Source: Chloroflexi bacterium B3_Chlor (lineage in GTDB: Bacteria > Chloroflexota > Anaerolineae > UBA7937 > B3-Chlor). Taken from it: a DNA stretch of 64,000 nt. Positions 1-64,000 of this stretch are shown here, piece by piece. Within the stretch, counting starts at the first letter, position 1, and each line of letters starts with the position of its first letter. Location of the stretch: NCBI GenBank assembly GCA_005223035.1, contig NJBK01000004.1, positions 40,577 through 104,576 of the forward strand, in the 5' to 3' direction. The notes beneath the pieces are model-generated. The model saw only the letters and a list, made by a program, of their open reading frames with translations, was not told where the DNA came from and did no database searches. The translations under genes were made by a program, and so were the position numbers.

Positions 1-395
1 CCTTCGAGCTGGCCTAGGGTTCGCCAGATGCGTTGGACATGGGGTTAGGGGCCTGAATCTGAGCCCCTAACCCCCCATAGCCGACAGATCCAAAACGCGC
101 GGGGTCAAACATAGTGACCTCATTCAGTGCCGAGGCCAGCGTTCCGCCCGGTGATCGTACGTCCTCTGTCTAGCGCTTGATCACCGTCATTGAGCATGCT
201 CGTCACGACCAGATGGGCGCTGGTGTAGCCTGGAGCGTCGCTGGCAGACGAAATCTAGGTAGATGGCCCGGCCAAGGTGGGGATGAGACGTTGGTCAGTA
301 TGCAGTCGCTGCTGTTCAAGGCCGAGGTGGGTCAACGTTCAGCTGGCCGATGCGTACAATTGAGGGCACGAGCATGAGGAAAGGAGGTTGACAGA

Positions 396-818
396 ATGAG
401 CCCAAGGGCAAGAAAAGACAAGGACATAGAGAGTGGAGTAGAGGAGACCACGGTGGCCACCAAGATGGAAGCTGCGGCCGAGACGTCGGAAAAAGCCGCT
501 GGGGTGGACGCCGCGGGAGAGGGAGAGGAAGAGTCAAAGGCCAAGACGGACACCGTAGCGGCGGGTGAGAAGAAGGCTGGCAAGAAGCGTGCCAAGAAAG
601 TGAACCTCAAGTCTCTGGCCAGGAACCTGTATCAGATGGGACTGGACCTCGGTCTGCCACCCGATGAGGCTGCTCTTCTGACAAGCGAGACGAAGCTTCC
701 CGCCTTTGTCAATCAGGAGGCCGAAGAGGAGTTCAAGGAGGGGTTGATCGAAGGCTATCAAGAAATGCTCAATGAGCGTGTGCAAAACCTCAAGCACCAA
801 CTGGGTGTTGGCGGCTAG
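396..818 (+). CDS. small acidic/lysine-rich protein ending in Gly-Gly (candidate ligatable tag or substrate)
   Basis: ATG at 396 is preceded by AAGGAGG (383-387) with an 8-nt spacer. The ORF is 140 aa. The N-terminal ~70 aa are low-complexity E/A/K-rich; the C-terminal half looks helical and ends ...NLKHQLGVGG followed by TAG. Confidence 0.5.
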   Translation: MSPRARKDKDIESGVEETTVATKMEAAAETSEKAAGVDAAGEGEEESKAKTDTVAAGEKKAGKKRAKKVNLKSLARNLYQMGLDLGLPPDEAALLTSETKLPAFVNQEAEEEFKEGLIEGYQEMLNERVQNLKHQLGVGG

Positions 819-860
819 GACGGCAGTTTGGCGCTGTGAGCCGGTTGAGCGAACGGTGAG

Positions 861-2150
861 ATGAAAGAGCCCATCCTCTTTCGTCGCGATGACACCCTGA
901 CCCACGAGCAGGCCATGTACTGGAAAGACCTGCTGTACCGCACGGTCAAGATTGGCACCGAGGTGGAGTTCGCCCTGCCCAAGGGGGTTCAGAAGAAGGA
1001 CTTCATGCCTCTTCTGGTGGAGGCGCTGCTGCCCACGCAAGATCTCTCCAACCTTGGCCCCCTGGGCGTGTACGAAGTAGTTGATGAGCATTGTGGCCTG
1101 GAGATCCAGGTCATCGGCCGCCAGCCGTATTATACGGCCCTCATTGACCAGTACTACCGCCTCTTTGCCACCTTACCCAAGGGCATCCGTGCTCGGCCCA
1201 CCTGTGGACTGCACTACCACGTACTGACCATTGGCCTGTCGGAGCCGGTGCCGGACATCATCCTGGCCAACGTTTGGAATCTGACCCGCCGCTATGCTCC
1301 CTATCTAAGATTCCTGACCAGCGCCGGAGACAAGCCCGAAGCCCTGTGCCGTCGCCGCAACTACAACTCACACCTGGAGATGGTCAAACTGACTCCGTTT
1401 CCGATGACCATGGCCGAGATTCAGCAACGGCTGCGTGACAGCCGGGCGGTGCCGGAGCACAACAACTTCCTCAACCTGGAGAACATCGTTTTCAACGAGG
1501 ATGGTTCCATCAAGGTCTTTCACTACGAGAATCGCTTCCCCGATGCCGACCTGACGCCGACCTCGATTGTGGCCAAGATTTTCATGTTCCTGGCCATTCT
1601 GCTCAAGGCGGTGGAGATGAGCCAGTACGGGGTGATTCATGTGGGGCGCATCAACGAGTGGCGGCGTAAGGTGGAACTTCTCCATCTGTTGAGCAACAAC
1701 TCCGGCAATCTGGCTACCAGCGACACCAGCGGAGTGACGGAGGAGGTGATTGAGGAATTGCGGGCGGGGTGCCGGGAGATGTTGGACTTGACAAAACCGG
1801 TGTTCGCGCGCTTTGAGAGCAATCCCAGCTTTGAGGTGCTTTCTCTGTTGGCCGAGACGCCCATCTCGCTGCTGCGGGCCAGCGGGCGCGACTGGGATGA
1901 GATCGAGGATCTGTTGGCGGAGAGGGCGGCGATGGAGGCGGGAGCGCTGGATAAGACCGACCACTCGCTGATCAGGTGCATCGAGTTGGCGGAGTTGGGG
2001 GAGCAACCCACTCTGGAAGCGTGGAAGTGGGCCGTAGCGTGGGACTTACGGCTGACCCCCCAGGAGTTAGAGCGCCGACTGGAGCGCCTGGAGCGCCTGC
2101 GTCGAGTGCAGTGGGACGGGGATCTGGGGACGATCATCTTTTTGACTTGA
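861..2150 (+). CDS. carboxylate-amine ligase superfamily protein (glutamine synthetase / GCS2-like amidoligase)
   Basis: 429 aa. Carries the ordered motifs IGTEVEFAL (ExE strand), GLHYHV (HxH) and GSIKVFHYENR (ExR) that mark the GS/GCS2/Amidoligase_2 fold. Lies 42 nt downstream of the Gly-Gly protein gene. Confidence 0.6.
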   Translation: MKEPILFRRDDTLTHEQAMYWKDLLYRTVKIGTEVEFALPKGVQKKDFMPLLVEALLPTQDLSNLGPLGVYEVVDEHCGLEIQVIGRQPYYTALIDQYYRLFATLPKGIRARPTCGLHYHVLTIGLSEPVPDIILANVWNLTRRYAPYLRFLTSAGDKPEALCRRRNYNSHLEMVKLTPFPMTMAEIQQRLRDSRAVPEHNNFLNLENIVFNEDGSIKVFHYENRFPDADLTPTSIVAKIFMFLAILLKAVEMSQYGVIHVGRINEWRRKVELLHLLSNNSGNLATSDTSGVTEEVIEELRAGCREMLDLTKPVFARFESNPSFEVLSLLAETPISLLRASGRDWDEIEDLLAERAAMEAGALDKTDHSLIRCIELAELGEQPTLEAWKWAVAWDLRLTPQELERRLERLERLRRVQWDGDLGTIIFLT

Positions 2151-2176
2151 AGGACTAGAGAAGAGGACTGGAGAAG

Positions 2177-2995
2177 ATGTGTGGTCTGGCAGGAGTTCTG
2201 CTGTGTCCAGGCGAACGGACAGTCGAGCAGTGGCAGCGCCTAAGAGAAGCCTTTACCCAGAACCTGGTGTCCAACGAAGAAAGAGGGCGAGAGGCGGCGG
2301 GAGTGGCCCTTGTCCGGCGAGACGGCACTTATGAGTTGTTCAAAGAGCCGGTGCGGGCCTCGGAGTTGGTGAGGGCGCAGGGGTACCAGCGGATCATGTC
2401 GTTGTTGGACGGCGAGACAGTATCTCTGCTGGGCCATGCCCGGCTGCCGACAAAGGGCAGTCCCTGGAACAACACCAATAATCACCCGTTGATGGTGGGA
2501 CACATAGTTGGTGTCCATAATGGGATGATCTTCAACGACGACGAACTCTTTGGCACCTTCGGGTTCCCTCGGCTGGGGGAAGTGGATAGCGAGGTGCTGT
2601 TCTGGCTGCTGAACAGCGTCCATCCCTTGAACAACGATGGCAATTACCTGAGCCTGGTGGGCAGACGGATGGAGATGGTGCAGGGGACGTTTGCGCTGAT
2701 GGCGGTGGACCTGCGCCGACCGACCGCTCTGGTCGTGGTTAGAGGCATGATGCCGCTGTGTTTGCACTACGAGAAGTCGCTGAATGCGCTGTTCTTCTCC
2801 TCGCGCTATGTGTTTCTGCGCAAGCTCTTCGGTGACGCGGTGATGACCGAATTCGTGGAGCCGCAGCAGGTTTCCTACTTCGATGCCGGGCATCTGCTTG
2901 AGAGGCAGGACCATCCGTTTTGTTCGGTCAAGTTCGCCCTCGGTTCTTGGCGGCGAAGAATAGAGGAAGAGAGGACAGAGGGCTCAAGAGTGTAA
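2177..2995 (+). CDS. class II (Ntn, N-terminal Cys) glutamine amidotransferase-like amidohydrolase
   Basis: Starts MCGLAGVLL, so Cys becomes the N-terminal nucleophile once Met is removed. Stand-alone 272 aa GATase-2-type domain, 26 nt after the ligase gene. Confidence 0.7.
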   Translation: MCGLAGVLLCPGERTVEQWQRLREAFTQNLVSNEERGREAAGVALVRRDGTYELFKEPVRASELVRAQGYQRIMSLLDGETVSLLGHARLPTKGSPWNNTNNHPLMVGHIVGVHNGMIFNDDELFGTFGFPRLGEVDSEVLFWLLNSVHPLNNDGNYLSLVGRRMEMVQGTFALMAVDLRRPTALVVVRGMMPLCLHYEKSLNALFFSSRYVFLRKLFGDAVMTEFVEPQQVSYFDAGHLLERQDHPFCSVKFALGSWRRRIEEERTEGSRV

Positions 2996-3073
2996 GGATC
3001 GGCGGCCCCAGTCTCCCTGCTGCGGTCCAGCGGGAGTTCGGCGTCGCGAGGGGCAAAATGGAGGAAGAGGAGT

Positions 3074-3373
3074 ATGGCAGCCATGAGTGGTCGTCGTCAG
3101 CTCCGCTCTGTTGAGGTCCAGAACCCGTGGCACAGCGGGTCGGAGTCGGTGGAGACGCTCGAACGACGAGACGGTCACTTTCCGCACTTGTTTCTCTGGC
3201 GGGGACGGGAGTATGAGGTGCAGGCGGTGGAGCGATGCTGGACCATCTGCCGCCGTGAGCAGGGAAACCGCGTGGAAGGCTATTGCTTCCGTCTCCGTTG
3301 CCAAGAGGGTACCTTTTACCTGTTCGAGGACGCGCGGGCTGGAACCTGGCACATGCGGCGACGGGTGCGGTGA
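3074..3373 (+). CDS. hypothetical protein (99 aa)
   Basis: ORF with a purine-rich SD (GGAGGAAGAGGAG) just upstream of ATG 3074. No recognisable domain. Confidence 0.3.
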   Translation: MAAMSGRRQLRSVEVQNPWHSGSESVETLERRDGHFPHLFLWRGREYEVQAVERCWTICRREQGNRVEGYCFRLRCQEGTFYLFEDARAGTWHMRRRVR

Positions 3374-3627
3374 GGACCCAATTCGTTCGGCCTTAGAAGA
3401 TATCGTAATTCGAAGCCCGGCATCCAGTCGATGGGGAAGAGCCGCCGCCTGTGCTCTCTCAAACTCGCTATCGATTTCTGGGAGCGAAGGACAAAGTGCC
3501 ACGTGGTCGCTGAGGACGAAGGTGCAAGGATTGAGCGGGGATCAATTGCTGGAGCCAGTGACATGCGTCTTGTGGCTGTAGACACCGTTTGGCAAATCTG
3601 GTCACTGACTTGATGGGGATAGGAACC

Positions 3628-3999
3628 ATGAAGGAAGAACGGAGAAGAACCGCCCGTGTCCTCGTTGAGCATCTGGTATCTTATGTTGTCTTGGACGAGC
3701 GGGGAGGAACGGACGAGATGGGCATGGCGCGCACCCTGGACCTGAGTGAGGGAGGCATCGTGTTGGAGATGACGCATTCCCTTGATAGGGGCTCCCACCT
3801 TGAGATGAAGATGGTCAGTGGTGATCATATCCTGGAAGCCAGAGGGCTGGTTGTGTACAGCAAGTACCTACCTGACTACTTACCTGACAACCGTTGGCGC
3901 GTGGGCGTGTCCTTCACCGAGATCACTGAGGGCGATCTGGCCACAATCGCTCAGGAGGTTGAAGAGCGTCGTATGCAGGAGACCAGGGGAGATGCCTGA
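3628..3999 (+). CDS. PilZ domain c-di-GMP-binding protein
   Basis: N-terminal RxxxR motif (MKEERRRTARV) and the D-x-S-x-G-G motif (DLSEGG) diagnostic of PilZ. Alternative ATG at 3613; the ORF track starts at TTG 3589. The stop overlaps the next gene's ATG (ATGCCTGA). Confidence 0.7.
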   Translation: MKEERRRTARVLVEHLVSYVVLDERGGTDEMGMARTLDLSEGGIVLEMTHSLDRGSHLEMKMVSGDHILEARGLVVYSKYLPDYLPDNRWRVGVSFTEITEGDLATIAQEVEERRMQETRGDA

Positions 4000-4507
4000 G
4001 CAGAGAGTGAGTTTCAATGAGGAGCAACTTGAGAGGATGGAGGCCTGTCTTGAGAATCTGCTGACCAAGAGCAAAGGGGTGGCGGTTCTATTCGCCAGCG
4101 CCGAAGGTCAGCCATTTGGACAGGTGGGCAGCCTCAGTGATAAGGACAGGATGGCGCTATCCACCTTGGCTGCGGGTAGCTTCGCGGCCACTGTGGCCAT
4201 GGCCAAGTTGTTGGGACAGGCTGGAGCATTCCAGCAACTCTTCTTTGAGGGCCAGGAGCACAGTGTCTACTCCTCGGCTGTGGGTGAAGGGTCCCTTCTT
4301 ACCATCGCCTTCGGCAGCAGCGCAAAGCCTGGCTTGGTGAGACTCCTGGCCCGGGAAGCCACAAACGAGCTACTGGAGATCGTACGCGAGGCCCGGGAGC
4401 AAGGGATGGAACAGTCTGTTGAGGACCTAATACACGCTGAGTTCGGCGAGTCTTTGGCCGACGAACTGGATGCCCTATTCCCGGAGGGAGGGGAAGGTAT
4501 CGAGTAA
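3992..4507 (+). CDS. Roadblock/LC7 (MglB-like) domain protein
   Basis: MPEQRVSF start overlaps the PilZ stop. Roadblock-type alpha/beta core (GVAVLFASAEGQPFG...AAGSFAATVAMAK). Confidence 0.65.
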   Translation: MPEQRVSFNEEQLERMEACLENLLTKSKGVAVLFASAEGQPFGQVGSLSDKDRMALSTLAAGSFAATVAMAKLLGQAGAFQQLFFEGQEHSVYSSAVGEGSLLTIAFGSSAKPGLVRLLAREATNELLEIVREAREQGMEQSVEDLIHAEFGESLADELDALFPEGGEGIE

Positions 4508-4530
4508 GGCGCTGCCGGCAAGGAGTTGCG

Positions 4531-4905
4531 ATGGCTGACGGTATCGACCGGCTGTTAGAGGAAACTCTGCGGGGGTTGCGACGGGTTTCGCCGTATGTGG
4601 TAGGTTCGGCGGTGGTTACGGGCGATGGATTTGTGGTCGCCTCTGAGCTACCCGATGAGAACTACGAGAAGAAGGTGACGGTGATGGCCATGGCCATGCT
4701 GACCATGGGGCAGGAGGCTACTGGTGAATTGGGTTCCAGCGATGTGGAGCGGGTCTTGGTGGAGAGCAAGGATAGCTACATCGTGATGGTCAACGCTGGC
4801 CCTGGCGCAATTCTGGCCGCTGTTGCGGAAAAGGAGATCATCTTGGGTCTGCTCTTTGTGGCCATCAAGGAGACAGTGGCCAAAGTCAACACACTGCTGT
4901 ACTGA
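4531..4905 (+). CDS. Roadblock/LC7 domain protein
   Basis: 124 aa. VVTGDGFVVAS...AMAMLTMGQEA pattern typical of Roadblock/LC7. Confidence 0.7.
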   Translation: MADGIDRLLEETLRGLRRVSPYVVGSAVVTGDGFVVASELPDENYEKKVTVMAMAMLTMGQEATGELGSSDVERVLVESKDSYIVMVNAGPGAILAAVAEKEIILGLLFVAIKETVAKVNTLLY

Positions 4906-4918
4906 GGTAAGAGGCCAT

Positions 4919-5329
4919 ATGATGGACGAGAGACCTGAAGGAGCTACGCGTACAGGCGAACCCACTCTAAACCGGATCTTGCGAGAGATGAACGATGAGG
5001 GGCATTTCAAAGCATCGGTCTTGGTCAGCACCGAGGGGTTGCCCCTCTCGTCCGCGTCTTCGCCCTTTGATACTGAAACAATGGCGGCTATGGTAGCCCT
5101 GGTCAAGAACACGATCCAGCAGGCCAGGGAGCATATCGGGTTGGATGAGATAGACGAGGTCTCCATCGTTCAAGGTGACAAGATGCGCCTGATATGCCGG
5201 TACCTCGTCGTCGGGGACGAAGAATTGATACTGTCTGTTATCGCCCCACCTCATCAGACCTACCGGCGCCTGACTAACCGGGCTCTTAGGGAGATCAAGC
5301 GCGTCTGGAGAAGGATCTACGTAGCTTAA
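4919..5329 (+). CDS. Roadblock/LC7 domain protein
   Basis: Starts at internal ATG (MMDERPE). ASVLVSTEGLPLSS...TMAAMVALVKN is Roadblock-like and paralogous to 8110-8493. Confidence 0.65.
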   Translation: MMDERPEGATRTGEPTLNRILREMNDEGHFKASVLVSTEGLPLSSASSPFDTETMAAMVALVKNTIQQAREHIGLDEIDEVSIVQGDKMRLICRYLVVGDEELILSVIAPPHQTYRRLTNRALREIKRVWRRIYVA

Positions 5330-5349
5330 CTCTGGGCCAGACTTACGAG

Positions 5350-5622
5350 TTGTTGGCGGGCGCTCGGATTGAGATCGCCAGCTTGGTCACCGGCGGAGAC
5401 CCCATTTTGACAGAACATCTGTTGATAGACCCGCCAGCCGCGGCCTGTGCGGGGCAGGGTTTGAATATCGAGAGGCCTCACTCATTCGCGGTTGTGCTGC
5501 TAAGATTGAAGGAGAAGGTGACGGGCACGCTGACTCCGATGAGCCGTGTATGCCACCAGTTCACCCCTCAAGACGTGGGACTACTGAGTTCCATCGGCAG
5601 CCAGATCCGGTTAGCCACGTAG
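5350..5622 (+). pseudogene. GAF-domain C-terminal remnant (no ATG start)
   Basis: The translation SFAVVLLRLKEKVTGTLT...FTPQDVGLLSSIGSQIRLA matches the C-terminal half of a GAF domain. The frame opens only with TTG, and the N-terminal half of the domain is absent. Confidence 0.3.
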
Positions 5623-5685
5623 AACGCACGACTCCGTGATGAGACGAGACGACGGCCGCAGGAACTCTCAGCGATAGGAGAGATC

Positions 5686-7644
5686 GTGGACGAGCATTCA
5701 TCCACGTTGGATTTCCAGAAGGTGATAGAGCTGGTGCTCGACAAGGCGATGCAGGCCACAGATGCCTCGGCAGGGGCCATTGCCGTAGCTAACGAGGAGA
5801 GAACCGGGCTTCTCTTGCTCGCGCACCGGGGTTACCCTGGCCAGGCGGATGCCAAGAGACCCTGGCGGTGGCGCATCGGGACGGGAATAGTGGGAAGGGT
5901 AGTCAAAACGGGTGAACTCTCCCTGGTAAACGATGTCAGCCAAGACCCTGACTACGATGACTTTGTCCCGGAGACCCAGTCTCAACTCACTGTGCCCATC
6001 ATTAGAGAAAATGAGGTGGATGGGGCCATAGTCCTGGAGAGCCCCCGGCTGGCAGGTTTCAGTAGAGGGCAGACAGGCTTCGTTCAGCATCTGGCGGAGC
6101 ATGCGGCCGTGGTCATGGGCAACGCACGGTTGAGTCAGCGACTGATGGAGTCGGAGGAGAGATACCGCATCTACGTGGAGAACGTCCCCTGTGTCATCTG
6201 GGAGGCGGATACCGAGAGTCGCTTCACCTACTGCAGCCCTCAGATCGAGAAGTTGATAGGCTACACTGCTGAAGAACTAGTCGGACACACTCCATACGAG
6301 TTCTTGATACACGCCGATGACGCTGACAAGTTCAAAAAGAGAGTTCGCCAGATGTCAAGAGAAGGAAGAGACGAATACACCTTGCGCCACCGGGCATTGC
6401 ATAGAGATGGTTCCATCCTGCATATCGAGGTAGGCATCAAGCCGGTGTGGGATGACGCTGGCCGGGTGGTCAAGTATCGAGGCGCGGCGCGAGATGTGTC
6501 GCAGCTGGTTGAACTCCAGGCGCAACTCATCCAGTTGGCCAAGCTGTCGGGTATCGGCCAGATGATCTGTGGCGTGGCCCACGAACTGAACAACACTCTG
6601 ACTACGGTCATGGGATACTCGCAACTCCTCCAAGTCACCGATGTGGATGAGGACGTCAAGGAGGACTTGCAGAGGATCTATGACGATGCCTTGCGAGCGC
6701 AACGCATCGTGCAGAACCTCCTCACCTACGCCCGTCAGAAGAAGCCAGAGCACGGGCCGGTAGACATCAATGAAGTCATCGAACACACCCTGGCTCTCAG
6801 GAGGTATCAACTGAAGGTGGACGACGTGGAGGTCGTCACGGAACTGGCCGAGAACTTGCCCTGGACCATGGCCGACAGCTATCGACTGCAGCAGGTCTTT
6901 CTGAACATCACCAACAACGCCCACCAGGCAATCCTCCAGATGGGTAAGGGCGCCTTGACCGTAAGGAGCGAACTCCTGGGTGACGATACTATCCGCGTAA
7001 CCTTTGCCGATACCGGGCCGGGTATACCGCCAGAGGTACTGGACAAGATCTTCGATCCCTTCTTCACCACCAAAGATGTGGGCGCGGGCACCGGGTTGGG
7101 ATTGTCGGTCTCTCACGACATCATTCAGGAGCACGGCGGACGCATCTGGGCTGAGAGCGAGCCAGGCCAGGGAGCGACTTTCATTGTCGAGTTGCCCGTG
7201 AAAAGCTGGCTGCGGGACATAAGTGTACCTTCTCTTGATGAGGAGTATGAGGGGCTACCCTCCAAGAGGCAGAGGATATTGGTGGTGGATGATGAGCAGA
7301 ACATCGTGGACCTGATAGTGGAGGTGTTGAAGGACAGTGGGTATCTGGCTGATGGCGTCACCAGTGCCGAGCTAGCCCTGAGGCTGCTGCACCAGCACAG
7401 GTATGACCTGATCATCTCCGATGTCAAGATGCCCGGCATGGACGGCCCTACCTGCGAGAAAGAAGTGAGGGCGATGGATCCAGAGTTGGCTGAACGGATC
7501 ATCTTCGTCACCGGTGACCTCCTGAGCCCCACTACACAGGCGTTCCTGGAGGAACGGGGGGGACCGTGTCTCGAGAAGCCCTTCGAACTGGAGGAGTTGG
7601 CGAGCCTGCTGAGGAGGGCGCTGAGCGACGATGAGGAGCGCTAG
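5686..7644 (+). CDS. hybrid sensor histidine kinase (GAF-PAS-HisKA-HATPase_c-REC)
   Basis: H-box HELNNTLTTVMGYSQLL, G2 box GTGLGLSVSHDIIQEHGGRIWAESEPGQGATF, C-terminal receiver domain (RILVVDDEQNIV...DLIISDVKMPGMDG). Confidence 0.85.
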   Translation: MDEHSSTLDFQKVIELVLDKAMQATDASAGAIAVANEERTGLLLLAHRGYPGQADAKRPWRWRIGTGIVGRVVKTGELSLVNDVSQDPDYDDFVPETQSQLTVPIIRENEVDGAIVLESPRLAGFSRGQTGFVQHLAEHAAVVMGNARLSQRLMESEERYRIYVENVPCVIWEADTESRFTYCSPQIEKLIGYTAEELVGHTPYEFLIHADDADKFKKRVRQMSREGRDEYTLRHRALHRDGSILHIEVGIKPVWDDAGRVVKYRGAARDVSQLVELQAQLIQLAKLSGIGQMICGVAHELNNTLTTVMGYSQLLQVTDVDEDVKEDLQRIYDDALRAQRIVQNLLTYARQKKPEHGPVDINEVIEHTLALRRYQLKVDDVEVVTELAENLPWTMADSYRLQQVFLNITNNAHQAILQMGKGALTVRSELLGDDTIRVTFADTGPGIPPEVLDKIFDPFFTTKDVGAGTGLGLSVSHDIIQEHGGRIWAESEPGQGATFIVELPVKSWLRDISVPSLDEEYEGLPSKRQRILVVDDEQNIVDLIVEVLKDSGYLADGVTSAELALRLLHQHRYDLIISDVKMPGMDGPTCEKEVRAMDPELAERIIFVTGDLLSPTTQAFLEERGGPCLEKPFELEELASLLRRALSDDEER

Positions 7645-8109
7645 CTGCTCCTCCTTCGGGAATCGAGGGCCAGTTGCCCGAACAGCCTCGGCGACGCGGT
7701 GGCAAGAGGTAGTGTGATCTGGTCGGAGTGTCCCCGTAACTGCAAGGCATCCTTTCATTGGACAAACAGCACGGGAAAGGAGACATAGCATCGCCGAGAG
7801 AGATGTGGCGGACAACGCGTGTTGTGTCTCTATCAGAGTGTACTGATTGTAGCTCTCGGGCGATCCAAGGCTCATCGGACCGCTTTGTGATGCTTGAACC
7901 GCCGTTGAGATTGAAGCGCCCCATACTGCAGAACGCAGACGATGATCCAAGTGCGGCTCGGCGGTACCTCGTGGCGGAACTAGAGGACAGGCAGATAGGC
8001 CGGCAACGAAAGACGAGGACGGAGCCACCTTTCTCATAGCTCCGCGACGAAGGTGATGAGGTGCGCTGGCAAAGTTTGTGCCCGGGTGCCGGCTACTCAA
8101 GTTTGCAGG

Positions 8110-8493
8110 CTATGATCCTTCGACCATAGCGTGCCAGGCCAGCTTGAGATCCTTGATAGCTCGGTTGGTCAGTTGTCTATAGTAGCGTCGGTGGCTGGGC
8201 ACCACAACGGCCAGGATGAAATCCTCACCGTTCATGGTGAAGCAGCGGCAGACCAGCCGTATGTGATCGCTGGCCCTGACAGAGACCTCGTCAACCTGGG
8301 CCAATCCGACATGCTCCCGTGTCTCTCGTGCCACACGTCTCAGCAGGGCGACCATTGCAGATGTGGTATCAACGTCATAGTCGGAGGGCACTGTGGCGAT
8401 GGGTAGGCCATCACTGCTTGCGAGCACCGAAGCCTCGAAGTCACCTTCTTCGTTTATCCGCTCCAAAGCCTTTTCGAGAGGTCTGTCTGCCAT
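8110..8493 (-). CDS. Roadblock/LC7 domain protein
   Basis: 127 aa Roadblock-like (ASVLASSDGLPIAT...TSAMVALLRRV). Sits 5 nt after mglA on the minus strand. Confidence 0.7.
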   Translation of the reverse strand: MADRPLEKALERINEEGDFEASVLASSDGLPIATVPSDYDVDTTSAMVALLRRVARETREHVGLAQVDEVSVRASDHIRLVCRCFTMNGEDFILAVVVPSHRRYYRQLTNRAIKDLKLAWHAMVEGS

Positions 8494-8497
8494 TGGG

Positions 8498-9070
8498 CTA
8501 GATTCTGGATACCACCAGGTTGATTGCTGCTTTCAAGGTCTCTATCACCCCTACCCCCTCTGTCGCCACAGACTGGAACTGAGGGACGCCGTCGCGGGCC
8601 AGCTGCATCTGCAGAAGTGCAACGGGGGCTCTCGTTGGCAGATCTCGCTTGTTGTACTGCAGAACGAGGGGAAAATCGTGAAGACTCACCCCCAGTGCCC
8701 GCAGGTTCTCCTCCAGGCTGCGCATGGTGTCCATGTTTGCCTTGAGCCTATTGAGTTGAGAGTCGGCCACATAGACCACCCCGTCCGCACCCTGCAGAAC
8801 AAGTCTTCGGCTGGCCACATAGCATGGCTGGCCCGGCACAGTATAGAGATTGAACTTGGGCTTAAGTCCTCGGATTCGCCCCAGTTCCAATTGCATAAAA
8901 TCGAAGTACAAAGTGCGATCACCTCTGGTCTTGAGGCATATTAGCTCTCCTCTCTGCCTGGGATTGGTCCTGGAGTGAATGCACTGCAAGTTGGTGGTCT
9001 TGCCGCTGAGAGATGGGCCATAATACACAATCTTGAGGTTGATCTCACGCATTTTCCAGTTGATGAACAT
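8498..9070 (-). CDS. mglA: MglA-type Ras-like small GTPase
   Basis: P-loop GPSLSGKTT. Collinear full-length near-identity, from memory, to Myxococcus MglA: FINWKMREINLKIVYYGP, DRTLYFDF, YTVPGQ, VVYVADSQ, LQYNKRDLP. Confidence 0.9.
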   Translation of the reverse strand: MFINWKMREINLKIVYYGPSLSGKTTNLQCIHSRTNPRQRGELICLKTRGDRTLYFDFMQLELGRIRGLKPKFNLYTVPGQPCYVASRRLVLQGADGVVYVADSQLNRLKANMDTMRSLEENLRALGVSLHDFPLVLQYNKRDLPTRAPVALLQMQLARDGVPQFQSVATEGVGVIETLKAAINLVVSRI

Positions 9071-9106
9071 GGTGCCCCCTACGAAAAATGCGGTGATCCC
9101 TCTCTA

Positions 9107-9589
9107 TCAAGCAAAGGCCTCATCTAGCCCCTGAGCCAGTGCGCCGCGAAACTCTCGGTCCACCACGGCGCTGGCCTTCTCCAGCCACGGTTCCAGCTCG
9201 GAGGCCACTTCAAGGAGTTCGTTGACTGCCAGTCTGGCGAAGATGCGCACCAAGCCGATTTGCGTCATCTCATCAAAGATGATAGCCAGCAAGAAACTCG
9301 CACCAATGGCAGAGATGTAGATGTGACGTCTCTGTCCCTCGTGGAAGAGGTAGGAGAATGGGGCTGGCTCGTCCAACTGTCTGGCTATCTCGGCGGTAGC
9401 AGCCATGTTGCTGGCGGTCAGCGCGGCGAGAGCGGACGTATCCAACCCCTCGTTGTTTCCTTTCTCACTGATCAGCTGTCCGCTAATGTCCGCCAACAGG
9501 ACGCACAGGGCCCTACTTCTATTGAGCAACCTGTCGAGACAGTTCTCTATCTTGATAAAGGGCTCACGAGGGGGGATCAGAGTTTCCAT
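9107..9589 (-). CDS. mglB: MglB-type Roadblock/LC7 GTPase-activating protein
   Basis: Immediately upstream of mglA on the same strand. Shows the GQLIS, D-TSALAALTASNMAA, FHEG and GLVR blocks seen in MglB. Confidence 0.8.
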   Translation of the reverse strand: METLIPPREPFIKIENCLDRLLNRSRALCVLLADISGQLISEKGNNEGLDTSALAALTASNMAATAEIARQLDEPAPFSYLFHEGQRRHIYISAIGASFLLAIIFDEMTQIGLVRIFARLAVNELLEVASELEPWLEKASAVVDREFRGALAQGLDEAFA

Positions 9590-9615
9590 CTTCCGTTTTC
9601 CTCATCAGTGGCTTC

Positions 9616-10782
9616 CTACTCTTCAGGCAAATCGTACCAGCGTCTAGCCTCGCCAATCCTGGCCCTTGCCTGCCAGCGCAGGGACTTTGGTGCAGCCTCG
9701 ATGATCTCACTCAGCTGACGGGCCCTTGAGACATAGACTTCCTTCTCCCGCGCCGGGAGGAAATCATCTACCAGGTCGATGCTTTTCTCAATGTTCAAAG
9801 TAACGGTCCTATACCAACCCCAGTCGTCGCCGCACGTGGAGGCGATGAAGTCTGCGTCCACCTTATGTACATTGTCTCCTTTGCCCAACTCGTGATCGTA
9901 GAGAATGGCGTAGATGTCCCTCAAATCTTTCTCTCCCATCTGCACGATCTGCAGTTTCGACAAGAGCAAATCTGCCAATGGAAGGGTGATCTCGTGCAGC
10001 TCGAGGCGGTTGGTGAAGGACAGTTGGTGACACATATGAAAGGTGTCCACAAATACATCCAAGGCGACACCTTCTTGGGGATCTGAATACTTCAAGCGTT
10101 TATGTCCATGGAAGGCGTTGAAGCGGCGGTGGGGTTCGTATCCCAGAGTCTCTATCACTTCCTCCAACCCTCGCCGTTGCCTACCATATACGGCAAGATC
10201 AAGATCAAGCCCATCAGGCGGCAAGGTCATGTCAGCGGCGCTGGGACAGATCGCCTTGACGGCTATGCCTCCCAAGAGGCGCAAATGGACGCCTCGATTC
10301 TCAGCAGCAGCGATGGCCTGGCGGGCACGAGTAAGTAGCAGGTCGGCGGCATCGGCCGGGAGTTCCGGCTCAATCACGGCCACCTCTTCAGCCGCCGCTG
10401 GAGGAGCGCTTGGGACCGGGGCCTCTCTTTCTTTCAGGATTTCAGAGAGCTTCCTCGCAGCCACGTTGGCGGTGAGGTTCAGAAGAGGGACATTTACAGT
10501 ACGCACGCAGAGGATATAGAGGCAGCCAACACGCAAATTCTTGACCACCATCCTCCCTTCTCCGAATACCAGATCCAACTCGTGGACCCTGCGCCGCCTT
10601 GTGGTCTCCAGTCCGTCGATGGTTTGCAGAATCGTGCGTGCTGCTGGCAAGAACGTGGCCTCATCGAAGACAGACGGCAGAGCACGGGCCACTAACCTGC
10701 CTTCGGGGTCGCAAACGAACGATCCGGTTACCCCCACGACGGCATTGATGTCCTGCAGTATCTTTTCCATGGTCGCCCCCAA
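9616..10782 (-). CDS. Roadblock/LC7 domain fused to a pol-beta-superfamily nucleotidyltransferase (NTP_transf_5-like) domain
   Basis: N-terminal ~120 aa are Roadblock-like (INAVVGVTGSFVCDPEGRLVARAL). The C-terminal part carries LRLLGGIAVKAICPSAADMTLPPDGLDLDLAVY...LGYEP, matching the hG[GS]...DhDh nucleotidyltransferase signature. Confidence 0.6.
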   Translation of the reverse strand: MGATMEKILQDINAVVGVTGSFVCDPEGRLVARALPSVFDEATFLPAARTILQTIDGLETTRRRRVHELDLVFGEGRMVVKNLRVGCLYILCVRTVNVPLLNLTANVAARKLSEILKEREAPVPSAPPAAAEEVAVIEPELPADAADLLLTRARQAIAAAENRGVHLRLLGGIAVKAICPSAADMTLPPDGLDLDLAVYGRQRRGLEEVIETLGYEPHRRFNAFHGHKRLKYSDPQEGVALDVFVDTFHMCHQLSFTNRLELHEITLPLADLLLSKLQIVQMGEKDLRDIYAILYDHELGKGDNVHKVDADFIASTCGDDWGWYRTVTLNIEKSIDLVDDFLPAREKEVYVSRARQLSEIIEAAPKSLRWQARARIGEARRWYDLPEE

Positions 10783-10786
10783 GGAA

Positions 10787-11476
10787 CTAGCCCAAGATCG
10801 TGGCCGCTTCGGCGCTAACCAGGGCCGGTGAAGCTTTCTCGCTCAACGACAAACCTGCAAAAAAGGCTGGCCGTTCTAGGATAAGCATTCTGTCTTTACC
10901 CATGGTAACCAGCCCCCAGTCAAAGGGCGTGAGACTCATGGCATTCCCGAACTCGGCGGCCGCATTGCCCACGAAAACGGCCACAGCGCCCTCCTTTTCC
11001 GGGTTGCCGTCAATGTCACTTGCGAAAACGATGCCATCGCGTGAGATGATGACTGATCCCTCGACGCCCATTACGTTCTTGAGTTCGTGAGCCAGAGTCG
11101 CCATCTCATCCGCAGCTGCCGGCAATTCCATCGCAGGTGCAACCTCTGCCGGTCGCTCAACCGAAGCTTGCTCTTCGTCCATGCGGCGTATTCCCTCCAG
11201 AAGGAGGCTGTTCCAGCTGGTGGAGACCGTTCTCTCGGACGGTATTGTACCGGCCTCCACAACGAAGGAGCCATCGGGCCAGCTCAGGAGTTCGTAGACA
11301 GCCTCTTCACCCACCACATCCCCCACCGCGGCATGAACGATGGCTCCGTCGGCGAAACAGATGATTCCCGTCTTGCCCTGGTACGTCAGAGACACCGTGG
11401 CGGTGTTCATCTCGGTACAATTAATCTGAATTATGTTCGTGAGGCCTAGCTCTTTGAGGCTTCCTTCAACAGGCAC
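10787..11476 (-). CDS. DUF4388 (PATAN-type) domain fused to a Roadblock/LC7 domain
   Basis: The N-terminus GSLKELGLTNIIQ...GKTGIICFADGAIVHA...GEEAVYELLSWPDGSFVV matches the DUF4388 consensus. The C-terminal ~110 aa are Roadblock-like (VEGSVIISRDGIVFAS). Confidence 0.6.
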   Translation of the reverse strand: MPVEGSLKELGLTNIIQINCTEMNTATVSLTYQGKTGIICFADGAIVHAAVGDVVGEEAVYELLSWPDGSFVVEAGTIPSERTVSTSWNSLLLEGIRRMDEEQASVERPAEVAPAMELPAAADEMATLAHELKNVMGVEGSVIISRDGIVFASDIDGNPEKEGAVAVFVGNAAAEFGNAMSLTPFDWGLVTMGKDRMLILERPAFFAGLSLSEKASPALVSAEAATILG

Positions 11477-12082
11477 TTACGTCTTCCTTTCCTTGGGCTG
11501 CTGTCGACTTCTCTTGCGCCAGCGCATCAGGTCTCCTTTTTGCGGTTCACCCGATCTCCGACTCTGCATCGGGGGCCGGCTCCTTTCCTCGAAGACGTCG
11601 TCCAGCTCCTTACTCAGAGACGCCGCAAAGTCGGAAGCAAGGGTCTCTCTAGGCTTGGTGGTTTCTGTCTCGGCGACGATGCGCAAGAGATCCTGGATGC
11701 TTCTCTTGATGTAGAGCCAGACCATACCGATCTTTGGTGCATATGTTTGCCTGTCGAAAACGAGGACTAGAAAGAGACCGCTGGCGATGTTGGAGGCGTA
11801 TATGTCGTATCGTTCGCCTTCGTGGAACGTAAGGTTGAAGGTTCTACGTGTCTCATTCAGCTGACGTGACATCTCGGAGGTCGTGGCGAAGCTGGCAGCC
11901 AAGAGGGAGACGATGGTGGTGATGTCCAAGTTCGCAGCACTCCCGGCCTGCGCGATGATCTGACCCATCGTATCCACCATAACCACGGCGGCAGCGTCAG
12001 CTTCGACAAGAAGCTCTCTTAGTCTTCTGGTAATGGCCTCCAGATATTCGCCTGAAAGAGATGAAACCCTTTTCTGCGCCAT
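11477..12082 (-). CDS. Roadblock/LC7 domain protein with basic C-terminal tail
   Basis: AAVVMVDTMGQIIAQAG...TTIVSLLAASFATTSE is Roadblock-like. First gene after the internal promoter at 12223-12251. Confidence 0.6.
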   Translation of the reverse strand: MAQKRVSSLSGEYLEAITRRLRELLVEADAAAVVMVDTMGQIIAQAGSAANLDITTIVSLLAASFATTSEMSRQLNETRRTFNLTFHEGERYDIYASNIASGLFLVLVFDRQTYAPKIGMVWLYIKRSIQDLLRIVAETETTKPRETLASDFAASLSKELDDVFEERSRPPMQSRRSGEPQKGDLMRWRKRSRQQPKERKT

Positions 12083-12222
12083 CTGCTTGTCTCCGCGGTA
12101 GATCGGAGGACGAAAAAGCCAGCCTTGTTTTCTTCAGCCCGACCCGAGCTGACCACTCAATTCGCTGCTCCCCCGGCAGCACATGGCATGCGGTCGCTTG
12201 AATCTGAGGGCTTCCAAACCAC

Positions 12223-12251
12223 AGTATACCACATTTCTAAGGGTATGTCAA
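12223..12251 (-). promoter_or_regulatory. sigma70-like promoter TTGACA-N17-TATACT, read on the minus strand
   Basis: Plus-strand tgtcaa at 12246-12251 and agtata at 12223-12228 are separated by exactly 17 nt. Lies about 140 nt upstream of the Roadblock gene that starts at 12082. Confidence 0.5.
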
Positions 12252-12311
12252 TATCACCTGCCTTACTTGAGACGCGGGGCATCTCCTTTGTCACCCCCGA
12301 AGGCGTTCAGG

Positions 12312-14126
12312 CTAGCCAGCACCTCTGGAGTCAGCGGGTAAGCGTACAGTAAAGGTCGAGCCTTCGCCCACCTCACTCTTGACTTCTATCCTCCCGCCAT
12401 GTCTTTCAACGATACCGTGGCTTATGGAGAGGCCTAGGCCTGTACCCCTTGCCTTAGTGGTATGGAAGGGGTCAAAGATGTTGGCCAGATCCGACACCGG
12501 GATCCCCTCTCCAGTATCGGTGAAGCTGATGCTTGCTTCACCACGTTTGTCATCCCAAACAGTGTCTATGTACAGGTCACCACCTTCGGGCATTGCTTCA
12601 ACAGCGTTGATAATGATGTTGAGAAATACTTGCTTGAGGAGACTGCTGAGGCCGTTCACCAGGGGCAATCGCGAGGTCGCGTGTCGATGCACCACTACCT
12701 GCGCGTGTTGGATTCTCTTTCCAGCCAGAGACAGAACATCGTCGAGAATGGCCTGGATATCTACTGGTGCCACGCTCTCCGTGGAGGGCCGATAGAAATC
12801 CAGTATGCGTTGCACCAGATCAATGAGTCTTTGGACCTCTTCTTGTGCCATGGAGAGATAATCCTGCCGTCTGCTCTCATCCAGGGAGGGCTTGTGAGTG
12901 ACCAGATGCAGACAGTTATGAATCGCCTGCAAGGGGTTGTTGATCTCATGAGCCAAGGAAGCAGCTAGCTTCCCGGTGGCGGCCAACTTCTCGGCCCTTA
13001 CGAGTTGGATCTGGGACTTCTCCAACTCGCGGGTGAACTCGGCAAGCTCAGTGTAGAGGCGAGCATTCTCCAGCGCGACGGCGACCGTAGCCGCCATGGA
13101 GTTCAACAGCTCCAGGTCTTCGTGAGTGAATTCCCCATCCAGTTTATTGACGAGTTCAATGGCTCCGATAATGTGGTCTTTGATCACCAGGGGTACGCAC
13201 AGGACGGAGCGGCACTCCAGGCCAAACTTCTCACTGGCTTCTCGATAATGGCGCGGGTCAGCACTCACCTCAGGAACCAGGACAGGTTCTCCCTCCTTGA
13301 CCACCCACCCAGCGATCCCTTGTCCTACCTGGAGCTTCAGCGGCGCGGTTTGTCGCACATCACCGTGCAGACTCATGCGAAAGACGAGTTCGTTCGTGGT
13401 TTCGTCAAATAGCAGGAGGGAGCCAGCCTCGGCCCTCACAATCTCATTGATACCCAGCATAGCCAGGCGAAGCACTTCATCGAGGTCAAGTGTGGAAATC
13501 ACGACTCGCCCCAGTTCATTCAGTGCAGCCAGTTGGCTGGTTCTGTTCTTGGTTGCCTCGTGGATGCGGGAGTTCTCGATGGCGATGGCAACTTGACCGG
13601 CCAAGACGGAGAGGAGTTCTAGATCATGGTCGCGGAAAGGGGAATCGGGGGTAGTCTTGCTGGCGTTCAGCACCCCGATGATTCGTCCTTTGATCTTGAG
13701 CGGCACACAGAGGGCGGAGGCCACGTCCTCTCGGTGCATGGCTTCGCGTACGCTAGGCTCAACCGGGGCGTCATCGGTTAGTAGCAAAGGCTCTCCGTTC
13801 TCGATCACCCAGCCAGATATTCCTTCCCCAATCTTCGCCTTGGCGGAACCTATGACCGCTTTGGGCAGCCCTACAGCAGCCTCGACGCATAGCTCTTGCT
13901 TCTTCTCATCCAACAACATGAGGGAAACCACATCAGCGCCGGTCTCTCGCTCAACGATCTCGAGGATGAGTTCGTAGAGGCGTTCAATCTCCACCTCGGA
14001 CAGTAGCGTCTCGCTGACCTCGAGGAGAGGCAGGAGAGCCCCAAGGCGCTCCCCATTCCGATACGGAGCCTGGACGTCTGGGATGTTCATGGTGGACATA
14101 ATCATCCTCCATTGGTATTCTATCAT
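12312..14126 (-). CDS. sensor histidine kinase (GAF-GAF-HisKA-HATPase_c)
   Basis: Two GAF-like regions, H-box HEINNPLQAIHNCLHL, G2 box GTGLGLSISHGIVERHGGRIEVKSEVGEGSTF. Alternative start at M10 (14099) with GGAGG 6 nt upstream; M1 has GAGGAAG 6 nt upstream. Confidence 0.85.
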   Translation of the reverse strand: MIEYQWRMIMSTMNIPDVQAPYRNGERLGALLPLLEVSETLLSEVEIERLYELILEIVERETGADVVSLMLLDEKKQELCVEAAVGLPKAVIGSAKAKIGEGISGWVIENGEPLLLTDDAPVEPSVREAMHREDVASALCVPLKIKGRIIGVLNASKTTPDSPFRDHDLELLSVLAGQVAIAIENSRIHEATKNRTSQLAALNELGRVVISTLDLDEVLRLAMLGINEIVRAEAGSLLLFDETTNELVFRMSLHGDVRQTAPLKLQVGQGIAGWVVKEGEPVLVPEVSADPRHYREASEKFGLECRSVLCVPLVIKDHIIGAIELVNKLDGEFTHEDLELLNSMAATVAVALENARLYTELAEFTRELEKSQIQLVRAEKLAATGKLAASLAHEINNPLQAIHNCLHLVTHKPSLDESRRQDYLSMAQEEVQRLIDLVQRILDFYRPSTESVAPVDIQAILDDVLSLAGKRIQHAQVVVHRHATSRLPLVNGLSSLLKQVFLNIIINAVEAMPEGGDLYIDTVWDDKRGEASISFTDTGEGIPVSDLANIFDPFHTTKARGTGLGLSISHGIVERHGGRIEVKSEVGEGSTFTVRLPADSRGAG

Positions 14127-14165
14127 CTTTCTTCCTCGTTGACAACAGTACTATTGTCCTAGTAG

Positions 14166-14180
14166 GCGCGCAATGCGCGC
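14166..14180. promoter_or_regulatory. perfect inverted repeat GCGCGCA-A-TGCGCGC in a divergent intergenic region
   Basis: Seen directly at 14166-14180, between the minus-strand kinase start (14126) and the plus-strand VIT-vWA start (14308). Candidate operator. Confidence 0.3.
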
Positions 14181-14307
14181 TGCGAGGGCCGTGGCTTCCC
14201 CATCGAAGGACCGGCTCGGGAACCTTTTGGTGGCTTTCTGCGTCTTGTAGTCGAAAGAGATCTAAGTGGGCCACAGGACCCCGACGCAAACTGAGAGGAG
14301 GCGAAAG

Positions 14308-16533
14308 ATGAAATCGAAAATGCTGCTCATAGTCCTCGTGCTTGCGGGGCTGCTTCTCTCCACTGGCGGAGCGGCTTACGCAGATGGTGTGGTAATAATC
14401 GAACCTCCGCCTGGTGTACCGCCCCCTGACACCCCCAATCTGGTCGTCAAGTACCATCGGGTCTCGGTGGATATCAGCGATCAGGTCGCGACGACCGAAG
14501 TGGATCAAGTCTTCCTCAATGATACTCGCTACGATCTGGAAGGGATCTACATCTTTCCCTTGCCTGAGGAAGCGGCCGTCTCGGAGTTCGCAATGTATGT
14601 GGATGGTGAAAGATGGGAAGGGGAGATCCTACCTCGCGACGAGGCGCGCAGGATATATGAGGACATCGTGCGCCGCCGCCTCGATCCGGCTCTTCTGGAA
14701 TATGTGGGGCGTGATACCTTCAAGGCCAGCATATTCCCCATCGAGCAGGGCGATGAACGCAGGGTGGAATTGACGTACAGCCAAGTATTGGAGAACGACG
14801 GAGGGCTGATCAAGTATGTCTATCCCCTGGACACCGAGCGTTTCTCTGCACGCCCCCTGGAAGAGGTAGTAATCACAGTACGAGTTCACTCCGCACAGCC
14901 GATTAGGGCCATCTATTCTCCCAGCCACGACGTTGCCATAGACCGCGTAGATGAGCACACGGTTAATGTCAGTTTTGAGGCCGCGAATGTCCTTCCCGAC
15001 CGCGATTTCGAACTATACTACACCGTCTCCGACGACGATTTCGGGTTGAACCTCCTCAGCTACCGGGAGCGTGGAGGGGATGGCTTCTTTTTGCTGCTGG
15101 TCGCGCCCAAGGTCGAGGTGGACGAGAGGGATGTGGTAGCCAAAGATCTGATTTTCGTCCTTGATACCTCTGGGAGCATGGAGGGAGAAAAGATAGCTCA
15201 GGCCAAAGATGCTCTGGAGTTCATCCTCGACCATCTGAACCCCGAGGACCGCTTCAACATCGTGGCTTTCAGCACAGGTGTGAGGACCTACGCTAGAGGG
15301 CTACAACGCGCGGCGGAAGGCGATGACGCCCGCAGGTTCATCGACGATTTGCGTGCCGTCGGCGGGACAAACATAGACCTTGCGCTGGCCGAGGCTCTGG
15401 CCATGGCCGACGGTGAGCGCCCGCAGATCATCATCTTTCTGACCGATGGCTTGCCCACCGAGGGAGTCACCGATACCGATAGGATTATCGCCAACGTGAG
15501 CCGGCAGGCTTCAGAGAACATCAGGATCTTCGCCTTCGGCCTGGGCGATGATGTAAACACCTTCTTGTTGGATACCATCGCGCAGGACAACCGGGGAGTC
15601 AGTTCCTACGTGCGCCCTCGTGAGAGCATAGAGGAGGAGGTGTCCACTTTCTACGCCACGGTGAGTATGCCTTTGCTGGCGGACATAGACTTGGACTTCG
15701 GCGACCTGCGGGTCGAAGATACCTATCCCTATCCTCTACCCGACCTGTTTGCGGGCACCCAGCTGGTTGTGGCTGGCCGCTACCGGGAAGGGGGCAGGAC
15801 GGACATCATCCTGCGCGGCGAGGTGAACGGAGAAGAGCAAGAGTTCGTGTATGAGAACCTCCGCTTCAGCGATAGAGGTGGTGAGACCTTCATCCCTCGG
15901 CTGTGGGCCACGCGGAAGATAGGGTACCTCCTCAATCAGATAAGGTTGCACGGTGAGGGGCGGGAGTTGATCGACGAGATCGTGGATCTGAGTGTGCGGT
16001 ACGGAATCATGACCCCGTACACCTCCTTCCTGGTTGAGGAAGAGCAAGACATCTTCACCCCTGAGGGGCGAGAGGAAGCGGCCACGGAGATGTGGCATCA
16101 AGCCACGGCCGTCCCCGCGCCGATGGTCGGTGCCGGGGCGGTACAGGACGCCGAGAACCGAGAGGCGCTACGTTCGTCTGAGAAGGTGCAGGACAACACC
16201 GAGCAGATCAAGTACGCCAGGGACAAGGTATTCGTCCTGCGGGATGGCATCTGGACCGACACCACCTATGATGGCTCCACTGAAACGGTGAAGGTGGGCT
16301 TCGGCAGCGATGACTACTTCGCCTTGTTGGGGACCCACGCGGGGTGGGGGCACTACTTCTCCGTGGGGCAGCAAGTGATCGTAGTGCTAAACGGAGTGGC
16401 CTACCAGGTGTCTGAGGGCGACTATCCCTCGATAGACATGCCGGCCACGCCGCCTTCCCCAGATACGGTTCTTACCCCGTGGGACCTACTCGTAGAGCTA
16501 GTGCAATGGCTGTTGAGCCTGCTGCCCGGATAG
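14308..16533 (+). CDS. secreted VIT (vault/inter-alpha-trypsin) plus von Willebrand factor A domain protein
   Basis: ATG 14308 with GGAGG 6 nt upstream. Signal peptide MKSKMLLIVLVLAGLLLSTGGAAYA. MIDAS motif LDTSGSM. The ORF track starts at an upstream GTG (14266). Confidence 0.8.
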   Translation: MKSKMLLIVLVLAGLLLSTGGAAYADGVVIIEPPPGVPPPDTPNLVVKYHRVSVDISDQVATTEVDQVFLNDTRYDLEGIYIFPLPEEAAVSEFAMYVDGERWEGEILPRDEARRIYEDIVRRRLDPALLEYVGRDTFKASIFPIEQGDERRVELTYSQVLENDGGLIKYVYPLDTERFSARPLEEVVITVRVHSAQPIRAIYSPSHDVAIDRVDEHTVNVSFEAANVLPDRDFELYYTVSDDDFGLNLLSYRERGGDGFFLLLVAPKVEVDERDVVAKDLIFVLDTSGSMEGEKIAQAKDALEFILDHLNPEDRFNIVAFSTGVRTYARGLQRAAEGDDARRFIDDLRAVGGTNIDLALAEALAMADGERPQIIIFLTDGLPTEGVTDTDRIIANVSRQASENIRIFAFGLGDDVNTFLLDTIAQDNRGVSSYVRPRESIEEEVSTFYATVSMPLLADIDLDFGDLRVEDTYPYPLPDLFAGTQLVVAGRYREGGRTDIILRGEVNGEEQEFVYENLRFSDRGGETFIPRLWATRKIGYLLNQIRLHGEGRELIDEIVDLSVRYGIMTPYTSFLVEEEQDIFTPEGREEAATEMWHQATAVPAPMVGAGAVQDAENREALRSSEKVQDNTEQIKYARDKVFVLRDGIWTDTTYDGSTETVKVGFGSDDYFALLGTHAGWGHYFSVGQQVIVVLNGVAYQVSEGDYPSIDMPATPPSPDTVLTPWDLLVELVQWLLSLLPG

Positions 16534-16992
16534 CCTGGACATCTCAAGAAGAGACATCGAGGAGGCTGGGAAACCAGCCTCTTCGTATTTTGGGAGTGGG
16601 ACGTAACCATCATTCACCACAGCGGCGCGGGGAACGAGGATGCGCAGCCATTCCTGGTAGGTCCGGCCAAATGAAAACCGGGCTGTGCTGGACAACCGTC
16701 TCTAGACAGTTCGGCTGCTCGTTTTCCTTCAAAATCTGTGCCTGCCTGCGATCGCGGTATGGGGGCCACCGTGGCCGATCAGCGACTCTGATCTGTACCG
16801 AGCGGACTGGGCGACCTGACTTCCACGGACGAGTGCCTTCTGCAATGATCATGGGCCTCTTCATCGCTGGCCAAGTGCCGACGTCGTCGCATGTCTGATC
16901 GGCCACATCGTGCTAGATCATAGTGGCCGTGCCACATCGTCAACTGAGAACTGAGGTCGCTATGACTGCCCCCTGCAGGGAGGGAGGGAGCG

Positions 16993-17029
16993 AGAAGACA
17001 AGAAAAGCCGGGGCCGACTCGCCCCGGCT
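16993..17029 (-). terminator. rho-independent terminator downstream of the DUF35/thiolase operon
   Basis: 9-bp perfect stem AGCCGGGGC/GCCCCGGCT (17006-17014 / 17021-17029) with loop CGACTC. On the minus strand it is followed by a TTTTCTTGTCTT tract. Sits 25 nt past the DUF35 stop. Confidence 0.55.
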
Positions 17030-17053
17030 CTTGTCAATAGACGACGGATGCCC

Positions 17054-17497
17054 TCAAGCCCTGGTGAAGGCATAGCTGAGCTGGCCGTTGGGGAGGGTGA
17101 TGGCCTCCGTTTTCATGGGCATCCCTATCGCCAACTCGTCGTCTGGTATGTCCTTGGCGATGCGGCCGAAAACCTTGTGGTCCCCGTAGTCGAGAAGGGC
17201 GATGGAGTAGGGTAGATCCTCTTCGAACCCCACTGGGGCATATGTCAGCTTGCTGAAGCTAACCAGCTTTCCCGTACCGGTGACCTCGAACCACTCGATA
17301 TCGCTGGACAGGCACTCTGCGCAGTCAGCCACGGGAGGGAAATGGACCGTCCCGCATTTCTTGCATTTCGTGCCCATCACCTTCCCCTGCTCCAGATGGC
17401 TGATGAAATCGTTGACCTTGGAGATCGAGGTGAAGCTGACGGTTCCAAACTTCTTGAACCGATCATCAACTTCCCTTTTCTTCTTCTTCTTCGCCAT
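17054..17497 (-). CDS. DUF35 OB-fold/zinc-ribbon protein (thiolase partner)
   Basis: CKKCGTVHFPPVADCAECL zinc-ribbon followed by an OB-fold region. Start MAKKKKKRE chosen at internal ATG (17497), 1 nt after the thiolase stop. Confidence 0.7.
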   Translation of the reverse strand: MAKKKKKREVDDRFKKFGTVSFTSISKVNDFISHLEQGKVMGTKCKKCGTVHFPPVADCAECLSSDIEWFEVTGTGKLVSFSKLTYAPVGFEEDLPYSIALLDYGDHKVFGRIAKDIPDDELAIGMPMKTEAITLPNGQLSYAFTRA

Positions 17498-17498
17498 C

Positions 17499-18659
17499 TT
17501 ATGACCTCCCGAGGATGGTGACGTTGCCGTAGAGCCCAACGCCGCCGATATTGTGTACCAACCCGATCTCAGGGTCCTTTACCTGCATGGGCCCGGCCTC
17601 GTCCCTCAGCTGAAGCACGATGGTCCTGATTTGGGAACCACCTGTAGCTCCGATCGGGTGTCCCTTGGAGAGAAGCCCTCCGTCTACGTTCACCGGTGTC
17701 TTGCCTTCTTTGTAGGTTTCTTTGGCCTTGATGAGTTCCTTCCCCTCTCCTGGCTCGGCGAAACCCAGATTCTCGTAGGCCATCATCTCGGCGATGGTGA
17801 AACAGTCGTGCACCTCGGCCACGTCAATGTCCTCTGGCCGCACTCCGGCCATCTCGTACGCCTGTTTTCCTGCCTCGATGGCCACGCTTAGTCCGGTGAA
17901 GAGGTCCCGTCCAGCCGTGTTCACCGTATCTGAGGCAGCTCCCAACCCCAGGATCCAGACGGGCTTGTCGCATAGAGCGTTGGCCTTCTCCTCGTTGGCC
18001 ACGATGATGCATGAGGAGCCATCGGCATTGGCGCAGCAATCGAAAACCTTCAAGGGTGTAGCCACCGGAGGCCTCTCGGGATCGAAGATCTGCTCCATGG
18101 TCACTGGCTTTCGGTAGACGGCCTTCTCGTTCATCTGGCCGTAGGTGGCGGCCTTGATCCTTATCAAAGCCAGGTCTTCCTCGGTGGTTCCGTATTCCTC
18201 CATGTGTGCTCGGGCGTACATGGCGTAGTACGCTGGCATCATGGTGCCGAAGGGAGACTCCCACTGGATGTCTGCGCCCCTCCCCATTCTCTCTTGGGAT
18301 TCCGCCGAGGTGATTTCGGACATTTTCTGGAAGCCCAGCACGCATACGACGTCATGGAGACCGGACTTAACCAGTGAGTAGGCAGTCCTCACACCCATGC
18401 TGCTCGATGAGCAAAGGCTCTCCAAATAGAAGGTGGGCTGAGGTGTAAGACCGAGATACTCAGCGATCACGCCCGCTGGAGACCTTTGCTTGTCGTACTC
18501 TGGAGCAGAACAAATAATGGATGCGTCAATATCCTTGTTCGATATCTTCGCATCCTCCATGGCCCCCTTGAACCCTTCGTAGGCCAGTTCCCGGATTGAG
18601 CCGGGATATCCGCGGACAAAGGCGCTTTGTCCGACTCCAATGATCCCTACTTTTCCCAT
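17499..18659 (-). CDS. thiolase-like protein (SCP-x/acetyl-CoA acetyltransferase family)
   Basis: MGKVGIIGVGQSAF start with GGAGG upstream. Thiolase Cys region ESLCSSSSMG. The ORF track shows a longer upstream extension that overlaps the neighbouring gene. Confidence 0.8.
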   Translation of the reverse strand: MGKVGIIGVGQSAFVRGYPGSIRELAYEGFKGAMEDAKISNKDIDASIICSAPEYDKQRSPAGVIAEYLGLTPQPTFYLESLCSSSSMGVRTAYSLVKSGLHDVVCVLGFQKMSEITSAESQERMGRGADIQWESPFGTMMPAYYAMYARAHMEEYGTTEEDLALIRIKAATYGQMNEKAVYRKPVTMEQIFDPERPPVATPLKVFDCCANADGSSCIIVANEEKANALCDKPVWILGLGAASDTVNTAGRDLFTGLSVAIEAGKQAYEMAGVRPEDIDVAEVHDCFTIAEMMAYENLGFAEPGEGKELIKAKETYKEGKTPVNVDGGLLSKGHPIGATGGSQIRTIVLQLRDEAGPMQVKDPEIGLVHNIGGVGLYGNVTILGRS

Positions 18660-18711
18660 ACATGACCTCCTATTTGATTTCGACGATCTAATGAAGCAAA
18701 TGCTTGGGGTT

Positions 18712-19737
18712 TCAAATACCGGATACCGGCCAGTTCTGTATAGCCCAGGCCAGCTCCTCGGGGCTGGGGGTTGCATTCCCCAGCTTCCGCACCACCAGCC
18801 CGGCTGCGTAGTTAGCCAGGTGAACTCCGTCAGTGGCACTCAGGCCCGCGGCGAGCGCCAGGGTCATGACCGCGATGACTGTATCACCGGCGCCCGTTAT
18901 GTCGAAGACCTCGGTGCGGTTGGCAGCTGGGACATGCAGCGTGCCCTCCTCACGGCCGATCAGAGACATCCCTTCGTCACCCCGCGTGATGACGATGGCC
19001 GATGAACCCAGGTCGGCCAGCAAACCTTCCCCCGCTTGTTCGAAATCAGCGTCGGCCCCTAGCTTACGGCCTAGCTGGGCCTCCGCCTCACGGCGGTTGC
19101 ATTTCACCAGGTCGAAGCCCTTGAACTTGTACAGGTCGCCTTGAGAATCCACCGTGATCAGCTTGCCATGATCACGGGCGACGCGCAAGGCCGTGGCGAT
19201 GGTCTCCTCGTTCACCACACCCGTCTTGTAATCGGAGAAGAGCAGGGCGTCGACGCGTGGAGCTATCTGTTGCAGGTGGGCTACCAACTCAGCGGTGACG
19301 TTCGCATCAAGGGGGCGACGCTCTGCCTGGTCTATGCGGGCCAGTTGCTGGGGAAAGACCAGGGTGCCCTCAGCAACTACGCGGGTCTTGGTGGTGGTGG
19401 TGCGAGCCGGATCGGTCACGACGCCGTCGGTGACGATCCCTGCCCCGTGCAAGTGGTTCACTAGCTTGCGGCCAGCGTCGTCATCGCCGATGACGCCTAG
19501 TTGGTGAGCGGTACTTCCCAGAGCGCTGATGTTGTGAGCGGGGTTGGCAGCGCCACCAGGTAGGTAGAAGCGACGATCAAACTCCAACACCGGGACCGGT
19601 GCCTCTCGGGATAACCTTGTGGCTCGACCTACGATGTACTCATCGAGAAAGAGATCGCCAAGGACCAGGATGTTCAGATCCCGGAGCCTCGGCAGCGCCC
19701 TCAACAGAGCATCTTTGTCCACTCGTCTTTTTGTCAT
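18712..19737 (-). CDS. PfkB-family sugar kinase, RfaE domain I-like (D-beta-D-heptose 7-phosphate kinase-like)
   Basis: VLGDLFLDEY...GGAANPAHN...DITGAGDT motifs of the ribokinase/PfkB family. Confidence 0.65.
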   Translation of the reverse strand: MTKRRVDKDALLRALPRLRDLNILVLGDLFLDEYIVGRATRLSREAPVPVLEFDRRFYLPGGAANPAHNISALGSTAHQLGVIGDDDAGRKLVNHLHGAGIVTDGVVTDPARTTTTKTRVVAEGTLVFPQQLARIDQAERRPLDANVTAELVAHLQQIAPRVDALLFSDYKTGVVNEETIATALRVARDHGKLITVDSQGDLYKFKGFDLVKCNRREAEAQLGRKLGADADFEQAGEGLLADLGSSAIVITRGDEGMSLIGREEGTLHVPAANRTEVFDITGAGDTVIAVMTLALAAGLSATDGVHLANYAAGLVVRKLGNATPSPEELAWAIQNWPVSGI

Positions 19738-19789
19738 AGTCCTGTGTCGGAAGGCCCGGCGGGAATTGTATCATCCGCCAGAGATAAAG

Positions 19790-20449
19790 TCAACGATTGG
19801 CTCCCTTGAGGATGTCGACAGCCACGAGACACCGCTGCCCTGTGTGGATCTCGCAGGCTCTGTGTGGCGAGACTGGTGGTGGGGTGAACCCCACTTGCTC
19901 CAGCAAGACGTAGAGATGGCAGAGAGGCAGTCCCATCACGTTGGTGTAGCAGCCCTTGATTCTGGCCACGGGACGGAAGTCTCGGTCCTGGATGGCGTAA
20001 GCCCCCGCCTTGTCGAACGGTTCATCCCTGGCGATGTAGTCAGCGATCTCTCGGTCTGAGTAGTCTCTCATCCATACCTGCGTCTCGACTGCCTGCACCG
20101 CGGGGGATCGGCCAGGCCGGTCATGGACGACAATCCCACTTGTGACCTCATGCTTGCGGCCCCGCAGAGCGTGCAGCACGGCCAAAGCCTCAGCAGCATT
20201 GTCGGGCTTGCCCATCACTCGATCTCCGAGCACAACCAGCGTGTCGGAAGCCACGATGACCTCTCCCTGCCGAACGTGGGCCACCACCTCAGCCTTCATC
20301 CGAGCCAGCCCCATGGCTGTCTTCTTGACGTCCTCGTACTTGGCCGTATCCTCCTTCACTCGCGGGACCACAACCTCAAAAGGGAGGCCCAGCAGGCCGA
20401 GTAGCTCTCTCCGGCGCGGCGAACCCGAAGCCAAGACGATCCCTCTCAT
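19790..20449 (-). CDS. maf: Maf-like nucleoside triphosphate pyrophosphatase
   Basis: LASGSPRRRELL N-terminal motif plus conserved Maf blocks (IVASDTLV, GKP, AYAIQ). Start taken at the internal MRGIVLASGSPRR. Confidence 0.8.
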   Translation of the reverse strand: MRGIVLASGSPRRRELLGLLGLPFEVVVPRVKEDTAKYEDVKKTAMGLARMKAEVVAHVRQGEVIVASDTLVVLGDRVMGKPDNAAEALAVLHALRGRKHEVTSGIVVHDRPGRSPAVQAVETQVWMRDYSDREIADYIARDEPFDKAGAYAIQDRDFRPVARIKGCYTNVMGLPLCHLYVLLEQVGFTPPPVSPHRACEIHTGQRCLVAVDILKGANR

Positions 20450-20735
20450 GTCTTTTCCAATTGCCACAAACGTGCTATACTTCTAGCCGTGAAACACTTC
20501 GCGAAGAGGGAAAACGTCCTCGACTTTGATCTGCCGGAGCATGTCGATCTCCTCCTGCTGGCGAACCCCACGGACCGCCGGCACGTAACACATTCCCTAT
20601 TCTGTTCTCACCTTGCCAGCGTCGGCGAAGGCAGATTGGCTCATCCCGTAAGAGAACCGCTGGCGGAGTCCCTTCAGCTCAAGGGCATGTCGCACCCCGA
20701 CACAGACACCATGATTCAACGAAGAAGGGTAGCCG

Positions 20736-21572
20736 ATGCCGGTCATTGATTTTCACCTCCACATCATGGACCCTGCGAACCTGCGGCCTTGGGCCAGCCA
20801 CTATCTTCAGAGTTCCAGCGGCGAGGAGATGGACTACCTGGGTCAGGTCATGGCCTCACCCGAGCTATTGGTCCAGATGTTGCACGATAACGGCGTGGAC
20901 TACGGAGTAGTCCTGACCGAAATCAGCCCCATCACCACTGGTGTAATCAGCAATGAGGCTGTAGCCGAGTTCTGTGATGGCCAAGAGGCCCTGATCCCTT
21001 TTGCAAACATCAACCCCTTCATGTCGGCTAATCTCGCCCAGGAGTTGGAACGTTGCGTCCTGGAAATGGGGTTCAAGGGACTGAAACTGTACCCCACCTA
21101 TCAAGGCTTCTATGCCAATGATAACATGATCTACCCGCTTTACGCCAAGGCTCAGGAACTGGGGATTCCGGTGATGATTCACACGGGGTCATCCATCTTC
21201 ACAGGAGCGCGCTTGAAATATGGCGATCCCTTATGGATAGATGAGGTGGCTGTGGATTTCCCTGAGTTGCCGTTGATACAGGTTCATAGCGGTAGAGGGT
21301 TCTGGTATGGTCGAGCTTTCTTTCTCGCGCGCCTGCATCGCAATGTGTACATGGAGATCGCCGGATTGCCCCCACACAAGCTGCTGGGCTATTTTCCAGA
21401 GTTGGAGAAGAACGCAGACAGAATCGTTTTTGGTTCCGATTGGCCGGGGCTGCGCAGTATCAAGGCCAATGTCGAGGCCATCAGGTCCTTGGCCATCAGT
21501 GAAGAGACAAAGGCCAAGATCCTTGGAGGAAACGCGGTTCGTCTGCTGGGGCACGCACTGCCTGGCAAATAA
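20736..21572 (+). CDS. amidohydrolase-2 family (TIM-barrel metal-dependent hydrolase)
   Basis: MPVIDFHLHI N-terminal HxH, then ...MIHTGSS... and ...FGSDWP... metal-ligand motifs. Confidence 0.7.
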   Translation: MPVIDFHLHIMDPANLRPWASHYLQSSSGEEMDYLGQVMASPELLVQMLHDNGVDYGVVLTEISPITTGVISNEAVAEFCDGQEALIPFANINPFMSANLAQELERCVLEMGFKGLKLYPTYQGFYANDNMIYPLYAKAQELGIPVMIHTGSSIFTGARLKYGDPLWIDEVAVDFPELPLIQVHSGRGFWYGRAFFLARLHRNVYMEIAGLPPHKLLGYFPELEKNADRIVFGSDWPGLRSIKANVEAIRSLAISEETKAKILGGNAVRLLGHALPGK

Positions 21573-21649
21573 TGTTGACGTCACGATTCGAGGAACTGGA
21601 GAGCTGAGGAGGGGTGCGGGCTCACAGCACGGGATAGGGAAAGAGCGGT

Positions 21650-22540
21650 ATGTTGGAGTGGAAACCTAGGCGCCTCCTGGGCGGTGGCATTGGCACCGGC
21701 GCTATGTTGGGTATCTTACTACTAGATGGTCTGCTTCTCCAAATCTTGAGTAACTCACCCATTTCCATAGCATCCTTCGTTCTGGGGCTGTTGATAGCCC
21801 TTTCCCTACCGCTGTTGGCCATTCTTGGGTTCCTGTTGTACGGGTTGTTTAGCCTTCGATATTTGATGGGGCGGGACAGCCTGGAGATATCATGGGCCAG
21901 GCGCCAGGAGATTATACCTTTGGCGGCCATCGAATCCATCGCTTCCGTGGCAGACTTGGACGACAGAATCAAGGCCAGGGGTCTGTGCTGGCCAGGCCAT
22001 TGTGTCGCTCGAGGGCGCGACGACAAAGGCGGGGAAGTCCGGTTCTACTCAACTGGTCGCCGCGCGCAAGAAGTAATGATCGTCACCCCAGTAGTGGCCT
22101 TCGTCATCTCCCCCAGCAACCCTACAGGCTTCCTTGCGGCTGTGCGGGCTCGGCGACGGCTGGGCCCTGCACGGGATTTGCAGCAGACGAGAATAGAACG
22201 CGGGCTGGTGGGTCTCCGCATCTGGCGTGACTGGAAGGCTCTTGGGCTAGCGGCGTCAGGAATAGTGGCCAACGCTAGTCTTTTCGCCTACATGACCCTC
22301 CGCTACCCCCATCTGCCTGAACTTGTTCCCCTCTTGTCCGAGGCGGGGCAAGTCAAACTGATCGGGGCCAAAGAGGAACTCCTGGAGCTTCCGATAATAG
22401 GCCTCACCGTTCTTCTGGCGAACACCGCGCTCGGATTCGCCCTCCATCGGTGGGAACGGCTCGTCACTTACCTTCTGGGCTCAATTGCTCTCCTGGTGCA
22501 GATCCTCTTCTGGTCGGCCGTGATCAGCATCATCCGTTGA
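21650..22540 (+). CDS. membrane protein with bacterial PH-like domain
   Basis: Multiple hydrophobic helices, plus a YdbT/bPH-like segment RDSLEISWARRQEIIPLAAIESI. Confidence 0.45.
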   Translation: MLEWKPRRLLGGGIGTGAMLGILLLDGLLLQILSNSPISIASFVLGLLIALSLPLLAILGFLLYGLFSLRYLMGRDSLEISWARRQEIIPLAAIESIASVADLDDRIKARGLCWPGHCVARGRDDKGGEVRFYSTGRRAQEVMIVTPVVAFVISPSNPTGFLAAVRARRRLGPARDLQQTRIERGLVGLRIWRDWKALGLAASGIVANASLFAYMTLRYPHLPELVPLLSEAGQVKLIGAKEELLELPIIGLTVLLANTALGFALHRWERLVTYLLGSIALLVQILFWSAVISIIR

Positions 22541-22570
22541 AAGCGCTCTCGAGGATACGCTCCTGTGGGG

Positions 22571-23215
22571 CTATTCCTGTGAGGCCGCAATGGGAACGGG
22601 CCTGAGGCGCTGGACCAACTGCTTGCGTCGTTTCTGGAGCAGCCGCTGATAGGGGGCCGAGAGGATGTGTTCTGCGGTCATGATCAAGGCGTCTTCCCGG
22701 TTATCGGAGTAGTAGCGGGGCTGGCTCCCGACGACCTTGAAGCCGTACTTGTGGTATAGGCTCTGCGCGGTGATGTTGGAGACTCTCACCTCCAGGGACA
22801 TGAGGCGGGCATTCAACTGTATGGCTCGCTCGATGGCTGTTACCAGCAGCAACTGGCCTACACCTCGCCTACGATACTCAGGATCAACCGCTATCGTGCT
22901 AATGTGCGCCTCGTCACCAGCTATCCAGAAACCACAATACCCCACGACCGAGGTTCTCCGCGTTCTCGTGCTGTGCGTCCAGTGCTGCATCCACTGCAGG
23001 AGGCCAGAGTCTCTCTCCTCAGCTTCCTCCTCGGGCGCCTCAGGAGATCGCCGCCGAGCCACGAAGTAGTGCGCCAGGCGGTTCTGCCTGACCTCGTATC
23101 GGTAAGCGCGGGGTGGCCAAGGGCTTGTAAAGCTGACCAGCTCTATCTCCACCACCTCTCCAATGTCCTGCACCCGCATGGGCTCCACAACATAGGGTAG
23201 ATCTTGTCGGTCCAT
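22571..23215 (-). CDS. rimI: GNAT N-acetyltransferase, RimI-like
   Basis: Acetyl-CoA motif RRRGVGQLLL. Lies 4 nt downstream of tsaB in a tsaE-tsaB-rimI arrangement. Start taken at the internal MDRQDL. Confidence 0.7.
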   Translation of the reverse strand: MDRQDLPYVVEPMRVQDIGEVVEIELVSFTSPWPPRAYRYEVRQNRLAHYFVARRRSPEAPEEEAEERDSGLLQWMQHWTHSTRTRRTSVVGYCGFWIAGDEAHISTIAVDPEYRRRGVGQLLLVTAIERAIQLNARLMSLEVRVSNITAQSLYHKYGFKVVGSQPRYYSDNREDALIMTAEHILSAPYQRLLQKRRKQLVQRLRPVPIAASQE

Positions 23216-23219
23216 GAAT

Positions 23220-23906
23220 TCAATCACCGTCGCCAGGATGGTGTAGATAGAGGGGTTCCAGGCTTGCCACGTCGTCCCCTCCACGGGCTCGCAGTTGTCT
23301 CCAACCCAGTTCGGCCAGATAGCCCGCCCGGCGCAGGGAAGAGGCTGGAGAGGCAATCGTGACTAGGCTGCCCAGCTTTTCTTCCAGCTCCCTCCTGACA
23401 GAAGTATCTATCTCGCCGCAGAAGAGGGTCTGCGAGTCGATTCGAGAGGCCAACTCCTGGACAGCGACCAAACGATAGTCGGTCGTCTGTTGCCACTTCC
23501 CACCGCGTTTCTCATAAGAGGCCGCACAGATGCGCCCCCTGCCCGCCTGGATGATGGCGCAGATGGGGAAGTCCTGTTCGTAGTGGGCGTAGGCCACGAC
23601 ATCCAAGGTGGGGATGCCGACGATGGGTATGCCCAGTGAGAAGGACAGGCCTTTGGCCACGCTCAAACCTATCCTCAGCCCCGTGAACGATCCGGGTCCC
23701 AGGGCCACCGCCAGCGCGTCCAGTCGCTCCGCAGCGATACCTTGCCTTTCCAACATCTGCACGACAGTGGGCATCAGCTCCACCGTGTGGTTCATGGAAG
23801 TATGCCAGGTGGATTCAGCTCTTGGTCCTGTTGCTGGATCGTAGAGGGCCACTCCTGCCACTTCGGTAGCGGTGTCAATGGCTAGGACGGTTTGAGCCAT
23901 GCTCAA
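23220..23906 (-). CDS. tsaB: tRNA threonylcarbamoyladenosine biosynthesis protein TsaB (YeaZ)
   Basis: N-terminus LAIDTATEVAGVAL and TsaB family blocks. Overlaps the tsaE stop by 4 nt. Confidence 0.8.
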   Translation of the reverse strand: MSMAQTVLAIDTATEVAGVALYDPATGPRAESTWHTSMNHTVELMPTVVQMLERQGIAAERLDALAVALGPGSFTGLRIGLSVAKGLSFSLGIPIVGIPTLDVVAYAHYEQDFPICAIIQAGRGRICAASYEKRGGKWQQTTDYRLVAVQELASRIDSQTLFCGEIDTSVRRELEEKLGSLVTIASPASSLRRAGYLAELGWRQLRARGGDDVASLEPLYLHHPGDGD

Positions 23907-24385
23907 TATTCCAATGCCTTTCTCAAACGACGGAGCAGTTGACAGTAGCGCTGACCTTTGGCCTGAATAGAGATGCTACGTTGTTCCTCGCCTTCGTGCT
24001 TGAGCATGATGTATAAACACTCCGCAGGTAGAATTCCCCTCGCCTTCTCGGCCCATTCGATGACACAGATTCCATCGGCGTAGAAAAACCCGTCAATGCC
24101 CGCCTGCACAATCTCCCCGATGCTATCGAGGCGGTAGAGATCAACGTGGTAGAGGGTGCCAGTTCTGCTGTAGTACTCGTTTACCAGGGTGAAAGTCGGG
24201 CTGGTTATGGCCTCACTGACCCCCAGGGCGTCACCGATGGCCTGGATGAGAGTGGTCTTTCCCGTCCCCAGCTCGCCTTCCAGGCAGATGACCTCTTGTC
24301 CCTCCAACAGTTGGCTGAGAAAAGCCCCGAGTTGCCGGGTCTCCGACACACTGTGGCTGACCAAGGTCAAGCTTTCACGGTCCAC
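23903..24385 (-). CDS. tsaE: tRNA threonylcarbamoyladenosine biosynthesis protein TsaE (YjeE ATPase)
   Basis: Walker A GELGTGKTT, SPTFTLVNEY, HVDLYRL motifs. Confidence 0.8.
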   Translation of the reverse strand: MDRESLTLVSHSVSETRQLGAFLSQLLEGQEVICLEGELGTGKTTLIQAIGDALGVSEAITSPTFTLVNEYYSRTGTLYHVDLYRLDSIGEIVQAGIDGFFYADGICVIEWAEKARGILPAECLYIMLKHEGEEQRSISIQAKGQRYCQLLRRLRKALEY

Positions 24386-24788
24386 AATAACGTCTCGCGA
24401 TACGCCCGTCGCCGATGGCGAATTATATAGCCTTTATTGGGGATACACAAGTCTCGAGCGCCAAGTTGTCTGCGTCAGTGCAGGTGAGACTTGGAGTTCC
24501 CATGGATCCGTCTCTCGCCACTGTGAGCCAAAGAAACCACAGCGGTGCGGCCGTTGCGGGCAGCCTTGTCGGCAGCACTGCCTGTTAGCAGTGTTCTGAG
24601 AAAGCCCGACGCTCTCGTGCTGCGGCGGAATTCGCGGCCCTACTGGTAGCCCCGGCCAGTCCCTGCCGGACTCCAATAATCCATCGTGCAGCGGGATTTG
24701 CAGTTCCGTCCCTGCTTTGAGAAGCGTTCTTCGACACCCTCCTGGCAGCCTGGCTAAAACCGGCGCAGTGTGGTAGTATTGCGCTGTT

Positions 24789-25526
24789 GTGCGCTACTTG
24801 ATTATTTCCGACATACATGGCAACCTTGTCGCTCTTGATGCGGTCCTGGCCGCCGCGGACTTGGAGACCATAGATCGAATATGGTGCCTCGGAGACGTGG
24901 TTGGCTACGGGCCCTCTCCCAACCAGTGCATCAGCCGCCTGAGGGCGTTTTCGGACCATCATTGTGTTGCCGGCAATCACGACTGGGCTGCCATTAGCAG
25001 GATAGACATCGCGGAGTTCAACCCCAGCGCTCAAATGGCCTGTCAGTGGACGGGCCAGCAGTTGAGCCCGGAGAATAGGGACTATCTTGAAAGGCTGCCC
25101 ACGAGGATTGTGCAAGGCAACTGTACTTTGGTGCATGGAAGCCCTCGAGAGCCGGTTTGGGAGTACATCATCTACCCCTCGACGGCACAACTCAACTTTC
25201 AGTTCTTCCATAGCCAATTGTGTTTTGTGGGTCACACCCATGCCCCTGCTGTCTTTCGTGAGGAAACCTCGACGCAGAAGTTTGAGATCAGCATTCCCGT
25301 CCCGGATCAGCCGATACCTATCGACGACAAACGCTTGATCGTCAACCCAGGCAGTGTGGGACAGCCTCGAGATGGTGATCCGCATGCCGCCTATATGATC
25401 TTGGAGGAAGAGGCGGGGATCATTGAGTATCACCGGGTGTCCTACGACATTGCGTTGACACAGGATCTGATGTTGGAGAAAGGGCTCCCGGACAGCCTCA
25501 TCAGCCGCTTGACTTTCGGCTGGTAG
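24789..25526 (+). CDS. metallophosphoesterase (calcineurin-like, YfcE-type)
   Basis: GTG start. DIHGN, GDVVGYG, GNHD, GHTH motifs. Confidence 0.75.
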   Translation: MRYLIISDIHGNLVALDAVLAAADLETIDRIWCLGDVVGYGPSPNQCISRLRAFSDHHCVAGNHDWAAISRIDIAEFNPSAQMACQWTGQQLSPENRDYLERLPTRIVQGNCTLVHGSPREPVWEYIIYPSTAQLNFQFFHSQLCFVGHTHAPAVFREETSTQKFEISIPVPDQPIPIDDKRLIVNPGSVGQPRDGDPHAAYMILEEEAGIIEYHRVSYDIALTQDLMLEKGLPDSLISRLTFGW

Positions 25527-25594
25527 CCGCCTTGGGGGAACTTCTTTGCTGCCATACACGTCTTAGGAGTAGAGAGAAGGATAGCAGGAGGGTG

Positions 25595-26506
25595 ATGATG
25601 AGAAAAGCTATCTCGCTGGCGGTGTTTGTGATTCTGTCCGTGGTGCTCGTCGGATGTGCGATGGGAGCACCTGCCCCACTGGCACCGGAGGAGATGGAGA
25701 GGGGTTTCGATAAGGGCTTGCAGGTGGCACCTGAAGCCCCGCCACCGATGCCTGCGGCGACCCCTGCGCCTTATGGCGGGGCCGAAGACCTGGTGAGCGA
25801 CCGCATGATCGTGCGTACCGCAAGCTTATCCCTCGTGGTTGAGGACACAGAGGAGAGCTTGGAGGTGATAGAGAACCTGGCTTCGGAGCTGCGGGGATAC
25901 ATATCTGACCTTCGCACCTGGCGGGTCAACGACCAATTGGCTGCCTCCGTCACTTTGCGGATCCCGGCGGAATCGTTCGATGAGGCCAGAGAGCGGATCA
26001 AGGATCTGGCCACGGAACTCGAGAATGAGAACGTCTCCGGCCAGGACGTAACCGAGGAGTATGTCGATTTGGAGGCTCGTTTACATAATCTGGAGGTCGC
26101 TGAAGAGGAACTGCTAGAGCTATTGGCCTCGGCTCAGGAGACTCATCGGGATGCTGACAGCATATTGGCCATATATCGGGAGATAACGAACGTCAGACAA
26201 CAGATCGAGCAGATCCGGGGCAGGATGCAGTACCTGGAGAATGTATCCTCTCTGGCAACCTTGACCATCAATCTCACCCCGGAAGAAGTCGAGGAGCCAG
26301 TCGTCGAGCCGGGGTGGGAGCCGTTGCGCCAGGCGAGGGATGCGTTGCGCACTCTGGTGAATGCCCTGAAGGTTCTCGTGGACTTGCTGATCTGGGTAGT
26401 GCTGTTCTTCCTGCCGATGGTGGCCATCCTGTCTCTGCCCTTCGTCCTCGCTTGGCTGGGCTGGTACGCATGGAGGCGTAGAAGAAGAGGTTCGAAAGAG
26501 AGCTAG
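25595..26506 (+). CDS. DUF4349-like lipoprotein with C-terminal membrane anchor
   Basis: Lipobox LVGCA after a signal peptide. Start MMRKAISL with AGGAGG upstream. C-terminal hydrophobic helix followed by RRRRR. Confidence 0.6.
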   Translation: MMRKAISLAVFVILSVVLVGCAMGAPAPLAPEEMERGFDKGLQVAPEAPPPMPAATPAPYGGAEDLVSDRMIVRTASLSLVVEDTEESLEVIENLASELRGYISDLRTWRVNDQLAASVTLRIPAESFDEARERIKDLATELENENVSGQDVTEEYVDLEARLHNLEVAEEELLELLASAQETHRDADSILAIYREITNVRQQIEQIRGRMQYLENVSSLATLTINLTPEEVEEPVVEPGWEPLRQARDALRTLVNALKVLVDLLIWVVLFFLPMVAILSLPFVLAWLGWYAWRRRRRGSKES

Positions 26507-26559
26507 GTCGCAGCAGGGGCGTGGTCAGCACCACGCCCCTTTCTCTGCAAATTGAAGCG

Positions 26560-28653
26560 TCATTCGCCATCTTCCTGGTCTGGCCTTTCTTGTTCCCCTG
26601 TGAGTTCGGTGTAGGTCGCGAACCAGTCGAGGAGTTCGTGGGTCCTGCTTTCCCTTCGTTGGTTTCTTTCCCTCTCCCGATAGGCATCCATGCGGGCGAA
26701 TACCTCATCTTGAACGCGGCTCGGGTGGTGCACCCAGTCGAAAGTGAAGACTGCTTCCCTGCCCGCAGTCTCGATCACCACGTTACCGTAGTCGAAGAGG
26801 TTTGCCATGATGCCCGGGATCTCATAGCCAATATCCTGGATCATGGCCAGGCTGGCCTCCCTTCGCTCCTCGCGCAAGCCTAACGGAAGTTTCTCCAGAT
26901 CTATGATACGGTCATGTGTCAGCTGGTAGATATCGTTTCTCCAGTCCTCGTATCTGTACCATAGGAGAAAGAGACCGACCACCATCCCGAGGAGAAACGC
27001 GGTCCAGAAGTAGTTGGCAAAGCGGGGTACCGGCGGGAGCAGGTCGAGCGCGGCCGCCAGTCCCAGTTGCAGCAAGATGAAGAGCAGTAGCAAGGGAGCA
27101 GCGATCTTGTCAATCAGCCTGAACCAGTGTTTGCGCCACGTGACGACCCCGTCCTTCTCGACTCGCGTCTCGGGGATGAGATAGCTTCGGCATCTGCGTA
27201 GCAAATCGACAAGAAGCGGCTCCGTATCCTCGGTAACAGCAGATGGATCGGCGTGTGCCTCGGCCGGGGCTTCTTTCGGCTGTGCTGCTGGTCGCAGTTC
27301 TCCCTCGACTTGCTCCAACTCCAGCTCGAGCCTACGCCGAATCGCTTCTCTCTCCATAGCTGTTTCGTCAACCCTGGTGAGGTCCAATTGCTGGAATATC
27401 TTGTCCCTGACCCAGGCAGCGTCCCCTATTGTCTTGAAGACGATCCTTCCTGTCGCTCCGGCTGTCTGGATGCTCAGATCGTTGAAGCCCAGTAGCCTGG
27501 CTGTGATACCAGGCATCAAGATGAAGATGTCTTGAATCCTCTCCAGTGGGGCCTCTTCTCGTGATTCTCGGAGGAGAATCACTTTCTCGATGTGGACTAC
27601 TCGCTTGTTGGTGACTGCGTAGTAGTCGTTCCGCCAGTTGGCGAAGAGCCAAGCAACCAGGGCAAGAATGCCAGCGCCGATGAGTGTACACACCATGTAG
27701 AGCAGAATGCCGATCCAGTTGAAGTTCAAAGCCAGTAGTAGGGTGCCCACCAAGGCCAATAGGGGGAAGATCAGAACCCACAAGCTGCGGACAAAGGCGA
27801 AAATGTGCTTGCGGGATAACACTATCAGCACCTCTCCTTCCCGTTGCCAAGGGAAACGGCGGGTCAGCATCGTCTTCCGGCTCTCAGCCTCCGTATCGAG
27901 AGTCTTCCTAATAGAGGGGTGTTCTTTCAATAGGCTGTCGAGGTCTCTCTTCGACAGGTAGAACAGGCTGGTGTCCTCCAGCGCTTTCACAGTGGTACCT
28001 CTGGGCTCACCGGTCAGAAGGGAGCGCTCGCCGAAGAAACTGTCATCCGCCAGATGCGTGAGAACTGTCTCTTCTCCAGTCTCCTCCTTGGATAGCAGCG
28101 CAACTCTGCCAGAGTCTATTATGTAGAGGGTGGTGTTCAACTCTCCCTGCCGGAAGATGGTGCTGCCTTGCTGGTAGCGAGTGCGCCCTATGACGGTGGC
28201 AATCCGCTGGATGTCTTCGGCGGACAGGTTCTCAAACAGGGGGACCTTTCTGAGCCGGGCCAGCTTGTGAAGGCCAAGCGCGTCGCGCAGTCCGGGAGAG
28301 TGTTCCAGCAGTGCGTCGAAATCCCCCTTTTCGAGGGAGAGCAGGAGCGCAGGTTCCTCCACCTCAATATTCACATCCCTACGGTCACCCGAAAGGAGGG
28401 AATGCTCACCGAAAGAGTCGCCGCTTTGCAGGTAGTTCAGGGTTTTCTCCCTGCCACGTTCGTCTCGAACCCACACTCTCAGCCGACCAGAGACGACCAT
28501 GTAGAGGCTGGTGTCCAGCTGGCCTTGGCGATAGACTGTGGTCCCCGGGCGGTGTGATCTCTCCTTCACCAACCCAGCTACCTGGCGGATGTCCTCATCA
28601 GACAAGGCACTGAACAGGGGGATTCTCCTCAGCTGGCCTATCCTGTCCTCCAT
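26560..28653 (-). CDS. membrane protein with two cNMP-binding (CAP effector) domains and two bPH/YdbT-like domains
   Basis: Two repeats of the cNMP-binding signature (PLFSALSDEDI...FGEHSLLSG; PLFENLSAEDI...FGERSLLTGEPR). TM helices and PH-like segments follow. GGAGA 6 nt upstream. Lies 9 nt after the uvrC stop. Confidence 0.7.
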   Translation of the reverse strand: MEDRIGQLRRIPLFSALSDEDIRQVAGLVKERSHRPGTTVYRQGQLDTSLYMVVSGRLRVWVRDERGREKTLNYLQSGDSFGEHSLLSGDRRDVNIEVEEPALLLSLEKGDFDALLEHSPGLRDALGLHKLARLRKVPLFENLSAEDIQRIATVIGRTRYQQGSTIFRQGELNTTLYIIDSGRVALLSKEETGEETVLTHLADDSFFGERSLLTGEPRGTTVKALEDTSLFYLSKRDLDSLLKEHPSIRKTLDTEAESRKTMLTRRFPWQREGEVLIVLSRKHIFAFVRSLWVLIFPLLALVGTLLLALNFNWIGILLYMVCTLIGAGILALVAWLFANWRNDYYAVTNKRVVHIEKVILLRESREEAPLERIQDIFILMPGITARLLGFNDLSIQTAGATGRIVFKTIGDAAWVRDKIFQQLDLTRVDETAMEREAIRRRLELELEQVEGELRPAAQPKEAPAEAHADPSAVTEDTEPLLVDLLRRCRSYLIPETRVEKDGVVTWRKHWFRLIDKIAAPLLLLFILLQLGLAAALDLLPPVPRFANYFWTAFLLGMVVGLFLLWYRYEDWRNDIYQLTHDRIIDLEKLPLGLREERREASLAMIQDIGYEIPGIMANLFDYGNVVIETAGREAVFTFDWVHHPSRVQDEVFARMDAYRERERNQRRESRTHELLDWFATYTELTGEQERPDQEDGE

Positions 28654-28662
28654 CGTCGTCTC

Positions 28663-30492
28663 CTAGAGGTACTCCTGCAGCTTGCAAGCGACGGTCTTGT
28701 TCATACCTTGCACCGTAGACAACTCCTCGAGAGTTGCCCGACGGATGGCTTCCACCGACCCGAAACGCTTCAACAGCGCACGCCTGCGTTTCGGACCAAT
28801 GCCCGGTACCTCCTCTAAGACGGAGGTCAAACCTTGTCGGCGGCGCAACCGCTGATGGTATGAGATGGCAAAGCGGTGGGCCTCGTCACGCAGATTCTGC
28901 ATGAGCTGCAGCCCGGGAGAGTCGAGCGGCACAATGATGGGGTCCGGCACACCGGGCTTGAAGATCTCTTCTCGCGCCTTTGCAAGGCCGACAATTGGCA
29001 CACCCTCCAGGCCGTATTCGGCCAGCACCTCCAGAGCAGCGTTAAGCTGACCTTTGCCGCCGTCAATGACGATCAAGTCTGGCAGCCGCGCCCATGTCTC
29101 CTCGGCAGCCTCCTCCCTCACGATTGCTCTCCTAAAGCGGCGTCGAAGAACCTCCTGCATCATGGAGTAGTCATCGGGCCCTTGCACCGTTCGTATCTTG
29201 AAGCGACGATATTCGCTCTTCCGAGGCATGCCCTCGACGAAGACCACCATGCTTCCCGTGGCCGCAACCCCTTGAATGTTGGAGATGTCATAGGCCTCTA
29301 TCCGCATGGGCATAGCTTCCAGAGCGAGGCGCGTCTGTAGGTCGCCTGCGGCGGCTAGAGCCCTGTCCTTCTCAAGTCGCTCTCTGGCCATCAGGTGGCT
29401 GAGGGTCTGAGCGGCGTTTTCCACCACCATCTCTATCAGCTCCCGCTTTCCTCCCCGCCGTGGGACGCGTAGCGCGACTTTCGTACCGCGCTTATCTCGC
29501 AGCCACTGCTCTATGATACGCGTTTCGTCGATGTTGGTGGGCAATAGTATCTCTGGTGGCACATATGCCGCGTGATCGTAGAACTGCTTGATGAACGAAG
29601 CCAGTATCTCCTCTGCTTCCACGTCATCAGCTCCGTCCAGTAGGAAGTACTCGCGGCCGATCAGTTTGCCGGCACGGATGAAGAAGACCTGAACACATGT
29701 CTCTCCGTCCTCGCGGGCGAAGGCGATGGCATCCTCGTCATCTATAGATGTAGAGAGCACCCTCTGGCGCCTGATGACCTGTTCGACGGCGTGGATTTGA
29801 TCCCTCAGGCTGGCTGCTTCTTCGAAGTCCATCCGCTTGGCTGCGGAATCCATACGATGCCTCAAGGAAGCAACAATCTCATCCCGTTTGCCCTCCAGGA
29901 AAAGGCAGACCTGCCCCATCATATCACGATACTCTTCCTTTGAGACGGCCCCGATACAAGGACCTAAACAGCGCTTGATGTGATAGTACAGGCAAGCACG
30001 ATCATCAGTGCCCGTTATCTGCCTGTTGCAGGTCAGGTAGGGGAAGATACGTCGCAACAGGTCCAAGGTTTGGCGCATGGCGCCGCTGGACGTGTAGGGG
30101 CCGAAGTACCGTGCTCCGTCGCGCAGCATCCGACGAACCACCTGGACCCGAGGGAAATCTTCTTGCCAGGTGACTCTGATGTAGGGATACCGCTTATCAT
30201 CCTTCAGGCGAACGTTATAGCGAGGACGGTACTTCTTTATCAGGTTGCATTCCAGGATTAGAGCTTCCAATTCCGAATCCGTGACGATGAAGTCCACGTC
30301 AGCTACGTTCCACACCAGGCGCTGTACCTTGAGTGGATGGGCGGCCGAGGCATGGAAATAGGAGCGTACCCGGTTGCGCAGGTTTACTGCCTTACCTATG
30401 TAGAGGACCTCGTCGGCCTCTCCCTTCATCAGATAGACACCGGGCCCGGTTGGTATGGAATTGAACCTATCCTTGATATTGGGGATGGTCAT
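28663..30492 (-). CDS. uvrC: excinuclease ABC subunit C
   Basis: GIY-YIG N-terminus GVYLMKGEADEVLYIGKAVNLRNRVRSYF, UvrBC-interaction region and a C-terminal HhH. Start MTIPNIKD at internal ATG. Confidence 0.9.
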   Translation of the reverse strand: MTIPNIKDRFNSIPTGPGVYLMKGEADEVLYIGKAVNLRNRVRSYFHASAAHPLKVQRLVWNVADVDFIVTDSELEALILECNLIKKYRPRYNVRLKDDKRYPYIRVTWQEDFPRVQVVRRMLRDGARYFGPYTSSGAMRQTLDLLRRIFPYLTCNRQITGTDDRACLYYHIKRCLGPCIGAVSKEEYRDMMGQVCLFLEGKRDEIVASLRHRMDSAAKRMDFEEAASLRDQIHAVEQVIRRQRVLSTSIDDEDAIAFAREDGETCVQVFFIRAGKLIGREYFLLDGADDVEAEEILASFIKQFYDHAAYVPPEILLPTNIDETRIIEQWLRDKRGTKVALRVPRRGGKRELIEMVVENAAQTLSHLMARERLEKDRALAAAGDLQTRLALEAMPMRIEAYDISNIQGVAATGSMVVFVEGMPRKSEYRRFKIRTVQGPDDYSMMQEVLRRRFRRAIVREEAAEETWARLPDLIVIDGGKGQLNAALEVLAEYGLEGVPIVGLAKAREEIFKPGVPDPIIVPLDSPGLQLMQNLRDEAHRFAISYHQRLRRRQGLTSVLEEVPGIGPKRRRALLKRFGSVEAIRRATLEELSTVQGMNKTVACKLQEYL

Positions 30493-30602
30493 CCCTGTGT
30501 GCTCTACTGGGCTGGGGACGCGGGCTCGCCGGGTGCAAACAGAATCTCTATCCAATTCTACACAAGACATGCCACGGGTGTCAACTCCATCCGAGGCACA
30601 CT

Positions 30603-30631
30603 TTGCTCACATGGGCCAGTTATGGTAGAAT
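30603..30631 (+). promoter_or_regulatory. sigma70-like promoter TTGCTC-N17-TAGAAT
   Basis: Hexamers at 30603-30608 and 30626-30631, about 70 nt upstream of the Wzz-like gene (RBS GGGAGG 5 nt before ATG 30704). Confidence 0.4.
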
Positions 30632-30703
30632 AGCTCAGGAGGCGATAAGTGTCCAGACAGAGGGTTTGAGGGGCGAGCCTCTCCTTGTCGCTGGGAGGTA
30701 AGA

Positions 30704-31420
30704 ATGGAATTGAAGCAGTATCTGAGAGTGTTGGTGCGCAAGTGGTGGATAATTGTGCTGGCCTGTGCGATCACAGTGACCAGCGCAGTGGTATTCAGCG
30801 AGGTACGACCGCCTATCTATCGTTCCTCGGCTGTGTTGCAGGTGATCCCGGCCAGGTATGACTACGGGCAGACCCTGGCTGCAGAGCTGTTGCTGAGACA
30901 GTTCGCGAACCAGATTCACACCACCAATATGGCTCAGCAGGTGGTAGATGAACTGCAGCTTGACATAACGACCGACAAGCTCCTAGGTCACGTAACAGTC
31001 GCTCCCATACCAGAGGATTTTCTTATCCAGATAGATGCGGATAGGGCTAGTCCAGAGGAAGCTCGTGACGTGGCCAGCGTCTTTGCCCACGACTTCGTGG
31101 CCTTCCACGCGGCGCAGATAATGGACATAGACCGCCGGGATCGGGTCAAGATACGCATCCTTGAGGACGCCAGGTACGGTTGGGTGCACTGGCCTAAGAC
31201 GAAGACTCTGGCTCTGGCAGGGGGCGTGCTGGGACTGCTAATCGGACTCTTACTGGCTTTCGGCTTGGAGTATCTCGAGTCTGATGTACTCAGGTCTTCC
31301 GAGGACGTCGAGCGGTATGTAGGCGTGCCGGTGCTAGGCTCCATCCCCACCATTGGCGGTAGCGAAGGGGCGGGGAGTTCAAAGTGGAGAAGACGCTTTG
31401 CTCTTCCATGGTTGAAGTAG
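30704..31420 (+). CDS. Wzz/CpsC-like polysaccharide chain-length determinant protein
   Basis: N-terminal TM helix (WWIIVLACAITV), a periplasmic segment, and a C-terminal TM helix (GVLGLLIGLLLAF). Paired with the downstream BY-kinase. Confidence 0.7.
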   Translation: MELKQYLRVLVRKWWIIVLACAITVTSAVVFSEVRPPIYRSSAVLQVIPARYDYGQTLAAELLLRQFANQIHTTNMAQQVVDELQLDITTDKLLGHVTVAPIPEDFLIQIDADRASPEEARDVASVFAHDFVAFHAAQIMDIDRRDRVKIRILEDARYGWVHWPKTKTLALAGGVLGLLIGLLLAFGLEYLESDVLRSSEDVERYVGVPVLGSIPTIGGSEGAGSSKWRRRFALPWLK

Positions 31421-31468
31421 CCCCTGAGGGGTCGCCTGGTTTCTGAGGTTGGCAGTTGCCGGCAGTCG

Positions 31469-31497
31469 TTGCGATGATATAGACATCGCTGTATAAT
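31469..31497 (+). promoter_or_regulatory. sigma70-like promoter TTGCGA-N17-TATAAT
   Basis: Hexamers at 31469-31474 and 31492-31497. GGAGG at 31520-31524, 9 nt before ATG 31533. Confidence 0.45.
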
Positions 31498-31532
31498 CAT
31501 GTGCCACGTACCCATACTGGAGGCTTGAAATC

Positions 31533-32222
31533 ATGGCTGTGAACAACCGGTCGGACAGTCTGGTCACTCTTACCACACCCCGCTCCCCCATCAGCGAAGC
31601 ATATCGCACGTTGCGCACCAACCTCGAGTTTTCCAGCTTGGACAAACCCATAAAGACGATAGTGGTAACTTCTCCCGGGCCCGAGGAGGGAAAATCAACG
31701 ACCTTGGCCAATCTGGCCGTCACGCTGGCTCGGGCCGAGAAAGAGGTCATCTTGGTGGATTGCGACTTGAGGCGACCTTCGCAGCATGAGATCTTCGGCG
31801 TGCACAACGGGGTCGGCCTCACCACCATGGTCGTAGACGATGAGGCTATGGCTGATCCCCCTCTCCAAGAGACGAGCGTCTCGGGGTTGTGGCTCTTACC
31901 GAGTGGCCCTCTTCCTCCTAACCCATCAGAGCTGGTAGGCTCCCGTCGTATGAAGGAGATCATAGCTGTCTTGTCCCAACGAGCAGACATCGTCTTGTTC
32001 GATGCCCCGCCGATCATTGCTGTAACGGATGCTGCCGTCCTGTCCTCCGAGGTGGACGGGGTGTTGATGGTCATCAACGCCGGAGGTACCAAGCGAGATC
32101 ATGCCCAGAAGGCGAAGGCCTTGCTGGACAAGGTGAACGCCCATCTTGTGGGAGCGGTTCTCAACAATGTGAAGATAGACACCAGTCTACATAGGTACTA
32201 TGCTGAGCAAAAGGGCGGCTAA
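31533..32222 (+). CDS. tyrosine-protein kinase, CpsD/CapB BY-kinase
   Basis: Walker A SPGPEEGKSTT, A-prime VDCDLRRP, Walker B VLFDAPP, C-terminal Tyr-rich tail RYYAEQ. Confidence 0.8.
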   Translation: MAVNNRSDSLVTLTTPRSPISEAYRTLRTNLEFSSLDKPIKTIVVTSPGPEEGKSTTLANLAVTLARAEKEVILVDCDLRRPSQHEIFGVHNGVGLTTMVVDDEAMADPPLQETSVSGLWLLPSGPLPPNPSELVGSRRMKEIIAVLSQRADIVLFDAPPIIAVTDAAVLSSEVDGVLMVINAGGTKRDHAQKAKALLDKVNAHLVGAVLNNVKIDTSLHRYYAEQKGG

Positions 32223-32245
32223 GAGATGAAGGCAATGCGGGTATA

Positions 32246-33310
32246 ATGAAGGCACTGATCTTGAGTGGGGGTAAAGGCACTCGCCTATACCCCATTACTT
32301 ATACTAGCGCCAAGCAACTGGTACCTGTGGCCAACAGGCCAGTACTCTTCCGGGCCATAGATGCCATCGTGGAGGCGGGCATCACCGACATCGGGATCGT
32401 CGTCGGCGATACCGCCCCCGAAATCAAGGCCGCAGTCGGCGATGGCTCCGAGTGGGGGGCCAAGGTTACTTACATCCAGCAGGAAGCGCCACTAGGGTTG
32501 GCCCATGCGGTCCTGATTTCGGAGCACTATCTGGGCAACGACAGATTCGTCATGTTCCTCGGGGATAATGTCCTTGAGGGGGGTATCGCGGACTTGGTCA
32601 CACAGTTCGCCGAGGGCGACTGGAACTCTCAGATCGTGCTCACAAGGGTGAACAACCCGCAGCACTTTGGTGTGGCGGAATTGAGGAACGGTCAGGTAGT
32701 GCGGCTGGTGGAGAAGCCTAAGGAGCCGCCCAGCGATTTGGCACTGGTAGGCATCTACATGTTCGATCGGAACATCTTCGAGGCGGTGAAGAACATCAAG
32801 CCTTCGTGGAGGGGAGAGTTGGAGATCACCGACGCTATCCAATACCTGGTGGACCATGGATACAAGGTCTATCCCTACGTACATGAGGGATGGTGGATAG
32901 ACACAGGAAAGCCGGGCGACATGTTGGACTGCAACCGCCTCTTGCTGGAGACCATTGAGTCTCACAACCTGGGCACTGTGGATGAGAAGTCCAGTCTCTC
33001 GGGGCGCGTCATCATTCAGAAGGGTGCTGAGATCATCAATAGCACCATTCGTGGGCCCGCTATCATTGGCGAGAATAGCCGGATTGTGGACGCCTACATA
33101 GGTCCGTTCACCGCTATCTTTCATGACGTTCTGATCGAGAACAGCGAGATAGAACACTGCATTGTCTTGGAGAACTGCAAGATCACAGACATCGGAACTC
33201 GCATCGAGGATAGCGTGATAGGGCGGAATGTCGAGATCACTCGCTCGCCCCTGAGGCCGAAGGCCTACAGAATGATGATAGGTGACAACAGCCAGATTGG
33301 GATATTGTAG
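32246..33310 (+). CDS. rmlA: glucose-1-phosphate thymidylyltransferase, long form with C-terminal left-handed beta-helix
   Basis: GGKGTRLYPIT...KQL sugar-nucleotidyltransferase signature. 354 aa with hexapeptide repeats at the C-terminus. Confidence 0.8.
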   Translation: MKALILSGGKGTRLYPITYTSAKQLVPVANRPVLFRAIDAIVEAGITDIGIVVGDTAPEIKAAVGDGSEWGAKVTYIQQEAPLGLAHAVLISEHYLGNDRFVMFLGDNVLEGGIADLVTQFAEGDWNSQIVLTRVNNPQHFGVAELRNGQVVRLVEKPKEPPSDLALVGIYMFDRNIFEAVKNIKPSWRGELEITDAIQYLVDHGYKVYPYVHEGWWIDTGKPGDMLDCNRLLLETIESHNLGTVDEKSSLSGRVIIQKGAEIINSTIRGPAIIGENSRIVDAYIGPFTAIFHDVLIENSEIEHCIVLENCKITDIGTRIEDSVIGRNVEITRSPLRPKAYRMMIGDNSQIGIL

Positions 33311-33390
33311 CAGCACCGTGCAAGAGTCCATTCTGCGGTGTATGGGGAATCGGGCGGATGGTGGTGGCGTGAGAGTTCAAGAGATTGCTC

Positions 33391-33459
33391 GTGTGAAGGA
33401 AGCCCTGCCCGTATGAAGGAAGCCCTGCCCGTATGAAGGAAGCCCTGCCCGTATGAAGG
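33391..33459. repeat. 20-bp tandem repeat (3.4 copies) of unit GT[G/A]TGAAGGAAGCCCTGCCC overlapping the radical SAM gene start
   Basis: Units at 33391-33410, 33411-33430 and 33431-33450, with a partial copy at 33451-33459. Each unit carries an SD-like AAGGAAG and an ATG. Confidence 0.85.
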
Positions 33460-34895
33460 TAACACTGGTTTGGAGTGGGGGGGGAATAGACGGCTTCAAC
33501 AGCGCTGGCAAGGGCATGTCGGGGGGGTGGATTGGCCACGGACTGGCCTTGCTCTCAGCCTGTGCCAAGCAGGCGGGCCACGAGGTGAACCTGATAGACC
33601 GACGAGCCCTAAGGGATTGGGACCATTTCCGCCAGGAGATACGACGCCGAGCTCCGGATGTAGCAGGATTTGGCATGCTTAGCGTGGACTTCAACCCTGC
33701 CATGAAGGGCGTCGAACTGGTCAAGGAAGCGAATCCGAACACTATTACGGTGGTCGGCGGGCCTCACCCTACTTTGGTGCCTGACGAGGTCTTGAGCAAC
33801 CAGCTGGTGGATCATTTGGTCACGGGCGAGGGCGAGATATCCTTCATCGAGATGCTGCACGAGCTTGAGCGGGGCGAGAAGGTTGAACGGCTGATCGAGG
33901 GCGAGAGACCTAACCTCGATGACCTGCCGTTCGCTGATCGGGACATCTACCTGAACGAATGGCGGAACGCCGGCTACGATTATGACTCGCCAGAGGCTCC
34001 CCTCTCGGCCGAGACGCTTCCCCCTTTTGTGACCATCATCGCTGGCCGAGGTTGTCGTTACAATTGTGCCTTTTGCAAGCCAGGCGAGGACATTCTCTTC
34101 GGCAAGGGCGTGAGGCGACGAAGTGTCTCTCATGTCATAGCGGAATTGAAGCAACTGCGGGACAAATATCGCTTCAACACCCTGATGATTCATGACGACT
34201 GTCTAAGCGAAGATCGAGCGTGGGTGACAGAGTTCTGCGACCAGTATGAGGCCGAAGGGTTCACCCAACCCTTCTGGTGCCAGGCGCGTGTCGACCACGT
34301 GGTCAGACACGAGGACATGATCAGGCGCATGGCGGACGTAGGCTTGGAGGGACTGTTCCTGGGTTTCGAGAGTGGCAGTGATCGTATCCTCAGGTTCATC
34401 CGCAAAGGTACCACTGTTGCCAAGAACTTGGAGGCGGCGCGCATTTGCCGCAAATATGACATTCGTATCTGGGCCAACTACATGCTGGGGCTGCCGACAG
34501 AGACCGAAGACGAGATCAGGGAAACGATCACCATGTTGAAGGAGATCGATCCCGATTACTACAGCCCGGCGTTCTACACGCCGTATCCGGGCAATGATCT
34601 CTATGACTATTGCATGGAGCATGGCCTGTCACTTGTCAAGGATCATGACGGCTACAGCCGCAACCCCACCGAGCCCAAGATCAAGGGCCACGATCCTGAG
34701 TTTCTGAGATGGGCTCTGAAGGAGTCCCAGCGGAGGAAGGTGCGTAGTACCATCAGCCGAAGTACTAGGTACTACTTGAAGCGCTACGCTTCACCCCGTA
34801 AGGCGATGGCCAGGGCAGGCAGGATGATGAAAGGTCGGCCTAGAGGGAGGGGACGAAATGGTCAATCCATCGGCGGCCAAGAGATTGAGGTATGA
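33453..34895 (+). CDS. B12-binding domain radical SAM enzyme (class B-like)
   Basis: N-terminal cobalamin-binding Rossmann region. CxxxCxxC as GCRYNCAFC. 480 aa, with a low-complexity R/G-rich tail. Confidence 0.8.
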   Translation: MKVTLVWSGGGIDGFNSAGKGMSGGWIGHGLALLSACAKQAGHEVNLIDRRALRDWDHFRQEIRRRAPDVAGFGMLSVDFNPAMKGVELVKEANPNTITVVGGPHPTLVPDEVLSNQLVDHLVTGEGEISFIEMLHELERGEKVERLIEGERPNLDDLPFADRDIYLNEWRNAGYDYDSPEAPLSAETLPPFVTIIAGRGCRYNCAFCKPGEDILFGKGVRRRSVSHVIAELKQLRDKYRFNTLMIHDDCLSEDRAWVTEFCDQYEAEGFTQPFWCQARVDHVVRHEDMIRRMADVGLEGLFLGFESGSDRILRFIRKGTTVAKNLEAARICRKYDIRIWANYMLGLPTETEDEIRETITMLKEIDPDYYSPAFYTPYPGNDLYDYCMEHGLSLVKDHDGYSRNPTEPKIKGHDPEFLRWALKESQRRKVRSTISRSTRYYLKRYASPRKAMARAGRMMKGRPRGRGRNGQSIGGQEIEV

Positions 34896-35085
34896 GAAAA
34901 CGCTCCAAGCGATAGGACGCCTTGCAGAGAAGCAGAGGTTGCGCGAGATCTGCATACTTGAGGTTGAAGGAGGTGTGGTGCTTCAAGGACAGGCCCTTGT
35001 CACCACAAGAGATGGCTATCATCTTGTCTCGAAGACCAAGGTGCTCAGCCACGAGGACCTCGCGCAGCTGATGCGCGAGCTGTGA
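34858..35085 (+). CDS. small hypothetical protein, paralog A (75 aa)
   Basis: Strong SD GGGAGGGG 5 nt before ATG 34858. Shares the pattern Y..L..IG..A.....I.L.E.E.G..LQG...LMRE with 35119-35370. Overlaps the radical SAM gene's 3' end by 38 nt. Confidence 0.5.
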   Translation: MVNPSAAKRLRYEKTLQAIGRLAEKQRLREICILEVEGGVVLQGQALVTTRDGYHLVSKTKVLSHEDLAQLMREL

Positions 35086-35118
35086 GCAGGGGTTCGCAGG
35101 CCTAGAGAGGGGGGACTG

Positions 35119-35370
35119 ATGCAGAAGCTCTTCCAGGGCATGGCCAAGACCGACTACCAGGATGTCTTGAGAACCATAGGTCATTACGCAGACCAACACG
35201 GTTTCACCGGTATACGACTCATGGAGACTGAGGATGGCCTGATCCTTCAGGGCAAGGTAGGCACTGGAGAGGCCAGAGGGGAGAAGAGAACGGAGACGTA
35301 TCTCCTCACTGTTCAGGATGTCAGGGATTTGATGCGAGAGGCTTACACTCGTCGGGGTACGAGACTATAG
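35119..35370 (+). CDS. small hypothetical protein, paralog B (83 aa)
   Basis: SD GAGAGGGGGG upstream. Paralogous to 34858-35085. Confidence 0.5.
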   Translation: MQKLFQGMAKTDYQDVLRTIGHYADQHGFTGIRLMETEDGLILQGKVGTGEARGEKRTETYLLTVQDVRDLMREAYTRRGTRL

Positions 35371-35407
35371 CTTGCTCAGGCGTTAGTCCCAGAGGAGGTC
35401 CGGAATA

Positions 35408-36433
35408 TTGGAGAACTTGCTCATCACAGGAGGCGCTGGTTTCATCGGCAGCAACTTCGTGCACCATATCCTCGACAAGTACCCGGACTGCAAGGTGATC
35501 GTGTATGACAAGCTTACCTATGCCGGCAACCTGGACAACTTGCAGGATGTCGCTGATGACCCCCGCTATAGCTTTGTCCGAGGGGACATTTGCGACATGG
35601 AATTCGTTGAGGACGTCGTCCAAGAGCACAAGGTTGACGGCATAGTCAATTTTGCTGCCGAGACCCATGTGGATCGCAGCATTCTCGAACCGGGCAGTTT
35701 CATCCAGACGGACGTCTACGGTACTCACGTTCTCTTGGAAGCCGTCAGGAAGTTCGGCCTGAGGAGGATGGTGCATATCTCTACGGATGAAGTCTACGGC
35801 AGCGTCGTCGAGGGGTCGTCAGTGGAGACTGATAACCTTCTCCCGAATAGCCCTTATTCCGCCAGCAAGGCTGGTGCAGATCTGATGTGTCGTGCCTACC
35901 ATGTCACCTACGGAGTCCCGGTGGTCATCACGCGGGGCTCGAACAACTTCGGACCCTATCAATACCCAGAGAAGGTAATCCCCCTGTTCATCACCAACGC
36001 CCTGGACGACAAGCCCTTGCCCCTCTATGGTGATGGGCTAAACGTGCGAGACTGGCTCTACGTTCTCGACCACTGTGACGCCATCGATTTGATGTTACAC
36101 GAAGGGCGGGACGGCGAGATATACAATGTCGGCAGCAACCATGAGCTGACCAACCTTGAGTTAACGGAGACCATCCTCGAACTGATGGGCAAACCAAAGA
36201 GCCTCATCCAGTTCGTCGAGGATCGGCCAGGCCATGATAGACGATACTCCCTCGATTCCACCAAGATTCACGGACTGGGATGGCGGCCCAATCATGCCTT
36301 CGAGAACGCATTGGAGGGGACGGTACGCTGGTACACGGAGAATCGGTGGTGGTGGGAGAAGATCAAGTCAGGCGCATATGACAACTACTACGAGAGACAG
36401 TATGGCACGCGGCGAGTTCTTACCGGCTCTTGA
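35408..36433 (+). CDS. rmlB: dTDP-glucose 4,6-dehydratase
   Basis: TTG start with GAGGAGG upstream. ITGGAGFIGS Rossmann motif, catalytic YSASK, extended-SDR architecture. Confidence 0.85.
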   Translation: MENLLITGGAGFIGSNFVHHILDKYPDCKVIVYDKLTYAGNLDNLQDVADDPRYSFVRGDICDMEFVEDVVQEHKVDGIVNFAAETHVDRSILEPGSFIQTDVYGTHVLLEAVRKFGLRRMVHISTDEVYGSVVEGSSVETDNLLPNSPYSASKAGADLMCRAYHVTYGVPVVITRGSNNFGPYQYPEKVIPLFITNALDDKPLPLYGDGLNVRDWLYVLDHCDAIDLMLHEGRDGEIYNVGSNHELTNLELTETILELMGKPKSLIQFVEDRPGHDRRYSLDSTKIHGLGWRPNHAFENALEGTVRWYTENRWWWEKIKSGAYDNYYERQYGTRRVLTGS

Positions 36434-38144
36434 AACTCACGACAGCCCGATGCACACCTGAGGGGGCCCGAAAGACGCAATAAGAGTCCTGCAGTATAGT
36501 CTCCATCCGATGGGATATTGGAGCACCATCGATGGAGACTTTCTCTGTCTCTTTTCCCAAGGGCAGTAAGAGGCTGACCTCTAGGGCCCTGGGGTGGCTT
36601 GAGCCGTAATCGAGGACAATGAAATCGCGGTGATACTTGTAGTCGTAAGATACGTACAAGCCGCTGGCTGGTTGAAGGGCCCGGATCTGGCCATCGTGTT
36701 TCCTGAGGCGAGGCTGTACGCTTGCCTGATCCCTCTCCACTGTGACTCCGAAGAGCCCGCGCACGACAGCTTTGGCCACAGTAGCTGCGGCACTGGCATA
36801 GTTGTCTGATCCCCATCCCTCGGCTGTCGACGGCATTTGCCATTCGAAGACCTGTCCGGGATGCAGTGCCCAGTCCTGAGCCACCATCCTGAGATGGGCC
36901 AAAGCCAAGGCCGAATGGCCGCTCTCAAACTCGGCAGTTATCTGCATACCACCCCACCAGTCCCACTGGCCACCGTTTTGGTATTCTCCCGGCGACATCT
37001 GCACGTGCGCGAAGAACCCCTCTGGATAAGGTGGGTATAGGCTAAGGCCAGGTTTGCGGGATCCCGCAGCCAGTCGGGCACTTTCCAGATTGGAAAAGAC
37101 CCTCTGACTACGATGGAGATCGCTGAGGCCCACATTGGCGGCCAGCGCATTAGAGATGCCTATCATTTCCTCCTCTGGAAAGTCATGTGCCAGAGGAGTG
37201 AGGTGCTTGTGCACAAGATAGAACCCCCCCTGCGGGTTCCATAGCTTCTCGTTCGTGGAGCACCGTAGCCGCTCGGCCCGTCTCTGAAGGTCGCTAGCGC
37301 GGACTCTATCTTCTAGCATCTGGTTCATCTCCGCCAATTCCAGGAGGGCGCGGTAGGTCAAAGCCTGGTCATAGCTGGAATAAGTCCAGTGGTCGGTGTC
37401 GGCGTCCAGGTCCGTGGCGCTGACCGAGGGCTCGAATCTCACGTCTCCCCAATCGGTGGTGTGTCCTCGCTTGATGAGTTGATGAGTGCTGTCGAAGCGG
37501 CGCGTGTAGAGCCACTCTAGTGCCCGGTTCAGCCGCGACATGATGGTTTCCCCTTCGAGTTCCTTCTGTAACCAGTCTATGCCGCCAGCGATCCGGTAGT
37601 ATTGATGTGCAGCGTGGATCAGATGTGTCTCTTCGTCGGATACGGCGGTGGCTTTGTCGATGTGGCCATCAGGAGCAATGACCGCGCTGATCGCGCCATC
37701 GCCAGGGATATCCCCATCCGCGCTCTGCGTATCAGCTCCGTACTGGCGCCGCAGGAACTCCTCGATAGGAGTTCTCAAATAGTCATCGCCGTAGAAATAC
37801 TGCAGTGTGGGTATCATGGTGGAGGTGTCACGAACGAAGATGATTCCATATTCCTGAGCTGGCACTAGGCCGCGGACGGGTCCACCAGGGCCCTGAAACT
37901 CGGTCTCGCACAGTCGGAAGGTATGCACAACGTTTTCTCTCATGGCTTCGATGGCGGGGTAGTCGGGCAGGTACCACGCGGTCGCTGTCGGGGGAAGGCT
38001 GAGTTCCTGGTGGCTCATAGGCGGCAGAGTCCCGGATGTGGGCGGCTCTCTTGAAAGGATCAGGCGCTGCGGCAGGACTACCGCTGCCAACACAGTTGAG
38101 AGCAGAACCAGGAAAGGAATAGCCTGCTTCTTGCCTTCGCACAT
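36420..38144 (-). CDS. (alpha/alpha)6-barrel glycoside hydrolase-like protein with N-terminal signal anchor
   Basis: Start MCEGKKQAIPFLVLL at the first ATG after the upstream gene's stop. GGQWDWWGG and acidic catalytic-type blocks. Family assignment uncertain (GDE_C/GH63-like). Confidence 0.5.
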   Translation of the reverse strand: MCEGKKQAIPFLVLLSTVLAAVVLPQRLILSREPPTSGTLPPMSHQELSLPPTATAWYLPDYPAIEAMRENVVHTFRLCETEFQGPGGPVRGLVPAQEYGIIFVRDTSTMIPTLQYFYGDDYLRTPIEEFLRRQYGADTQSADGDIPGDGAISAVIAPDGHIDKATAVSDEETHLIHAAHQYYRIAGGIDWLQKELEGETIMSRLNRALEWLYTRRFDSTHQLIKRGHTTDWGDVRFEPSVSATDLDADTDHWTYSSYDQALTYRALLELAEMNQMLEDRVRASDLQRRAERLRCSTNEKLWNPQGGFYLVHKHLTPLAHDFPEEEMIGISNALAANVGLSDLHRSQRVFSNLESARLAAGSRKPGLSLYPPYPEGFFAHVQMSPGEYQNGGQWDWWGGMQITAEFESGHSALALAHLRMVAQDWALHPGQVFEWQMPSTAEGWGSDNYASAAATVAKAVVRGLFGVTVERDQASVQPRLRKHDGQIRALQPASGLYVSYDYKYHRDFIVLDYGSSHPRALEVSLLLPLGKETEKVSIDGAPISHRMETILQDSYCVFRAPSGVHRAVVSFKSR

Positions 38145-38158
38145 TTTGCCGAGAGGGG

Positions 38159-39469
38159 TCAGATTTCCGGTTTGCCCGTTGGAGGCACGGTCCTGTAGAT
38201 TAGGTACGCCATCCACAGCGAGGCTGCCGTCAGTAGGCTGCGGAAGATGGCAATGACAGCTTTGTAGTTTGTGTACGACTGAATGATCAATTCCGGCGGG
38301 GTCAGTTGGGAGAAAAGGCCCGGGTTGAGGGGCAGGAATAGCCACCATGTCGTCTGAGAGCCCCAGTTCAGCAGGTAGACAGCGTAGCCAGCGATCTGCA
38401 CCAAGTGGAACCACAGAAGTTGAGGCTGGTCAGCGATTTCCAGAGCCAAGAGAGGCAAAAGCGCGAAGAAGTATTGTGGGTTGAAGAAAGCGAGTGAGAA
38501 CATGATCAGGAAAACCATGGTGGAGTACCTGCGAAGCACCGCATAAGAGGACAAGTCTCTCTCCAGGCTGCTGAACAAGAGGAGCCCGTAGGCGATAACG
38601 AAGAGCACAAGCTCGTCGTGGAGGATGATCGGCAGCTTGGCTGCGAGCAAGAACTGTCCGTGAGCGCGGTCCAGGAGAGCAATCACCCGAGGTAGTGCCC
38701 CGGAGAGAAGCGTCAGCAGGACGACTCCGATGAGAATAAGAGCCCCCAGGAGGAGACGTTTCTGCTGCCTGATTTGCTTGAACGCTCCGAATAGAAAGAA
38801 GGGAGCCAAGGCCGCATCTATCACGCGCGATAGCAAGGCGAGGGCCAGCCCTGCCAACGAAGAAAGCGGTCGGACACGGTCGAAGAAGTACAGACCGAGT
38901 AGGACGAAGAAGGCAGCCACGGCATCGTAGCGGCCATAGAGATATGAGATGTACAAACCGATGGGATTGAACATCCAGAAAGCGAAGGCGATGATAGCCC
39001 TCCGGGGCCGCCTGCGCAGCAGTGCAAGCAATAGGAAGGCGCAGCCCAGATCGAAGGCAAGGTGAGGGAGTTTCAGGATGAAGAGGGTGATGTGGATTCG
39101 CGGCGCGCTGGCAATCTGCATTCTCAATTCGAAGGCTCCCTGATACTCCTCCTGACCCATGAGCCTCCATTCATCAGGCCAGACGAGTTCAGATGGGGAT
39201 AGAACTCGCTGAAACAACCATATCGTGGCGGTGTAGAGTAGATGGGGAATGGGCTGTACTGACAGGTCCTTGGAAACCTCGCCGTGCAGGGCTAGGTTCT
39301 GCGCGTGGTATGTGATCCAGAAGAGGTCGGGATGGAAGGAGATGGGCATAAGCGCCACGCGGACCAATAAGCCCAGGGCCAACAAGATGACGACAATCCT
39401 GTTGAACGAACAGTTTTCTTCTTGGGCTGAGAGGAACGAGGTGGAGGAAAGCTTTCTAATGCTGTTCAT
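38159..39469 (-). CDS. polytopic membrane protein, GT-C-fold glycosyltransferase-like
   Basis: About 11 predicted TM helices. An early periplasmic loop carries acidic residues (HLAFDLG). Found inside the polysaccharide cluster. Confidence 0.4.
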   Translation of the reverse strand: MNSIRKLSSTSFLSAQEENCSFNRIVVILLALGLLVRVALMPISFHPDLFWITYHAQNLALHGEVSKDLSVQPIPHLLYTATIWLFQRVLSPSELVWPDEWRLMGQEEYQGAFELRMQIASAPRIHITLFILKLPHLAFDLGCAFLLLALLRRRPRRAIIAFAFWMFNPIGLYISYLYGRYDAVAAFFVLLGLYFFDRVRPLSSLAGLALALLSRVIDAALAPFFLFGAFKQIRQQKRLLLGALILIGVVLLTLLSGALPRVIALLDRAHGQFLLAAKLPIILHDELVLFVIAYGLLLFSSLERDLSSYAVLRRYSTMVFLIMFSLAFFNPQYFFALLPLLALEIADQPQLLWFHLVQIAGYAVYLLNWGSQTTWWLFLPLNPGLFSQLTPPELIIQSYTNYKAVIAIFRSLLTAASLWMAYLIYRTVPPTGKPEI

Positions 39470-39475
39470 GATCGC

Positions 39476-41482
39476 CTACAGTTTTTCGACCACGCAGCCC
39501 ATGTCCCTGTAACGGGGAGCGCCAGCCACGGGATCACAACAGAGATCGTCTATCAGCCAGTTGGCGTTATGTTCGCCTGCCCAGCCGTGCGGTATGGACA
39601 CCGTTCCTGGGTGTATGGCTTCGGTTACCTTCGCCTTGAACACGGCGGTACCTACCCTTGTCTTTATCGTCACCTCCTCGCCATCGGCCACTCCTATCTC
39701 TGACGCCCGAACCTGGCTGAGCTCGGCCAGGGGCAGCGGATGGGCTTTCCGGAGGGTGGGGATATTGCGATGTTGAGAGTGGTAGAAGTGCGGCACTCTG
39801 GCACCGGTTATTAGATATTGGGGATACGCGATATCATCAGGCCAATCCATAGGCGCGGTGGGAAGAGGATCGTGCCCCAGTTCTTGGAGGGGACGGCTAT
39901 ACAGCTCGATTTTGCCCGACGCTGTGGTGAATCCTGTCTCCAGGACACGACCAGGGGTCGTAGCCACGGCAGCCTCGTGGCCGGTCCATCCTGCCCGTTC
40001 CAGCACAGCGTCTATGAGTTCTTGATCGCCAGCGAAAGGGAAGTACTCACCATAGCCCAGCTTCCGGCCCAGCAGACAGAGAAACTTCCATTCCGGAAGG
40101 GCTTCACCCAACGGCTCCACGACTGGAAGCCTCGTCCGGACTGGATGGTCTTGTCGCAACGACTGTACACTAATCTCCCCCTTCTCCAGGAATGTGCAGG
40201 CTGGTAGGACCACGTCGGCCAACTGCGCGGTGTCATTCATGAATAGGTCGTGCACGACTACGAGGTCCAGCTTGGCCAGCGCCCTCCGCACTTTCCTGGT
40301 GTTGGGGAAGCAAGACAGGGGGTTGCCTTCGATCACGATCAGACCGTGTAGGGGGTAAGGCGTCTCGTTCAGAATCGCCTCAGGTAGAAGGGCGCTGGCA
40401 TCTTTGGCGAGGGGAAAATGATCGTGCCAGAAGCTTCTTGAGAGTCGAGGAAGTTCGTCGGGCACCGGGAGGCTTCTCAGCGGGCGATAAGGGGTGAGCA
40501 TCAAACCTCCCTTCACATCGACGTTGCCCGTGATGGCCATGAGAATAGCCATCGCCCGCAGCGTTTGGGTGGCCCTGGCGCTGTGCTGGACCCCCTGCCG
40601 CCGCTCCAATGAGGCTGGTCTACTGAGGGCGAAACCCTCAGCTACCTGCTCTATACTGTCGGCAGGTATGTCCGTGATCCTCTCGGCCCATTGGGGTGTG
40701 TAGGGCGTGATGTGCTCTGCCAGTTCATCGAAGCCAATCGTGTGAGCGGCGACGAAGTCCTCATCGTGCAGATCGTTCAGGATTATATGGTGGATCATTC
40801 CTAGGGCCAAGGCCAGGTCAGTGCCTGGCCTGATCTGGAGGTAACTGTTTGCCTTGGCAGCCATGGGTGTGAGACGAGGATCAACTACCACTAGCTTGGC
40901 GCCTTTTTTCCAGGCGGCCATTATGTCTGCGGTGATGCCAAGGTGGCGATGAAAGTGGGTGACCGGAGGGTTGGCGCCCCACAGGATGATGTACCTGGTA
41001 TTCTTAAGGTCGCACCAGGGCATAAGTGGGCGCCCAAAGGTGTTGCCGTACGCCACGATCTTGGGCCCCACGCATACCGACCAAGTCCGCGTGACATTGG
41101 GAGTACCAATAAGCCTGGCCAAGCGACGGAGCACCATCTCGTCAAGAACTCTGGCAGTGGTGCCTTCGTAGAAAACAAGGGCCTGAGGTCCGTATCGCTC
41201 TTTTGTCGCTTCTATCCTGGTGGCGATGAAATCTATCGCTTCCTCCCACGAGGCACGCTGGAACTCTCCCGTGCGCCTCTTTCTGAGGAGGGGATAGCGC
41301 AGGCGGTCTTTGGCGTACATAATACGCGGCGAGTTTCGCCCCTTCACGCACAGCTTGCCGCGACTCCATTGATCTTCAGGGTCGCCCTCCACCGTGACCA
41401 CTCTGCCATCCTTGAGATCAGCAATCATGCCGCATTCGGCGCGGCAGATCTGACAGAAGGTCCATGCGGTGTCGTGAGACAT
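39476..41482 (-). CDS. molybdopterin oxidoreductase catalytic subunit (DMSO reductase / formate dehydrogenase family)
   Basis: N-terminal [4Fe-4S] motif CQICRAECG, followed by molybdopterin-binding domains. GAGAGGAG 5 nt upstream of ATG (MSHDTAW). Confidence 0.8.
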   Translation of the reverse strand: MSHDTAWTFCQICRAECGMIADLKDGRVVTVEGDPEDQWSRGKLCVKGRNSPRIMYAKDRLRYPLLRKRRTGEFQRASWEEAIDFIATRIEATKERYGPQALVFYEGTTARVLDEMVLRRLARLIGTPNVTRTWSVCVGPKIVAYGNTFGRPLMPWCDLKNTRYIILWGANPPVTHFHRHLGITADIMAAWKKGAKLVVVDPRLTPMAAKANSYLQIRPGTDLALALGMIHHIILNDLHDEDFVAAHTIGFDELAEHITPYTPQWAERITDIPADSIEQVAEGFALSRPASLERRQGVQHSARATQTLRAMAILMAITGNVDVKGGLMLTPYRPLRSLPVPDELPRLSRSFWHDHFPLAKDASALLPEAILNETPYPLHGLIVIEGNPLSCFPNTRKVRRALAKLDLVVVHDLFMNDTAQLADVVLPACTFLEKGEISVQSLRQDHPVRTRLPVVEPLGEALPEWKFLCLLGRKLGYGEYFPFAGDQELIDAVLERAGWTGHEAAVATTPGRVLETGFTTASGKIELYSRPLQELGHDPLPTAPMDWPDDIAYPQYLITGARVPHFYHSQHRNIPTLRKAHPLPLAELSQVRASEIGVADGEEVTIKTRVGTAVFKAKVTEAIHPGTVSIPHGWAGEHNANWLIDDLCCDPVAGAPRYRDMGCVVEKL

Positions 41483-41514
41483 GAAATCTCCTCTCATTCC
41501 AAGTCGCAGGTGAT

Positions 41515-41543
41515 ATTATAAGTCGCCTGTCACTGTGCAGCAA
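41515..41543 (-). promoter_or_regulatory. sigma70-like promoter TTGCTG-N17-TATAAT, read on the minus strand
   Basis: Plus-strand attata at 41515-41520 and cagcaa at 41538-41543. About 30 nt upstream of the molybdoenzyme start. Confidence 0.45.
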
Positions 41544-41707
41544 GCGCTTTGTTTCTTGTGGGTGTTGCCACTGCATTGGAAGCTACTACGAACCCTGGAC
41601 AACTCGCGCACATCAGATGTCTCCAGCGCCGTCCCAGGCAGCTTGAGGGCAAACGACATGCGAACCAGGCTCTGGGTTTGGGTGCGTCTGTTGTTTTGGG
41701 GGAAGGT

Positions 41708-42568
41708 ATGATAGAATGCTGCAGTATGATCGAGTTCTCCGTCTCAACCTCCTTCATCAGAGCGGATTTGTCCAGCCTGAGACAACTTGTCAACTTGGGT
41801 GACTTTCGCAAGCTGGAGATTGGCTTCTATGACGAGGAGGCATTGCCGCTGGTAATGGATTTCGCCGCCAAAGAAGGCCTAAGTTATGGTTTCCATGATC
41901 CCCTGCCCCGGTTGCTTTCCGACAGCTACCCTTTCCTCACGGATCCCGACGATGAGAAGCGTTGGCGAACTCTGGATTCGATGTACCGCACAATGCAAAC
42001 GGCCGACAGGTACGGAGCGGTCTACGTGGTCGGCCATATCCCCTCAGTGATCTGGGAACCCCATCCGAGTTTGAGCGAGGCAAAGATCATCGAGCTGGCC
42101 CACAATAGCTGCGACCAGCTAACCGTCTGGAGTAGAGAGGCGGGCATCCCTTTCGTCCTGGAAAATGTGGGCCCCAACCCTTACTTCTTTCAGTTTGAGG
42201 CCTTCGTTGAGGTACTAGAAGCCCATCGGGACTTGGAGTTCTGCCTGGACGTCGGACACTTGCATCTGATGTCCATATACGGGGGGTTCGACTCCTTAGA
42301 GTTCGCCACGCAGCTGGCACCCTACACATCGATCATCCATGTCTATAACACGACCCCTGAGATGTATCGCAAGTATCACCATGTCCCTGCTCATCCGTCG
42401 CAGGGGCCTGAGGACGGGTGGGCCGACATCCCCGCGATATTGGCCCGTGTGTTGAGATATCCGGACCGCAACCTCACTCTTGTATTGGAGTACTCTCCCG
42501 AATATCCTGCGGATGTGGCCTTCATCAGGGAAGGGATAGAGTGGGTGAAGCAGGTGGTGGCAGGTTAG
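41708..42568 (+). CDS. sugar phosphate isomerase/epimerase (xylose isomerase-like TIM barrel)
   Basis: GGGGGAAGG upstream of ATG 41708. Conserved HxP..., E...GH TIM-barrel metal sites (FHDPLP, VLENVGPN, LDVGHLHLM). Confidence 0.6.
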   Translation: MIECCSMIEFSVSTSFIRADLSSLRQLVNLGDFRKLEIGFYDEEALPLVMDFAAKEGLSYGFHDPLPRLLSDSYPFLTDPDDEKRWRTLDSMYRTMQTADRYGAVYVVGHIPSVIWEPHPSLSEAKIIELAHNSCDQLTVWSREAGIPFVLENVGPNPYFFQFEAFVEVLEAHRDLEFCLDVGHLHLMSIYGGFDSLEFATQLAPYTSIIHVYNTTPEMYRKYHHVPAHPSQGPEDGWADIPAILARVLRYPDRNLTLVLEYSPEYPADVAFIREGIEWVKQVVAG

Positions 42569-42572
42569 CAGG

Positions 42573-43010
42573 CTATCGTTCCAAGATGATCGTTACGGGG
42601 CCGTCGTTGTGGATCTCCACGAGCATCATCGCGCCAAAGATGCCCGATTCGACGTGCAGACCCTCTTGCTCTAAGAATGCCACGAACTGTTCCACGACCG
42701 GCCCAGCCACCTCCGGTGGAGCAGCTTTGGTGAAACTGGGTCGCCGGCCCTTGCGGGCATCGCCGTACAGCGTGAATTGGGACACTACCAACGCATCAGC
42801 GCCTACCTCAAGCGCTGAAAGGTTGAACTTGCCCCGATCGTCGGCAAAAATGCGTAGGTTGGCTATCTTGCCGGCCAAAAACCTGGCCTCCTCCTCCCCA
42901 TCATCGTGGGTCACGCCAAGAAGCACAACCAGTCCTCGACCGATACTGCCGACTGTCCTTCCATCTACGGCTACTGAGGCTTTGCTTACCCTTTGGACGA
43001 CTGCGCGCAT
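42573..43010 (-). CDS. dtd: D-aminoacyl-tRNA deacylase
   Basis: [13 protein letters not shown] start, SQFTLYGD and GIFGAMM signature blocks. 145 aa. Confidence 0.85.
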
Positions 43011-43107
43011 CTCTTGCCCGAGGAACCGCCCCTAGACGATTTGCCCAAATCCCTACAATTTGGTATGCTTGAAGATACAGGGAACCAGCATAAGAAGAGG
43101 CTGAACC

Positions 43108-43407
43108 ATGATAAAATTGCTCATGAGTTGGGATATCAAAGCCGGTAGGGAAGCAGAGTACATGGAATTCGTCACCCGAGAGTTCACCCCTGAACTGATG
43201 AAGCTAGGTATTCAACCCACTGAGGCCTGGTACACGGTAGTAGGCAACGGCCCCCAGGTGTTGGCTGGAGGCATCACCAAAGATAGGGAGACCATGATGA
43301 CGATACTGGGGAGCGAGGAGTGGGAGGGGCTGGAGACGAAGCTCCTTGATTATGTGCGAAACTACCGGTCCAAGGTGGTTCCAGCGACCGGACAATTCCA
43401 ACTCTAG
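43108..43407 (+). CDS. hypothetical small protein (possible ferredoxin-like alpha+beta fold)
   Basis: AGAGG 8 nt upstream. 99 aa, no motif recognised. Confidence 0.4.
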   Translation: MIKLLMSWDIKAGREAEYMEFVTREFTPELMKLGIQPTEAWYTVVGNGPQVLAGGITKDRETMMTILGSEEWEGLETKLLDYVRNYRSKVVPATGQFQL

Positions 43408-43427
43408 CAGGGAAGTCACACCCGTCG

Positions 43428-43697
43428 CTATTCCTTTTTGTCAGCCGTAGTCTTATCCTTCTCCTTGGCCTCCCCGCCGTCTCCTCCCGGTAGCTCCTTG
43501 GCCGCCTCATTGGCAGGCAGTTGACGGTTGTCGGTTACATAGAACCCAGAGCCTCTGAAGATTACGCCCACGGGTTGAATAACACGCTGTACTGGCGCTC
43601 CACAGTCGGGACATACCTTCACGGGTTCATCTGAGAAGTGCTGCAGTCGTTCAAATCTGTGCCTGCAGGTCTGACACTCGTACTCATAGATTGGCAT
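43428..43697 (-). CDS. FmdB-family zinc-ribbon protein
   Basis: MPIYEYECQTCRHRFE...CPDCGAP is the hallmark of FmdB/CxxC_CxxC_SSSS. Confidence 0.65.
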   Translation of the reverse strand: MPIYEYECQTCRHRFERLQHFSDEPVKVCPDCGAPVQRVIQPVGVIFRGSGFYVTDNRQLPANEAAKELPGGDGGEAKEKDKTTADKKE

Positions 43698-43978
43698 ATG
43701 CTGAATCAAACCTCCTGATGCGAAATCTCGTTTCTCATGTCCCCGCCGATCAAAGTGACAATGTCTTCCTCTGAGCCTTCCACATGTCACGGTGCGTCAC
43801 CTGCTATCTGACCAGGGTTGACCAATTCTCTCGGCTCGTTGATGACGACGGCCGCCACCGTGTCACTGACAAGCTCGCCGAGGATCGGACTGTCATCAAC
43901 AACCAGTCTCTTAGTCGAATTCGACATCATAGATAGCTCTCTAGATATTGTACGGCACTTCTATTGCGGGAGCAAGTC

Positions 43979-44007
43979 TTGACAAATCCAGCCACGATAT
44001 GGATAAT
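43979..44007 (+). promoter_or_regulatory. sigma70-like promoter TTGACA-N17-GATAAT
   Basis: Hexamers at 43979-43984 and 44002-44007, 40 nt upstream of the murI ATG at 44048. Confidence 0.5.
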
Positions 44008-44047
44008 AGCCTCGCACGAGGACCGTAGCGCCCTCAGGGTGAGGCCG

Positions 44048-44866
44048 ATGACGAAAAACGCAGGAGCAATCGGGATCTTCGACTCAGGAGTGGGGGGCCT
44101 CTCGGTGATGAATGAGATCGTCAGGGAACTCCCTCAAGAGGATGTGCTATTCTTCGCCGACAGCATCCACTGTCCATACGGGCGACGTACACACCAGGAG
44201 ATCCAACGTCTTGCCCAAGGCATCGTCGCCTTTCTGCTGTCGCAAGGGGCCAAAGTCATAATAGTGGCCTGTAACACAGCCTCTGCGGCCGCCTTGCGCT
44301 ATCTACGTGAGACTTTCAGTGTGCCGATTGTGGGCATGGAACCGGCGGTGAAGCCAGCTGCCGAACGGACCGATAGCAAGGTCGTAGGAGTCATCGCCAC
44401 TGAGGCCACCTTCCAGGGAGCCCTCTTTGCCAGCCTTGTCGAGAGATTCGCCTCCGATATCGAAGTGCTGACCCAGACCTGTCCTGGTTTGGTGGAGAAG
44501 GTGGAAGCTGGGCTCGTGGAGGACGCCGCGACCAAGCGGATGCTGGTTAGGTATCTCCAACCGATGCTGGACGCGGGACTAGATTCACTGGTTCTGGGCT
44601 GCACCCATTACCCGTTCCTTCGGCCGCTCATAGAGGAGATAATGGGGGATGGGGTGGAGATCATTGATCCGAGTCAAGCCGTGGCCAGTCAGACCGGACG
44701 GGTGCTGAGAAGAGGAGGTCTGCTGAGGGAGGAGGAAGGGGGCAGACGTGCCTTCTATACGAGCGGAGATCCGAAAGTATTCGTACGTCTCCTTGAAGGC
44801 CTGACTGACCTGAGAGGGCCAGTACTTGCAACCAGATGGGAGGAAGGCGAGATCATCTCATCCTGA
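44048..44866 (+). CDS. murI: glutamate racemase
   Basis: GIFDSGVGGLSV, ACNTAS and GCTHYP motifs. Confidence 0.85.
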   Translation: MTKNAGAIGIFDSGVGGLSVMNEIVRELPQEDVLFFADSIHCPYGRRTHQEIQRLAQGIVAFLLSQGAKVIIVACNTASAAALRYLRETFSVPIVGMEPAVKPAAERTDSKVVGVIATEATFQGALFASLVERFASDIEVLTQTCPGLVEKVEAGLVEDAATKRMLVRYLQPMLDAGLDSLVLGCTHYPFLRPLIEEIMGDGVEIIDPSQAVASQTGRVLRRGGLLREEEGGRRAFYTSGDPKVFVRLLEGLTDLRGPVLATRWEEGEIISS

Positions 44867-44989
44867 GCGCAGGGTTCCATCAACAGAGACCTGGCCGAAT
44901 GGTACAGGGTCTACCGACTGGGCCGCGGATGGGTCCGCCTGCTATGAGCGAGCGAAGGCTTACAGTTCCGATGGTGTGATTGCAGAGGT

Positions 44990-45418
44990 ATGGCGATGAA
45001 ATCATTCTCGTTTGACGGAGGGAAAGTTCTGCTTGGTCGGCTTGAAAGGGGAGATGACATCCTGCGTGGGCTGACAGAGTTCTGTGTCCAACAAGAGGTA
45101 AACGCAGGGAGCATCCAGGCTCTAGGCGCGGTGGAGCACGGCGCGGTGGGATACTACGATCAAGAGACCGCCGGTTACCGCGAGATTCGTTTCGACGAAG
45201 GTATGGAGATCGCCTCCTTGGTTGGCAACATATCCCGCAAGGAGGGCGAGGTCTTCCTTCACTGTCACATCACCTTGGCTGACAGGAAAGGTCGCTGCTT
45301 TGGCGGGCACCTGGTGGAGGGGAATGTGGCCTTTGCCTGCGAGTTCGCCATCACCGCGCTGGAAGGCCCAGTCCCTGAGCGAACCCACGACGAAGCCACG
45401 GGGCTGATGATCTGGTAA
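44990..45418 (+). CDS. PPC/DUF296 (PD1-like) domain protein
   Basis: 142 aa matching the COG1661-type beta-sandwich pattern (GSIQALGAV...EIASLVGNI...HCHITLAD). Confidence 0.6.
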   Translation: MAMKSFSFDGGKVLLGRLERGDDILRGLTEFCVQQEVNAGSIQALGAVEHGAVGYYDQETAGYREIRFDEGMEIASLVGNISRKEGEVFLHCHITLADRKGRCFGGHLVEGNVAFACEFAITALEGPVPERTHDEATGLMIW

Positions 45419-45463
45419 GATCGCTTCCGGGCAGGACAAAACGTTGCTATGCCGAGGTGCTCA

Positions 45464-45484
45464 TCAGACAGTCGCCCTGTCTGA
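45464..45484 (+). terminator. candidate intrinsic terminator hairpin after the PPC gene
   Basis: 8-bp perfect stem TCAGACAG/CTGTCTGA with loop TCGCC, followed by TTCCCC (a weak U-tract). Confidence 0.35.
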
Positions 45485-45700
45485 TTCCCCGCTCTCGCCT
45501 CGATCCGGATGTTGGGGTGCGCAATGACGGTTGACGCGGTGCACTGATAGACAACTCCCACCATTCTGAGGCCGTTCTGATTGCAGTGAGGCCGTGAGAT
45601 CCGGTCTGCGACTAAGTGGGCGCGGCACCGCGGTTCGCCGCTCAATGTCAGAGCCACCAGGAGGAGCTCCCAGGTAAGAGAGACCCTGAGACTGGCGGTC

Positions 45701-46525
45701 CTACCAGGTGGGCGCGAGCCCTTGTGCGAGCAGGGGCAGGCTCAGCATCGCTAAACTGAACCCCAGAAGCGAGAGAAGGGCCAGGGGTCTACCTTGCCAA
45801 CGAGGCAAAGAGCGTGCGTGTAGGGTCATAGTGAGGATCAGCCACACAACGAGCAGAGAGACCTCAGCGGGATGCCACGTCCAGTGAGTTCCCCAGGCCA
45901 ACTGCGTCCAGAGGGCACGAGTCATCAGAGAGGCGCTGAGCCAGGGGAAAACGATCACCAGAGCCCTGCGGGTGAACGTCTGGCGATCTTGCCGGGAAAG
46001 CCATCCAGCGGCCAGCCGGCATCGAGGGGGGAGCGTCGCTGCAAGGTATCCGATAGCACCCCCACCAGCGCAGGTGTACGCGCTGCAACCTACCAGGGCA
46101 CTGAGCAAGTGGAAGAGATACCAGGGGCTGCGCGCAAAGGGCGAGATTCTCAGGGCTTCTGCAACCGGGGGTGGGATGACAACGAGGCCACATGAGTGGA
46201 TGATGAAGGCCAAGCTGACAACGAAAGGGCTCACACCGCTGTGCGTCGTCATCTTCTCAAGTATGAGATAGACAATGACGACAGACTCCGCTAGGAACAT
46301 AGCACTCAAATAGGGGTGCGCGAACGCCCAGGGCCCAAGCCGTGCACCTGACCAGAGCAGGGCGACAGCCTGGCAACTCAGAAACAGCAGCAGCGTCCCC
46401 CGAAGCACCCTACTTGGGACCCGACGCCTCCGAGAGAGATGACCCCAGCTCAGAAGTACGAGTGCAAACAATATGAGGTTGGCTGCGAAATAGAGAGCGG
46501 TCTCATTGGCCATGATAGGCCTCAT
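45701..46525 (-). CDS. ccsA: cytochrome c assembly protein CcsA/ResC-like
   Basis: Polytopic. Trp-rich WGTHWTWHP resembles the WWD heme-handling motif. Immediately downstream of resB, with a 23-nt overlap. Confidence 0.65.
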   Translation of the reverse strand: MRPIMANETALYFAANLILFALVLLSWGHLSRRRRVPSRVLRGTLLLFLSCQAVALLWSGARLGPWAFAHPYLSAMFLAESVVIVYLILEKMTTHSGVSPFVVSLAFIIHSCGLVVIPPPVAEALRISPFARSPWYLFHLLSALVGCSAYTCAGGGAIGYLAATLPPRCRLAAGWLSRQDRQTFTRRALVIVFPWLSASLMTRALWTQLAWGTHWTWHPAEVSLLVVWLILTMTLHARSLPRWQGRPLALLSLLGFSLAMLSLPLLAQGLAPTW

Positions 46526-47900
46526 CCATCTCTCCCATTAATGCATCGAACTCCTTGGCGCCGACTCCCTTGTCCTCCTCTCCAAGTCTCACCACCCGTA
46601 TTTTCACCACCCCTCCAGCGCTGGTCACTGCTGCCCAGATACGGCGCGGCGGTAGGTGGATGATGGTGGTCGCTGCTGCCAGCAAGGAAGCCGCTCCCAG
46701 AAAGACAGGGCCGACGCTGGGATCGCTGGTTGCGGTCAGTACCGCATAGTGTCGCCACTCAAATGCATAGGAGTTGTCTTCTATCTGCAGGGATGAGGAG
46801 CTGAATACCGTCTTGCTAAAGACCAGGTCCGTCATTCCGCCTCGATAGGCCTGGACCAGCAGGGCAGGCCTATTTCGCCCCCCTGAAAGAGGCTGGGACT
46901 GGAAAACTATGCGCAAAACCAGGTTCGGATCGGGGACAGCGAAATATCCTTCGTTTTCTTCATCGCTCAGCTGGAGGGTGTCGGCCTCCTGAAGCGTCGT
47001 TGCCGGGGCGAGAGCTCGCAGGGAGACATGGTGGCCCTCCGGATCCAGACCGCGGATTGTGACAAGCGGGCCGTGGGACAGCTGGTAGAAGGATATCCCC
47101 CCATATCTGAGGGGCGCGTTCGGACTGACCATACCTGTCACCAGCTCGCTCCCATCCTCCAGGAGGGTCAGACGGGCCTGATAAGAGCGGGGTGTGCCAT
47201 CCGGATACAGTTCTGCTTGAAAATCATCCAGGCGTAGGCTCAGCGACGAAGCATGCTGTACTTGGTACTCTTGACCAGGGCTGAGACGGATCCCCTCCTC
47301 GCGCCAGGCCAGGCGACCTCCAAGGGCAAGGCCCACGATAGCCAAGATCAATCCTCCATGGATAACCAGGATCGCCCACCTGGTCCAGGAAAAGCGGCTG
47401 GCAGTTAGATGGGAACCCTCGTCGCCTTCCTGAACCTCGACTTGGTACCGGTGCCTTCCTAGGAGCTCACGCAGGCTAGCCGCAGCTGGATCGGGCTTAC
47501 CGGCCAGGACAAAGGTTCCGGTCTGGGAGGCTCGTCTGAAGGCATGCTCGAATTCCTCTGGTGTGCATCTGGACCTTCGAAGGACAGCCTCGAACTGTTC
47601 CACACCGCACACCGCGAGGTTGATGATCAGGAGGGCCAATGGGAATTTGAGCCAAAGCGACTCATCTATGGAGAAGAAGCCGAGGTTGCCGAGGAGATCA
47701 GTCCATTGTAGGTAGCGCCCCTGAATCTCTGCGTACCAACGGCCATACTCGCGAGAACCGATGGCCATGCCGTCTGGCATCTGGGGTATGACGGCGGCAA
47801 ATGAAACCACGAGGGCGATGGCAGTCACCAGTACCAGGGTCAACCTGCGGGAACGGAAAGAGCGCCACAATAAGCCTGGGATATCCCTTTGCATGGCCAT
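46503..47900 (-). CDS. resB: cytochrome c biogenesis protein ResB/Ccs1
   Basis: N-terminal TM helix, large soluble domain, C-terminal TM helix. The resB-ccsA gene order is conserved. Confidence 0.7.
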   Translation of the reverse strand: MAMQRDIPGLLWRSFRSRRLTLVLVTAIALVVSFAAVIPQMPDGMAIGSREYGRWYAEIQGRYLQWTDLLGNLGFFSIDESLWLKFPLALLIINLAVCGVEQFEAVLRRSRCTPEEFEHAFRRASQTGTFVLAGKPDPAAASLRELLGRHRYQVEVQEGDEGSHLTASRFSWTRWAILVIHGGLILAIVGLALGGRLAWREEGIRLSPGQEYQVQHASSLSLRLDDFQAELYPDGTPRSYQARLTLLEDGSELVTGMVSPNAPLRYGGISFYQLSHGPLVTIRGLDPEGHHVSLRALAPATTLQEADTLQLSDEENEGYFAVPDPNLVLRIVFQSQPLSGGRNRPALLVQAYRGGMTDLVFSKTVFSSSSLQIEDNSYAFEWRHYAVLTATSDPSVGPVFLGAASLLAAATTIIHLPPRRIWAAVTSAGGVVKIRVVRLGEEDKGVGAKEFDALMGEMDEAYHGQ

Positions 47901-48355
47901 CGCCTTTGCGGTAGCCTCCGTGGTTGGTGCTTAGCTGCCAGTGTCGGTCTGGTGTTAGACACGGGGATTCTGTCAGCTGAGACAGCCTGGCCAATCATAC
48001 TATGGCGGTGTTTCCATGTCAAACGAGACACTGGCCTCATGATCAAGTAGAGGTTTGACATAGGAAGTGGGATGGCTGGAGCCAGACTTCAGCAACTCTC
48101 AGGGGGAAGAAGAAAGTCCAGCGTGGTGGTGGACACGACGTGAGCAGTGAGCCTTCTCGTGAGGCTCATTGCTCCGTCTTCAATGGAGCTTTGTTCGCTT
48201 CCAGCTTGATGTGACTTGCTCTGCGCCTCGATTCGGAGATGATCTCTCCCTACTTGCCCTCAGCAAGCGCCTCATGAAGGAATTCAGAGGGGCCTAGTAG
48301 TTGTGCTGTCAGCTTCGCCGGAACGCCTGTCCGTGAATGAACCTCTGTGCCCAGC

Positions 48356-49225
48356 TCACAACTCAGCCTTTCGAAGCACGAAGCTACGCCGCAGGGCGAC
48401 CGTACGCCTGATACTGACAGGGAGTCTTCGCTCCAAGAATCGGTCCGTCAAAATCGAGATGTCAGACGAAAAGGGTAGAATAATTGTGGAATTCTCTCGT
48501 ACGACCTCGAGGCCGCTAGATTTGAAAAGGGACAGTAGGCTACCCCGTCTCAGGAATCTGTGCGGACCTTCACTATGGTGAAGATTCACAATCGCGGCAA
48601 GCCAGTGGGCCGGTTCCCAAAGTATGTTGGGACAAGTGATGATCATCCACTGCCTAGCTCTAAGCACGCGGGCCAGTTCGCGTACAAATGTACCTCGCTC
48701 CCAAATATGCTCGATCGTTTCGTACGAGAGCACTAGGTCGAATGTCTCGTCGGGAAAAGGCAAGGGAAAACTCTTCACCAAGTGGGCCTCGAACTCGACG
48801 CCTGCCTCAGAGAGCTTCGTTGCAGCAATCGCCAGCATATGCTCCGAGAAATCAACGAGGTTGCTCTTGCGAATGCGTCCCCGTTCTGCCCAGAACATGG
48901 TCCCATTGCCGGTGCGGGACTGGATGTCTAGGGTTAGATTATTGCGCCCTATGAGGTCCTTTGCCAGTTCAAACGAATTCGTGAAGCGGCGGTGATATGT
49001 GTAGGCATCCTCGTTGATGTCATCGTAATCCCTCACTGAACTCCAAAACTGTCCGACGTCTTCCAACGACCAACGAGGCTTCGTTAGGTAGTGCCATTCC
49101 TGAACTGCTCGCCACAGCGATCCTCTTAGTGTGAAACCATGCTGATGTTTCACCATGAACAGCCCTTCGAAATCGGCACAATGATGGCAAATCTCTTGAA
49201 CTTCAAACCCAAATCCCAGGCCCAC
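48356..49225 (-). CDS. class I SAM-dependent methyltransferase
   Basis: GTG start. Motif I and post-I region (VDFSEHML...DLVLSYETIEH). Confidence 0.65.
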   Translation of the reverse strand: MGLGFGFEVQEICHHCADFEGLFMVKHQHGFTLRGSLWRAVQEWHYLTKPRWSLEDVGQFWSSVRDYDDINEDAYTYHRRFTNSFELAKDLIGRNNLTLDIQSRTGNGTMFWAERGRIRKSNLVDFSEHMLAIAATKLSEAGVEFEAHLVKSFPLPFPDETFDLVLSYETIEHIWERGTFVRELARVLRARQWMIITCPNILWEPAHWLAAIVNLHHSEGPHRFLRRGSLLSLFKSSGLEVVRENSTIILPFSSDISILTDRFLERRLPVSIRRTVALRRSFVLRKAEL

Positions 49226-49332
49226 GAGGGTTTGAGCAGCGCTGTTTTCGACAGCATCAAGAGGTCATGAGATGGCCGCACAGTGCAGATGACCGTTCTA
49301 CAATCTGGGCAGTTGGCCTTCCAAATCTAGAA

Positions 49333-49359
49333 GGGGCAAGTTCTGACTCCTCTTGCCCC
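49333..49359. terminator. bidirectional terminator-like hairpin
   Basis: 8-bp stem GGGGCAAG/CTTGCCCC with an 11-nt loop. T-rich flanks on both strands (TTCTAGATTT on the minus strand, CTTATTCCGTTTTCC on the plus strand). About 70 nt past the JAMM gene stop. Confidence 0.5.
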
Positions 49360-49430
49360 CTTATTCCGTTTTCCGCGTCCTCTGACAAACGTGCTTGTTC
49401 AGGCCATCGTAGCCGCATGTGCAGCCCTTG

Positions 49431-49835
49431 TCAAACCACGACCATCTCTTCTTCGGTGACCTCCTCGTCGGCGATCCGGAAGGCTCTGACGTGGGGCTCG
49501 GCGGGGTCCGCAAGCGATACCACAAAATACATCGCTTCCGGATAATAGGCTTGCTTCCGGTCCGTGTTGGAAGGAACGGCTGGCGAGGCGGGGTGGGAAT
49601 GATAGATGCCCACGATGTCCAATCCATTGTCCTCAATATCCACAAAGATCCGGTATTGCTCCTCGGGGTCCAGGCGATACGATGTGGGGCTGCAATCCGC
49701 ATTCCTGGCGCGGTACACCTCCACGACACGATCTTGCTTGCCTGCAAGGATGCCACAGGCCTCCAGAGGCGCTTCATCCCGCGCGTGAGCGATCATCTCC
49801 GCAAGATGTTTCTTCTTCAGATCCACCACGTTCAC
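49431..49835 (-). CDS. JAMM/MPN+ metalloprotease (Mov34 family)
   Basis: JAMM motif E...HSHPASPAVPSNTD (HxH-x7-S-x2-D) with an upstream Glu (EACG). 134 aa. Confidence 0.8.
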   Translation of the reverse strand: MNVVDLKKKHLAEMIAHARDEAPLEACGILAGKQDRVVEVYRARNADCSPTSYRLDPEEQYRIFVDIEDNGLDIVGIYHSHPASPAVPSNTDRKQAYYPEAMYFVVSLADPAEPHVRAFRIADEEVTEEEMVVV

Positions 49836-49916
49836 ACGTCGTCCCGGCTTAGGGCCCCCGCGGTTCCGTAGGGGAGGCTCCTGCAGCTAGGGTACCTGCT
49901 GGGGGAAGAGGAGATC

Positions 49917-50336
49917 TCAGGAGGCCCCCTCACTCTCAGAGCAGCCCCGAGGCAGTGACGTGGGCGTGAAAGCAGTTGGCAGCAGATCGCGCACGGTATG
50001 TACCTCTCGGCTATCGCCCAAATCTGCGATTATCACCTTGGTGTTCAGCCCAAACTCGGCCAGCACCTGACGGCAGGCCCCGCAGGGGGGAGCAAGCTCC
50101 TCGCTGACTACAGCCAGAGCTTCGAACTCTCGCTCACCAGCAGATACCGCATTGAATATGGCCACCCTTTCTGCGCAGATAGTCATGCCGTAGGAGGCAT
50201 TCTCCACATTGGAGCCGCTATAGACTCCGCCCGACTTGGTGCGCAAGGCCGCGCCCACTGCAAACCCGGAGTAGGGAGCATAGGCCCTGTCGCGTGCTTC
50301 TCTGCCCAGGGTGACTAGTTCGGCGAAGATGTCCAT
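49917..50336 (-). CDS. cdd: cytidine deaminase
   Basis: Zinc motifs CAERVAI and PCGACRQ. Confidence 0.85.
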   Translation of the reverse strand: MDIFAELVTLGREARDRAYAPYSGFAVGAALRTKSGGVYSGSNVENASYGMTICAERVAIFNAVSAGEREFEALAVVSEELAPPCGACRQVLAEFGLNTKVIIADLGDSREVHTVRDLLPTAFTPTSLPRGCSESEGAS

Positions 50337-50337
50337 G

Positions 50338-51564
50338 CTATTCCTCTTTCACAACTCTTACTTTCTTGATGCGACGACCCAGCAGCGACAGTACAGTGAT
50401 TCTGACTCCGTCAAGGACTACCTCATCGCCAACCTTGGGCACTCCCCCCAGTGCAGAGTAGATCAGGCCTCCAAGGGTGTCGCTATCGTCTGTTGGCAAG
50501 TGCGTGTCCATCATCCTGTTTACGTCATCTAGGTCCATCCGGGCGTTGAAAATGGCCTCGTGGTCGCTCACCATCTCAAAGAAAGGCTCTACTGTATCGT
50601 ACTCGTCCTCAATCTCCCCCACTATTTCCTCCAGGGCGTCCTCAACGGTCACCAACCCAGCGGTTCCGCCATACTCGTCCACTACGAGAGCCATCTGAAT
50701 TCGCTCTCGTTGCAGTTCCTCCAGAACCTCCCCCACTTTGTTCGTCTCCGGCACGAAGTGAGCAGGGCGCAACAGATCCCGCAGGCCGCGATGTGAGCCA
50801 TCGTCATCCTTCAGGTGCGCAAGCAGATCCTTCCCGTTCAGAATACCCACGATGTTCTCTATCGCACCCTCATAAACGGGGATGCGAGAGTGTCCCGCCT
50901 CCACGATCACATCCAGAGCTTCCTCAATCGAGGCCTCGACCTCAAGAGCTGTCATGTCGATACGCGGCACCATGATCTCTCTTACGAGGGTTTCGTCAAA
51001 CTCGAAGATGCTGGCTATCATCTGCCTCTCATCTTCCTCTATGTAACCTTCCTCTTCGCCAGCATCTATGAACAAACGTAGCTCTGCCTCTATTGCGGCG
51101 GCATCCTTGGGAACCTCTTCTCCTTGGGCGTCACCAATCAGGAAATCGGTAGTCGCTCTGAACAGTCGAACAAGTGGATACAGGGGTAAGGCCAGCCACC
51201 GTATGGGTCTGGACAGCAGAAGCGCCATCCTTTCAGGGTCTCGCGTGGCCCAAGCCCGAGGGATCAGCCGACAAAGGAACAGCACGAGAAAACTGAGGGA
51301 AACGATGGCTATCACTATGCCCCATTGCGGAGCATACTTAAGTGACAGTATCGTGCTCAGACAGGCGGCCACTATGACGGCTGCGTTCTTCTGGATCAGC
51401 AGCGCTGAGAGGTACCACTCTTCGCTCTCAAGAATGGAGTCCACCAGGTCTGCCCTCGACACCCCTTCCCTAGCCATTCTCTTCACACGAAAAGGATTGG
51501 CCGACATGATCGCCGCCTCAGCGGCCGATGCGAATGCAGTCAAAAGCAACGATAGGCCTATCAA
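50338..51564 (-). CDS. CNNM/HlyC-type transporter-associated protein (DUF21 TM, CBS pair, CorC_HlyC)
   Basis: N-terminal 4-TM DUF21, two CBS domains, C-terminal CorC/HlyC domain (VDEYGGTAGLVTVEDALEEIVGEI). Confidence 0.8.
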   Translation of the reverse strand: MIGLSLLLTAFASAAEAAIMSANPFRVKRMAREGVSRADLVDSILESEEWYLSALLIQKNAAVIVAACLSTILSLKYAPQWGIVIAIVSLSFLVLFLCRLIPRAWATRDPERMALLLSRPIRWLALPLYPLVRLFRATTDFLIGDAQGEEVPKDAAAIEAELRLFIDAGEEEGYIEEDERQMIASIFEFDETLVREIMVPRIDMTALEVEASIEEALDVIVEAGHSRIPVYEGAIENIVGILNGKDLLAHLKDDDGSHRGLRDLLRPAHFVPETNKVGEVLEELQRERIQMALVVDEYGGTAGLVTVEDALEEIVGEIEDEYDTVEPFFEMVSDHEAIFNARMDLDDVNRMMDTHLPTDDSDTLGGLIYSALGGVPKVGDEVVLDGVRITVLSLLGRRIKKVRVVKEE

Positions 51565-51616
51565 AGCCAGTTCTATGGAACCTTCGGTATCCAGCTGTGA
51601 CCCTCCTTCGTTAGAT

Positions 51617-52960
51617 CTATGCGCCGCTCCCAGTATGCTTGCGGAGCGCCCGCATCTTTTCCTCTTTGGCTTCCGGTGAGAGGATGATCTTGTTCTTCGT
51701 TATGACATAGGGGTCGGGGCCCACTATCATGCTGTCTGGGGCTAGATCATCGCGCAATACGACGCCCGGTCCCACGACGCTGTGAGGACCTACCTTCAGG
51801 CCAGGCATCAAGGTGGCATTGCAGCCAGTCTTGCACTCCTCACCCATGATGACGCCCAGCTTGTCGGTCCCCGAGGAGATCCTTTCCTCCTTCACCTTGA
51901 CCTGGACCTCTCCCTCATCAAAGCGGAAGTTGGCGGTGATGGTGCCGGCTCCAAAAGAACAATTATCAGAGACTATGGAGTCTCCCACGTACGACATATG
52001 GATCCAGCAGTTGCTCCCTATGAGAGAGCGCTTGATCTCAGAGGAGAAGCCCACCACCGACTTCGCACCGATGGAGGAGTGGTTCCATATCAACACGTTG
52101 TTGCCTATCACACTGTTAGGTCCAACATAGGCTGGTCCCCGAATGACGGCATTCTCGAAAACCCTCACCCCTTCCTCGATAACCACGTCGCCATCTATGA
52201 CTGCTCTGTCCGAGACGTGAGCCTGGTCGCTTACTCGTGGCTCAGTGATGAACCTATCCATCAGATACTCATTGATCGTGAGCAGATCCCAGGGATACTT
52301 GAAGGACTCGAAAACGCCATCGTAGGGCACGAACTCCACGTTGCCTTCGTCTATCAGGCGCTGATAGGCTATCTCCAGCTGATAGTTAGAGAGGGGGGTG
52401 CCGGCAATGTACTCAAAGATCAACCTAGAGAAGAAATATACTCCCACCACTACGATGTTGCTAGGCTCCTGCCCCACGGGCGGCTTCTCCACGACGGCTT
52501 TGACTTTTCCGTCCTCGAACTCGAAGACACCGAACTTCCAGGGGCTTTCCATCTCCCGGCCCACCAGCACCATGTCTGTCCCAGTTTGGTCGGCTTTCTT
52601 CATCACATCGGCCAGCAGGTGGGGTTCGAAAATGTCGTTGCCGTTGAGCATAAGGAAACGGTCCTTGAGGAGGTGCTGCGCCGCTTGCAGGGCGTTGGCC
52701 ATGCCAAGTGGCTTGTCCTGAGTGGCGTAGTGAATCCTGGCCCCGAACCCTTCTCCTGTGCCGAAGTAGGTCTTTATCTCTTGGGCCTCGGGGCCGGTGA
52801 CGATGATCAGCTCCTCGATGCCGGCCTCCCGTAAGTTCTCTATGACATATTGGAGCAAAGGCTTTCCCAAGAACTCGAACATCGGCTTGGGTTTCCTTGT
52901 GCACAAGGGGAAGGCTCGCTCTCCTGCTCCCCCGGACAGAATCACAGCTTGAATGGTCAA
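51617..52960 (-). CDS. sugar-1-phosphate nucleotidyltransferase fused to a left-handed beta-helix (GlmU/archaeal-type bifunctional)
   Basis: AVILSGGAGER...KP nucleotidyltransferase signature, with C-terminal hexapeptide repeats. Probable TTG start at 52960 with GGAGG 5 nt upstream; the ORF-track ATG at 52996 has no SD. Confidence 0.65.
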   Translation of the reverse strand: MTIQAVILSGGAGERAFPLCTRKPKPMFEFLGKPLLQYVIENLREAGIEELIIVTGPEAQEIKTYFGTGEGFGARIHYATQDKPLGMANALQAAQHLLKDRFLMLNGNDIFEPHLLADVMKKADQTGTDMVLVGREMESPWKFGVFEFEDGKVKAVVEKPPVGQEPSNIVVVGVYFFSRLIFEYIAGTPLSNYQLEIAYQRLIDEGNVEFVPYDGVFESFKYPWDLLTINEYLMDRFITEPRVSDQAHVSDRAVIDGDVVIEEGVRVFENAVIRGPAYVGPNSVIGNNVLIWNHSSIGAKSVVGFSSEIKRSLIGSNCWIHMSYVGDSIVSDNCSFGAGTITANFRFDEGEVQVKVKEERISSGTDKLGVIMGEECKTGCNATLMPGLKVGPHSVVGPGVVLRDDLAPDSMIVGPDPYVITKNKIILSPEAKEEKMRALRKHTGSGA

Positions 52961-53144
52961 TGACGCCTCCACAAGACACAAAAAGGCCAAGACCATCTGG
53001 CGCCCGGCACAGGCGAGCCGTGGTCCCGGCCTGAGACCGCCTCAAGGCGGCAACTTGTCACTCTCCCGACTGGATGGTTCCTCGTCCATCATCGGTCTCT
53101 ACTACGAGGTGCTCGTAGTAGGGGCCCTCTGCCTCCTAGAAGAA

Positions 53145-53216
53145 GCTGGGGCGGAAGGATTCGAACCTCCGAATGGCGGCTCCAAAAGCCGCTGCCTTAC
53201 CACTTGGCGACGCCCC
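53145..53216 (-). tRNA. tRNA-Gln (anticodon TTG)
   Basis: Minus-strand sequence TGGGGCGTCGCCAAGTGGTAAGGCAGCGGCTTTTGGAGCCGCCATTCGGAGGTTCGAATCCTTCCGCCCCAG folds as a cloverleaf: 7-bp acceptor stem U1:A72, anticodon loop TTTTGGA, T-loop TTCGAAT. 72 nt; CCA is not encoded. Confidence 0.85.
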
Positions 53217-53326
53217 AGCGCCCCTTCTACACGTATTCTAGCATATCGCCAGCGATTCTGCAACTCCAGGGGCAGAGTACTCCTCACTTCCTGAGGCCAG
53301 GGAGGGGATGCTGAACCAGGTAGATC

Positions 53327-54040
53327 CTACCTTCTCAAGTACCGGTGGTCTAACACGTCCAGGTAGCGGAACTCACGACGCCTCCGCTGTCTCAGGAAGG
53401 GCGTGAGGATCAGACCAGCCACGAAGCCTCCAATGTGTGCCCACCAGGCTACGCCGCCCATCGTTGCCTCGCTGGACAATCCGATCATCGCCACACCGCT
53501 GAAAAGCTGGACTACGAACCAGAAACCCAACACTATCACAGCTGGCAGGGTGATTACCTCCATGTAGATCAGGAGGGGGATGCCCACGAAGACGCGAGCC
53601 CGCGGGAAGCACAAGAGATAGGCGGCCAATACCCCAGCAATGGCGCCACTGGCTCCGACACCCGGAATCACCGAGGTCGGAACGATGAAGACCTGGGCCA
53701 GATTGGCGACGACGCCACAGATCAGGTAGAAGGCTAAGTACCGTTTGTGGCCCATGATGCCTTCGACATTGTCGCCGAAGATGCCCAGGTAGACCATGTT
53801 GCCGATCAGGTGTAGCCAGCCACCGTGCAAGAATATCGAGGTCACCAGGGTAGACAGGACCCACGGGTCTCGCTGCCAGCCGATGATATCCGCAGGTACG
53901 GTGCCCCAAGCATAGATGAGATCGTCTGCCGCAGGGCCCATCACCAACTCAAAGAAGAAGACCATTACGTTCAGAGCGATAAAGGTATAAGTAACGAAAG
54001 GCGTGCGCTCCGATGGTACACTGTCTCCGAGAGGGATCAC
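53327..54040 (-). CDS. rhomboid family intramembrane serine protease
   Basis: Six TM helices. Catalytic GASGA and the downstream AHIGG His motif. Confidence 0.8.
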   Translation of the reverse strand: MIPLGDSVPSERTPFVTYTFIALNVMVFFFELVMGPAADDLIYAWGTVPADIIGWQRDPWVLSTLVTSIFLHGGWLHLIGNMVYLGIFGDNVEGIMGHKRYLAFYLICGVVANLAQVFIVPTSVIPGVGASGAIAGVLAAYLLCFPRARVFVGIPLLIYMEVITLPAVIVLGFWFVVQLFSGVAMIGLSSEATMGGVAWWAHIGGFVAGLILTPFLRQRRRREFRYLDVLDHRYLRR

Positions 54041-54798
54041 CCTCGCTCTCCTTTGCCCCCCTCCTTTCTCTCTGGGGGCAGATAGGGTGTGGGGATGTAC
54101 TGGACCGAGGGGCGCCGCCTGCCTGCCTGCGGGTAGAGATCCATCAATGCGTACACTTCCTTGGGCATGTCGTCACGAGCAGGCAGCCCCAGCTTCTGAA
54201 TCTCCTCCAGGGAGATGGGGTAATCGTGTGTCCATTTTCCACTGGCGAGCACCTCCGCGATACGGGTGGCTTCATCCTTCTTCACCCCGTTGCCTTCCAG
54301 GATCTCCCTCACGGTGTCCTGGACCTGCTCCATTGCTTTTCCAGCTATGTCCGCCAGAATCACAGTTTCATCATCGATCTCGTTGATGGTCTTTCTCTCC
54401 AGGACTTTCAAGATGGAGACCGCTGGATACTGACCGACCTGTGGATCGACCGGGCCCAGGACGGCGTTGCGATCCATTACTATCTCATCCGCGGCGAGAG
54501 CCAGGAGCGTGCCGCCAGACATGGCGTAGTGAGGAACGAAAACGGTCACCTTTGCCTTGTGGCGGACCAGGGCTTGAGCAATCTGCTCGGCGGCCAACAC
54601 CAGCCCGCCCGGCGTGTCCAGGATGAGATCTACATGCATGTCCTCAGGCGTCAGGCGTACTGCACGAAGGACTTGCTCTGAGTCGTCGACATCAAGGTAC
54701 CGGGTGAAGGGGATGCCCAGAAAGCTCATCGTTTCTTGCCGATGAATGAGAGTAATGGCGCGCGACTTCGGCTTCTTCTCGAACTTGTCAAGTCGCAA
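54037..54798 (-). CDS. ClpP/crotonase-fold serine peptidase (S49/SDH family)
   Basis: LDTPGGL...AMSGGTLLALAADE core. 4-nt overlap with the rhomboid gene start. Confidence 0.6.
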   Translation of the reverse strand: MRLDKFEKKPKSRAITLIHRQETMSFLGIPFTRYLDVDDSEQVLRAVRLTPEDMHVDLILDTPGGLVLAAEQIAQALVRHKAKVTVFVPHYAMSGGTLLALAADEIVMDRNAVLGPVDPQVGQYPAVSILKVLERKTINEIDDETVILADIAGKAMEQVQDTVREILEGNGVKKDEATRIAEVLASGKWTHDYPISLEEIQKLGLPARDDMPKEVYALMDLYPQAGRRRPSVQYIPTPYLPPERKEGGKGERG

Positions 54799-55011
54799 AC
54801 CTCTATAGCTAGTTGCATAATAATATGTAAATTGAGCGCGGCGAATGCTGATGCTAGTGCGTATCGTGTATAATGCAGGTCACCCAGATGGAACTAGAGT
54901 GGGTGTTCTGCTTGGCGTGACTAGGTTATCTAGGCCTCGCGCTGTTCTGCAATGTGACAGGACCGATGCAATCAATTGACGTCGGCACAACGTTCTGGTG
55001 TGTCAGAGTCC

Positions 55012-55040
55012 TTGACAGCGCTCTGCAATTCTGGTATACT
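55012..55040 (+). promoter_or_regulatory. sigma70-like promoter TTGACA-N17-TATACT
   Basis: Perfect -35 hexamer at 55012-55017, 17-nt spacer, TATACT at 55035-55040. About 180 nt upstream of GTG 55227. Confidence 0.55.
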
Positions 55041-55226
55041 GACTGGAGAACGCGGAAAGCGCAAGCTTCTTCAGCGTCCACCGTCTGGCCCGGAATGATT
55101 TCCATGTTTCGTGTGCATTGGAGCGCTAACCAGCGGTCCGCACAATACTAGGTGCGTTCTACTCATTGTAGCTCCCGGCGGGCGCGGCTTGCTATTCCTG
55201 CTTGGAGTAGGCAGAAAGGAGCAGCT

Positions 55227-55562
55227 GTGGCCAAGAAGACCAAACAGCCAGCGGAGAAGAGGGCATATGCTGTGCCCGTGCGCTGGGAGATCCCGGATGA
55301 CCTCGAAGTGCTGTGGGCTTCCAATTTCATCGTTCAGCATTCCTTGAGGGAATTCATTTTGAGTTTCTTCCAGGCACCTCCGCCACTCCTGATTGAGCCT
55401 ACGGAGGAGGAACTAGAAACTGCCACGAAAGAGGGGTATCCAGCCAAAGCCGTGGCAAGGATTGCTCTCACCCCGGCGGCTATGAAGGAATTGATTCAGA
55501 TACTCCAGATCAATCTGGACAACTTCATTAGCGTGACGGAAAAAGAGCTAGGCGAGGAGTAG
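55227..55562 (+). CDS. hypothetical protein (111 aa)
   Basis: GTG start with AAGGAG 5 nt upstream. The stop overlaps the SD of the next gene. Confidence 0.45.
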   Translation: MAKKTKQPAEKRAYAVPVRWEIPDDLEVLWASNFIVQHSLREFILSFFQAPPPLLIEPTEEELETATKEGYPAKAVARIALTPAAMKELIQILQINLDNFISVTEKELGEE

Positions 55563-55566
55563 TGCG

Positions 55567-56049
55567 ATGGCTACTGGACAAGCTACGCTTCTTGTTGGGC
55601 AGACTACCGGATTCAGGGAAGTCCCATTCCCCATAGGATGCACCGTCTCAAGGAAACTCAGAGACGTTCCCATTCATGGGAAGATCTCACATAGGTCGCT
55701 GTACTTCTATCGCACAACAGTAGCAGGATCAGCTGAGGCTCCACTACTTGGGCAGCTGACGCTAGGGCTGGGAGGCTTCACCTATTCCTTGATGCGCCTT
55801 GAGAGCCCGAACTATCGCCTTGTCAGACCTATTCTGGTCTCGGTGCAATATGGCGAGTCAGGCAAACTAGTTACTAGCGACTCACATGTCCACATGTATG
55901 GTGTTGGCGAATCCTTGGATGAGGCACTCGCCGACTATGAAAGCATGTTACTCGATTATTTCGAGGACTTGGCACAGAATCATGATGCGATCTCGGACTA
56001 CTTGTCGCAACAATTGGCATGGATGTTAGAGGTGATCGAGAGGGTTTGA
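55567..56049 (+). CDS. hypothetical protein with C-terminal HicB/UPF0150-like segment
   Basis: GAGGAG 7 nt upstream. The C-terminal HVHMYGVGESLDEALADYESMLLDYFEDL resembles the HicB N-domain pattern. Confidence 0.4.
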   Translation: MATGQATLLVGQTTGFREVPFPIGCTVSRKLRDVPIHGKISHRSLYFYRTTVAGSAEAPLLGQLTLGLGGFTYSLMRLESPNYRLVRPILVSVQYGESGKLVTSDSHVHMYGVGESLDEALADYESMLLDYFEDLAQNHDAISDYLSQQLAWMLEVIERV

Positions 56050-56058
56050 ACTTCCATC

Positions 56059-56337
56059 ATGCCTATCGGCGCAAGGGACTTGGAACATCTTCTCGTGCAT
56101 AAGTTTTCCTTTGAGAGGATACCAGGCAAGAAGCATGGCAAATATGGGCTCTTCGTCGGGGGTAAGAGAGTTGCGACAACGTACCTCTCCGGACTAACGG
56201 GTGACATCGACGACACTCTTCTCGGACCGATAACGAAGCAGATATTTGTTACGATGAACCAGTTCAAAGGTATGAAAGCCTGCAGTATTGAACTTGATGC
56301 GTATTTGGCTATTCTGCGTGAAAGGGGACGACTCTAG
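56059..56337 (+). CDS. small hypothetical protein (92 aa), possible toxin partner
   Basis: ORF 9 nt after the upstream gene. No confident motif. Confidence 0.35.
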   Translation: MPIGARDLEHLLVHKFSFERIPGKKHGKYGLFVGGKRVATTYLSGLTGDIDDTLLGPITKQIFVTMNQFKGMKACSIELDAYLAILRERGRL

Positions 56338-56655
56338 CTACTCGTCGTTTCTGCAGACAGGGGAGGTTTCTTGAGCGCCTTCCATCCTCACCGGAAGGCG
56401 CTTTGTTTTCTGCTGATAGGTTAGCGTCTCTACGCAACCTTCTTAACATTGTTTCGAATCCCGATGCGACTTGGGCGGCCAAGTAGGGAGGGGTCACGCC
56501 CAGCGGATATGTCTTCTCGAAACGCTGTATGACGAAGCGACGACAGGCCTCCTGGTATCTGCGTTGCAGGGCGGGTGTGAACGCGGCAAAGATGAGAAAC
56601 AGCCAGATCAGCGTAGTAGAATCCATGATCGTACTCGGTTTCTACCAAGGGTGTT

Positions 56656-57390
56656 CTACCTGAATCGTGTGCGAAATACCAGCCACGCAAACTTGGGCAG
56701 GGCCAGCGCTCGATGCCAGCGCCACGGCTCGTGGGAGAGGCGATGTAGCCACTCCAGCCCCAGCCGCTGCACCCAAGACGGCGCCCGCTTGGCCTGACCG
56801 GAGATGAAGTCGAATGCGCCGCCAACTCCCATGGCAACGGGAATCCCGAGGCGGAGCAGGTTGCGAGAGATCCATTTCTCCTGCTGTGGCGCGCCGTAGG
56901 CTACGAAGAGGATGTGGGGATGTGCACGTAGGATCAAGTCGGCTATGTAGTCTTCCTCCTGCGGCGCCGGCGATCCGGCATAGGTACCGACAATCTCTAG
57001 TCCTGGATAACGACGGCGCAGTTCCTGCCCCGCTGCTTCGGCCACTCCCTGAGCTGCTCCCAGGAGATACATTCGGTACCCCTTTTTCTCTGACAGCGCC
57101 GCCATCCTGATCACGGCATCCACTCCGGTGACGCGTTGCCTTAGCGGTGAGCCCAGGATGAGGGACGCCCAGAGTAGACCCTGACCATCCGGCAGGGCGA
57201 GGTGTGAATCGTTCAGGATCCGGGCGAAGTATGGATCCTTCCGTGCTGTCACGATGAACTCGGGGTTGACAGTGACCACCTGGTGTGGACGCCCATCCAT
57301 GATGAAACCTTCCATTTTGCGGAGGGCTTCCTCATAGGTCACGTTATCCACATGTATGCCCAGGATGTTTGCCCGGTCCCGATCCGCCAT
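56656..57390 (-). CDS. WecB/TagA/CpsF family (GT26) glycosyltransferase
   Basis: ILGIHVDNVTYEEAL...VVTVNPEF...LPDGQGLLWAS signature of GT26. Confidence 0.8.
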   Translation of the reverse strand: MADRDRANILGIHVDNVTYEEALRKMEGFIMDGRPHQVVTVNPEFIVTARKDPYFARILNDSHLALPDGQGLLWASLILGSPLRQRVTGVDAVIRMAALSEKKGYRMYLLGAAQGVAEAAGQELRRRYPGLEIVGTYAGSPAPQEEDYIADLILRAHPHILFVAYGAPQQEKWISRNLLRLGIPVAMGVGGAFDFISGQAKRAPSWVQRLGLEWLHRLSHEPWRWHRALALPKFAWLVFRTRFR

Positions 57391-57534
57391 GATGCTCCTC
57401 TATGGGCAGCTGGGCAGGTGCAACACCGGACCAGAGTGCTGTGGAACCCTGAAGCGAGCGCGTGAGAAGCCCTCACAGAGGGCCGTCGAGGCGAGATTGG
57501 CGATCAACGTATCGCAGAGTTGGCCACTTCCGCC

Positions 57535-57996
57535 TCAGAATCCTTCCAGCGCTCTTCTCTCGTCCAAGGCAATTATCTTGCCCACTCGCCGGTGGTGCCG
57601 TTCCTCATCTGAAGACTCGGCCTCCAGCCAGGTCTTGACGATGTCTGCAGCCAGGCCAGAGCCTACGACTCGCTCGCCCAGACAGAGCACGTTGGCATCG
57701 TTGTGCTCACGGCTGATCCGCGCGCTGAATGTGTCATGGCAAAGAGCCGCGCGGACGCCTTTCACCTTATTGGCGCTCATAGCCATGCCCTGACCGGTGC
57801 CACAGATCAGGATGCCCCTATCGAACTCGCCGTCGGCGACCGCTCGGGCCACCTTCACGGCATAGTCAGGATAGTCAACATCGTGGAAATCATGCGGACC
57901 GAAATCATGATGAGTGTGGCCCAGCTCCTGCAACAGCCGCGTAGTGTCGCTCTTCAGACGGGACCCGCCGTGGTCCGAAGCGATCGCAATGCGCAT
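57535..57996 (-). CDS. rpiB: ribose-5-phosphate isomerase B
   Basis: MRIAIASDHGG...ILICGTGQGM...NDANVLCLGERV. Confidence 0.85.
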   Translation of the reverse strand: MRIAIASDHGGSRLKSDTTRLLQELGHTHHDFGPHDFHDVDYPDYAVKVARAVADGEFDRGILICGTGQGMAMSANKVKGVRAALCHDTFSARISREHNDANVLCLGERVVGSGLAADIVKTWLEAESSDEERHHRRVGKIIALDERRALEGF

Positions 57997-58466
57997 TGCT
58001 CTCCCTTTCCAGCTCTCGATGCGTGTCCATCATGGCCAATTATACTTAGGTTGTCCTGCCAGGTCAATGGCGTCCGGAGGTCGCCCTTATCGCGTGCTGT
58101 GCCTGCCCGGGACCCGCCCTCGGCCGAGCTGCTTTGATATCAAGGCCCGCATTTGGAGGAAAACCAGTCTGGCTCATGAGGGTAAGGGATCTGTGGCGTG
58201 GAGAAAGGGAGAAGGAGCCAGAGTCTATCCCTATGGCATCTCATGGGGCTCGCCGCGCTGGCTTGTCGCGGAGGGATCTCGTCCCTGTCCCCGCGGCGCC
58301 AGTCCATAGCTGTGCTCCGACACCATCAACATCAGCCTTGGCAAGAGGATTCGTCCATGAGACTTGGAAGAGGGTTAGGTTGGCATCCATCTGGTGTGAG
58401 CCGTACGCCTCGCACAGGCGTGGCCAGCCGCGGGCAGGCAAATGGCTCAGTCAATGGTTCAACGTC

Positions 58467-59021
58467 TTATCTTCGGGAAGATGACAGACCGGATCCTGCT
58501 AGGAATTCGTTGATTGTCTCTATGAGTTCCCTCATCCGCTCTCGGGAGTTGGCTCCGTCGAGCTCGATATCATCCCCACCCGTGTGGCGCAGCAGAGCCG
58601 CCCAATAGACGTGTTCCACCAAGTGGCCTTTCTTGTCCACGAAGCGGACCGTGCGCTGGACTGGGTTCACGCCTTCAATCGTGCCCAATGGAAGATCGGT
58701 GACCTTATCGCGCCGGATGAGGTACCGCTCCTTTCTTACCAGGTTTGCTGCGGCCCGGTCGAAGATCAGGACCTCTTTCCAAGGTCTCGTGTAGAGCACA
58801 GCGACGATACCTGGAAGGGGAAGCGCCACTAGGAAGAGTGAGACAACAAGGCCACTCGGGGATTGCAGCGGTTTGAGGAGCCATACCACAGTCAGCAGGA
58901 CACCCACGAGGGCCGCCAGGACCACTGGTACTTCACTCCTTTTCTCCAACCGCAGGACCTGGTTTTGCAACCGCGCGACTCGGAAGTGCCCTAACTTCTC
59001 AGTCATTGCGTTTCTTGGCAA
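58467..59021 (-). CDS. hypothetical membrane protein
   Basis: Two TM helices (VPVVLAALVGVLLTVVWLL; VVSLFLVALPLPGIVAVLY) followed by a soluble domain. Confidence 0.4.
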   Translation of the reverse strand: MPRNAMTEKLGHFRVARLQNQVLRLEKRSEVPVVLAALVGVLLTVVWLLKPLQSPSGLVVSLFLVALPLPGIVAVLYTRPWKEVLIFDRAAANLVRKERYLIRRDKVTDLPLGTIEGVNPVQRTVRFVDKKGHLVEHVYWAALLRHTGGDDIELDGANSRERMRELIETINEFLAGSGLSSSRR

Positions 59022-59084
59022 CTCATTGGTGTCGAGGAAGATATCCAGTACTGCTGAGGAGGCTTCATGGGGTGGCGCACTAAT

Positions 59085-59690
59085 TCACCCTAGTGACGCT
59101 CTGGGAGGGTCCTGCTCTCTCATGGACCCCGTTTGAGGTGATTCCCGACCCAGAAAGTGCTCCGGGCGAACCCTGCCCCTGTCACCAAAGGCAACTCCTT
59201 CCATTTCCAGCAGCGCTCGCTTCAGAGGCAGCCCGCCTCCGAAGCCGCCCAGGCTGCCATCACTCCTCACTGTCCGATGACAAGGGATGATGATGGGAAA
59301 GGGGTTGCGGGCGAGGGCTGTTCCCACTGCTCTTGCAGCCTTAGGATTGCCGACTATTGCAGCCAGCTGACCGTACGAGCAGACGTATCCCCTGGGGATT
59401 GTCCTTTCTGCCATCAGCACGCGCCACTGAAATCCCGAGCAGCGGGTCGAATCGAGATGGTCAATCGGCAACTCGACCGCCTGTCCGTCGAGATAGCGGC
59501 CAATCTGCACGCAGAGGTGATCCATTGCATCCTGCGGGTGGCTGCTCTCAAGGCGCTCTCTCCCGCCAAGGCCTGGCCGCGGGAGAGAGAGTCCCATGAT
59601 CTTGGGACCCAGTTCGTCTTCGCGCCAGACCAGGACCACATCGCCAAACCTTGAGGGAATGATTCTATGACCGATTCTGTTGTGAGACAT
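59085..59690 (-). CDS. ogt: methylated-DNA--protein-cysteine methyltransferase
   Basis: Active-site IPCHRTVRSDGSLGGFGGG (PCHR motif) with an upstream HTH-like region (SYGQLAAIVGNPKAARAVG). Confidence 0.75.
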   Translation of the reverse strand: MSHNRIGHRIIPSRFGDVVLVWREDELGPKIMGLSLPRPGLGGRERLESSHPQDAMDHLCVQIGRYLDGQAVELPIDHLDSTRCSGFQWRVLMAERTIPRGYVCSYGQLAAIVGNPKAARAVGTALARNPFPIIIPCHRTVRSDGSLGGFGGGLPLKRALLEMEGVAFGDRGRVRPEHFLGRESPQTGSMREQDPPRASLG

Positions 59691-59813
59691 AAGAACGCTT
59701 CGTTCCCCCTTTTGCAGCCCATGTGAGGTGGCTGGGCGTCGGCAACGAACTTGCTTTTCCGGACCCGGGATGGTGAACCTGAGGAACGGGTCGCCGGCAT
59801 TCGGACCCTGCGC

Positions 59814-61757
<1,944 letters not shown>

Positions 61758-61962
61758 TTACCACATTTCCAACAATTTGAAAAGCCCTGCAGCGCTCCCA
61801 TTGTCAGGCCACAGTGGTACATCTTGTGGCGTCAGCACCAATCCATACTATATGTTGCGCCTTGAGTACGGAAGTGACCGAATCGGGCCTCCGGGCGGAG
61901 ACTTGTCTTGGGTCAACAGAACGTATCCGCTGCTGGGCGCAGGGTATAGGCTTGCGACGACG

Positions 61963-61991
61963 TTGACACTCGGCGTCGCGAATGATATACT
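61963..61991 (+). promoter_or_regulatory. sigma70-like promoter TTGACA-N17-TATACT
   Basis: Hexamers at 61963-61968 and 61986-61991, 40 nt upstream of the exosortase ATG at 62031. Confidence 0.55.
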
Positions 61992-62030
61992 ATAGGTAAT
62001 TGGTGCAATGGGGCGTGAGGCTTAGTTGGA

Positions 62031-62864
62031 ATGAGGGTTAACGTACGAGACATCGTTGGAGGAGCGATCATCCTGGGTCTGCTCGCACTCCTGTTCTCGT
62101 CCACTTTTGCCTGGTTGGTCTACAATTGGATCAACAACTCATACTATTCTCACGGTTTCTTGGTGCCGCTGATTTCTGCCTTCTTTCTGTGGCGCAGGAG
62201 GGAGGCATTCGGACGACACGATCGTGAGTCCAATAACTTGGGCTTAGTCGCGTTGGCGATCAGTCTGGTTTTCTTCTTGATAGCGCAAGTCTGGCAAGCC
62301 TATTCCCTTTCCGCTCTTGCCCTAATTGTGCTTCTGGTTGGACTCGCCCTCTATTTCCTGGGCGAGAGGGCCACTCGGCGCATAGCGTTTCCTCTGGCTT
62401 TTTTGCTCTTCATGATCCCCATCCCGTTCATCACTCGGCTAAGCCCTGCCCTGGAATCGTTCACAGCCACGACTTCGACCGCCGCCGTTGGTCTTCTGGG
62501 CATACCCGCCGCTAACCTCGGCTCTCAGATTGAGTTGCAGAATTCCAGCTTCGTCGTAGGTGCGGCTTGTAGCGGATTGAACTCGATTGTGGCTCTGGCG
62601 ACTCTGGTGGTGATCTTCATCTACATCCTTGAGGGGTCCTATCGCGCCAAGTTAGTCCTGTTGGGAATGGCGATCCCCATTGCCATCGTAGCCAACATCT
62701 TCCGTGTATCATCTTTACTTGTGATCGCCGATTTGTTTGGAGCTGAGGCCGGAATGAAGTATTTCCATGACTACTCCAGCCCCGTCTTGTTCTTGTTGGC
62801 TTTCTTGCTGTTGATACTGGCGAGTAGGTTGGTGGGATGTTCAGAGATACGGCGCGATATCTGA
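62031..62864 (+). CDS. exosortase (EpsH/XrtA-like transmembrane transpeptidase)
   Basis: Hallmark N-terminal block NNSYYSHGFLVPLISAFFLWRRR, then multiple TM helices, then the Arg/Cys-region ACSGLNS. Confidence 0.75.
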   Translation: MRVNVRDIVGGAIILGLLALLFSSTFAWLVYNWINNSYYSHGFLVPLISAFFLWRRREAFGRHDRESNNLGLVALAISLVFFLIAQVWQAYSLSALALIVLLVGLALYFLGERATRRIAFPLAFLLFMIPIPFITRLSPALESFTATTSTAAVGLLGIPAANLGSQIELQNSSFVVGAACSGLNSIVALATLVVIFIYILEGSYRAKLVLLGMAIPIAIVANIFRVSSLLVIADLFGAEAGMKYFHDYSSPVLFLLAFLLLILASRLVGCSEIRRDI

Positions 62865-63586
62865 TCGTCGTCGTGCTTTTGCTTTTGGCTCTGGGAGCGT
62901 GGCTTGTCATCTCTCAAGGGCTCGTTTCCCTACCCACTGAGTCTGTCGCTGGTCCCTCTGAGACGTCGAATCCTGGCGTGGCTGACGGAGCTTCGCACGT
63001 GGTGATCGTTGACGTGGAAGGCTGGTATCGCCGGACCTCTTACGAGCGAGCCTTGGCCACAGCTGTGGATTTCAGCCTTCGAGAGGATCTGTTCGATGGG
63101 ATACCCAGGGTGCTGGGCCGGTGGCAATCGGAGAGCGGAGATTGGCCGATGAGTCCTGCGGTTACTGAGTGGTACGACGACCCCGAGGTTGCGGTGACAC
63201 GTGCATACAGTGATGACAGCGGGGGCAGACTGTTTTTCTCCGTCATTGGCAGCAGAGGTGGCAAGAGCTTTCACCTTTTTGAACATACGGCGCTGACGTG
63301 CTATCCTGGTAGTGGCTGGCGAATTGCAGACGTAGGTCTGGAAAGCATAGAAATCGGCGATTCTTCAGTGAGCGTGCAGCGGGTTATCACCGAGAAGGAT
63401 CAGCTGAGGCGCATTACTCTGTACTGGTATCTCTGGACCGACCCCGAGAGAGAACCTGAGAGCGGCGTCCTCTCGGTGACGCTTCATGCTGATGTCGTCC
63501 AGTCGGATGAGCAGACGTTGGCGAATCTGAAGGAGTTCTTCCGACTCCTATTTCCTGCCGTGATGCCCTGGCGTCGGTTTGGATAA
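62837..63586 (+). CDS. exosortase-associated EpsI family protein
   Basis: N-terminal TM helix, then a soluble DUF3485/EpsI-like domain. Overlaps the exosortase gene's 3' end by 28 nt in another frame. Confidence 0.6.
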   Translation: MFRDTARYLIVVVLLLLALGAWLVISQGLVSLPTESVAGPSETSNPGVADGASHVVIVDVEGWYRRTSYERALATAVDFSLREDLFDGIPRVLGRWQSESGDWPMSPAVTEWYDDPEVAVTRAYSDDSGGRLFFSVIGSRGGKSFHLFEHTALTCYPGSGWRIADVGLESIEIGDSSVSVQRVITEKDQLRRITLYWYLWTDPEREPESGVLSVTLHADVVQSDEQTLANLKEFFRLLFPAVMPWRRFG

Positions 63587-63732
63587 GTGCCTTCCTCGGG
63601 TTGCCTCATGGGTTACTGGGCACGATGTCTCGCGGCGACCCAGACACGGCTTCACGCTGCCAGGAGCCAGCCTCTAGGGAGAAGGATTGTCGCTCCGAGC
63701 GGTGGCTCGTCGATCACAGTGGGTGGAACAGC

Positions 63733-64000
63733 ATGAATGGGGAAGTCTCCATTGTGAGGACGAAGGTCCTTGTGCCTGCAAAGCGGGCCAATTTGCTGCA
63801 TCGTTCGAGGCTCGTAGATTTCATCCACGAACATATTGACCGCAAGCTAATCCTGATCTCCGCCGCAGCAGGGTACGGCAAGACTTCGCTGCTAACTGAT
63901 CATGCCCATGACACCGACTTGCCGGTCTGCTGGTATTCCATCGACGAAGCGGATCGTGATCCAAGAGTCTTCCTGGAGTATCTTGTGGCCTCAATCGGGC
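63733..64000 (+). CDS. MalT/LuxR-type large ATP-dependent transcriptional regulator, N-terminal fragment (runs off the window)
   Basis: MNGEVSIVRTKVLVPAKRANLLHRSRL..ISAAAGYGKTSLL matches the MalT-family N-terminus and Walker A. An in-frame alternative ATG lies at 63625. Confidence 0.55.
   Translation, partial: MNGEVSIVRTKVLVPAKRANLLHRSRLVDFIHEHIDRKLILISAAAGYGKTSLLTDHAHDTDLPVCWYSIDEADRDPRVFLEYLVASIG

Follow-up and report, generated by a model that had tools for sequence, protein, structure and literature searches.

A predicted carboxylate-amine ligase and Ntn amidohydrolase form a conserved gene pair in small-GTPase signalling clusters of Chloroflexota and other bacteria

Locus and gene content

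The window analysed was a 64,000-nucleotide stretch of the genome of Chloroflexi bacterium B3_Chlor, near the start of which lie three tightly spaced genes, referred to below as gene 1, gene 2, and gene 3. As had been described in the original prediction, all three are encoded on the + strand, and reading of the ORFs gave intergenic gaps of 42 and 26 nt. Neither an Rfam family nor a convincing promoter or terminator was found in positions 1-4000 of the window. The features of the region, with the basis for each in parentheses, are as follows.

1..17, + strand: probable 3' end of an RdxA_C-type small-protein gene, the rest of which is truncated by the window edge (...FELA-stop)
396..818, + strand: gene 1, a lineage-restricted accessory ORF of 140 aa ending LGVGG-stop (ORF and homologues)
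861..2150, + strand: gene 2, a carboxylate-amine ligase of 429 aa, predicted to be ATP-dependent (fold model, motifs, and profile comparison)
2177..2995, + strand: gene 3, a predicted stand-alone Cys1 Ntn (class II glutamine amidotransferase-type) amidohydrolase of 272 aa, starting MCG (GATase_6)
3589..3999, + strand: PilZ-domain protein (Pfam PilZ, 39.3 bits)
3983..4507, start approximate, + strand: Roadblock/LC7-domain gene (Pfam Robl_LC7, 37 bits)
4531..4905, start approximate, + strand: Roadblock/LC7-domain gene (Pfam Robl_LC7, 52.3 bits)
4823..5329, start approximate, + strand: Roadblock/LC7-domain gene (Pfam Robl_LC7, 26.5 bits)
5686..7644, + strand: hybrid histidine kinase, GAF-PAS-HisKA-HATPase-REC (Pfam)
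8110..8493, - strand: Roadblock gene (Pfam)
8498..9070, - strand: MglA/Arf-like small GTPase (Pfam)
9107..9589, - strand: Roadblock gene (Pfam)
10787..11476, - strand: PATAN (DUF4388/PatA_N)-Roadblock protein (Pfam DUF4388, 75.2 bits; Robl_LC7, 20.2 bits)

A PilZ gene was also found in the equivalent position at a related locus (L004).

The ligase family

Gene 2 carries the motifs E34-x-E36, H118-x-H120, and E223-x-R225, a series that had been read originally as that of the glutamine synthetase (GS)-type carboxylate-amine ligases. Conservation was assessed in 58 diverse family members sharing 20-60% identity. Residues E34, E36, E81, H118, E223, and R225 were invariant in this set, including five of the six residues of the series (all but H120), and H120, R164, H221, and D228 were kept in at least 90% of the members. 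The conserved residues are presumably the metal- and phosphate-binding ExE, HxH, and ExR residues of glutamine synthetase. In the AF2 model they are located on strands 30-38, 79-87, 116-122, and 221-224, and fold comparison of the model identified the GS/GCL carboxylate-amine ligase fold, with GCL/YbdK as the nearest structures at an identity of 12-14%. Fold and retained motif residues together bear out the superfamily assignment. A helical region and approximately 170 extra C-terminal residues with a winged-helix domain were also present. The final model was built on the 58 diverse members and replaced an earlier, poor AF2 model based on 27 close homologues (pLDDT 65.8), which already pointed to GCL/YbdK/PafA.

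Direct searches of Pfam, NCBIfam, PHROGs, PADLOC, and PDB sequences, performed with the single protein and with the 58 members or their profile, returned no match for gene 2. The Amidoligase_2 model (PF12224) did not match the window protein at E values up to 1 or any of the 58 members at E values up to 0.01, and neither gene 2 nor the 58 members matched the GCS2 and Pup_ligase families of Pfam. A relationship was detected using hhalign: comparison of the gene 2 family profile with gp98 of phage Salgado, which itself scores 122.9 bits to PF12224, gave a probability of 94.8% with an E value of 5.3e-8 over 243 columns, which include the ExE, G-x-E, CG-x-H-x-H, and E-x-R motifs and span the whole catalytic core. 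The controls, E. coli YbdK and a phage COOH-NH2_lig protein, gave 0.4% and 0.5%, respectively. The gene 2 family is a deep, unannotated branch of the GS/GCL superfamily that is nearest to Amidoligase_2 by sequence; its similarity to YbdK/GCS2, as judged from the model, is structural only. From the modelled fold, gene 2 is predicted to form amide bonds in an ATP-dependent manner.

The identity of gene 2 to its 120 best homologues, which are mostly from Anaerolineae/Chloroflexota, was 66-80%, which makes the ligase one of the most conserved proteins of these clusters. Every named homologue in the searched databases was annotated as 'hypothetical protein', and none had a Pfam domain. Family members of 520-600 aa were considered as possible fusions of the ligase with an RdxA_C-type protein, and this was rejected; the extra sequence is a Cys-rich insertion of approximately 100 aa.

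The hydrolase

The product of gene 3 matched GATase_6 with 47.5 bits (cut-off 27) and the N-terminal domain of GlmS with an E value of 2e-17, and its best family matches were the true amidotransferases GlmS and PurF. Its best PHROG match was a phage glutamine amidotransferase family (E value 3.6e-20). The identification of the Met-Cys-Gly start with the nucleophile of the class II Ntn enzymes held up, as 74 of 76 homologues began with MCG[L/I], which places the Cys nucleophile directly after the initiator Met. The family also conserves the motifs R..PT.G, HNG, and VDSE, whose aligned counterparts in E. coli GlmS (1xff) are R73, N98-G99, and D123, residues that we take to hold the alpha-carboxylate, the oxyanion, and the alpha-amino group of glutamine. 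Since these glutamine-site residues are kept, the enzyme is expected to act on glutamine or on a gamma-glutamyl amide whose alpha end is free. Judged from its sequence, gene 3 is a stand-alone Cys1 Ntn hydrolase that retains all of the glutamine-binding residues. At one locus (L092), the gene 3 homologue is fused to a Roadblock domain. The intact glutamine pocket would suit a plain glutaminase equally well.

Gene 1 and its Gly-Gly terminus

Gene 1 had been described as a largely low-complexity protein. This applies to residues 1-67, an acidic, A/K/E-rich stretch of variable length, and not to residues 68-140, which form a conserved C-terminal domain of approximately 70 aa with 20 invariant positions in 28 sequences. 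Family-profile and PDB searches with gene 1 gave no match. A decayed duplicate of the RdxA_C-type gene was considered and rejected, as hhalign found no relation.

The terminal LGVGG is present in the sequence as predicted, and it is not conserved: a C-terminal Gly-Gly occurs in only 2 of the 28 aligned sequences. The other homologues end in LGVG, LGVD, LGVA, LGVS, LGVGA, DG, or longer tails, the species-level relatives end in MDI and GIED, and the closest orthologue, from a locus where the ligases are 97% identical, ends in Gly-Ala. Of the mechanical ORFs that reach 100 aa, approximately 1% end in Gly-Gly, and a second such ORF lies within the window (31533..32222); by itself, the Gly-Gly end of gene 1 is unremarkable. 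Of 71 ligase loci at species level, 2 carried gene 1, and its homologues fall into 28 protein clusters as compared with 454 for gene 2; on these two counts, the ligase is without gene 1 in approximately 95% of loci. At one locus (L005), where the ligase is 80% identical, gene 1 is a 47-aa remnant beside full-length ligase and hydrolase ORFs. Comparison of gene 1 with its closest orthologue identified 3 synonymous and 12 non-synonymous codon changes. On the contigs examined, gene 1 homologues are flanked by the RdxA_C gene and the ligase gene and share the strand of the ligase. Gene 1 is a fast-evolving, lineage-specific accessory in an operon slot, and its Gly-Gly end is incidental.

The conserved gene unit

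Synteny was examined in a sample of 80 species-representative loci, with denominators of 71, 75, or 53 depending on the feature. The conserved order was RdxA_C-type protein (156 aa), ligase (gene 2), and hydrolase (gene 3). An RdxA_C-type gene was present upstream of the ligase in 69 of 71 species-level loci, and a gene 3 homologue was present downstream in 65 of 75, a linkage far beyond chance, with the two enzyme genes adjacent or overlapping in most loci. The 10 of 75 loci with no adjacent gene 3 indicate that the ligase can stand without a cis-encoded hydrolase. The synteny that had been proposed for a three-gene cassette therefore holds for genes 2 and 3 and fails for gene 1, and the functional unit consists of the RdxA_C-type protein, gene 2, and gene 3 rather than genes 1, 2, and 3.

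The arrangement spans Chloroflexota, Cyanobacteria, Acidobacteriota, KSB1, WOR-3, Caldithrix, Fibrobacterota, and Chloroherpetonaceae. The unit is surrounded by genes for MglA-like GTPases, Roadblock proteins, PATAN proteins, and response regulators; an MglA-like GTPase homologue was located at most 8 kb from the ligase in 44 of 53 loci, and in relatives a PatA_N-Robl gene lies directly upstream of the RdxA_C gene. In the relatives examined, the neighbours within the conserved core were signalling proteins, and metabolic or transport genes were not seen there. The enzymes of genes 2 and 3 constitute a conserved pair in small-GTPase signalling clusters of Chloroflexota and other bacteria. The basis of the link between the pair and GTPase signalling is gene order together with one fusion.

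In the window, the upstream partner is represented by nt 1-17 (ccttcgagctggcctag), which code for ...FELA-stop. Because this end fits the C-terminal ...FEL-x pattern of RdxA_C-type proteins, the conserved partner that belongs upstream of the ligase appears to be an RdxA_C-type gene of which the window holds only the end; an RdxA_C gene is found at the equivalent place in the closest relative (L011). The RdxA_C-type protein had no match in PDB, NCBIfam, or a copy of Pfam without PF27323, all named homologues among those listed were 'hypothetical', and a literature search on RdxA returned only unrelated papers on rdxA of Helicobacter and Campylobacter. We suspect that it may be a V4R/Bet3-like protein. 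The C-termini of RdxA_C-type proteins are variable and neither Gln/Glu- nor Gly-Gly-like.

Proposed function and alternative explanations

The reading that we favour, tentatively and at a little short of an even chance, is that one enzyme of the pair forms, and the other cleaves, a gamma-glutamyl-type amide that provides an input to the GTPase module. Gene 2 would activate a carboxylate with ATP as an acyl-phosphate and couple it to an amine. The carboxylate would most likely be the gamma-carboxylate of glutamate, because glutamate is used by the nearest structural neighbours (12-14% identity). Gene 3 would then hydrolyse the resulting gamma-glutamyl-type amide or a derivative of it, so that the two enzymes would act as a make/break (write/erase) pair and the GTPase/Roadblock switch would be regulated through the amide. 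The acceptor may be a cluster protein, modified at a lysine or at its N-terminus, for which the RdxA_C-type protein is the foremost candidate; alternatively, it may be a small amine, whose gamma-glutamyl adduct would be sensed by the ligand-binding domains of the cluster. A narrower version, in which the RdxA_C-type protein or another component of the cluster carries a gamma-glutamyl or short aminoacyl mark, attached to a lysine or to its N-terminus, and this mark gates a Ras-like GTPase/Roadblock polarity switch, is speculative and, in our estimate, rather unlikely. By sequence, the gene 2 family is closer to Amidoligase_2, the substrates of which are unknown, than to its glutamate-using structural neighbours.

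Glutamine-dependent amidation was considered as an alternative. By analogy with asparagine synthetase B and the MurT/GatD pair, gene 3 would act as a glutaminase that passes ammonia to gene 2, which would amidate the acyl-phosphate-activated carboxylate of a metabolite or protein. Retention by gene 3 of every glutamine-binding and catalytic residue of the GlmS-type glutaminase domains, its best family matches to true amidotransferases, and the adjacency or overlap of the two genes are all consistent with this scheme. However, the class II glutaminase domains known to channel ammonia form one polypeptide with their synthase, and the known stand-alone proteins of approximately 260 aa (EgtC, YafJ-type) are hydrolases. 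No fusion of gene 2 with gene 3 was found among the 150 family representatives listed, the longest of which has 597 aa, and the lack of gene 3 at 10 of 75 loci also counts against this scheme. Amidation is considered an unlikely explanation.

Peptide or protein tagging as by PafA/Dop, in which the tag would not be gene 1, was considered less probable still. Gene 2 would join two cluster proteins through a carboxylate of one (the RdxA_C-type protein, for example) and a lysine of the other, and gene 3 would be a thiol peptidase by which the tag is processed or removed; Iyer et al. 2009 reportedly predicted such tagging for pairs of Amidoligase_2 and GAT-like peptidases. The families compared do not favour it, since no Pup_ligase or Pup family match was obtained. 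In the PafA/Dop/Pup system, the cleaving enzyme is the paralogue Dop, whereas here it would be an Ntn cysteine hydrolase with a pocket that looks suited to a free glutamyl alpha end and not to a peptide chain. No conserved GGQ/GGE tail like that of Pup is present, the C-termini of the RdxA_C-type proteins vary, and proteasome, Mpa, or unfoldase genes were not found nearby in relatives.

An ordinary metabolic gamma-glutamyl pathway, placed beside signalling genes by chance, appears very doubtful. In cycles of the EgtA/EgtC and PuuA/PuuD types, a gamma-glutamyl amide is produced by a ligase of the GS superfamily, and its glutamyl group is split off in a later step by an amidotransferase-type hydrolase. 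The same ligase-then-hydrolase logic would apply here, EgtC is also a stand-alone class II Cys1 enzyme, and both the proximity of the gene 2 model to GCL/YbdK and a weak EgtC match of gene 3 can be cited in support. The EgtA/EgtC-like pathway of the original prediction is a fair analogy, but membership is contradicted by the EgtC model (TIGR03442), which scored 18 bits against a cut-off of 218.65. None of the neighbouring genes examined was of the EgtB/EgtD type or a polyamine gene, and transporter or further catabolic genes were not found in the conserved cluster core. The signalling genes on either side have been kept together with the pair in different phyla, and in one lineage gene 3 is fused to a Roadblock domain.

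The conjugation system proposed originally, in which gene 1 would be a ubiquitin- or Pup-like tag, gene 2 would ligate its Gly-Gly carboxylate, and gene 3 would take the tag off again, has in its favour the Gly-Gly end in this genome and the position of gene 1 homologues directly upstream of the ligase, and is dismissed as extremely improbable in view of the ends of the orthologues (Gly, Asp, Ala, Ser, Ile, or tails), the occurrence of the gene in so few ligase loci, the remnant at L005, and the 12 non-synonymous against 3 synonymous changes. The lack of a conserved Gly-Gly in the orthologues is a finding that the original prediction had itself named as refuting. ThiF/E1, Pup_ligase, proteasome, and AAA unfoldase families, the dedicated machinery of such systems, were found neither in gene 2 nor among the neighbours at the examined loci. 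Because gene 1 is lineage-specific and its Gly-Gly end is not conserved, the locus is not a ubiquitin-like tagging system.

Comparison with known systems

Pairs of Amidoligase_2 and class II amidotransferase genes occur in phages and bacteria in the same order as genes 2 and 3. The Amidoligase_2 gene of Arthrobacter phage Salgado is gene 98, and the next one, gene 99, encodes a GATase_6 protein. LUZ24-like phages carry both an amidoligase and an amidotransferase (PMC3890496). No function was given for the phage pair in the literature found. Since such pairs are known from phages, the pair described here is not wholly new in kind. It differs in that gene 2 is below detection by PF12224 and has the C-terminal extension with a winged helix, and in that the genes are chromosomal, vertically conserved, and associated not with phage early genes but with those for RdxA_C, GTPase, Roadblock, and PATAN proteins. 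Gene 2 is likewise distinct from the glutamate-cysteine ligases (GCS2/YbdK) in its low identity, the lack of a GCS2 Pfam match, and the hhalign result for YbdK.

The surroundings, with an MglA/Arf-like GTPase, Roadblock/LC7 proteins, and PATAN-Roadblock proteins, are the same as those of MglA/MglB-type GTPase modules with PATAN proteins. The association of GTPase, Roadblock, and PATAN proteins has been described in a paper that does not mention amidotransferases (PMC4316618), and our literature search found no paper linking an amidoligase to MglA/Roadblock/PATAN modules. A Klebsiella 'amidoligase' paper that was retrieved concerns an ATP-grasp enzyme and is irrelevant. The original suggestion that the architecture was undescribed can be kept for the signalling-cluster context and for the ligase family, both absent from the literature found, but not for the pair as such, which is annotated in phages.

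Significance

A negative lesson of this analysis is that a Gly-Gly end on a low-complexity protein encoded beside a ligase is insufficient to call a tagging system. Placement of gene 2 in the GS/GCL-Amidoligase_2 superfamily leads to a testable chemistry, namely ATP-dependent amide formation coupled with a gamma-glutamyl-type hydrolase. The pair also suggests that MglA/Roadblock/PATAN modules receive an enzymatic input, one that the GTPase literature found does not mention, and an identified product would also illuminate the amidoligase/amidotransferase pairs of phages. If the write/erase mark proves real, small-GTPase signalling in Chloroflexota, Cyanobacteria, and other phyla would be under the control of a new kind of reversible post-translational modification, and a first function would be assigned to a widespread, uncharacterised amidoligase/GAT-II gene pair.

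Gene organization and the 140-aa protein

Three plus-strand ORFs, separated by 42 nt (gene 1 to gene 2) and 26 nt (gene 2 to gene 3), were present with the lengths and ends that the original prediction had described:

396..818, + strand, gene 1: 140 aa, ends LGVGG-stop
861..2150, + strand, gene 2: ligase, 429 aa
2177..2995, + strand, gene 3: Ntn hydrolase, 272 aa, Met-Cys-Gly start

A GGAGG was located 8 nt ahead of the gene 1 start, and the gene 1 product was a 100% match to CEE40_01940 of the Chloroflexi bacterium B3_Chlor MAG. Of the original prediction, one reading of which has the Gly-Gly end of gene 1 coupled by gene 2 and removed by gene 3, the observation was partly confirmed; the enzymology (a ligase with an Ntn amidohydrolase) was right, and the conjugation tag was not.

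Gene 1 had 28 homologues, which occupied the same slot as in the window where contigs were examined. In their alignment the N-terminal half was acidic and varied between sequences, and some 70 aa towards the C-terminus formed a conserved domain. The LGVGG end was found in 2 of the 28; the majority ended LGVG, and the remainder LGVD, LGVA, LGVS, LGVGA, LGMDG or in longer tails. The orthologue in the closest relative (locus L011) ended LGVGA, a species-level relative (L012) ended ...QMDI, and in locus L005 a 47-aa remnant ending ...GIED lay beside full-length ligase and hydrolase ORFs. Relative to L011, gene 1 carried 3 synonymous and 12 non-synonymous codon changes, and the ligase 22 and 12, respectively. 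Gly-Gly ends occurred on approximately 1% of mechanical ORFs; the only other window ORF of at least 100 aa with this end (31533..32222, + strand) serves as a baseline only. The gene 1 domain was found in 2 of 71 loci of the species-representative set. Gene 1 is not a conserved member of the ligase/hydrolase unit, the tagging account is wrong, and the cassette is not the ubiquitin-like system proposed. Orthologues without a conserved Gly-Gly end are an outcome that the original prediction had itself named as refuting it.

Two further arrangements were observed near gene 1. A HEPN/nucleotidyltransferase toxin-antitoxin pair (L005 7210..7905 and L006 327..1022, both - strand) is inserted between the 47-aa remnant and the ligase gene, whose product is 80% identical. 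A hexapeptide-repeat (left-handed beta-helix) transferase gene (L005 6312..6935; L092 5281..5904, + strand) lies between the RdxA_C-type gene, described below, and gene 1 in the gene 1-bearing sub-clade.

The ligase and hydrolase families

The gene 2 protein had no match in Pfam, NCBIfam, PHROG or PDB sequences, and the sole PADLOC hit (E 0.031) was not significant; 58 diverse family members (20-60% identity) and their profile likewise matched no ligase family or structure. Homologues were abundant and conserved to a striking degree: they formed 454 clusters, and among the best 120 of these (66-97% identity, 429-451 aa) every named protein was 'hypothetical' and none had a precomputed Pfam domain, in annotation that extends to families as new as PF27323. 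When 1.8 billion representatives were searched exhaustively by HMM, 243 clusters were returned. The family profile aligned over 243 columns to an Amidoligase_2 protein from Arthrobacter phage Salgado (122.9 bits to PF12224), with 94.8% probability and E 5e-8, and this stretch takes in the motifs ExE, G-x-E, CG-x-H-x-H and E-x-R; profile comparisons with E. coli YbdK and a phage COOH-NH2_lig protein gave 0.4% and 0.5%. Residues E34, E36, G79, E81, H118, N137, E223, R225 and P334 were invariant in the 58 members. The fold and the conserved motif residues are established, and gene 2 is accordingly annotated as a putative carboxylate-amine ligase that looks catalytically intact; the original prediction, made from the motifs, was right on this point. 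The family branches deeply, with Amidoligase_2 as its nearest neighbour, and bears an extra helical/winged-helix region at the C-terminus. In the inspected members of one sub-branch (P0177, P0179, P0182, P0184, P0185, P0189 and P0191; 520-570 aa), about 100 inserted residues, rich in Cys, separate the ExE strand from the DGSL...G-x-E strand and may bind metal as a module.

Gene 3 encodes a class II (Ntn) glutamine amidotransferase-type domain, which stands alone in the window with no fused partner. It matched Pfam GATase_6 (47.5 bits, cut-off 27), the GlmS N-terminal domain (2e-17) and a phage 'glutamine amidotransferase' PHROG (3.6e-20), while EgtC reached no more than 1.4e-3 (18 bits, cut-off 218.65). 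An MCG[L/I] start was found in 74 of 76 homologues from related loci, across which R..PT.G, HNG and VDSE were kept; these motifs align onto R73, N98-G99 and D123 in the glutaminase domain of E. coli GlmS (1xff), residues that hold the glutamine alpha-carboxylate, oxyanion and alpha-amino group. This glutamine-type pocket would need a free alpha-amino group and alpha-carboxylate, and fits glutamine, gamma-glutamyl-amines or gamma-glutamyl-lysine, not a Gly-Gly isopeptide. In one lineage (L092 8370..9650, + strand) a 426-aa protein combines the gene 3 homologue with a Roadblock/LC7 domain, and both GATase_6 (51.8 bits) and Robl_LC7 (29.6 bits) exceed their Pfam cut-offs. The fusion ties the hydrolase to the module of GTPase regulators.

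Genomic context

A set of 80 species-representative loci was fetched with the ligase profile, ORFs were called, and iterative HMM searches were seeded with the window and its relatives. An RdxA_C-type gene was located upstream on the same strand in 67 of 71 loci (69 counting two masked by an over-long ORF call), gene 3 downstream of the ligase in 65 of 75, and an MglA/Arf-like GTPase within 8 kb in 44 of 53. The usual order was REC-OmpR-type regulator, REC(-Roadblock), Roadblock, GTPase, PATAN-Roadblock, RdxA_C (often duplicated), ligase and hydrolase, followed in relatives by Roadblock/GTPase, REC-GAF or PilZ genes. In the window, gene 3 is followed by a DUF6504 ORF, a PilZ protein, three Roadblock proteins and a hybrid histidine kinase, and the opposite strand carries Roadblock, GTPase, Roadblock and PATAN-Roadblock genes. 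Core neighbours were signalling proteins, and no metabolic or transport genes were found in the conserved cluster core of the relatives examined. Carriers were chiefly Chloroflexota (Anaerolineae, Caldilineae, Ardenticatenia, Thermoflexia), together with cyanobacteria (Leptolyngbya, Coleofasciculus, Microcystaceae, Gloeocapsa) and MAGs labelled Acidobacteriota, KSB1, WOR-3, Caldithrix, Fibrobacterota and Chloroherpetonaceae.

The DUF6504 ORF (3074..3373, + strand, 99 aa; 27.8 bits, cut-off 24.2) is directly 3' of gene 3, and its counterpart follows gene 3 in L011. A 387-aa ORF between the Roadblock and PATAN-Roadblock genes (9616..10782, - strand) had a weak, sub-threshold NTP_transf_5 match (21.8 bits, cut-off 31.2). 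Locus L030 (about 7800..12100) holds two ligase-hydrolase pairs, head to head on opposite strands, near which no RdxA_C-type gene was detected. Among the few synteny-breaking loci, the isolate genome of Coleofasciculus sp. LEGE 07092 (L048 1961..3253) encodes a 57% identical ligase adjoining neither an RdxA_C-type gene nor gene 3.

In 7 relatives, the called gene upstream of the ligase encoded a 155-158-aa protein with PF27323 (RdxA_C), separated from the ligase in one of them by the toxin-antitoxin insertion. The family (156 aa, 613 clusters; for example L001 7424..7894) has an almost invariant N-terminus, MA[TS][ED][ED]xK[KQ], an invariant MEKEMGLEIAGE-like motif and two conserved cysteines, and tandem duplication is common. 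No structure or function was found for it, and the origin of the Pfam name is untraced. It did not align with gene 1. Since nt 1-17 of the window (...FELA-stop) fit the family's C-terminal pattern, the window appears to open on the 3' tail of an RdxA_C-type gene; L011, with a 97% identical ligase, has gene 1 between RdxA_C and the ligase gene, and the hydrolase gene comes last.

Proposed function

Phage annotation already includes the pairing of Amidoligase_2 with a neighbouring class II amidotransferase. In Salgado, gene 98 (amidoligase) and gene 99 (amidotransferase) match the order of genes 2 and 3, and in Vibrio phage 1.262.O a GATase type 2 protein adjoins a COOH-NH2 ligase. Iyer et al. 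(2009) and the Pfam note on PF12224 reportedly made the prediction that pairs of this kind act as peptide ligase and thiol peptidase. In LUZ24-like phages, Amidoligase_2 and GATase_6 occur together with an ATP-grasp enzyme (PMC3890496). The MglA-MglB-PATAN association has been described, with no mention of an amidotransferase (PMC4316618), and a literature search joining amidoligase with Roadblock, MglA, PATAN or small GTPase found no linking paper. The amidoligase-Ntn hydrolase pairing is already known; new are a divergent, unannotated amidoligase family with a winged-helix region and the recruitment of the pair to a small-GTPase signalling cluster, alongside an uncharacterised small protein.

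We tentatively favour, at somewhat short of even odds, a make/break device, given the signalling neighbours and the lack of metabolic or transport genes in the core. The ligase would form an acyl-phosphate on a carboxylate and couple it to an amine, the hydrolase would cleave the gamma-glutamyl-type amide, and this regulatory amide would act on the GTPase/Roadblock module. The acceptor could be a protein or a small amine; if a protein, the RdxA_C-type protein is the obvious candidate, given its near-invariant N-terminus and two conserved cysteines. Glutamine-dependent amidation with gene 3 as glutaminase, for which the pocket would be suited, is unlikely. PafA/Dop-like protein-protein tagging that uses another cluster protein is less probable again. 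Slightly more doubtful still is an unrelated metabolic gamma-glutamyl pathway. Gene 1 as the tag, with its unconserved end, retains almost no probability. Within bacterial clusters of Ras-like GTPase genes, the cassette forms an enzymatic module, conserved and so far unexplained, whose chemistry is directly testable.

Follow-up and report, generated by a model that had tools for sequence, protein, structure and literature searches.

Gene content of the locus

We analysed a 64-kb stretch of DNA from Chloroflexi bacterium B3_Chlor (the window) against about 50 related loci, designated here by L numbers. The locus opens on the plus strand with a conserved 89-nt leader (3539..3627) that has no Rfam match. 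By blastn, position 3539 is the left limit of homology to close relatives (L081, L098, L101, L102 and L103), whatever these carry further upstream. Four genes follow on the same strand. They encode a single-domain PilZ protein of 123 aa (3628..3999; PF07238, E 6e-10, profile positions 1-100 of 102), an MglB-like Roadblock protein of 171 aa, Rbl1 (3992..4507; Robl_LC7, E 3e-9), a classical short Roadblock/LC7 protein of 124 aa, Rbl2 (4531..4905; Robl_LC7, E 5e-14), and a divergent Roadblock protein of 136 aa, Rbl3 (4919..5329; Robl_LC7, 27 bits). All three Robl_LC7 matches exceed the Pfam cut-off. The PilZ stop overlaps the Rbl1 start as ATGCCTGA at 3992-3999, and the gaps between Rbl1 and Rbl2 and between Rbl2 and Rbl3 are 23 and 13 nt. 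Further downstream lies a soluble hybrid histidine kinase (5686..7644, plus strand; 652 aa) with GAF, PAS, HisKA, HATPase_c and REC domains.

Pfam thus bears out the domain calls of the initial annotation for PilZ, the three Roadblock genes and the kinase. Its description of overlapping or near-abutting genes holds from PilZ to Rbl3 but not for the kinase, since a gap of 356 nt (5330-5685), holding only the relic of a GAF domain, lies between it and Rbl3. Nor are the three Roadblock genes close paralogs, as had been proposed: tblastn at E<=1e-3 links none to another, and each represents a separate Roadblock subfamily, for which a distinct counterpart exists either in relatives or in the minus-strand operon.

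That operon converges on the cassette, as the initial annotation had recognized. Its last gene (8110..8493, minus strand), which we call RblC, encodes an Rbl3-type Roadblock protein of 127 aa (Robl_LC7, 28.5 bits) that is 43% identical to Rbl3 and is kept directly after mglA in L001-L004, L081, L084 and L091. A terminator-like hairpin (8019..8045, minus strand; 10-bp stem and T-rich tail, by pattern match only) lies 65 nt downstream of it. mglA itself (8498..9070, minus strand) is present as a single copy in the window and encodes a group-1 MglA GTPase of 190 aa with G2 DRT, G3 TVPGQ and G4 NKRD motifs, aligning over its full length with the MglA proteins of M. xanthus (217 bits) and T. thermophilus (212 bits). 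Immediately upstream is a gene for an MglB-like protein of 160 aa (9107..9589, minus strand; Robl_LC7, E 1e-9; NCBIfam MglB, 68 bits, full-length), preceded on the same strand by genes for a 388-aa protein (9616..10782), a PATAN/DUF4388 protein with a sub-threshold Roadblock match (10787..11476; Pfam/NCBIfam) and a second MglB-like protein (11477..12082; Pfam/NCBIfam). The order of these last three is shared with L001, L002, L084, L091 and L113. The first gene of the operon encodes a GAF-GAF-HisKA-HATPase kinase of 604 aa (12312..14126, minus strand; Pfam), whose orthologs in L091 and L113 are 72-76% identical and occupy the same position.

The cassette is conserved beside mglA

In every one of the 22 loci (13 lineages) with 1.35 kb or more of sequence after PilZ, the order is PilZ, Rbl1, Rbl2, Rbl3, which agrees with the earlier proposal of a single PilZ-Roadblock unit. 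In six gene-called lineages, PilZ and Rbl1 overlap by 1-8 nt or lie 5 nt apart. In 16 lineages the cassette is directly preceded on its own strand by a group-1 mglA paralog, the relatives' layout being a HisKA_3 kinase, mglA, an optional PATAN gene and then PilZ. Relatives have three mglA paralogs in one supercluster, and all mglA paralogs carry the group-1 signatures DRT and TVPGQ (criteria from PMC4316618). Convergence on a second mglA operon, as in the window, recurs in 7 of 11 lineages. Proximity of the operon to mglA in relatives holds for the four-gene cassette, which is always mglA-linked, but not for the hybrid kinase. The lineages that keep the cassette beside genes for MglA-type GTPases are a narrow set of sediment Anaerolineae. 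The same-strand cognate GTPase gene upstream in relatives had been missed in the initial annotation; that part is lost in the window.

PilZ, Rbl2 and Rbl3 are under purifying selection, with dN/dS of 0.21 (versus L081), 0.17 and 0.12, respectively, and Rbl2 is 72-95% identical among relatives. M. xanthus MglB (6izw_B residues 6-161) aligns with Rbl1 end to end at E 3e-15, including the C-terminal acidic helix. The score of Rbl1 against the NCBIfam MglB model, 54 bits, is far below the 200-bit equivalog cut-off. Its paralogs in the window are the MglB-like genes at 9107-9589 and 11477-12082. The best solved relatives of Rbl2 are a Thorarchaeota Roadblock protein (7f8m, 1e-13) and CvnB5 (3leq, 1e-3). 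Rbl3 has a C-terminal helix, YRRLTNRA...W, that is conserved in the family alignment, and its AF2 model (pLDDT 81.5) finds M. xanthus MglB as best fold match (TM 0.74-0.81). Taken together, these results suggest that the four genes probably encode regulators of a group-1 MglA-type small GTPase.

In the window, the cassette's own upstream kinase and mglA, which relatives have, are missing; the partner encoded in cis is lost, and Rbl1 has no mglA within four genes. This raises the question of whether the cassette is a redundant duplicate heading for loss, left with no specific function once its mglA was gone. A second Rbl3, P0165, 85% identical, lies on another contig of the same MAG, and sister strains, the closest ones, have deletions inside Rbl1 and fragmented copies, indicating that the system is partly eroding in this sublineage. 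However, all four open reading frames are intact in the window, the dN/dS values above are those of constrained genes, and it is P0165, not the window copy, that has substitutions at invariant or nearly invariant sites of the Rbl3 family (V81F, R94P, M58V). Moreover, L081-type strains carry two tandem cassette copies whose decay is complementary. What is left is a full set, namely one intact PilZ, one Rbl1, two Rbl2 and one Rbl3, as expected if all four genes are needed. We consider the redundant duplicate very unlikely.

The hybrid kinase is a recent addition

The initial annotation made the GAF-PAS kinase a member of one operon with PilZ and the three Roadblock genes; on this model a phosphorelay would serve the module as output or input. 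Several features are compatible with such a role. The kinase lies on the cassette strand, and a pattern search saw nothing terminator-like between it and Rbl3. Its H-box, N/G1/F/G2 boxes and receiver Asp are intact, its GTG start lies 5 nt after AGGAG (5676-5680), and both start codon and ribosome-binding site are conserved in L095. Its dN/dS, 0.48, is still below 1. Kinases also recur in the superclusters (HisKA_3 before mglA, GAF-GAF heading the convergent operon), and the actinobacterial conservon offers a parallel, with a kinase linked to Roadblock and GTPase proteins (PMC4316618).

Conservation argues otherwise. The kinase follows Rbl3 only in the window genome and one near relative (L095) and is absent in 17 loci (11 lineages) whose sequence continues for another 3.4 kb or more. 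The sibling strains L081, L082 and L100 have lost it by deletion; in L081 the deleted segment is bounded by two imperfect 16-nt direct repeats (window positions 5496-5511 and 7901-7916). The interval that parts it from Rbl3 (5330..5685, plus strand) is a pseudogenized 5' part of a longer kinase gene. All that is left there of a GAF domain is its C-terminal half, which matches profile positions 62-132 and is sub-threshold in Pfam. The relic is in the kinase frame and is interrupted by a TAG at 5620-5622, where the motif in L095 reads AISNARL. The L095 ortholog has TCG at this codon but two frameshifts, so that its lesions differ from those of the window. The kinase, identical to the NCBI product CEE40_01985 (652 aa, Chloroflexi bacterium B3_Chlor), has its closest full-length relatives (867-1138 aa) in other loci, in an unrelated two-component locus where they are paired with an OmpR-type regulator and a HAMP kinase. 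It derives from a kinase of 1040-1140 aa resident elsewhere and represents the 3' 60% of the longer gene, which came to lie after Rbl3 in a recent ancestor. The gene is under relaxed constraint, with a dN/dS about 2-4 times as high as in the neighbouring genes (0.12-0.30). A single operon with phosphorelay coupling is thus improbable. The kinase is a truncated, recently added, dispensable passenger and not integral to the module, although it may still be expressed, since it has retained its ribosome-binding site and GTG start.

PilZ and a possible second-messenger input

In an alignment of 28 PilZ homologs, R5, R6 and R10 (RxxxR) and D38, G42 and G43 (DxSxxG) are invariant and S40 is at least 90% conserved. 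RRxxxR and DxSxxG are kept, invariant or nearly so, across homologs of 53-99% identity, whereas the surrounding loops vary. By sequence, PilZ had no match among solved structures. The top structural matches of its AF2 model (pLDDT 85.7) are c-di-GMP-bound PilZ domains, those of MotI, Alg44, YcgR and MapZ. Both lines of evidence point to a protein that may bind c-di-GMP.

PlpA, a single-domain PilZ protein that depends on MglB for its localization and affects MglA polarity, keeps the PilZ motifs, yet does not bind c-di-GMP in vitro (PMC8316039); motif conservation is therefore no proof of binding. PlpA motif mutants have no reversal phenotype, and its localization still runs through MglB (PMC8316039). 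The PilZ protein described here could likewise be a c-di-GMP-independent adaptor that tethers or localizes the MglB-like complex and carries no second-messenger signal. Consistent with this, no diguanylate cyclase (GGDEF) motif was seen within the 64-kb window, which says nothing about the whole genome. Given the near-invariance of both motifs beside variable loops and the resemblance to ligand-bound domains, we find such an adaptor rather unlikely.

Our best reading of the cassette is as a regulator of MglA-type GTPases that combines a GAP with a scaffold and is gated by PilZ. Rbl1 would be a GAP dimer of the MglB type, with Rbl2 and Rbl3 as accessory Roadblock proteins stacking on it or scaffolding it, as MglC does with Myxococcus MglB. 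The overlapping stop and start codons may cause PilZ and Rbl1 to be made in a fixed ratio, and PilZ, by binding Rbl1, could render GAP activity or localization c-di-GMP-dependent. The presumed target GTPase gene lies directly upstream in relatives; as that part has been replaced in this genome, the nearest mglA is the convergent one at 8498-9070, a candidate target. The label "polarity module" is an extrapolation from Myxococcus, and no motility genes were found within the 64-kb window. The host organisms of these proteins are uncultured.

Comparison with known systems

The cassette reads as a new variant on the MglA/MglB/MglC theme. As in the Myxococcus xanthus polarity module, there is a group-1 MglA with intrinsic Arg and TVPGQ, an MglB homolog with a C-terminal helix (Rbl1), and a single-domain PilZ protein, whose counterpart PlpA is functionally tied to MglB (PMC8316039, PMC10329633, PMC4719450). 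MglC and MglB form stacked Roadblock dimers under the control of MglA-GTP (PMC10329633), and the extra Roadblock proteins of the cassette are comparable. However, when Rbl2 and Rbl3 were each used singly to search the sequences of all solved structures, neither found MglC at E<=1, nor did an Rbl3/RblC profile match it. In Myxococcus, plpA and mglC lie outside the mglB operon, whereas here translational coupling links PilZ to the MglB-like gene, and two Roadblock genes come next. RomR/RomX/RomY and Frz homologs were not identified here, relatives of the locus hold three mglA paralogs in one supercluster, and the host is an Anaerolineae organism whose motility is not documented.

The actinobacterial conservon (CvnA kinase, CvnB Roadblock, CvnC DUF742, CvnD GTPase) also couples a histidine kinase, Roadblock protein(s) and an MglA-family GTPase genomically (PMC4316618), and Rbl2 weakly resembles its CvnB5. 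Its GTPase, however, belongs to group 2, not group 1 (DRT/TVPGQ); a DUF742 gene is absent here and a PilZ gene present; and its kinases are membrane HAMP proteins with an LPxR tail, whereas those here are soluble (GAF/PAS, or bare HisKA_3).

MapZ (PA4608), when loaded with c-di-GMP, binds its partner, the methyltransferase CheR1, and regulates it. It too is a stand-alone PilZ protein of about 120 aa, and MapZ bound to CheR1 (5xly_B) is among the structural matches of our PilZ model. The solved-structure search found no sequence-level relation beyond the PilZ fold, and the partner here would be of the Roadblock/MglB type rather than a methyltransferase. The eukaryotic Ragulator-Rag system, in which layered Roadblock dimers control small GTPases, is a conceptual parallel drawn in PMC10329633, and the likeness is confined to fold and logic: a small GTPase is encoded here together with several distinct Roadblock proteins, and the structural matches of Rbl3 include p14/MP1 and LAMTOR chains.

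Results

The plus strand from 3628 to 7644 carries five open reading frames: a PilZ protein (3628-3999, 123 aa), three Roadblock/LC7 proteins that we call Rbl1 (3992-4507, 171 aa), Rbl2 (4531-4905, 124 aa) and Rbl3 (4919-5329, 136 aa), and a soluble hybrid kinase with GAF, PAS, HisKA, HATPase_c and receiver domains (5686-7644, 652 aa). Every domain call in the five exceeds its Pfam cut-off. The PilZ stop and the Rbl1 start share ATGCCTGA at 3992-3999, 23 nt separate Rbl1 from Rbl2, and 13 nt separate Rbl2 from Rbl3. The initial annotation had read all five genes as overlapping or nearly abutting; its domain calls and the PilZ/Roadblock overlap hold, but the kinase starts 356 nt beyond Rbl3. 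Evidence on co-transcription of all five genes is indirect: the array from PilZ to the kinase lies on one strand and contains no terminator-like site, but the 356-nt spacer is a gene relic and the linkage is not conserved. Consensus promoter and terminator scans gave counts near shuffled expectation, the single plausible site being a terminator-like minus-strand hairpin at 8019-8045. An Rfam search of 1-16000 returned no match, and we therefore find no c-di-GMP riboswitch or other known RNA in that interval.

PilZ matches PF07238 at 39.8 bits (cut-off 22.5) over positions 1-100 of 102, and its AF2 model (pLDDT 85.7) has six strands and a helix. The best fold-search matches of this model are PilZ domains, the closest being c-di-GMP-bound MotI, Alg44, YcgR and MapZ; a PilZ-family profile found no match among solved-structure sequences. 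The RxxxR motif reads R6-R7-T8-A9-R10 and the (D/N)xSxxG motif D38-L39-S40-E41-G42-G43. Across 28 homologs R5, R6, R10, D38, G42 and G43 are invariant, and S40 is present in at least 90%. Such motifs alone are insufficient to establish ligand binding, since PlpA has them intact yet did not bind c-di-GMP in vitro (PMC8316039); a ligand-independent adaptor is a serious rival to the view of PilZ as a c-di-GMP receptor. A regular-expression search for GGDEF/EAL motifs over the 64-kb window found no credible c-di-GMP enzyme. Another second-messenger receptor, a 697-aa protein that combines two cyclic-nucleotide-binding domains with a bacterial PH domain, is encoded at 26560-28653 (minus strand), with no evident link to the PilZ-Rbl1-Rbl2-Rbl3 cassette.

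The PilZ family is tight, comprising 42 clusters at 53-99% identity. At 50% identity it collapses to two or three clusters among 1.84 billion representative proteins, beyond which there are only generic PilZ domains, and a narrow PilZ HMM run over all fetched loci recovered the same family and nothing else. A 12-nt tandem duplication at 3865-3888 (YLPD YLPD) in a PilZ loop is common only to P0004, a homolog with 89% identity; the other 26 homologs in the alignment lack it.

By tblastn none of the three Roadblock proteins finds either of the others; they therefore belong to three subfamilies, and the paralogs of the initial annotation are not close ones. Rbl1 scores 37 bits against Robl_LC7, and its residues 6-167 align to 6-161 of 6izw_B, M. 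xanthus MglB, end to end and with the C-terminal helix included (E 3e-15). Against NCBIfam NF052242, named for the Thermus-type MglB, it reaches 54 bits, under the 200-bit equivalog score; this model is narrow, because the mglA neighbour at 9107-9589 also scores just 68 bits. Rbl1 resembles that gene and the one at 11477-12082. A published criterion for mglB coupling places mglA within four genes (PMC4316618). In the window mglA is the fifth gene from Rbl1 and on the opposite strand; in relatives it lies one or two genes upstream of PilZ. On its NF052242 score Rbl1 is best labelled MglB-like, not MglB.

Rbl2 is a classical short Roadblock protein. Rbl3 is a divergent type, 43% identical to its paralog at 8110-8493, with a conserved C-terminal helix (YRRLTNRA...W) and a predicted fold nearest MglB (pLDDT 81.5, TM 0.74-0.81). 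We considered MglC as an identity for Rbl3 and rejected it; neither sequence nor profile gave an MglC match, and MglB was the best structural match. A second Rbl3 (P0165, CEE40_11875), 85% identical to that of the window, occurs on another contig (17.5 kb) of the same MAG. It carries V81F, R94P and M58V at positions that vary little or not at all in the family of Rbl3 and its 8110-8493 counterpart, RblC, and is either a decaying paralog or a gene from a second strain binned into the MAG.

The five plus-strand frames converge on a minus-strand mglA operon. In transcription order this consists of a GAF-GAF kinase (12312-14126), an MglB-like protein (11477-12082), a PATAN protein with a sub-threshold Roadblock match (10787-11476), a 388-aa protein (9616-10782), a second MglB-like protein (9107-9589), MglA (8498-9070) and the Rbl3-type Roadblock protein (8110-8493). 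The mglA gene is the only one in the 64-kb window, and its product scores 217 bits against M. xanthus MglA. Group-1 MglA is defined by an intrinsic Arg beside the G2 Thr, a TVPGQ G3 motif and an NKxD G4 motif (PMC4316618). In 10 MglA sequences D51-R52-T53, T77-V78-P79-G80-Q81 and N140-K141-x-D143 are invariant, the G4 motif of the window protein being NKRD. Judged by these motifs, 8498-9070 is a bona fide group-1 MglA. The 388-aa protein, encoded between the PATAN and mglB-like genes, has as its sole match a sub-threshold one (21.8 bits) to NTP_transf_5, an uncharacterised nucleotidyltransferase family, and recurs in the same position at 65-90% identity in four related loci (L001, L002, L084, L091).

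We collected PilZ-family gene contexts from assemblies and metagenomes and mapped the window proteins onto the fetched loci. The order PilZ, Rbl1, Rbl2, Rbl3 is found at all 22 loci (13 lineages) that reach at least 1.35 kb past PilZ, often followed by a fourth, Rbl2-like gene. In six gene-called lineages PilZ and Rbl1 overlap by 1-8 nt or are 5 nt apart. Directly upstream of the cassette, on the same strand, 16 lineages carry a group-1 mglA paralog with 60-65% identity to the window MglA, usually preceded by a small HisKA_3 kinase and often separated from PilZ by a PATAN gene. In 7 of the 11 lineages with room for it, the mglA operon of the window's minus strand likewise lies convergent to the cassette, and in L091 and L113 the match extends through to a VIT-VWA gene beyond that operon. 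Both the convergence pointed out in the initial annotation and conservation next to mglA are thus borne out, the latter through an upstream gene. Four long contigs (L104, L110, L112, L114) each carry a supercluster, about 17 kb long, in which there are three group-1 mglA paralogs. This unusually dense small-GTPase signalling island also encodes at least seven Roadblock proteins, three or four PATAN proteins, one HAMP protein, two HisKA_3 mini-kinases, a GAF-PAS kinase with an OmpR-type regulator, and a GAF-GAF kinase.

The kinase is a different matter. Its translation, identical to the 652-aa product in the NCBI annotation of Chloroflexi bacterium B3_Chlor, has the AHELNNT H-box and DTGPGI, GTGLGL and ISDVKMPGMDG motifs and scores 50.9 bits for HisKA, 108 for HATPase_c and 72.9 for Response_reg. 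It thus has the phospho-acceptor His, HATPase_c domain and receiver acceptor Asp of a hybrid histidine kinase. This kinase stands behind Rbl3 only in the window and in L095; the 17 other loci (11 lineages) that continue downstream for 3.4 kb or more all lack it there. Of the signalling unit proposed in the initial annotation, PilZ, the Roadblock genes and MglA therefore stand, and the kinase is not part of it. Full-length relatives of the kinase (65-72% identical) have 867-1138 aa, with extra N-terminal PAS/GAF domains. Those with readable context (P0046 and P0049, at L096 and L097) lie at a different locus, where the next gene encodes an OmpR-type regulator and the one after it another kinase, which in L096 is a HAMP kinase.

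The 356-nt spacer (5330-5685) is what remains of the 5' part of such a longer gene. All that it encodes, in the frame of the kinase, is a GAF domain reduced to its C-terminal half (a sub-threshold match to profile positions 62-132), and that frame ends at a TAG at 5620-5622. The kinase itself begins with GTG, 5 nt after AGGAG, and may be expressed from this new start. L095, from the same MAG as L083, has a 652-aa ortholog (85% identical) with the same ribosome-binding site and GTG and the same relic upstream; there the relic has two frameshifts, and the codon corresponding to the TAG is TCG (Ser, in AISNARL). We also considered the TAG as an error or a site of read-through. Either would make little difference, as only half a GAF domain remains upstream and L095 is frameshifted there. 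In sibling strains (L081, L082, L100) the sequence corresponding to 5507-7896, most of the relic and the whole kinase, is missing. An imperfect 16-nt direct repeat, 5496-5511 GCTGCTAAGATTGAAG and 7901-7916 GCCGTTGAGATTGAAG, coincides with the end points of this 2.39-kb deletion, which suggests that recombination between short repeats removed the kinase. The dN/dS of the kinase is 0.48, versus 0.12-0.30 for PilZ, Rbl2, Rbl3, MglA and the neighbouring Roadblock genes. Because of its absence from other loci, the location of its relatives, the lesions in the relic, the loss in L081-type strains and this dN/dS, we conclude that the kinase is a decapitated, dispensable gene that became attached to the cassette's 3' end in a recent ancestor.

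On the left flank, homology between the window and its close relatives starts at 3539, 89 nt before PilZ, whatever stands further upstream. L101 and L102 (PilZ 89% and 83% identical) still have mglA as the neighbour on this side, along with PATAN remnants. In the window PilZ is preceded by a DUF6504 gene, a class-II amidotransferase-like gene and a gene for a 429-aa protein without a Pfam, NCBIfam or PDB match. Elsewhere the window carries chromosomal housekeeping genes such as uvrC and gyrB. The 429-aa gene and the class-II glutamine amidotransferase-like gene that follows it (its product begins MCG), at 861-2995 on the plus strand, recur as a pair at 70-74% and 51-60% identity. Two Anaerolineaceae MAGs and one 'Deltaproteobacteria' MAG have this pair, in each case a few kilobases downstream of an MglA/Roadblock/PATAN cluster (L005 10777-12815, L006 14165-16232, L024 13002-14688). 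The pair may be a further uncharacterised member of such neighbourhoods.

The closest strains have two tandem copies of the cassette: L081 (1210-4750) and likewise L082, L083, L098-L100 and L103. In the upstream copy, which includes a kinase, Rbl1 and Rbl2 are intact, whereas mglA, PilZ and Rbl3 survive as fragments. In the downstream copy PilZ, Rbl2 and Rbl3 are intact and Rbl1 has a 310-nt deletion. The two are separated by 105 nt left over from the 429-aa gene (window 1781-1885). Given this deletion and the upstream decay, the copies jointly keep one PilZ, one Rbl1, two Rbl2 and one Rbl3. That one intact set is left across two decayed copies argues that all four functions are needed.

Discussion

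The cassette couples the translation of PilZ to that of an MglB-like gene, adds two more Roadblock genes and is linked to a group-1 mglA. This arrangement bears on the route from c-di-GMP to the MglA polarity switch; in Myxococcus the PilZ proteins PlpA and PixA affect MglA localisation. A PilZ/MglB-like coupling kept across many lineages is the sort of genomic evidence by which a direct partner can be named, and the cassette offers a compact four-protein set for reconstitution. Its gene content also indicates that multi-Roadblock assemblies around MglA probably exist outside Myxococcota. The evolution of these clusters is fluid: copies were duplicated and decayed in complementary fashion, and a kinase was captured and, in some strains, lost again. 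These findings should interest researchers on MglA polarity and c-di-GMP effectors, and concern a narrow uncultured clade studied by genomic inference only.

MglA/MglB coupling, extra MglB copies, PATAN neighbours and kinase-Roadblock-GTPase conservons were already known from a paper in which PilZ goes unmentioned (PMC4316618). The actinobacterial conservon has CvnC (DUF742) and a group-2 MglA (GTPGQ, NxFD), whereas the window cluster has neither; DUF742 matched no gene of the cluster. Because its GTPase is of group 1 and a DUF742 gene is absent, we reject the identification with that conservon. Our literature search on PilZ with Roadblock or MglB returned only Myxococcus work, none of which describes a gene cluster that joins PilZ to Roadblock or mglB genes, and a search on the source MAG found nothing.

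We propose that PilZ would bind both c-di-GMP and the Rbl1 dimer and thereby tune GAP activity or placement, with Rbl2 and Rbl3 as putative additional Roadblock layers. In the window the only candidates for the target are the convergent MglA and a GTPase encoded elsewhere. For comparison, PlpA, a single-domain PilZ protein, is localised through MglB and keeps MglA unipolar (PMC8316039), and MglA-GTP controls the stacking of MglC dimers on MglB dimers, which has been likened to the logic of Ragulator-Rag (PMC10329633). A more elaborate version, which we consider rather unlikely, is a c-di-GMP-gated, multi-layer Roadblock platform in filamentous Anaerolineae. Here an MglB-like dimer and an Rbl2/Rbl3 pair, with PilZ as a ligand-sensing lid, would set the GTP/GDP state or location of one of up to three MglA paralogs, within a supercluster of about 17 kb that wires in histidine kinases and PATAN response regulators. 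If true, bacteria would have a counterpart of Ragulator-type GTPase control into which a second messenger feeds directly, and it would work outside any known motility system.

Follow-up and report, generated by a model that had tools for sequence, protein, structure and literature searches.

What does a bacterium do with eight Roadblock-domain proteins encoded close to a single MglA-family GTPase? The question is raised by a 64,000-nucleotide stretch of DNA (the window) from MAG B3_Chlor, an uncultured Chloroflexota bacterium of the Anaerolineae lineage. One Group-1 MglA and exactly eight Roadblock-domain open reading frames (ORFs) are present, all at 3.9-12.1 kb of the window. On balance, the region is probably a conserved small-GTPase signaling locus, in which accessory Roadblock adaptors link an MglA/MglB switch to kinase, c-di-GMP, and PATAN partners.

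The core of the locus is a minus-strand operon of six genes encoding, in order, R201, a PATAN-Roadblock fusion, a Roadblock-nucleotidyltransferase (NTase) fusion called RNT, MglB, MglA, and a small Roadblock protein (Table 1). Pfam and NCBIfam profiles together with homology searches bore out this gene order and the domain calls of a preliminary description of the DNA. That description had also placed a histidine kinase gene in the same contiguous run, with gaps of 0-36 nt. Such spacing is found among the six genes, whose gaps read from the sequence are 0, 16, 26, 36, and 4 nt from 12082 to 8110, but not at the kinase gene HK604, which is located 229 nt upstream. The gap contains a promoter-like site that matches the consensus at 11 of 12 positions, has an extended -10, and is the top match within 3.4-14.4 kb. 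Its hexamers and TG are invariant in the window and in the relatives L002, L085, L086, and L087, in which the flanks have diverged. The pattern also occurs upstream of an R201 homolog in L099, L155, and L158, which brings the total to eight sequences. Because of this invariant site in the gap, HK604 is probably a conserved neighbor transcribed separately from the six-gene operon, which apparently has a promoter of its own. An alignment and consensus fold of the eight sequences place a hairpin (GGYCAGCU...GGCUGRYC) followed by a U-run in the leader; its pairs are mostly invariant or altered on one side only, and the leader had no Rfam match. The terminator-like hairpin downstream of the operon has a weak T-run and was called from the consensus scan alone.

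Table 1. Features of the MglA locus, with positions counted from the first nucleotide of the window.
Feature	Position	Strand	Basis
PilZ-domain protein, first gene of plus-strand block	3616..3999	+	Pfam
R172, third MglB-type Roadblock protein	3989..4507	+	Pfam, NCBIfam
R124, small Roadblock protein, class B	4531..4905	+	Pfam, clustering
R136, small class C Roadblock protein, R127 paralog	4919..5329	+	Pfam
GAF-domain C-terminal part ending at in-frame TAG	5332..5622	+	Pfam, translation
HK652, GAF-PAS-HisKA-HATPase-REC hybrid kinase	5686..7644	+	Pfam
Terminator-like hairpin, downstream of operon	8019..8045	-	Consensus scan
R127, small class C Roadblock protein, directly 3' of mglA	8110..8493	-	Pfam
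MglA, Group-1 Ras-like GTPase, 190 aa	8498..9070	-	Homology, motifs
MglB (MglB160), cognate Roadblock-type GAP candidate, 160 aa	9107..9589	-	Homology
RNT, Roadblock-nucleotidyltransferase-fold fusion, 384 aa counted from ATG at 10770	9616..10770	-	
PATAN (DUF4388)-Roadblock fusion, 229 aa	10787..11476	-	
R201, second MglB-type Roadblock protein, 201 aa	11477..12082	-	Pfam, NCBIfam
Conserved 5' leader with hairpin	12083..12222	-	Alignment, consensus fold
Sigma-70-type promoter-like site, TTGACA-17-TG-TATACT	12223..12251	-	Consensus match, conservation
HK604, soluble GAF-GAF-HisKA-HATPase histidine kinase, 604 aa	12312..14126	-	Pfam domains

The Roadblock assignments hold up in profile and fold tests. 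An iterated local Roadblock HMM matched the eight ORFs and nothing else in the 64 kb; because the HMM was seeded with window sequences, only the absence of further matches is informative. Pfam Roadblock scores were 38.4 bits for MglB160, 28.5 for R127, 37 for R172, 52.3 for R124, and 27.3 for R136, and R201, at 23.0 bits with Robl_LC7, just reached the cut-off. The NCBIfam MglB model NF052242 scored R201, MglB160, and R172 at 59.9, 68.4, and 54 bits, respectively, and R201 and R172 are 33% and 39% identical to MglB160. R201 has a C-terminus consisting of an ELDxxF segment and a basic tail. Apart from its orthologs in L001 and L002, the Roadblock portions of REC-Roadblock(-HATPase) proteins in L006 and L041 resemble it most. 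R124 clusters with the N-terminal domain of RNT in class B. R127 and R136 are 44% identical, and relatives of their class C were found in 17 of the sampled sources from several phyla, mostly directly 3' of mglA. Classes B and C did not strictly co-occur across loci in the clustering, so specific heterodimer pairings are guesses.

Does a single MglA stand at the center of all eight domains? The preliminary description had pictured it so. The count of eight is correct, but the design was overstated, because the plus-strand Roadblock triple, one member each of classes A, B, and C, belongs in L086 and L087 to a second operon, of which it is the 3' end. The second operon also contains two MglA paralogs, MglB, PilZ, a HisKA_3 kinase, a HAMP sensor, and PATAN proteins. 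In the window its MglA paralogs are absent, and the block is followed by a hybrid kinase that is truncated at its 5' end and has a TAG in frame. Judged by this comparison, the plus-strand block (PilZ, MglB-like, Roadblock, Roadblock) is a truncated remnant of a second MglA operon, which relatives have kept intact.

Two plus-strand features had been overlooked, the PilZ gene and an in-frame GAF fragment that precedes the hybrid kinase and ends at a TAG. The PilZ protein scores 39.6 bits in Pfam (cut-off 22.5), and its translation contains the motifs RxxxR (RRTAR) and DxSxxG (DLSEGG). Its gene overlaps the start of R172 by 11 nt, and the protein is 58% identical to the PilZ of L087, which stands between MglA-3 and the R172 ortholog. 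The GAF fragment covers only positions 66-134 of the GAF_2 profile, is in frame with 5686-7644, and reads ...IRLAT*NARL..., with the TAG located where GAF domains usually end ENARL. A tblastn query with the L087 kinase aligns straight through this stop. The alignment and frame indicate that the fragment is what is left of the 5' end of the HK652 gene that follows. HK652 is absent at the corresponding position in L085-L087 (in L087, the R136-type gene converges directly on the R126-type gene, and nothing is encoded between the two), and no L002 ORF appeared in its blastp match list. The second cluster varies among relatives as well, as the 6 kb downstream in L002 do not contain it and, in L085, Roadblock and V4R repeats take its place.

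A truncated block, a kinase with an in-frame stop, and a variable second cluster are what would be expected if the extra Roadblocks were duplicated, partly decaying copies without a distinct role, and their number reflected local duplication or rearrangement. This explanation is very unlikely, given that the gene order, gene lengths, and uninterrupted frames of the six-gene operon are all preserved in relatives whose orthologous proteins are 64-96% identical to those of the window. Furthermore, the paralogs fall into distinct classes, each conserved across phyla, and even in the remnant R172, R124, and R136 are intact and 67%, 79%, and 75% identical to their L087 orthologs.

The genes are co-conserved with mglA in related genomes. 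The order R201, PATAN-Roadblock, Roadblock-NTase, MglB, MglA, Roadblock is identical in L001, L002, L085, L086, and L087, and it is kept in all examined relatives with Roadblock-NTase proteins 64-91% identical. A corresponding gene set occurs in L081 (40% identity, rearranged) and in L083 (56%), where a 419-aa REC-Roadblock protein takes the position of R201. How unusual is such a multiplicity of Roadblock genes? Roadblock ORFs were counted at 43 species-representative mglA loci flanked by at least 4 kb on each side; 0, 1, 2, 3, 4, and 5 of them were present at 11, 9, 9, 7, 6, and 1 loci, respectively. The view that MglA systems normally carry one MglB is thus too strong, since at least two Roadblock ORFs are present at 23 of the 43. 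RomY, which had been offered as a second MglB, is not a Roadblock protein or paralog (PMC9481161); the second Roadblock of Myxococcus is MglC. Roadblock is also often fused to REC, TPR, PATAN, or HATPase. REC-Roadblock, REC-Roadblock-HATPase, TPR-Roadblock, and PATAN-Roadblock proteins occur in other Anaerolineae, Ignavibacteria, and Planctomycetota, and a Calditrichota operon encodes PAS-HK, REC, PATAN-Roadblock, Roadblock, sCache-HAMP, MglB, and MglA. The architecture had been called distinctive and probably uncharacterized. Literature searches yielded no description or experimental study of it.

The switch itself resembles well-studied ones. The window MglA matches M. xanthus MglA with an E-value of 1.4e-63 and has all Group-1 motifs, namely the P-loop GPSLSGKTT, Arg-Thr in G2 (DRTLYFDF), TVPGQ, and NKRD. 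The mglB gene is directly upstream of mglA, and its product matches the MglB proteins of M. xanthus (9.5e-23) and Thermus (1.5e-11). A close known system is the Myxococcus polarity module (MglA, MglB, MglC, RomR/RomX, RomY, and the PilZ proteins PlpA and PixA). Like the window, the MglA/MglB systems of Myxococcus and Thermus thermophilus have a Group-1 MglA that supplies its own Arg finger and contains TVPGQ, with an MglB-type Roadblock encoded next to it, one or more further Roadblock paralogs, and PilZ proteins and phosphorelay components as partners. However, the mglA operon of Myxococcus contains one Roadblock gene (mglB) compared to five here, the window Roadblocks are fused to PATAN and an NTase fold, and partner genes that are dispersed in Myxococcus (PMC4316618) lie beside mglA here. 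RomR, RomX, and RomY had no match among the Pfam and NCBIfam results for the operon proteins, and the small class C Roadblock did not match MglC in a profile search. Heteromeric Roadblock complexes are a general theme in GTPase regulators (PMC9481161). Ragulator-Rag (LAMTOR2-5 with the Rag C-terminal domains) has nothing evidently homologous beyond the shared fold and, unlike Rag, the window MglA has no Roadblock domain of its own.

PATAN genes near mglA/mglB are an occasional feature that has already been reported (PMC4316618), having been noted by Makarova 2006 and Wuichet 2014, and PATAN serves as an output domain, with PilB and PilC as its binding partners (bioRxiv 10.1101/2021.06.11.447907). 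The DUF4388/PATAN domain of the window (75 bits) is shared with PatA-type cyanobacterial regulators but is fused to Roadblock rather than REC. Its gene immediately precedes the Roadblock-NTase gene in all relatives examined, and the RNT gene lies inside an mglA operon, beside the PATAN gene, in every context examined (40-91% identity). The RNT family comprises >490 protein clusters, and its organism-named members are all Chloroflexi or Anaerolineae.

What could a nucleotidyltransferase do in such an operon? One idea is that RNT uses its Roadblock domain to dock onto MglA (or one of its Roadblock partners) so that the NTase can AMPylate, nucleotidylylate, or phosphorylate this target, thereby locking or resetting the switch. 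An analogy is provided by Legionella DrrA, whose NTase-fold domain AMPylates Rab1. The constant genomic position of RNT is consistent with this idea, as is its predicted structure of two confident domains joined by a flexible 20-residue linker. The NTase motifs (hGG, DxD, and third Asp) are all present, H248, N218, and F217 are invariant in an alignment of 39 family members, and an unusual Pro-Cys follows the catalytic Gln of MglA in this type of operon. On the other hand, D189, the first catalytic Asp, is Ile in 8 of the 39 members, so catalysis may not be what the family conserves, and D191 is Asn in 4. The NTP_transf_5 match falls under the Pfam cut-off, a substrate cannot be inferred, and L083 pairs RNT with an MglA that has an ordinary GQVIY. 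Most homologs of the NTase domain (1951 clusters at 50% identity) are standalone proteins of ~250 aa, and no Roadblock genes were next to them in the two contexts with examinable neighbors. Covalent modification of the switch is unlikely. The D189 substitutions and the standalone homologs also count against the favored adaptor reading. The NTase fold of RNT is of the Pol-beta type, and its nearest known counterparts are the minimal NTases of that type (ANT(2''), LnuA, MenT1, TglT, and NTP_transf_5). These differ from the window domain, which scores below the cut-off, is Roadblock-fused, and is encoded in a GTPase operon. That the gene is a MenT/AbiEii-type toxin-antitoxin or anti-phage element inserted in the operon by chance is scarcely credible. 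None of the operon proteins was matched by PADLOC, there is no evident antitoxin-like partner, and both the covalent fusion and the position beside the PATAN gene in every relative examined argue against it.

HK604 has GAF_2, HisKA, and HATPase_c domains (157, 43.5, and 95.5 bits in Pfam) and an H-box, HEINNP, at H393, but no transmembrane segment. Orthologs are directly upstream of the operon in L002 and L085-L087, separated from it by about 210-233 nt, and in L085-L087 the kinase is preceded by a divergently oriented VIT-VWA gene. HK604 is not adjacent to the operon in L081 or L083. This and its probable separate transcription count against the adaptor reading. A kinase next to Roadblocks and a GTPase also recalls the conservons (CvnA-D; Mfp), which are composed of a histidine kinase, Roadblock, and MglA-family GTPase (PMC4316618; PMC13343842). 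Like them, the locus co-encodes these components with no obvious response-regulator output. It might form a kinase-coupled G-protein complex that controls gene expression, development, or stress physiology and not polarity or motility. Kinases do recur beside operons of this type, L035 combines REC, Roadblock, and HATPase in a single polypeptide, and in L087 the HisKA_3 kinase is located between two mglA paralogs. In addition, no type IV pilus or gliding genes were found in the 64 kb, which speaks against the adaptor reading. However, conservons have a Group 2 GTPase (CvnD type) and one Roadblock, whereas the window has a Group 1 MglA (Arg finger, TVPGQ) and several Roadblocks in a Chloroflexota host. 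A Pfam search found no CvnC/DUF742 homolog, the soluble GAF-GAF kinase lacks a HAMP domain and the LPxR motif, the conserved promoter-like site parts it from the operon, and the presence of PATAN and PilZ partners suggests a role in pili or polarity. The conservon-like cascade and its output are, taken together, a modest possibility.

How would an MglA/MglB switch with accessory adaptors operate? By homology, MglA would cycle between GTP and GDP with its own Arg finger and Gln, and the MglB160 dimer would be the GAP platform. Because Roadblock domains act as dimeric GTPase platforms, the remaining modules may also bind this MglA, or may form pairs among themselves, and the accessory proteins would serve as adaptors between the switch and its inputs and outputs. 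Phosphorelay input could come from the neighboring GAF-GAF kinase, and R201-like proteins in relatives carry REC or REC plus HATPase; a REC domain is absent from every operon protein in this genome, which counts against the reading. The PilZ protein of the convergent operon may provide c-di-GMP input, and the Roadblock-tethered nucleotidyltransferase may add a nucleotide-dependent step. To judge solely by what MglA, PATAN, and PilZ proteins do elsewhere, the locus likely controls cell polarity, surface motility, or some similar spatial process. Since the operon recurs in every related genome examined and no study of it was found, the locus appears to be a small-GTPase control system more elaborate than those so far studied in bacteria.

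The core operon consists of six minus-strand genes. They encode the 201-aa Roadblock protein R201, a fusion of a PATAN (DUF4388) domain with a Roadblock-like domain (PATAN-Robl), a Roadblock-nucleotidyltransferase fusion (RNT), MglB (MglB160), MglA, and the 127-aa Roadblock protein R127. These genes are separated by 0, 16, 26, 36, and 4 nt, in that order. The preliminary description extended gaps of 0-36 nt to the adjacent kinase gene, which it counted as the first gene of the operon. The spacing is correct for R201 to R127, but the kinase HK604 lies 229 nt upstream of R201. The gap contains the best sigma-70-like site of the region (TTGACA-17-TG-TATACT), whose hexamers are invariant in five aligned sequences; the sequence upstream of the site has diverged. 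A metagenome scan with this promoter pattern gave at least 120 matching stretches, and three new loci among the matches listed (contigs L099, L155, and L158) also carry an R201 homologue downstream of it. On this evidence, the six genes most likely form their own transcription unit, with HK604 probably transcribed apart from them. In other words, the kinase is a conserved neighbor rather than an operon member.

Features of the mgl region, in positions of the window
Feature	Position	Strand	Evidence
HK604, GAF-GAF-HisKA-HATPase kinase	12312-14126	-	ORF listing and translation, Pfam/NCBIfam
R201, 201-aa Roadblock protein	11477-12082	-	ORF listing and translation, Pfam/NCBIfam
PATAN-Robl, DUF4388 protein with Roadblock-like C-terminal domain	10787-11476	-	Pfam/NCBIfam
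RNT, 384 aa, weak NTP_transf_5 match	9616-10770	-	Pfam/NCBIfam
MglB (MglB160)	9107-9589	-	Pfam/NCBIfam and similarity to M. xanthus MglB
MglA, 190 aa	8498-9070	-	Similarity to M. xanthus MglA and motifs
R127, 127-aa Roadblock protein	8110-8493	-	Pfam
PilZ gene	3616-3999	+	Pfam PF07238, 39.6 bits; overlaps R172 start by 11 nt
R172, Roadblock	3989-4507	+	Pfam
R124, Roadblock	4531-4905	+	Pfam
R136, Roadblock	4919-5329	+	Pfam
GAF domain, C-terminal part, ending in TAG	5332-5622	+	Pfam and translation
HK652, GAF-PAS-HisKA-HATPase-REC	5686-7644	+	Pfam

Downstream of the promoter-like site runs a conserved leader of ~140 nt (12083-12251, minus strand, site included), and both are found in the window, in L002, L085, L086, and L087, and in the three contigs from the scan. 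The leader contains a terminator-like hairpin (GGYCAGCU...GGCUGRYC), to which a U-run is attached, and another hairpin in which the ribosome-binding region may take part. A known riboswitch was considered, but the leader has no Rfam match at E up to 1. Covariation in the alignment of eight leader sequences is almost nil. The leader could function as an attenuator, or it could represent a cis-regulatory RNA of an unknown type.

MglA and MglB constitute the main model of bacterial polarity control by a small GTPase. The window MglA is a single-domain protein that aligns with M. xanthus MglA at E 1.4e-63, with the P-loop GPSLSGKTT (GxxxxGK[ST]) and the G4 motif NKRD ([NT]KxD) in place. It has an arginine beside the G2 threonine (DRTLYFDF) and a G3 motif in LYTVPGQPCY (TVPGQ). 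An intrinsic arginine next to the G2 threonine together with TVPGQ defines Group 1 MglA proteins (Wuichet & Sogaard-Andersen 2014, PMC4316618). The protein is thus by its motifs an unambiguous Group 1 MglA, for which GTP binding and MglB-stimulated hydrolysis are predicted. Its switch II sequence TVPGQPCY, with Pro-Cys after the catalytic Gln, is shared with the MglA proteins of L001, L002, and L085-L087. L081 has GQPMY, and nearly all of ~90 other MglA sequences have GQ[VI]xY. The Pro-Cys variant correlates incompletely with the Roadblock-nucleotidyltransferase gene, since L083 carries the gene but has GQVIY. As a separate observation, raw mglA ORF lengths reach 350-550 aa in many loci of Ignavibacteria, Zixibacteria, Acidobacteriota, Fibrobacteria, and Planctomycetota (L037, L046, L051, L058, L062, L064, L071, and L080), which suggests that MglA is fused there to a further domain.

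The mglB gene ends 36 nt upstream of mglA, and its product matches M. xanthus MglB at E 9.5e-23 and Thermus MglB at E 1.5e-11. It scores 68 bits against the NCBIfam equivalog NF052242 (cut-off 200 bits), and for this reason MglB160 is assigned to the MglB family without being called an equivalog. NCBIfam gives sub-threshold MglB matches for all three MglB-type proteins of the window, namely MglB160, R201, and R172. Each has an (E)LDxxF segment in a C-terminal extension, which may correspond to the C-terminal, MglA-contacting helix of M. xanthus MglB; the PDB alignment spans residues 6-133 only. Taken together, the sequences point to a Group 1 MglA switch with an adjacent MglB-type protein whose GAP role is assigned by homology.

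How many Roadblock domains accompany this switch? The count of eight made from the sequence alone holds. Six proteins reach the Pfam gathering cut-off of 23 bits for PF03259 (Roadblock/LC7): R127 (28.5 bits), MglB160 (38.4), R201 (23.0), R172 (37.0), R124 (52.3), and R136 (27.3). The C-terminal domain of PATAN-Robl (20.2 bits) and the N-terminal domain of RNT (no match) fail in Pfam, but both have the Roadblock fold in a structure test. An iterated local Roadblock HMM recovered the same eight ORFs and none other in the 64 kb. When 147 Roadblock domains (those of the window and of the first 80 related loci) were compared all against all by BLAST and clustered, the eight window domains fell into four classes. 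Class A is MglB-type and contains MglB160, R201, and R172 (31-39% identical); class B contains the RNT N-terminal domain and R124; class C contains R127 and R136 (44% identical); and class D contains the C-terminal domain of PATAN-Robl. By this assignment, the plus-strand genes R172, R124, and R136 supply one member each of A, B, and C, and they mirror the main operon, where the order is B, A, MglA, C.

Two further readings of the small Roadblock proteins were considered. A 264-aa ORF in L086 resembled a fusion of R124 with R136, and such a fusion would argue for a class B-class C heterodimer. However, only residues 1-86 match R124 and the next ~50 match neither parent, so the ORF is probably a frameshift and the fusion was rejected; classes B and C also show no strict co-occurrence across loci. 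Equivalence of R127-type proteins with MglC is not supported either: a 19-sequence profile of the small Roadblock after mglA matches Roadblocks of the Asgard and dynein types, gives a weak hit to MglB, and gives none to MglC.

The plus-strand Roadblock genes belong to a second block. The PilZ gene at its head was absent from the gene list of the preliminary description. The PilZ protein has RxxxR (RRTAR) and DxSxxG (DLSEGG) motifs, making it a putative c-di-GMP receptor. Downstream of R136, a GAF fragment is cut off by a TAG at the very point where GAF domains usually have ENARL, and it is in frame with the gene for the hybrid kinase HK652. The partial GAF domain and in-frame TAG indicate that HK652 is 5'-truncated and interrupted, or misassembled; the gene may be a pseudogene or split, or the interruption may stem from faulty assembly. 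The truncated kinase is absent at the corresponding position in L085-L087. L086 and L087 have a far larger convergent cluster, which encodes, in order, REC-PATAN, DUF2226, a class B Roadblock, a PATAN-HTH-like protein, a 4HB-HAMP sensor, MglB-2, MglA-2, a HisKA_3 kinase, MglA-3, PilZ, and orthologues of R172, R124, and R136. These two loci contain 10-11 Roadblock domains and three MglA paralogues in ~13 kb. All that the window retains of this cluster is the tail from PilZ to R136, after which comes the truncated kinase. Eight Roadblock domains around one MglA is therefore right as a count but not as a single design, part of the set coming from a truncated second operon. The second cluster is located at about 12.8-21.2 kb in L086 and L087. 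The equivalent region of L085 (13-21 kb) has repeated Roadblock and V4R gene pairs around an aldehyde:ferredoxin oxidoreductase, and the L085 stretch also contains 10-11 Roadblock domains. No second cluster was found within 6 kb in L002.

By an MglA scan of species-representative genomes, the window belongs to Chloroflexota/Anaerolineales, and one of its proteins is 100% identical to CEE40_02005 of Chloroflexi bacterium B3_Chlor. Are the genes conserved together with mglA? The order of the six genes is identical in L001, L002, L085, L086, and L087, and the GAF-GAF kinase is found at the same spacing in L002 and L085-L087. L081 (40% identity) keeps MglB, MglA, Roadblock, PATAN-Roadblock, and Roadblock-nucleotidyltransferase genes, and L083 (56% identity) keeps the gene set with a 419-aa REC-Roadblock protein in the R201 position. 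Loss of co-conservation, which had been named as the outcome that would count against the locus, was thus not observed. Divergent from HK604 lies a gene for a VIT-VWA protein with an N-terminal hydrophobic segment (14266-16533, plus strand), whose position is kept in L085, L086, and L087.

Multiple Roadblock genes near mglA are not peculiar to this lineage. For 43 species-level mglA loci whose sequence extends 4 kb or more in both directions, 0, 1, 2, 3, 4, and 5 Roadblock ORFs occur within 4 kb in 11, 9, 9, 7, 6, and 1 loci, respectively. The earlier premise that one MglB per system is normal goes too far, as 23 of the 43 loci have two or more Roadblock ORFs; the window, with eight, does exceed them all. 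Multi-Roadblock mglA operons also occur in Calditrichota, Ignavibacteria, Zixibacteria, Planctomycetota, and Desulfomonilaceae, with Roadblock fusions to REC, TPR, PATAN, and HATPase domains among them. One Calditrichota operon encodes PAS-HK, REC, PATAN-Roadblock, Roadblock, sCache-HAMP, MglB, and MglA. In a published survey, no more than two MglB genes were coupled to one MglA, and PATAN neighbors were seen only now and then (PMC4316618); our literature search found no paper on the larger operons or on the Roadblock-nucleotidyltransferase fusion. The locus is real, conserved, and apparently unstudied, but Roadblock expansion and PATAN linkage near mglA had been partly anticipated in published work.

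In another Chloroflexota locus, L035, two protoglobin genes (12337-13547) directly follow MglA, Roadblock, Roadblock, and PATAN-Roadblock genes, a hint that the input may come from the sensing of gas or redox state. A cNMP-binding protein also adjoins the mglA cluster of L035; the window encodes a 697-aa protein (26560-28653, minus strand) with two cyclic-nucleotide-binding domains and a bacterial PH domain, a parallel that may be coincidence. No pilus or gliding genes were found in the 64-kb window.

One new component of the locus is the Roadblock-tethered nucleotidyltransferase. RNT scores 21.8 bits against PF14907 (NTP_transf_5; cut-off 31.2), and it has a nucleotidyltransferase fold with the motifs hG[GS], DxD, and a third carboxylate, complete in the window protein as G167-G168, D189-x-D191, and D238/D242. 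Across 39 family members, residue 189 varies and is not always acidic (Asp in 19, Glu in 7, Ile in 8), and residue 191 also varies (Asp in 30, Glu in 4, Asn in 4), whereas H248, N218, and F217 are invariant. In all, 493 homologues of the fusion were detected, and most of the 120 listed are full length. By itself, the nucleotidyltransferase domain matches 1951 clusters (50% identity), the majority being standalone proteins of ~250 aa. Four contexts of standalone homologues were retrieved (contigs of 1.4-4 kb), and the neighbors examined in two of them included no Roadblock gene and none that suggested a function. A defense or toxin element was rejected, as PADLOC models matched no operon protein. 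In PATAN-Robl, the PATAN domain is PF14332 (75.2 bits), the DUF4388 family equated with PATAN (bioRxiv 10.1101/2021.06.11.447907).

The closest parallel to the locus in its working is the MglA-MglB module of Myxococcus and Thermus, here with putative adaptors added. In composition the locus is similar to the actinobacterial conservon (CvnA-D), but it lacks the features that define conservons. The conservon GTPase CvnD is Group 2 whereas the window MglA is Group 1; the conservon has CvnC/DUF742, for which the window has no Pfam match; and the conservon kinase is a membrane HAMP protein with a C-terminal LPxR, whereas HK604 has no transmembrane segment, HAMP, or LPxR. Conservon membership was rejected on these grounds. 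PATAN-Robl shares PATAN with PatA-type (PATAN-REC) regulators, but its C-terminal domain is Roadblock-like, with no Pfam Response_reg match, and no core-operon protein of the window carries a receiver domain. The resemblance to Ragulator-Rag is limited to fold and the number of Roadblock subunits: the Rag GTPase carries its own C-terminal Roadblock domain, unlike the window MglA, and joins heterodimeric Roadblock subunits in a complex.

What would the other Roadblock modules do? They may serve as dimeric platforms that act on the same MglA switch or on each other and would couple the switch to inputs and outputs. Several observations point to this adaptor role: the strict co-conservation of the genes, the occurrence in relatives of R201-type proteins fused to REC and HATPase domains, the function of PATAN in cyanobacteria as an output domain that binds PilB/PilC (bioRxiv 10.1101/2021.06.11.447907), and the link of PilZ proteins with the localization of MglA and MglB in Myxococcus. 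A bolder proposal, which we consider quite unlikely, is that the proteins of these Anaerolineae operons assemble a multi-subunit Roadblock platform that parallels Ragulator in function, in which the Roadblock-borne nucleotidyltransferase covalently modifies MglA or a partner. If true, bacteria would themselves be using GTPase nucleotidylylation as an endogenous regulatory layer, joined to histidine-kinase, c-di-GMP (PilZ), and PATAN signaling.

Pairs of Roadblock proteins and GTPases are thought to be the ancestral core of Ragulator, GATOR, TRAPP, and Mon1-Ccz1, the multi-subunit regulators of eukaryotes (PMC9481161). The locus and its relatives show that bacteria themselves built elaborate Roadblock sets, with five Roadblock genes sharing one operon with mglA and with PATAN, REC, TPR, HATPase, and a nucleotidyltransferase fold as fusion partners. 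The carrier organisms are uncultured. With its defined and conserved set of genes, the locus lends itself to asking how one GTPase is shared among several Roadblock modules, how signals from phosphorelay and c-di-GMP reach a G-protein switch, and whether a Roadblock-tethered nucleotidyltransferase modifies that switch.
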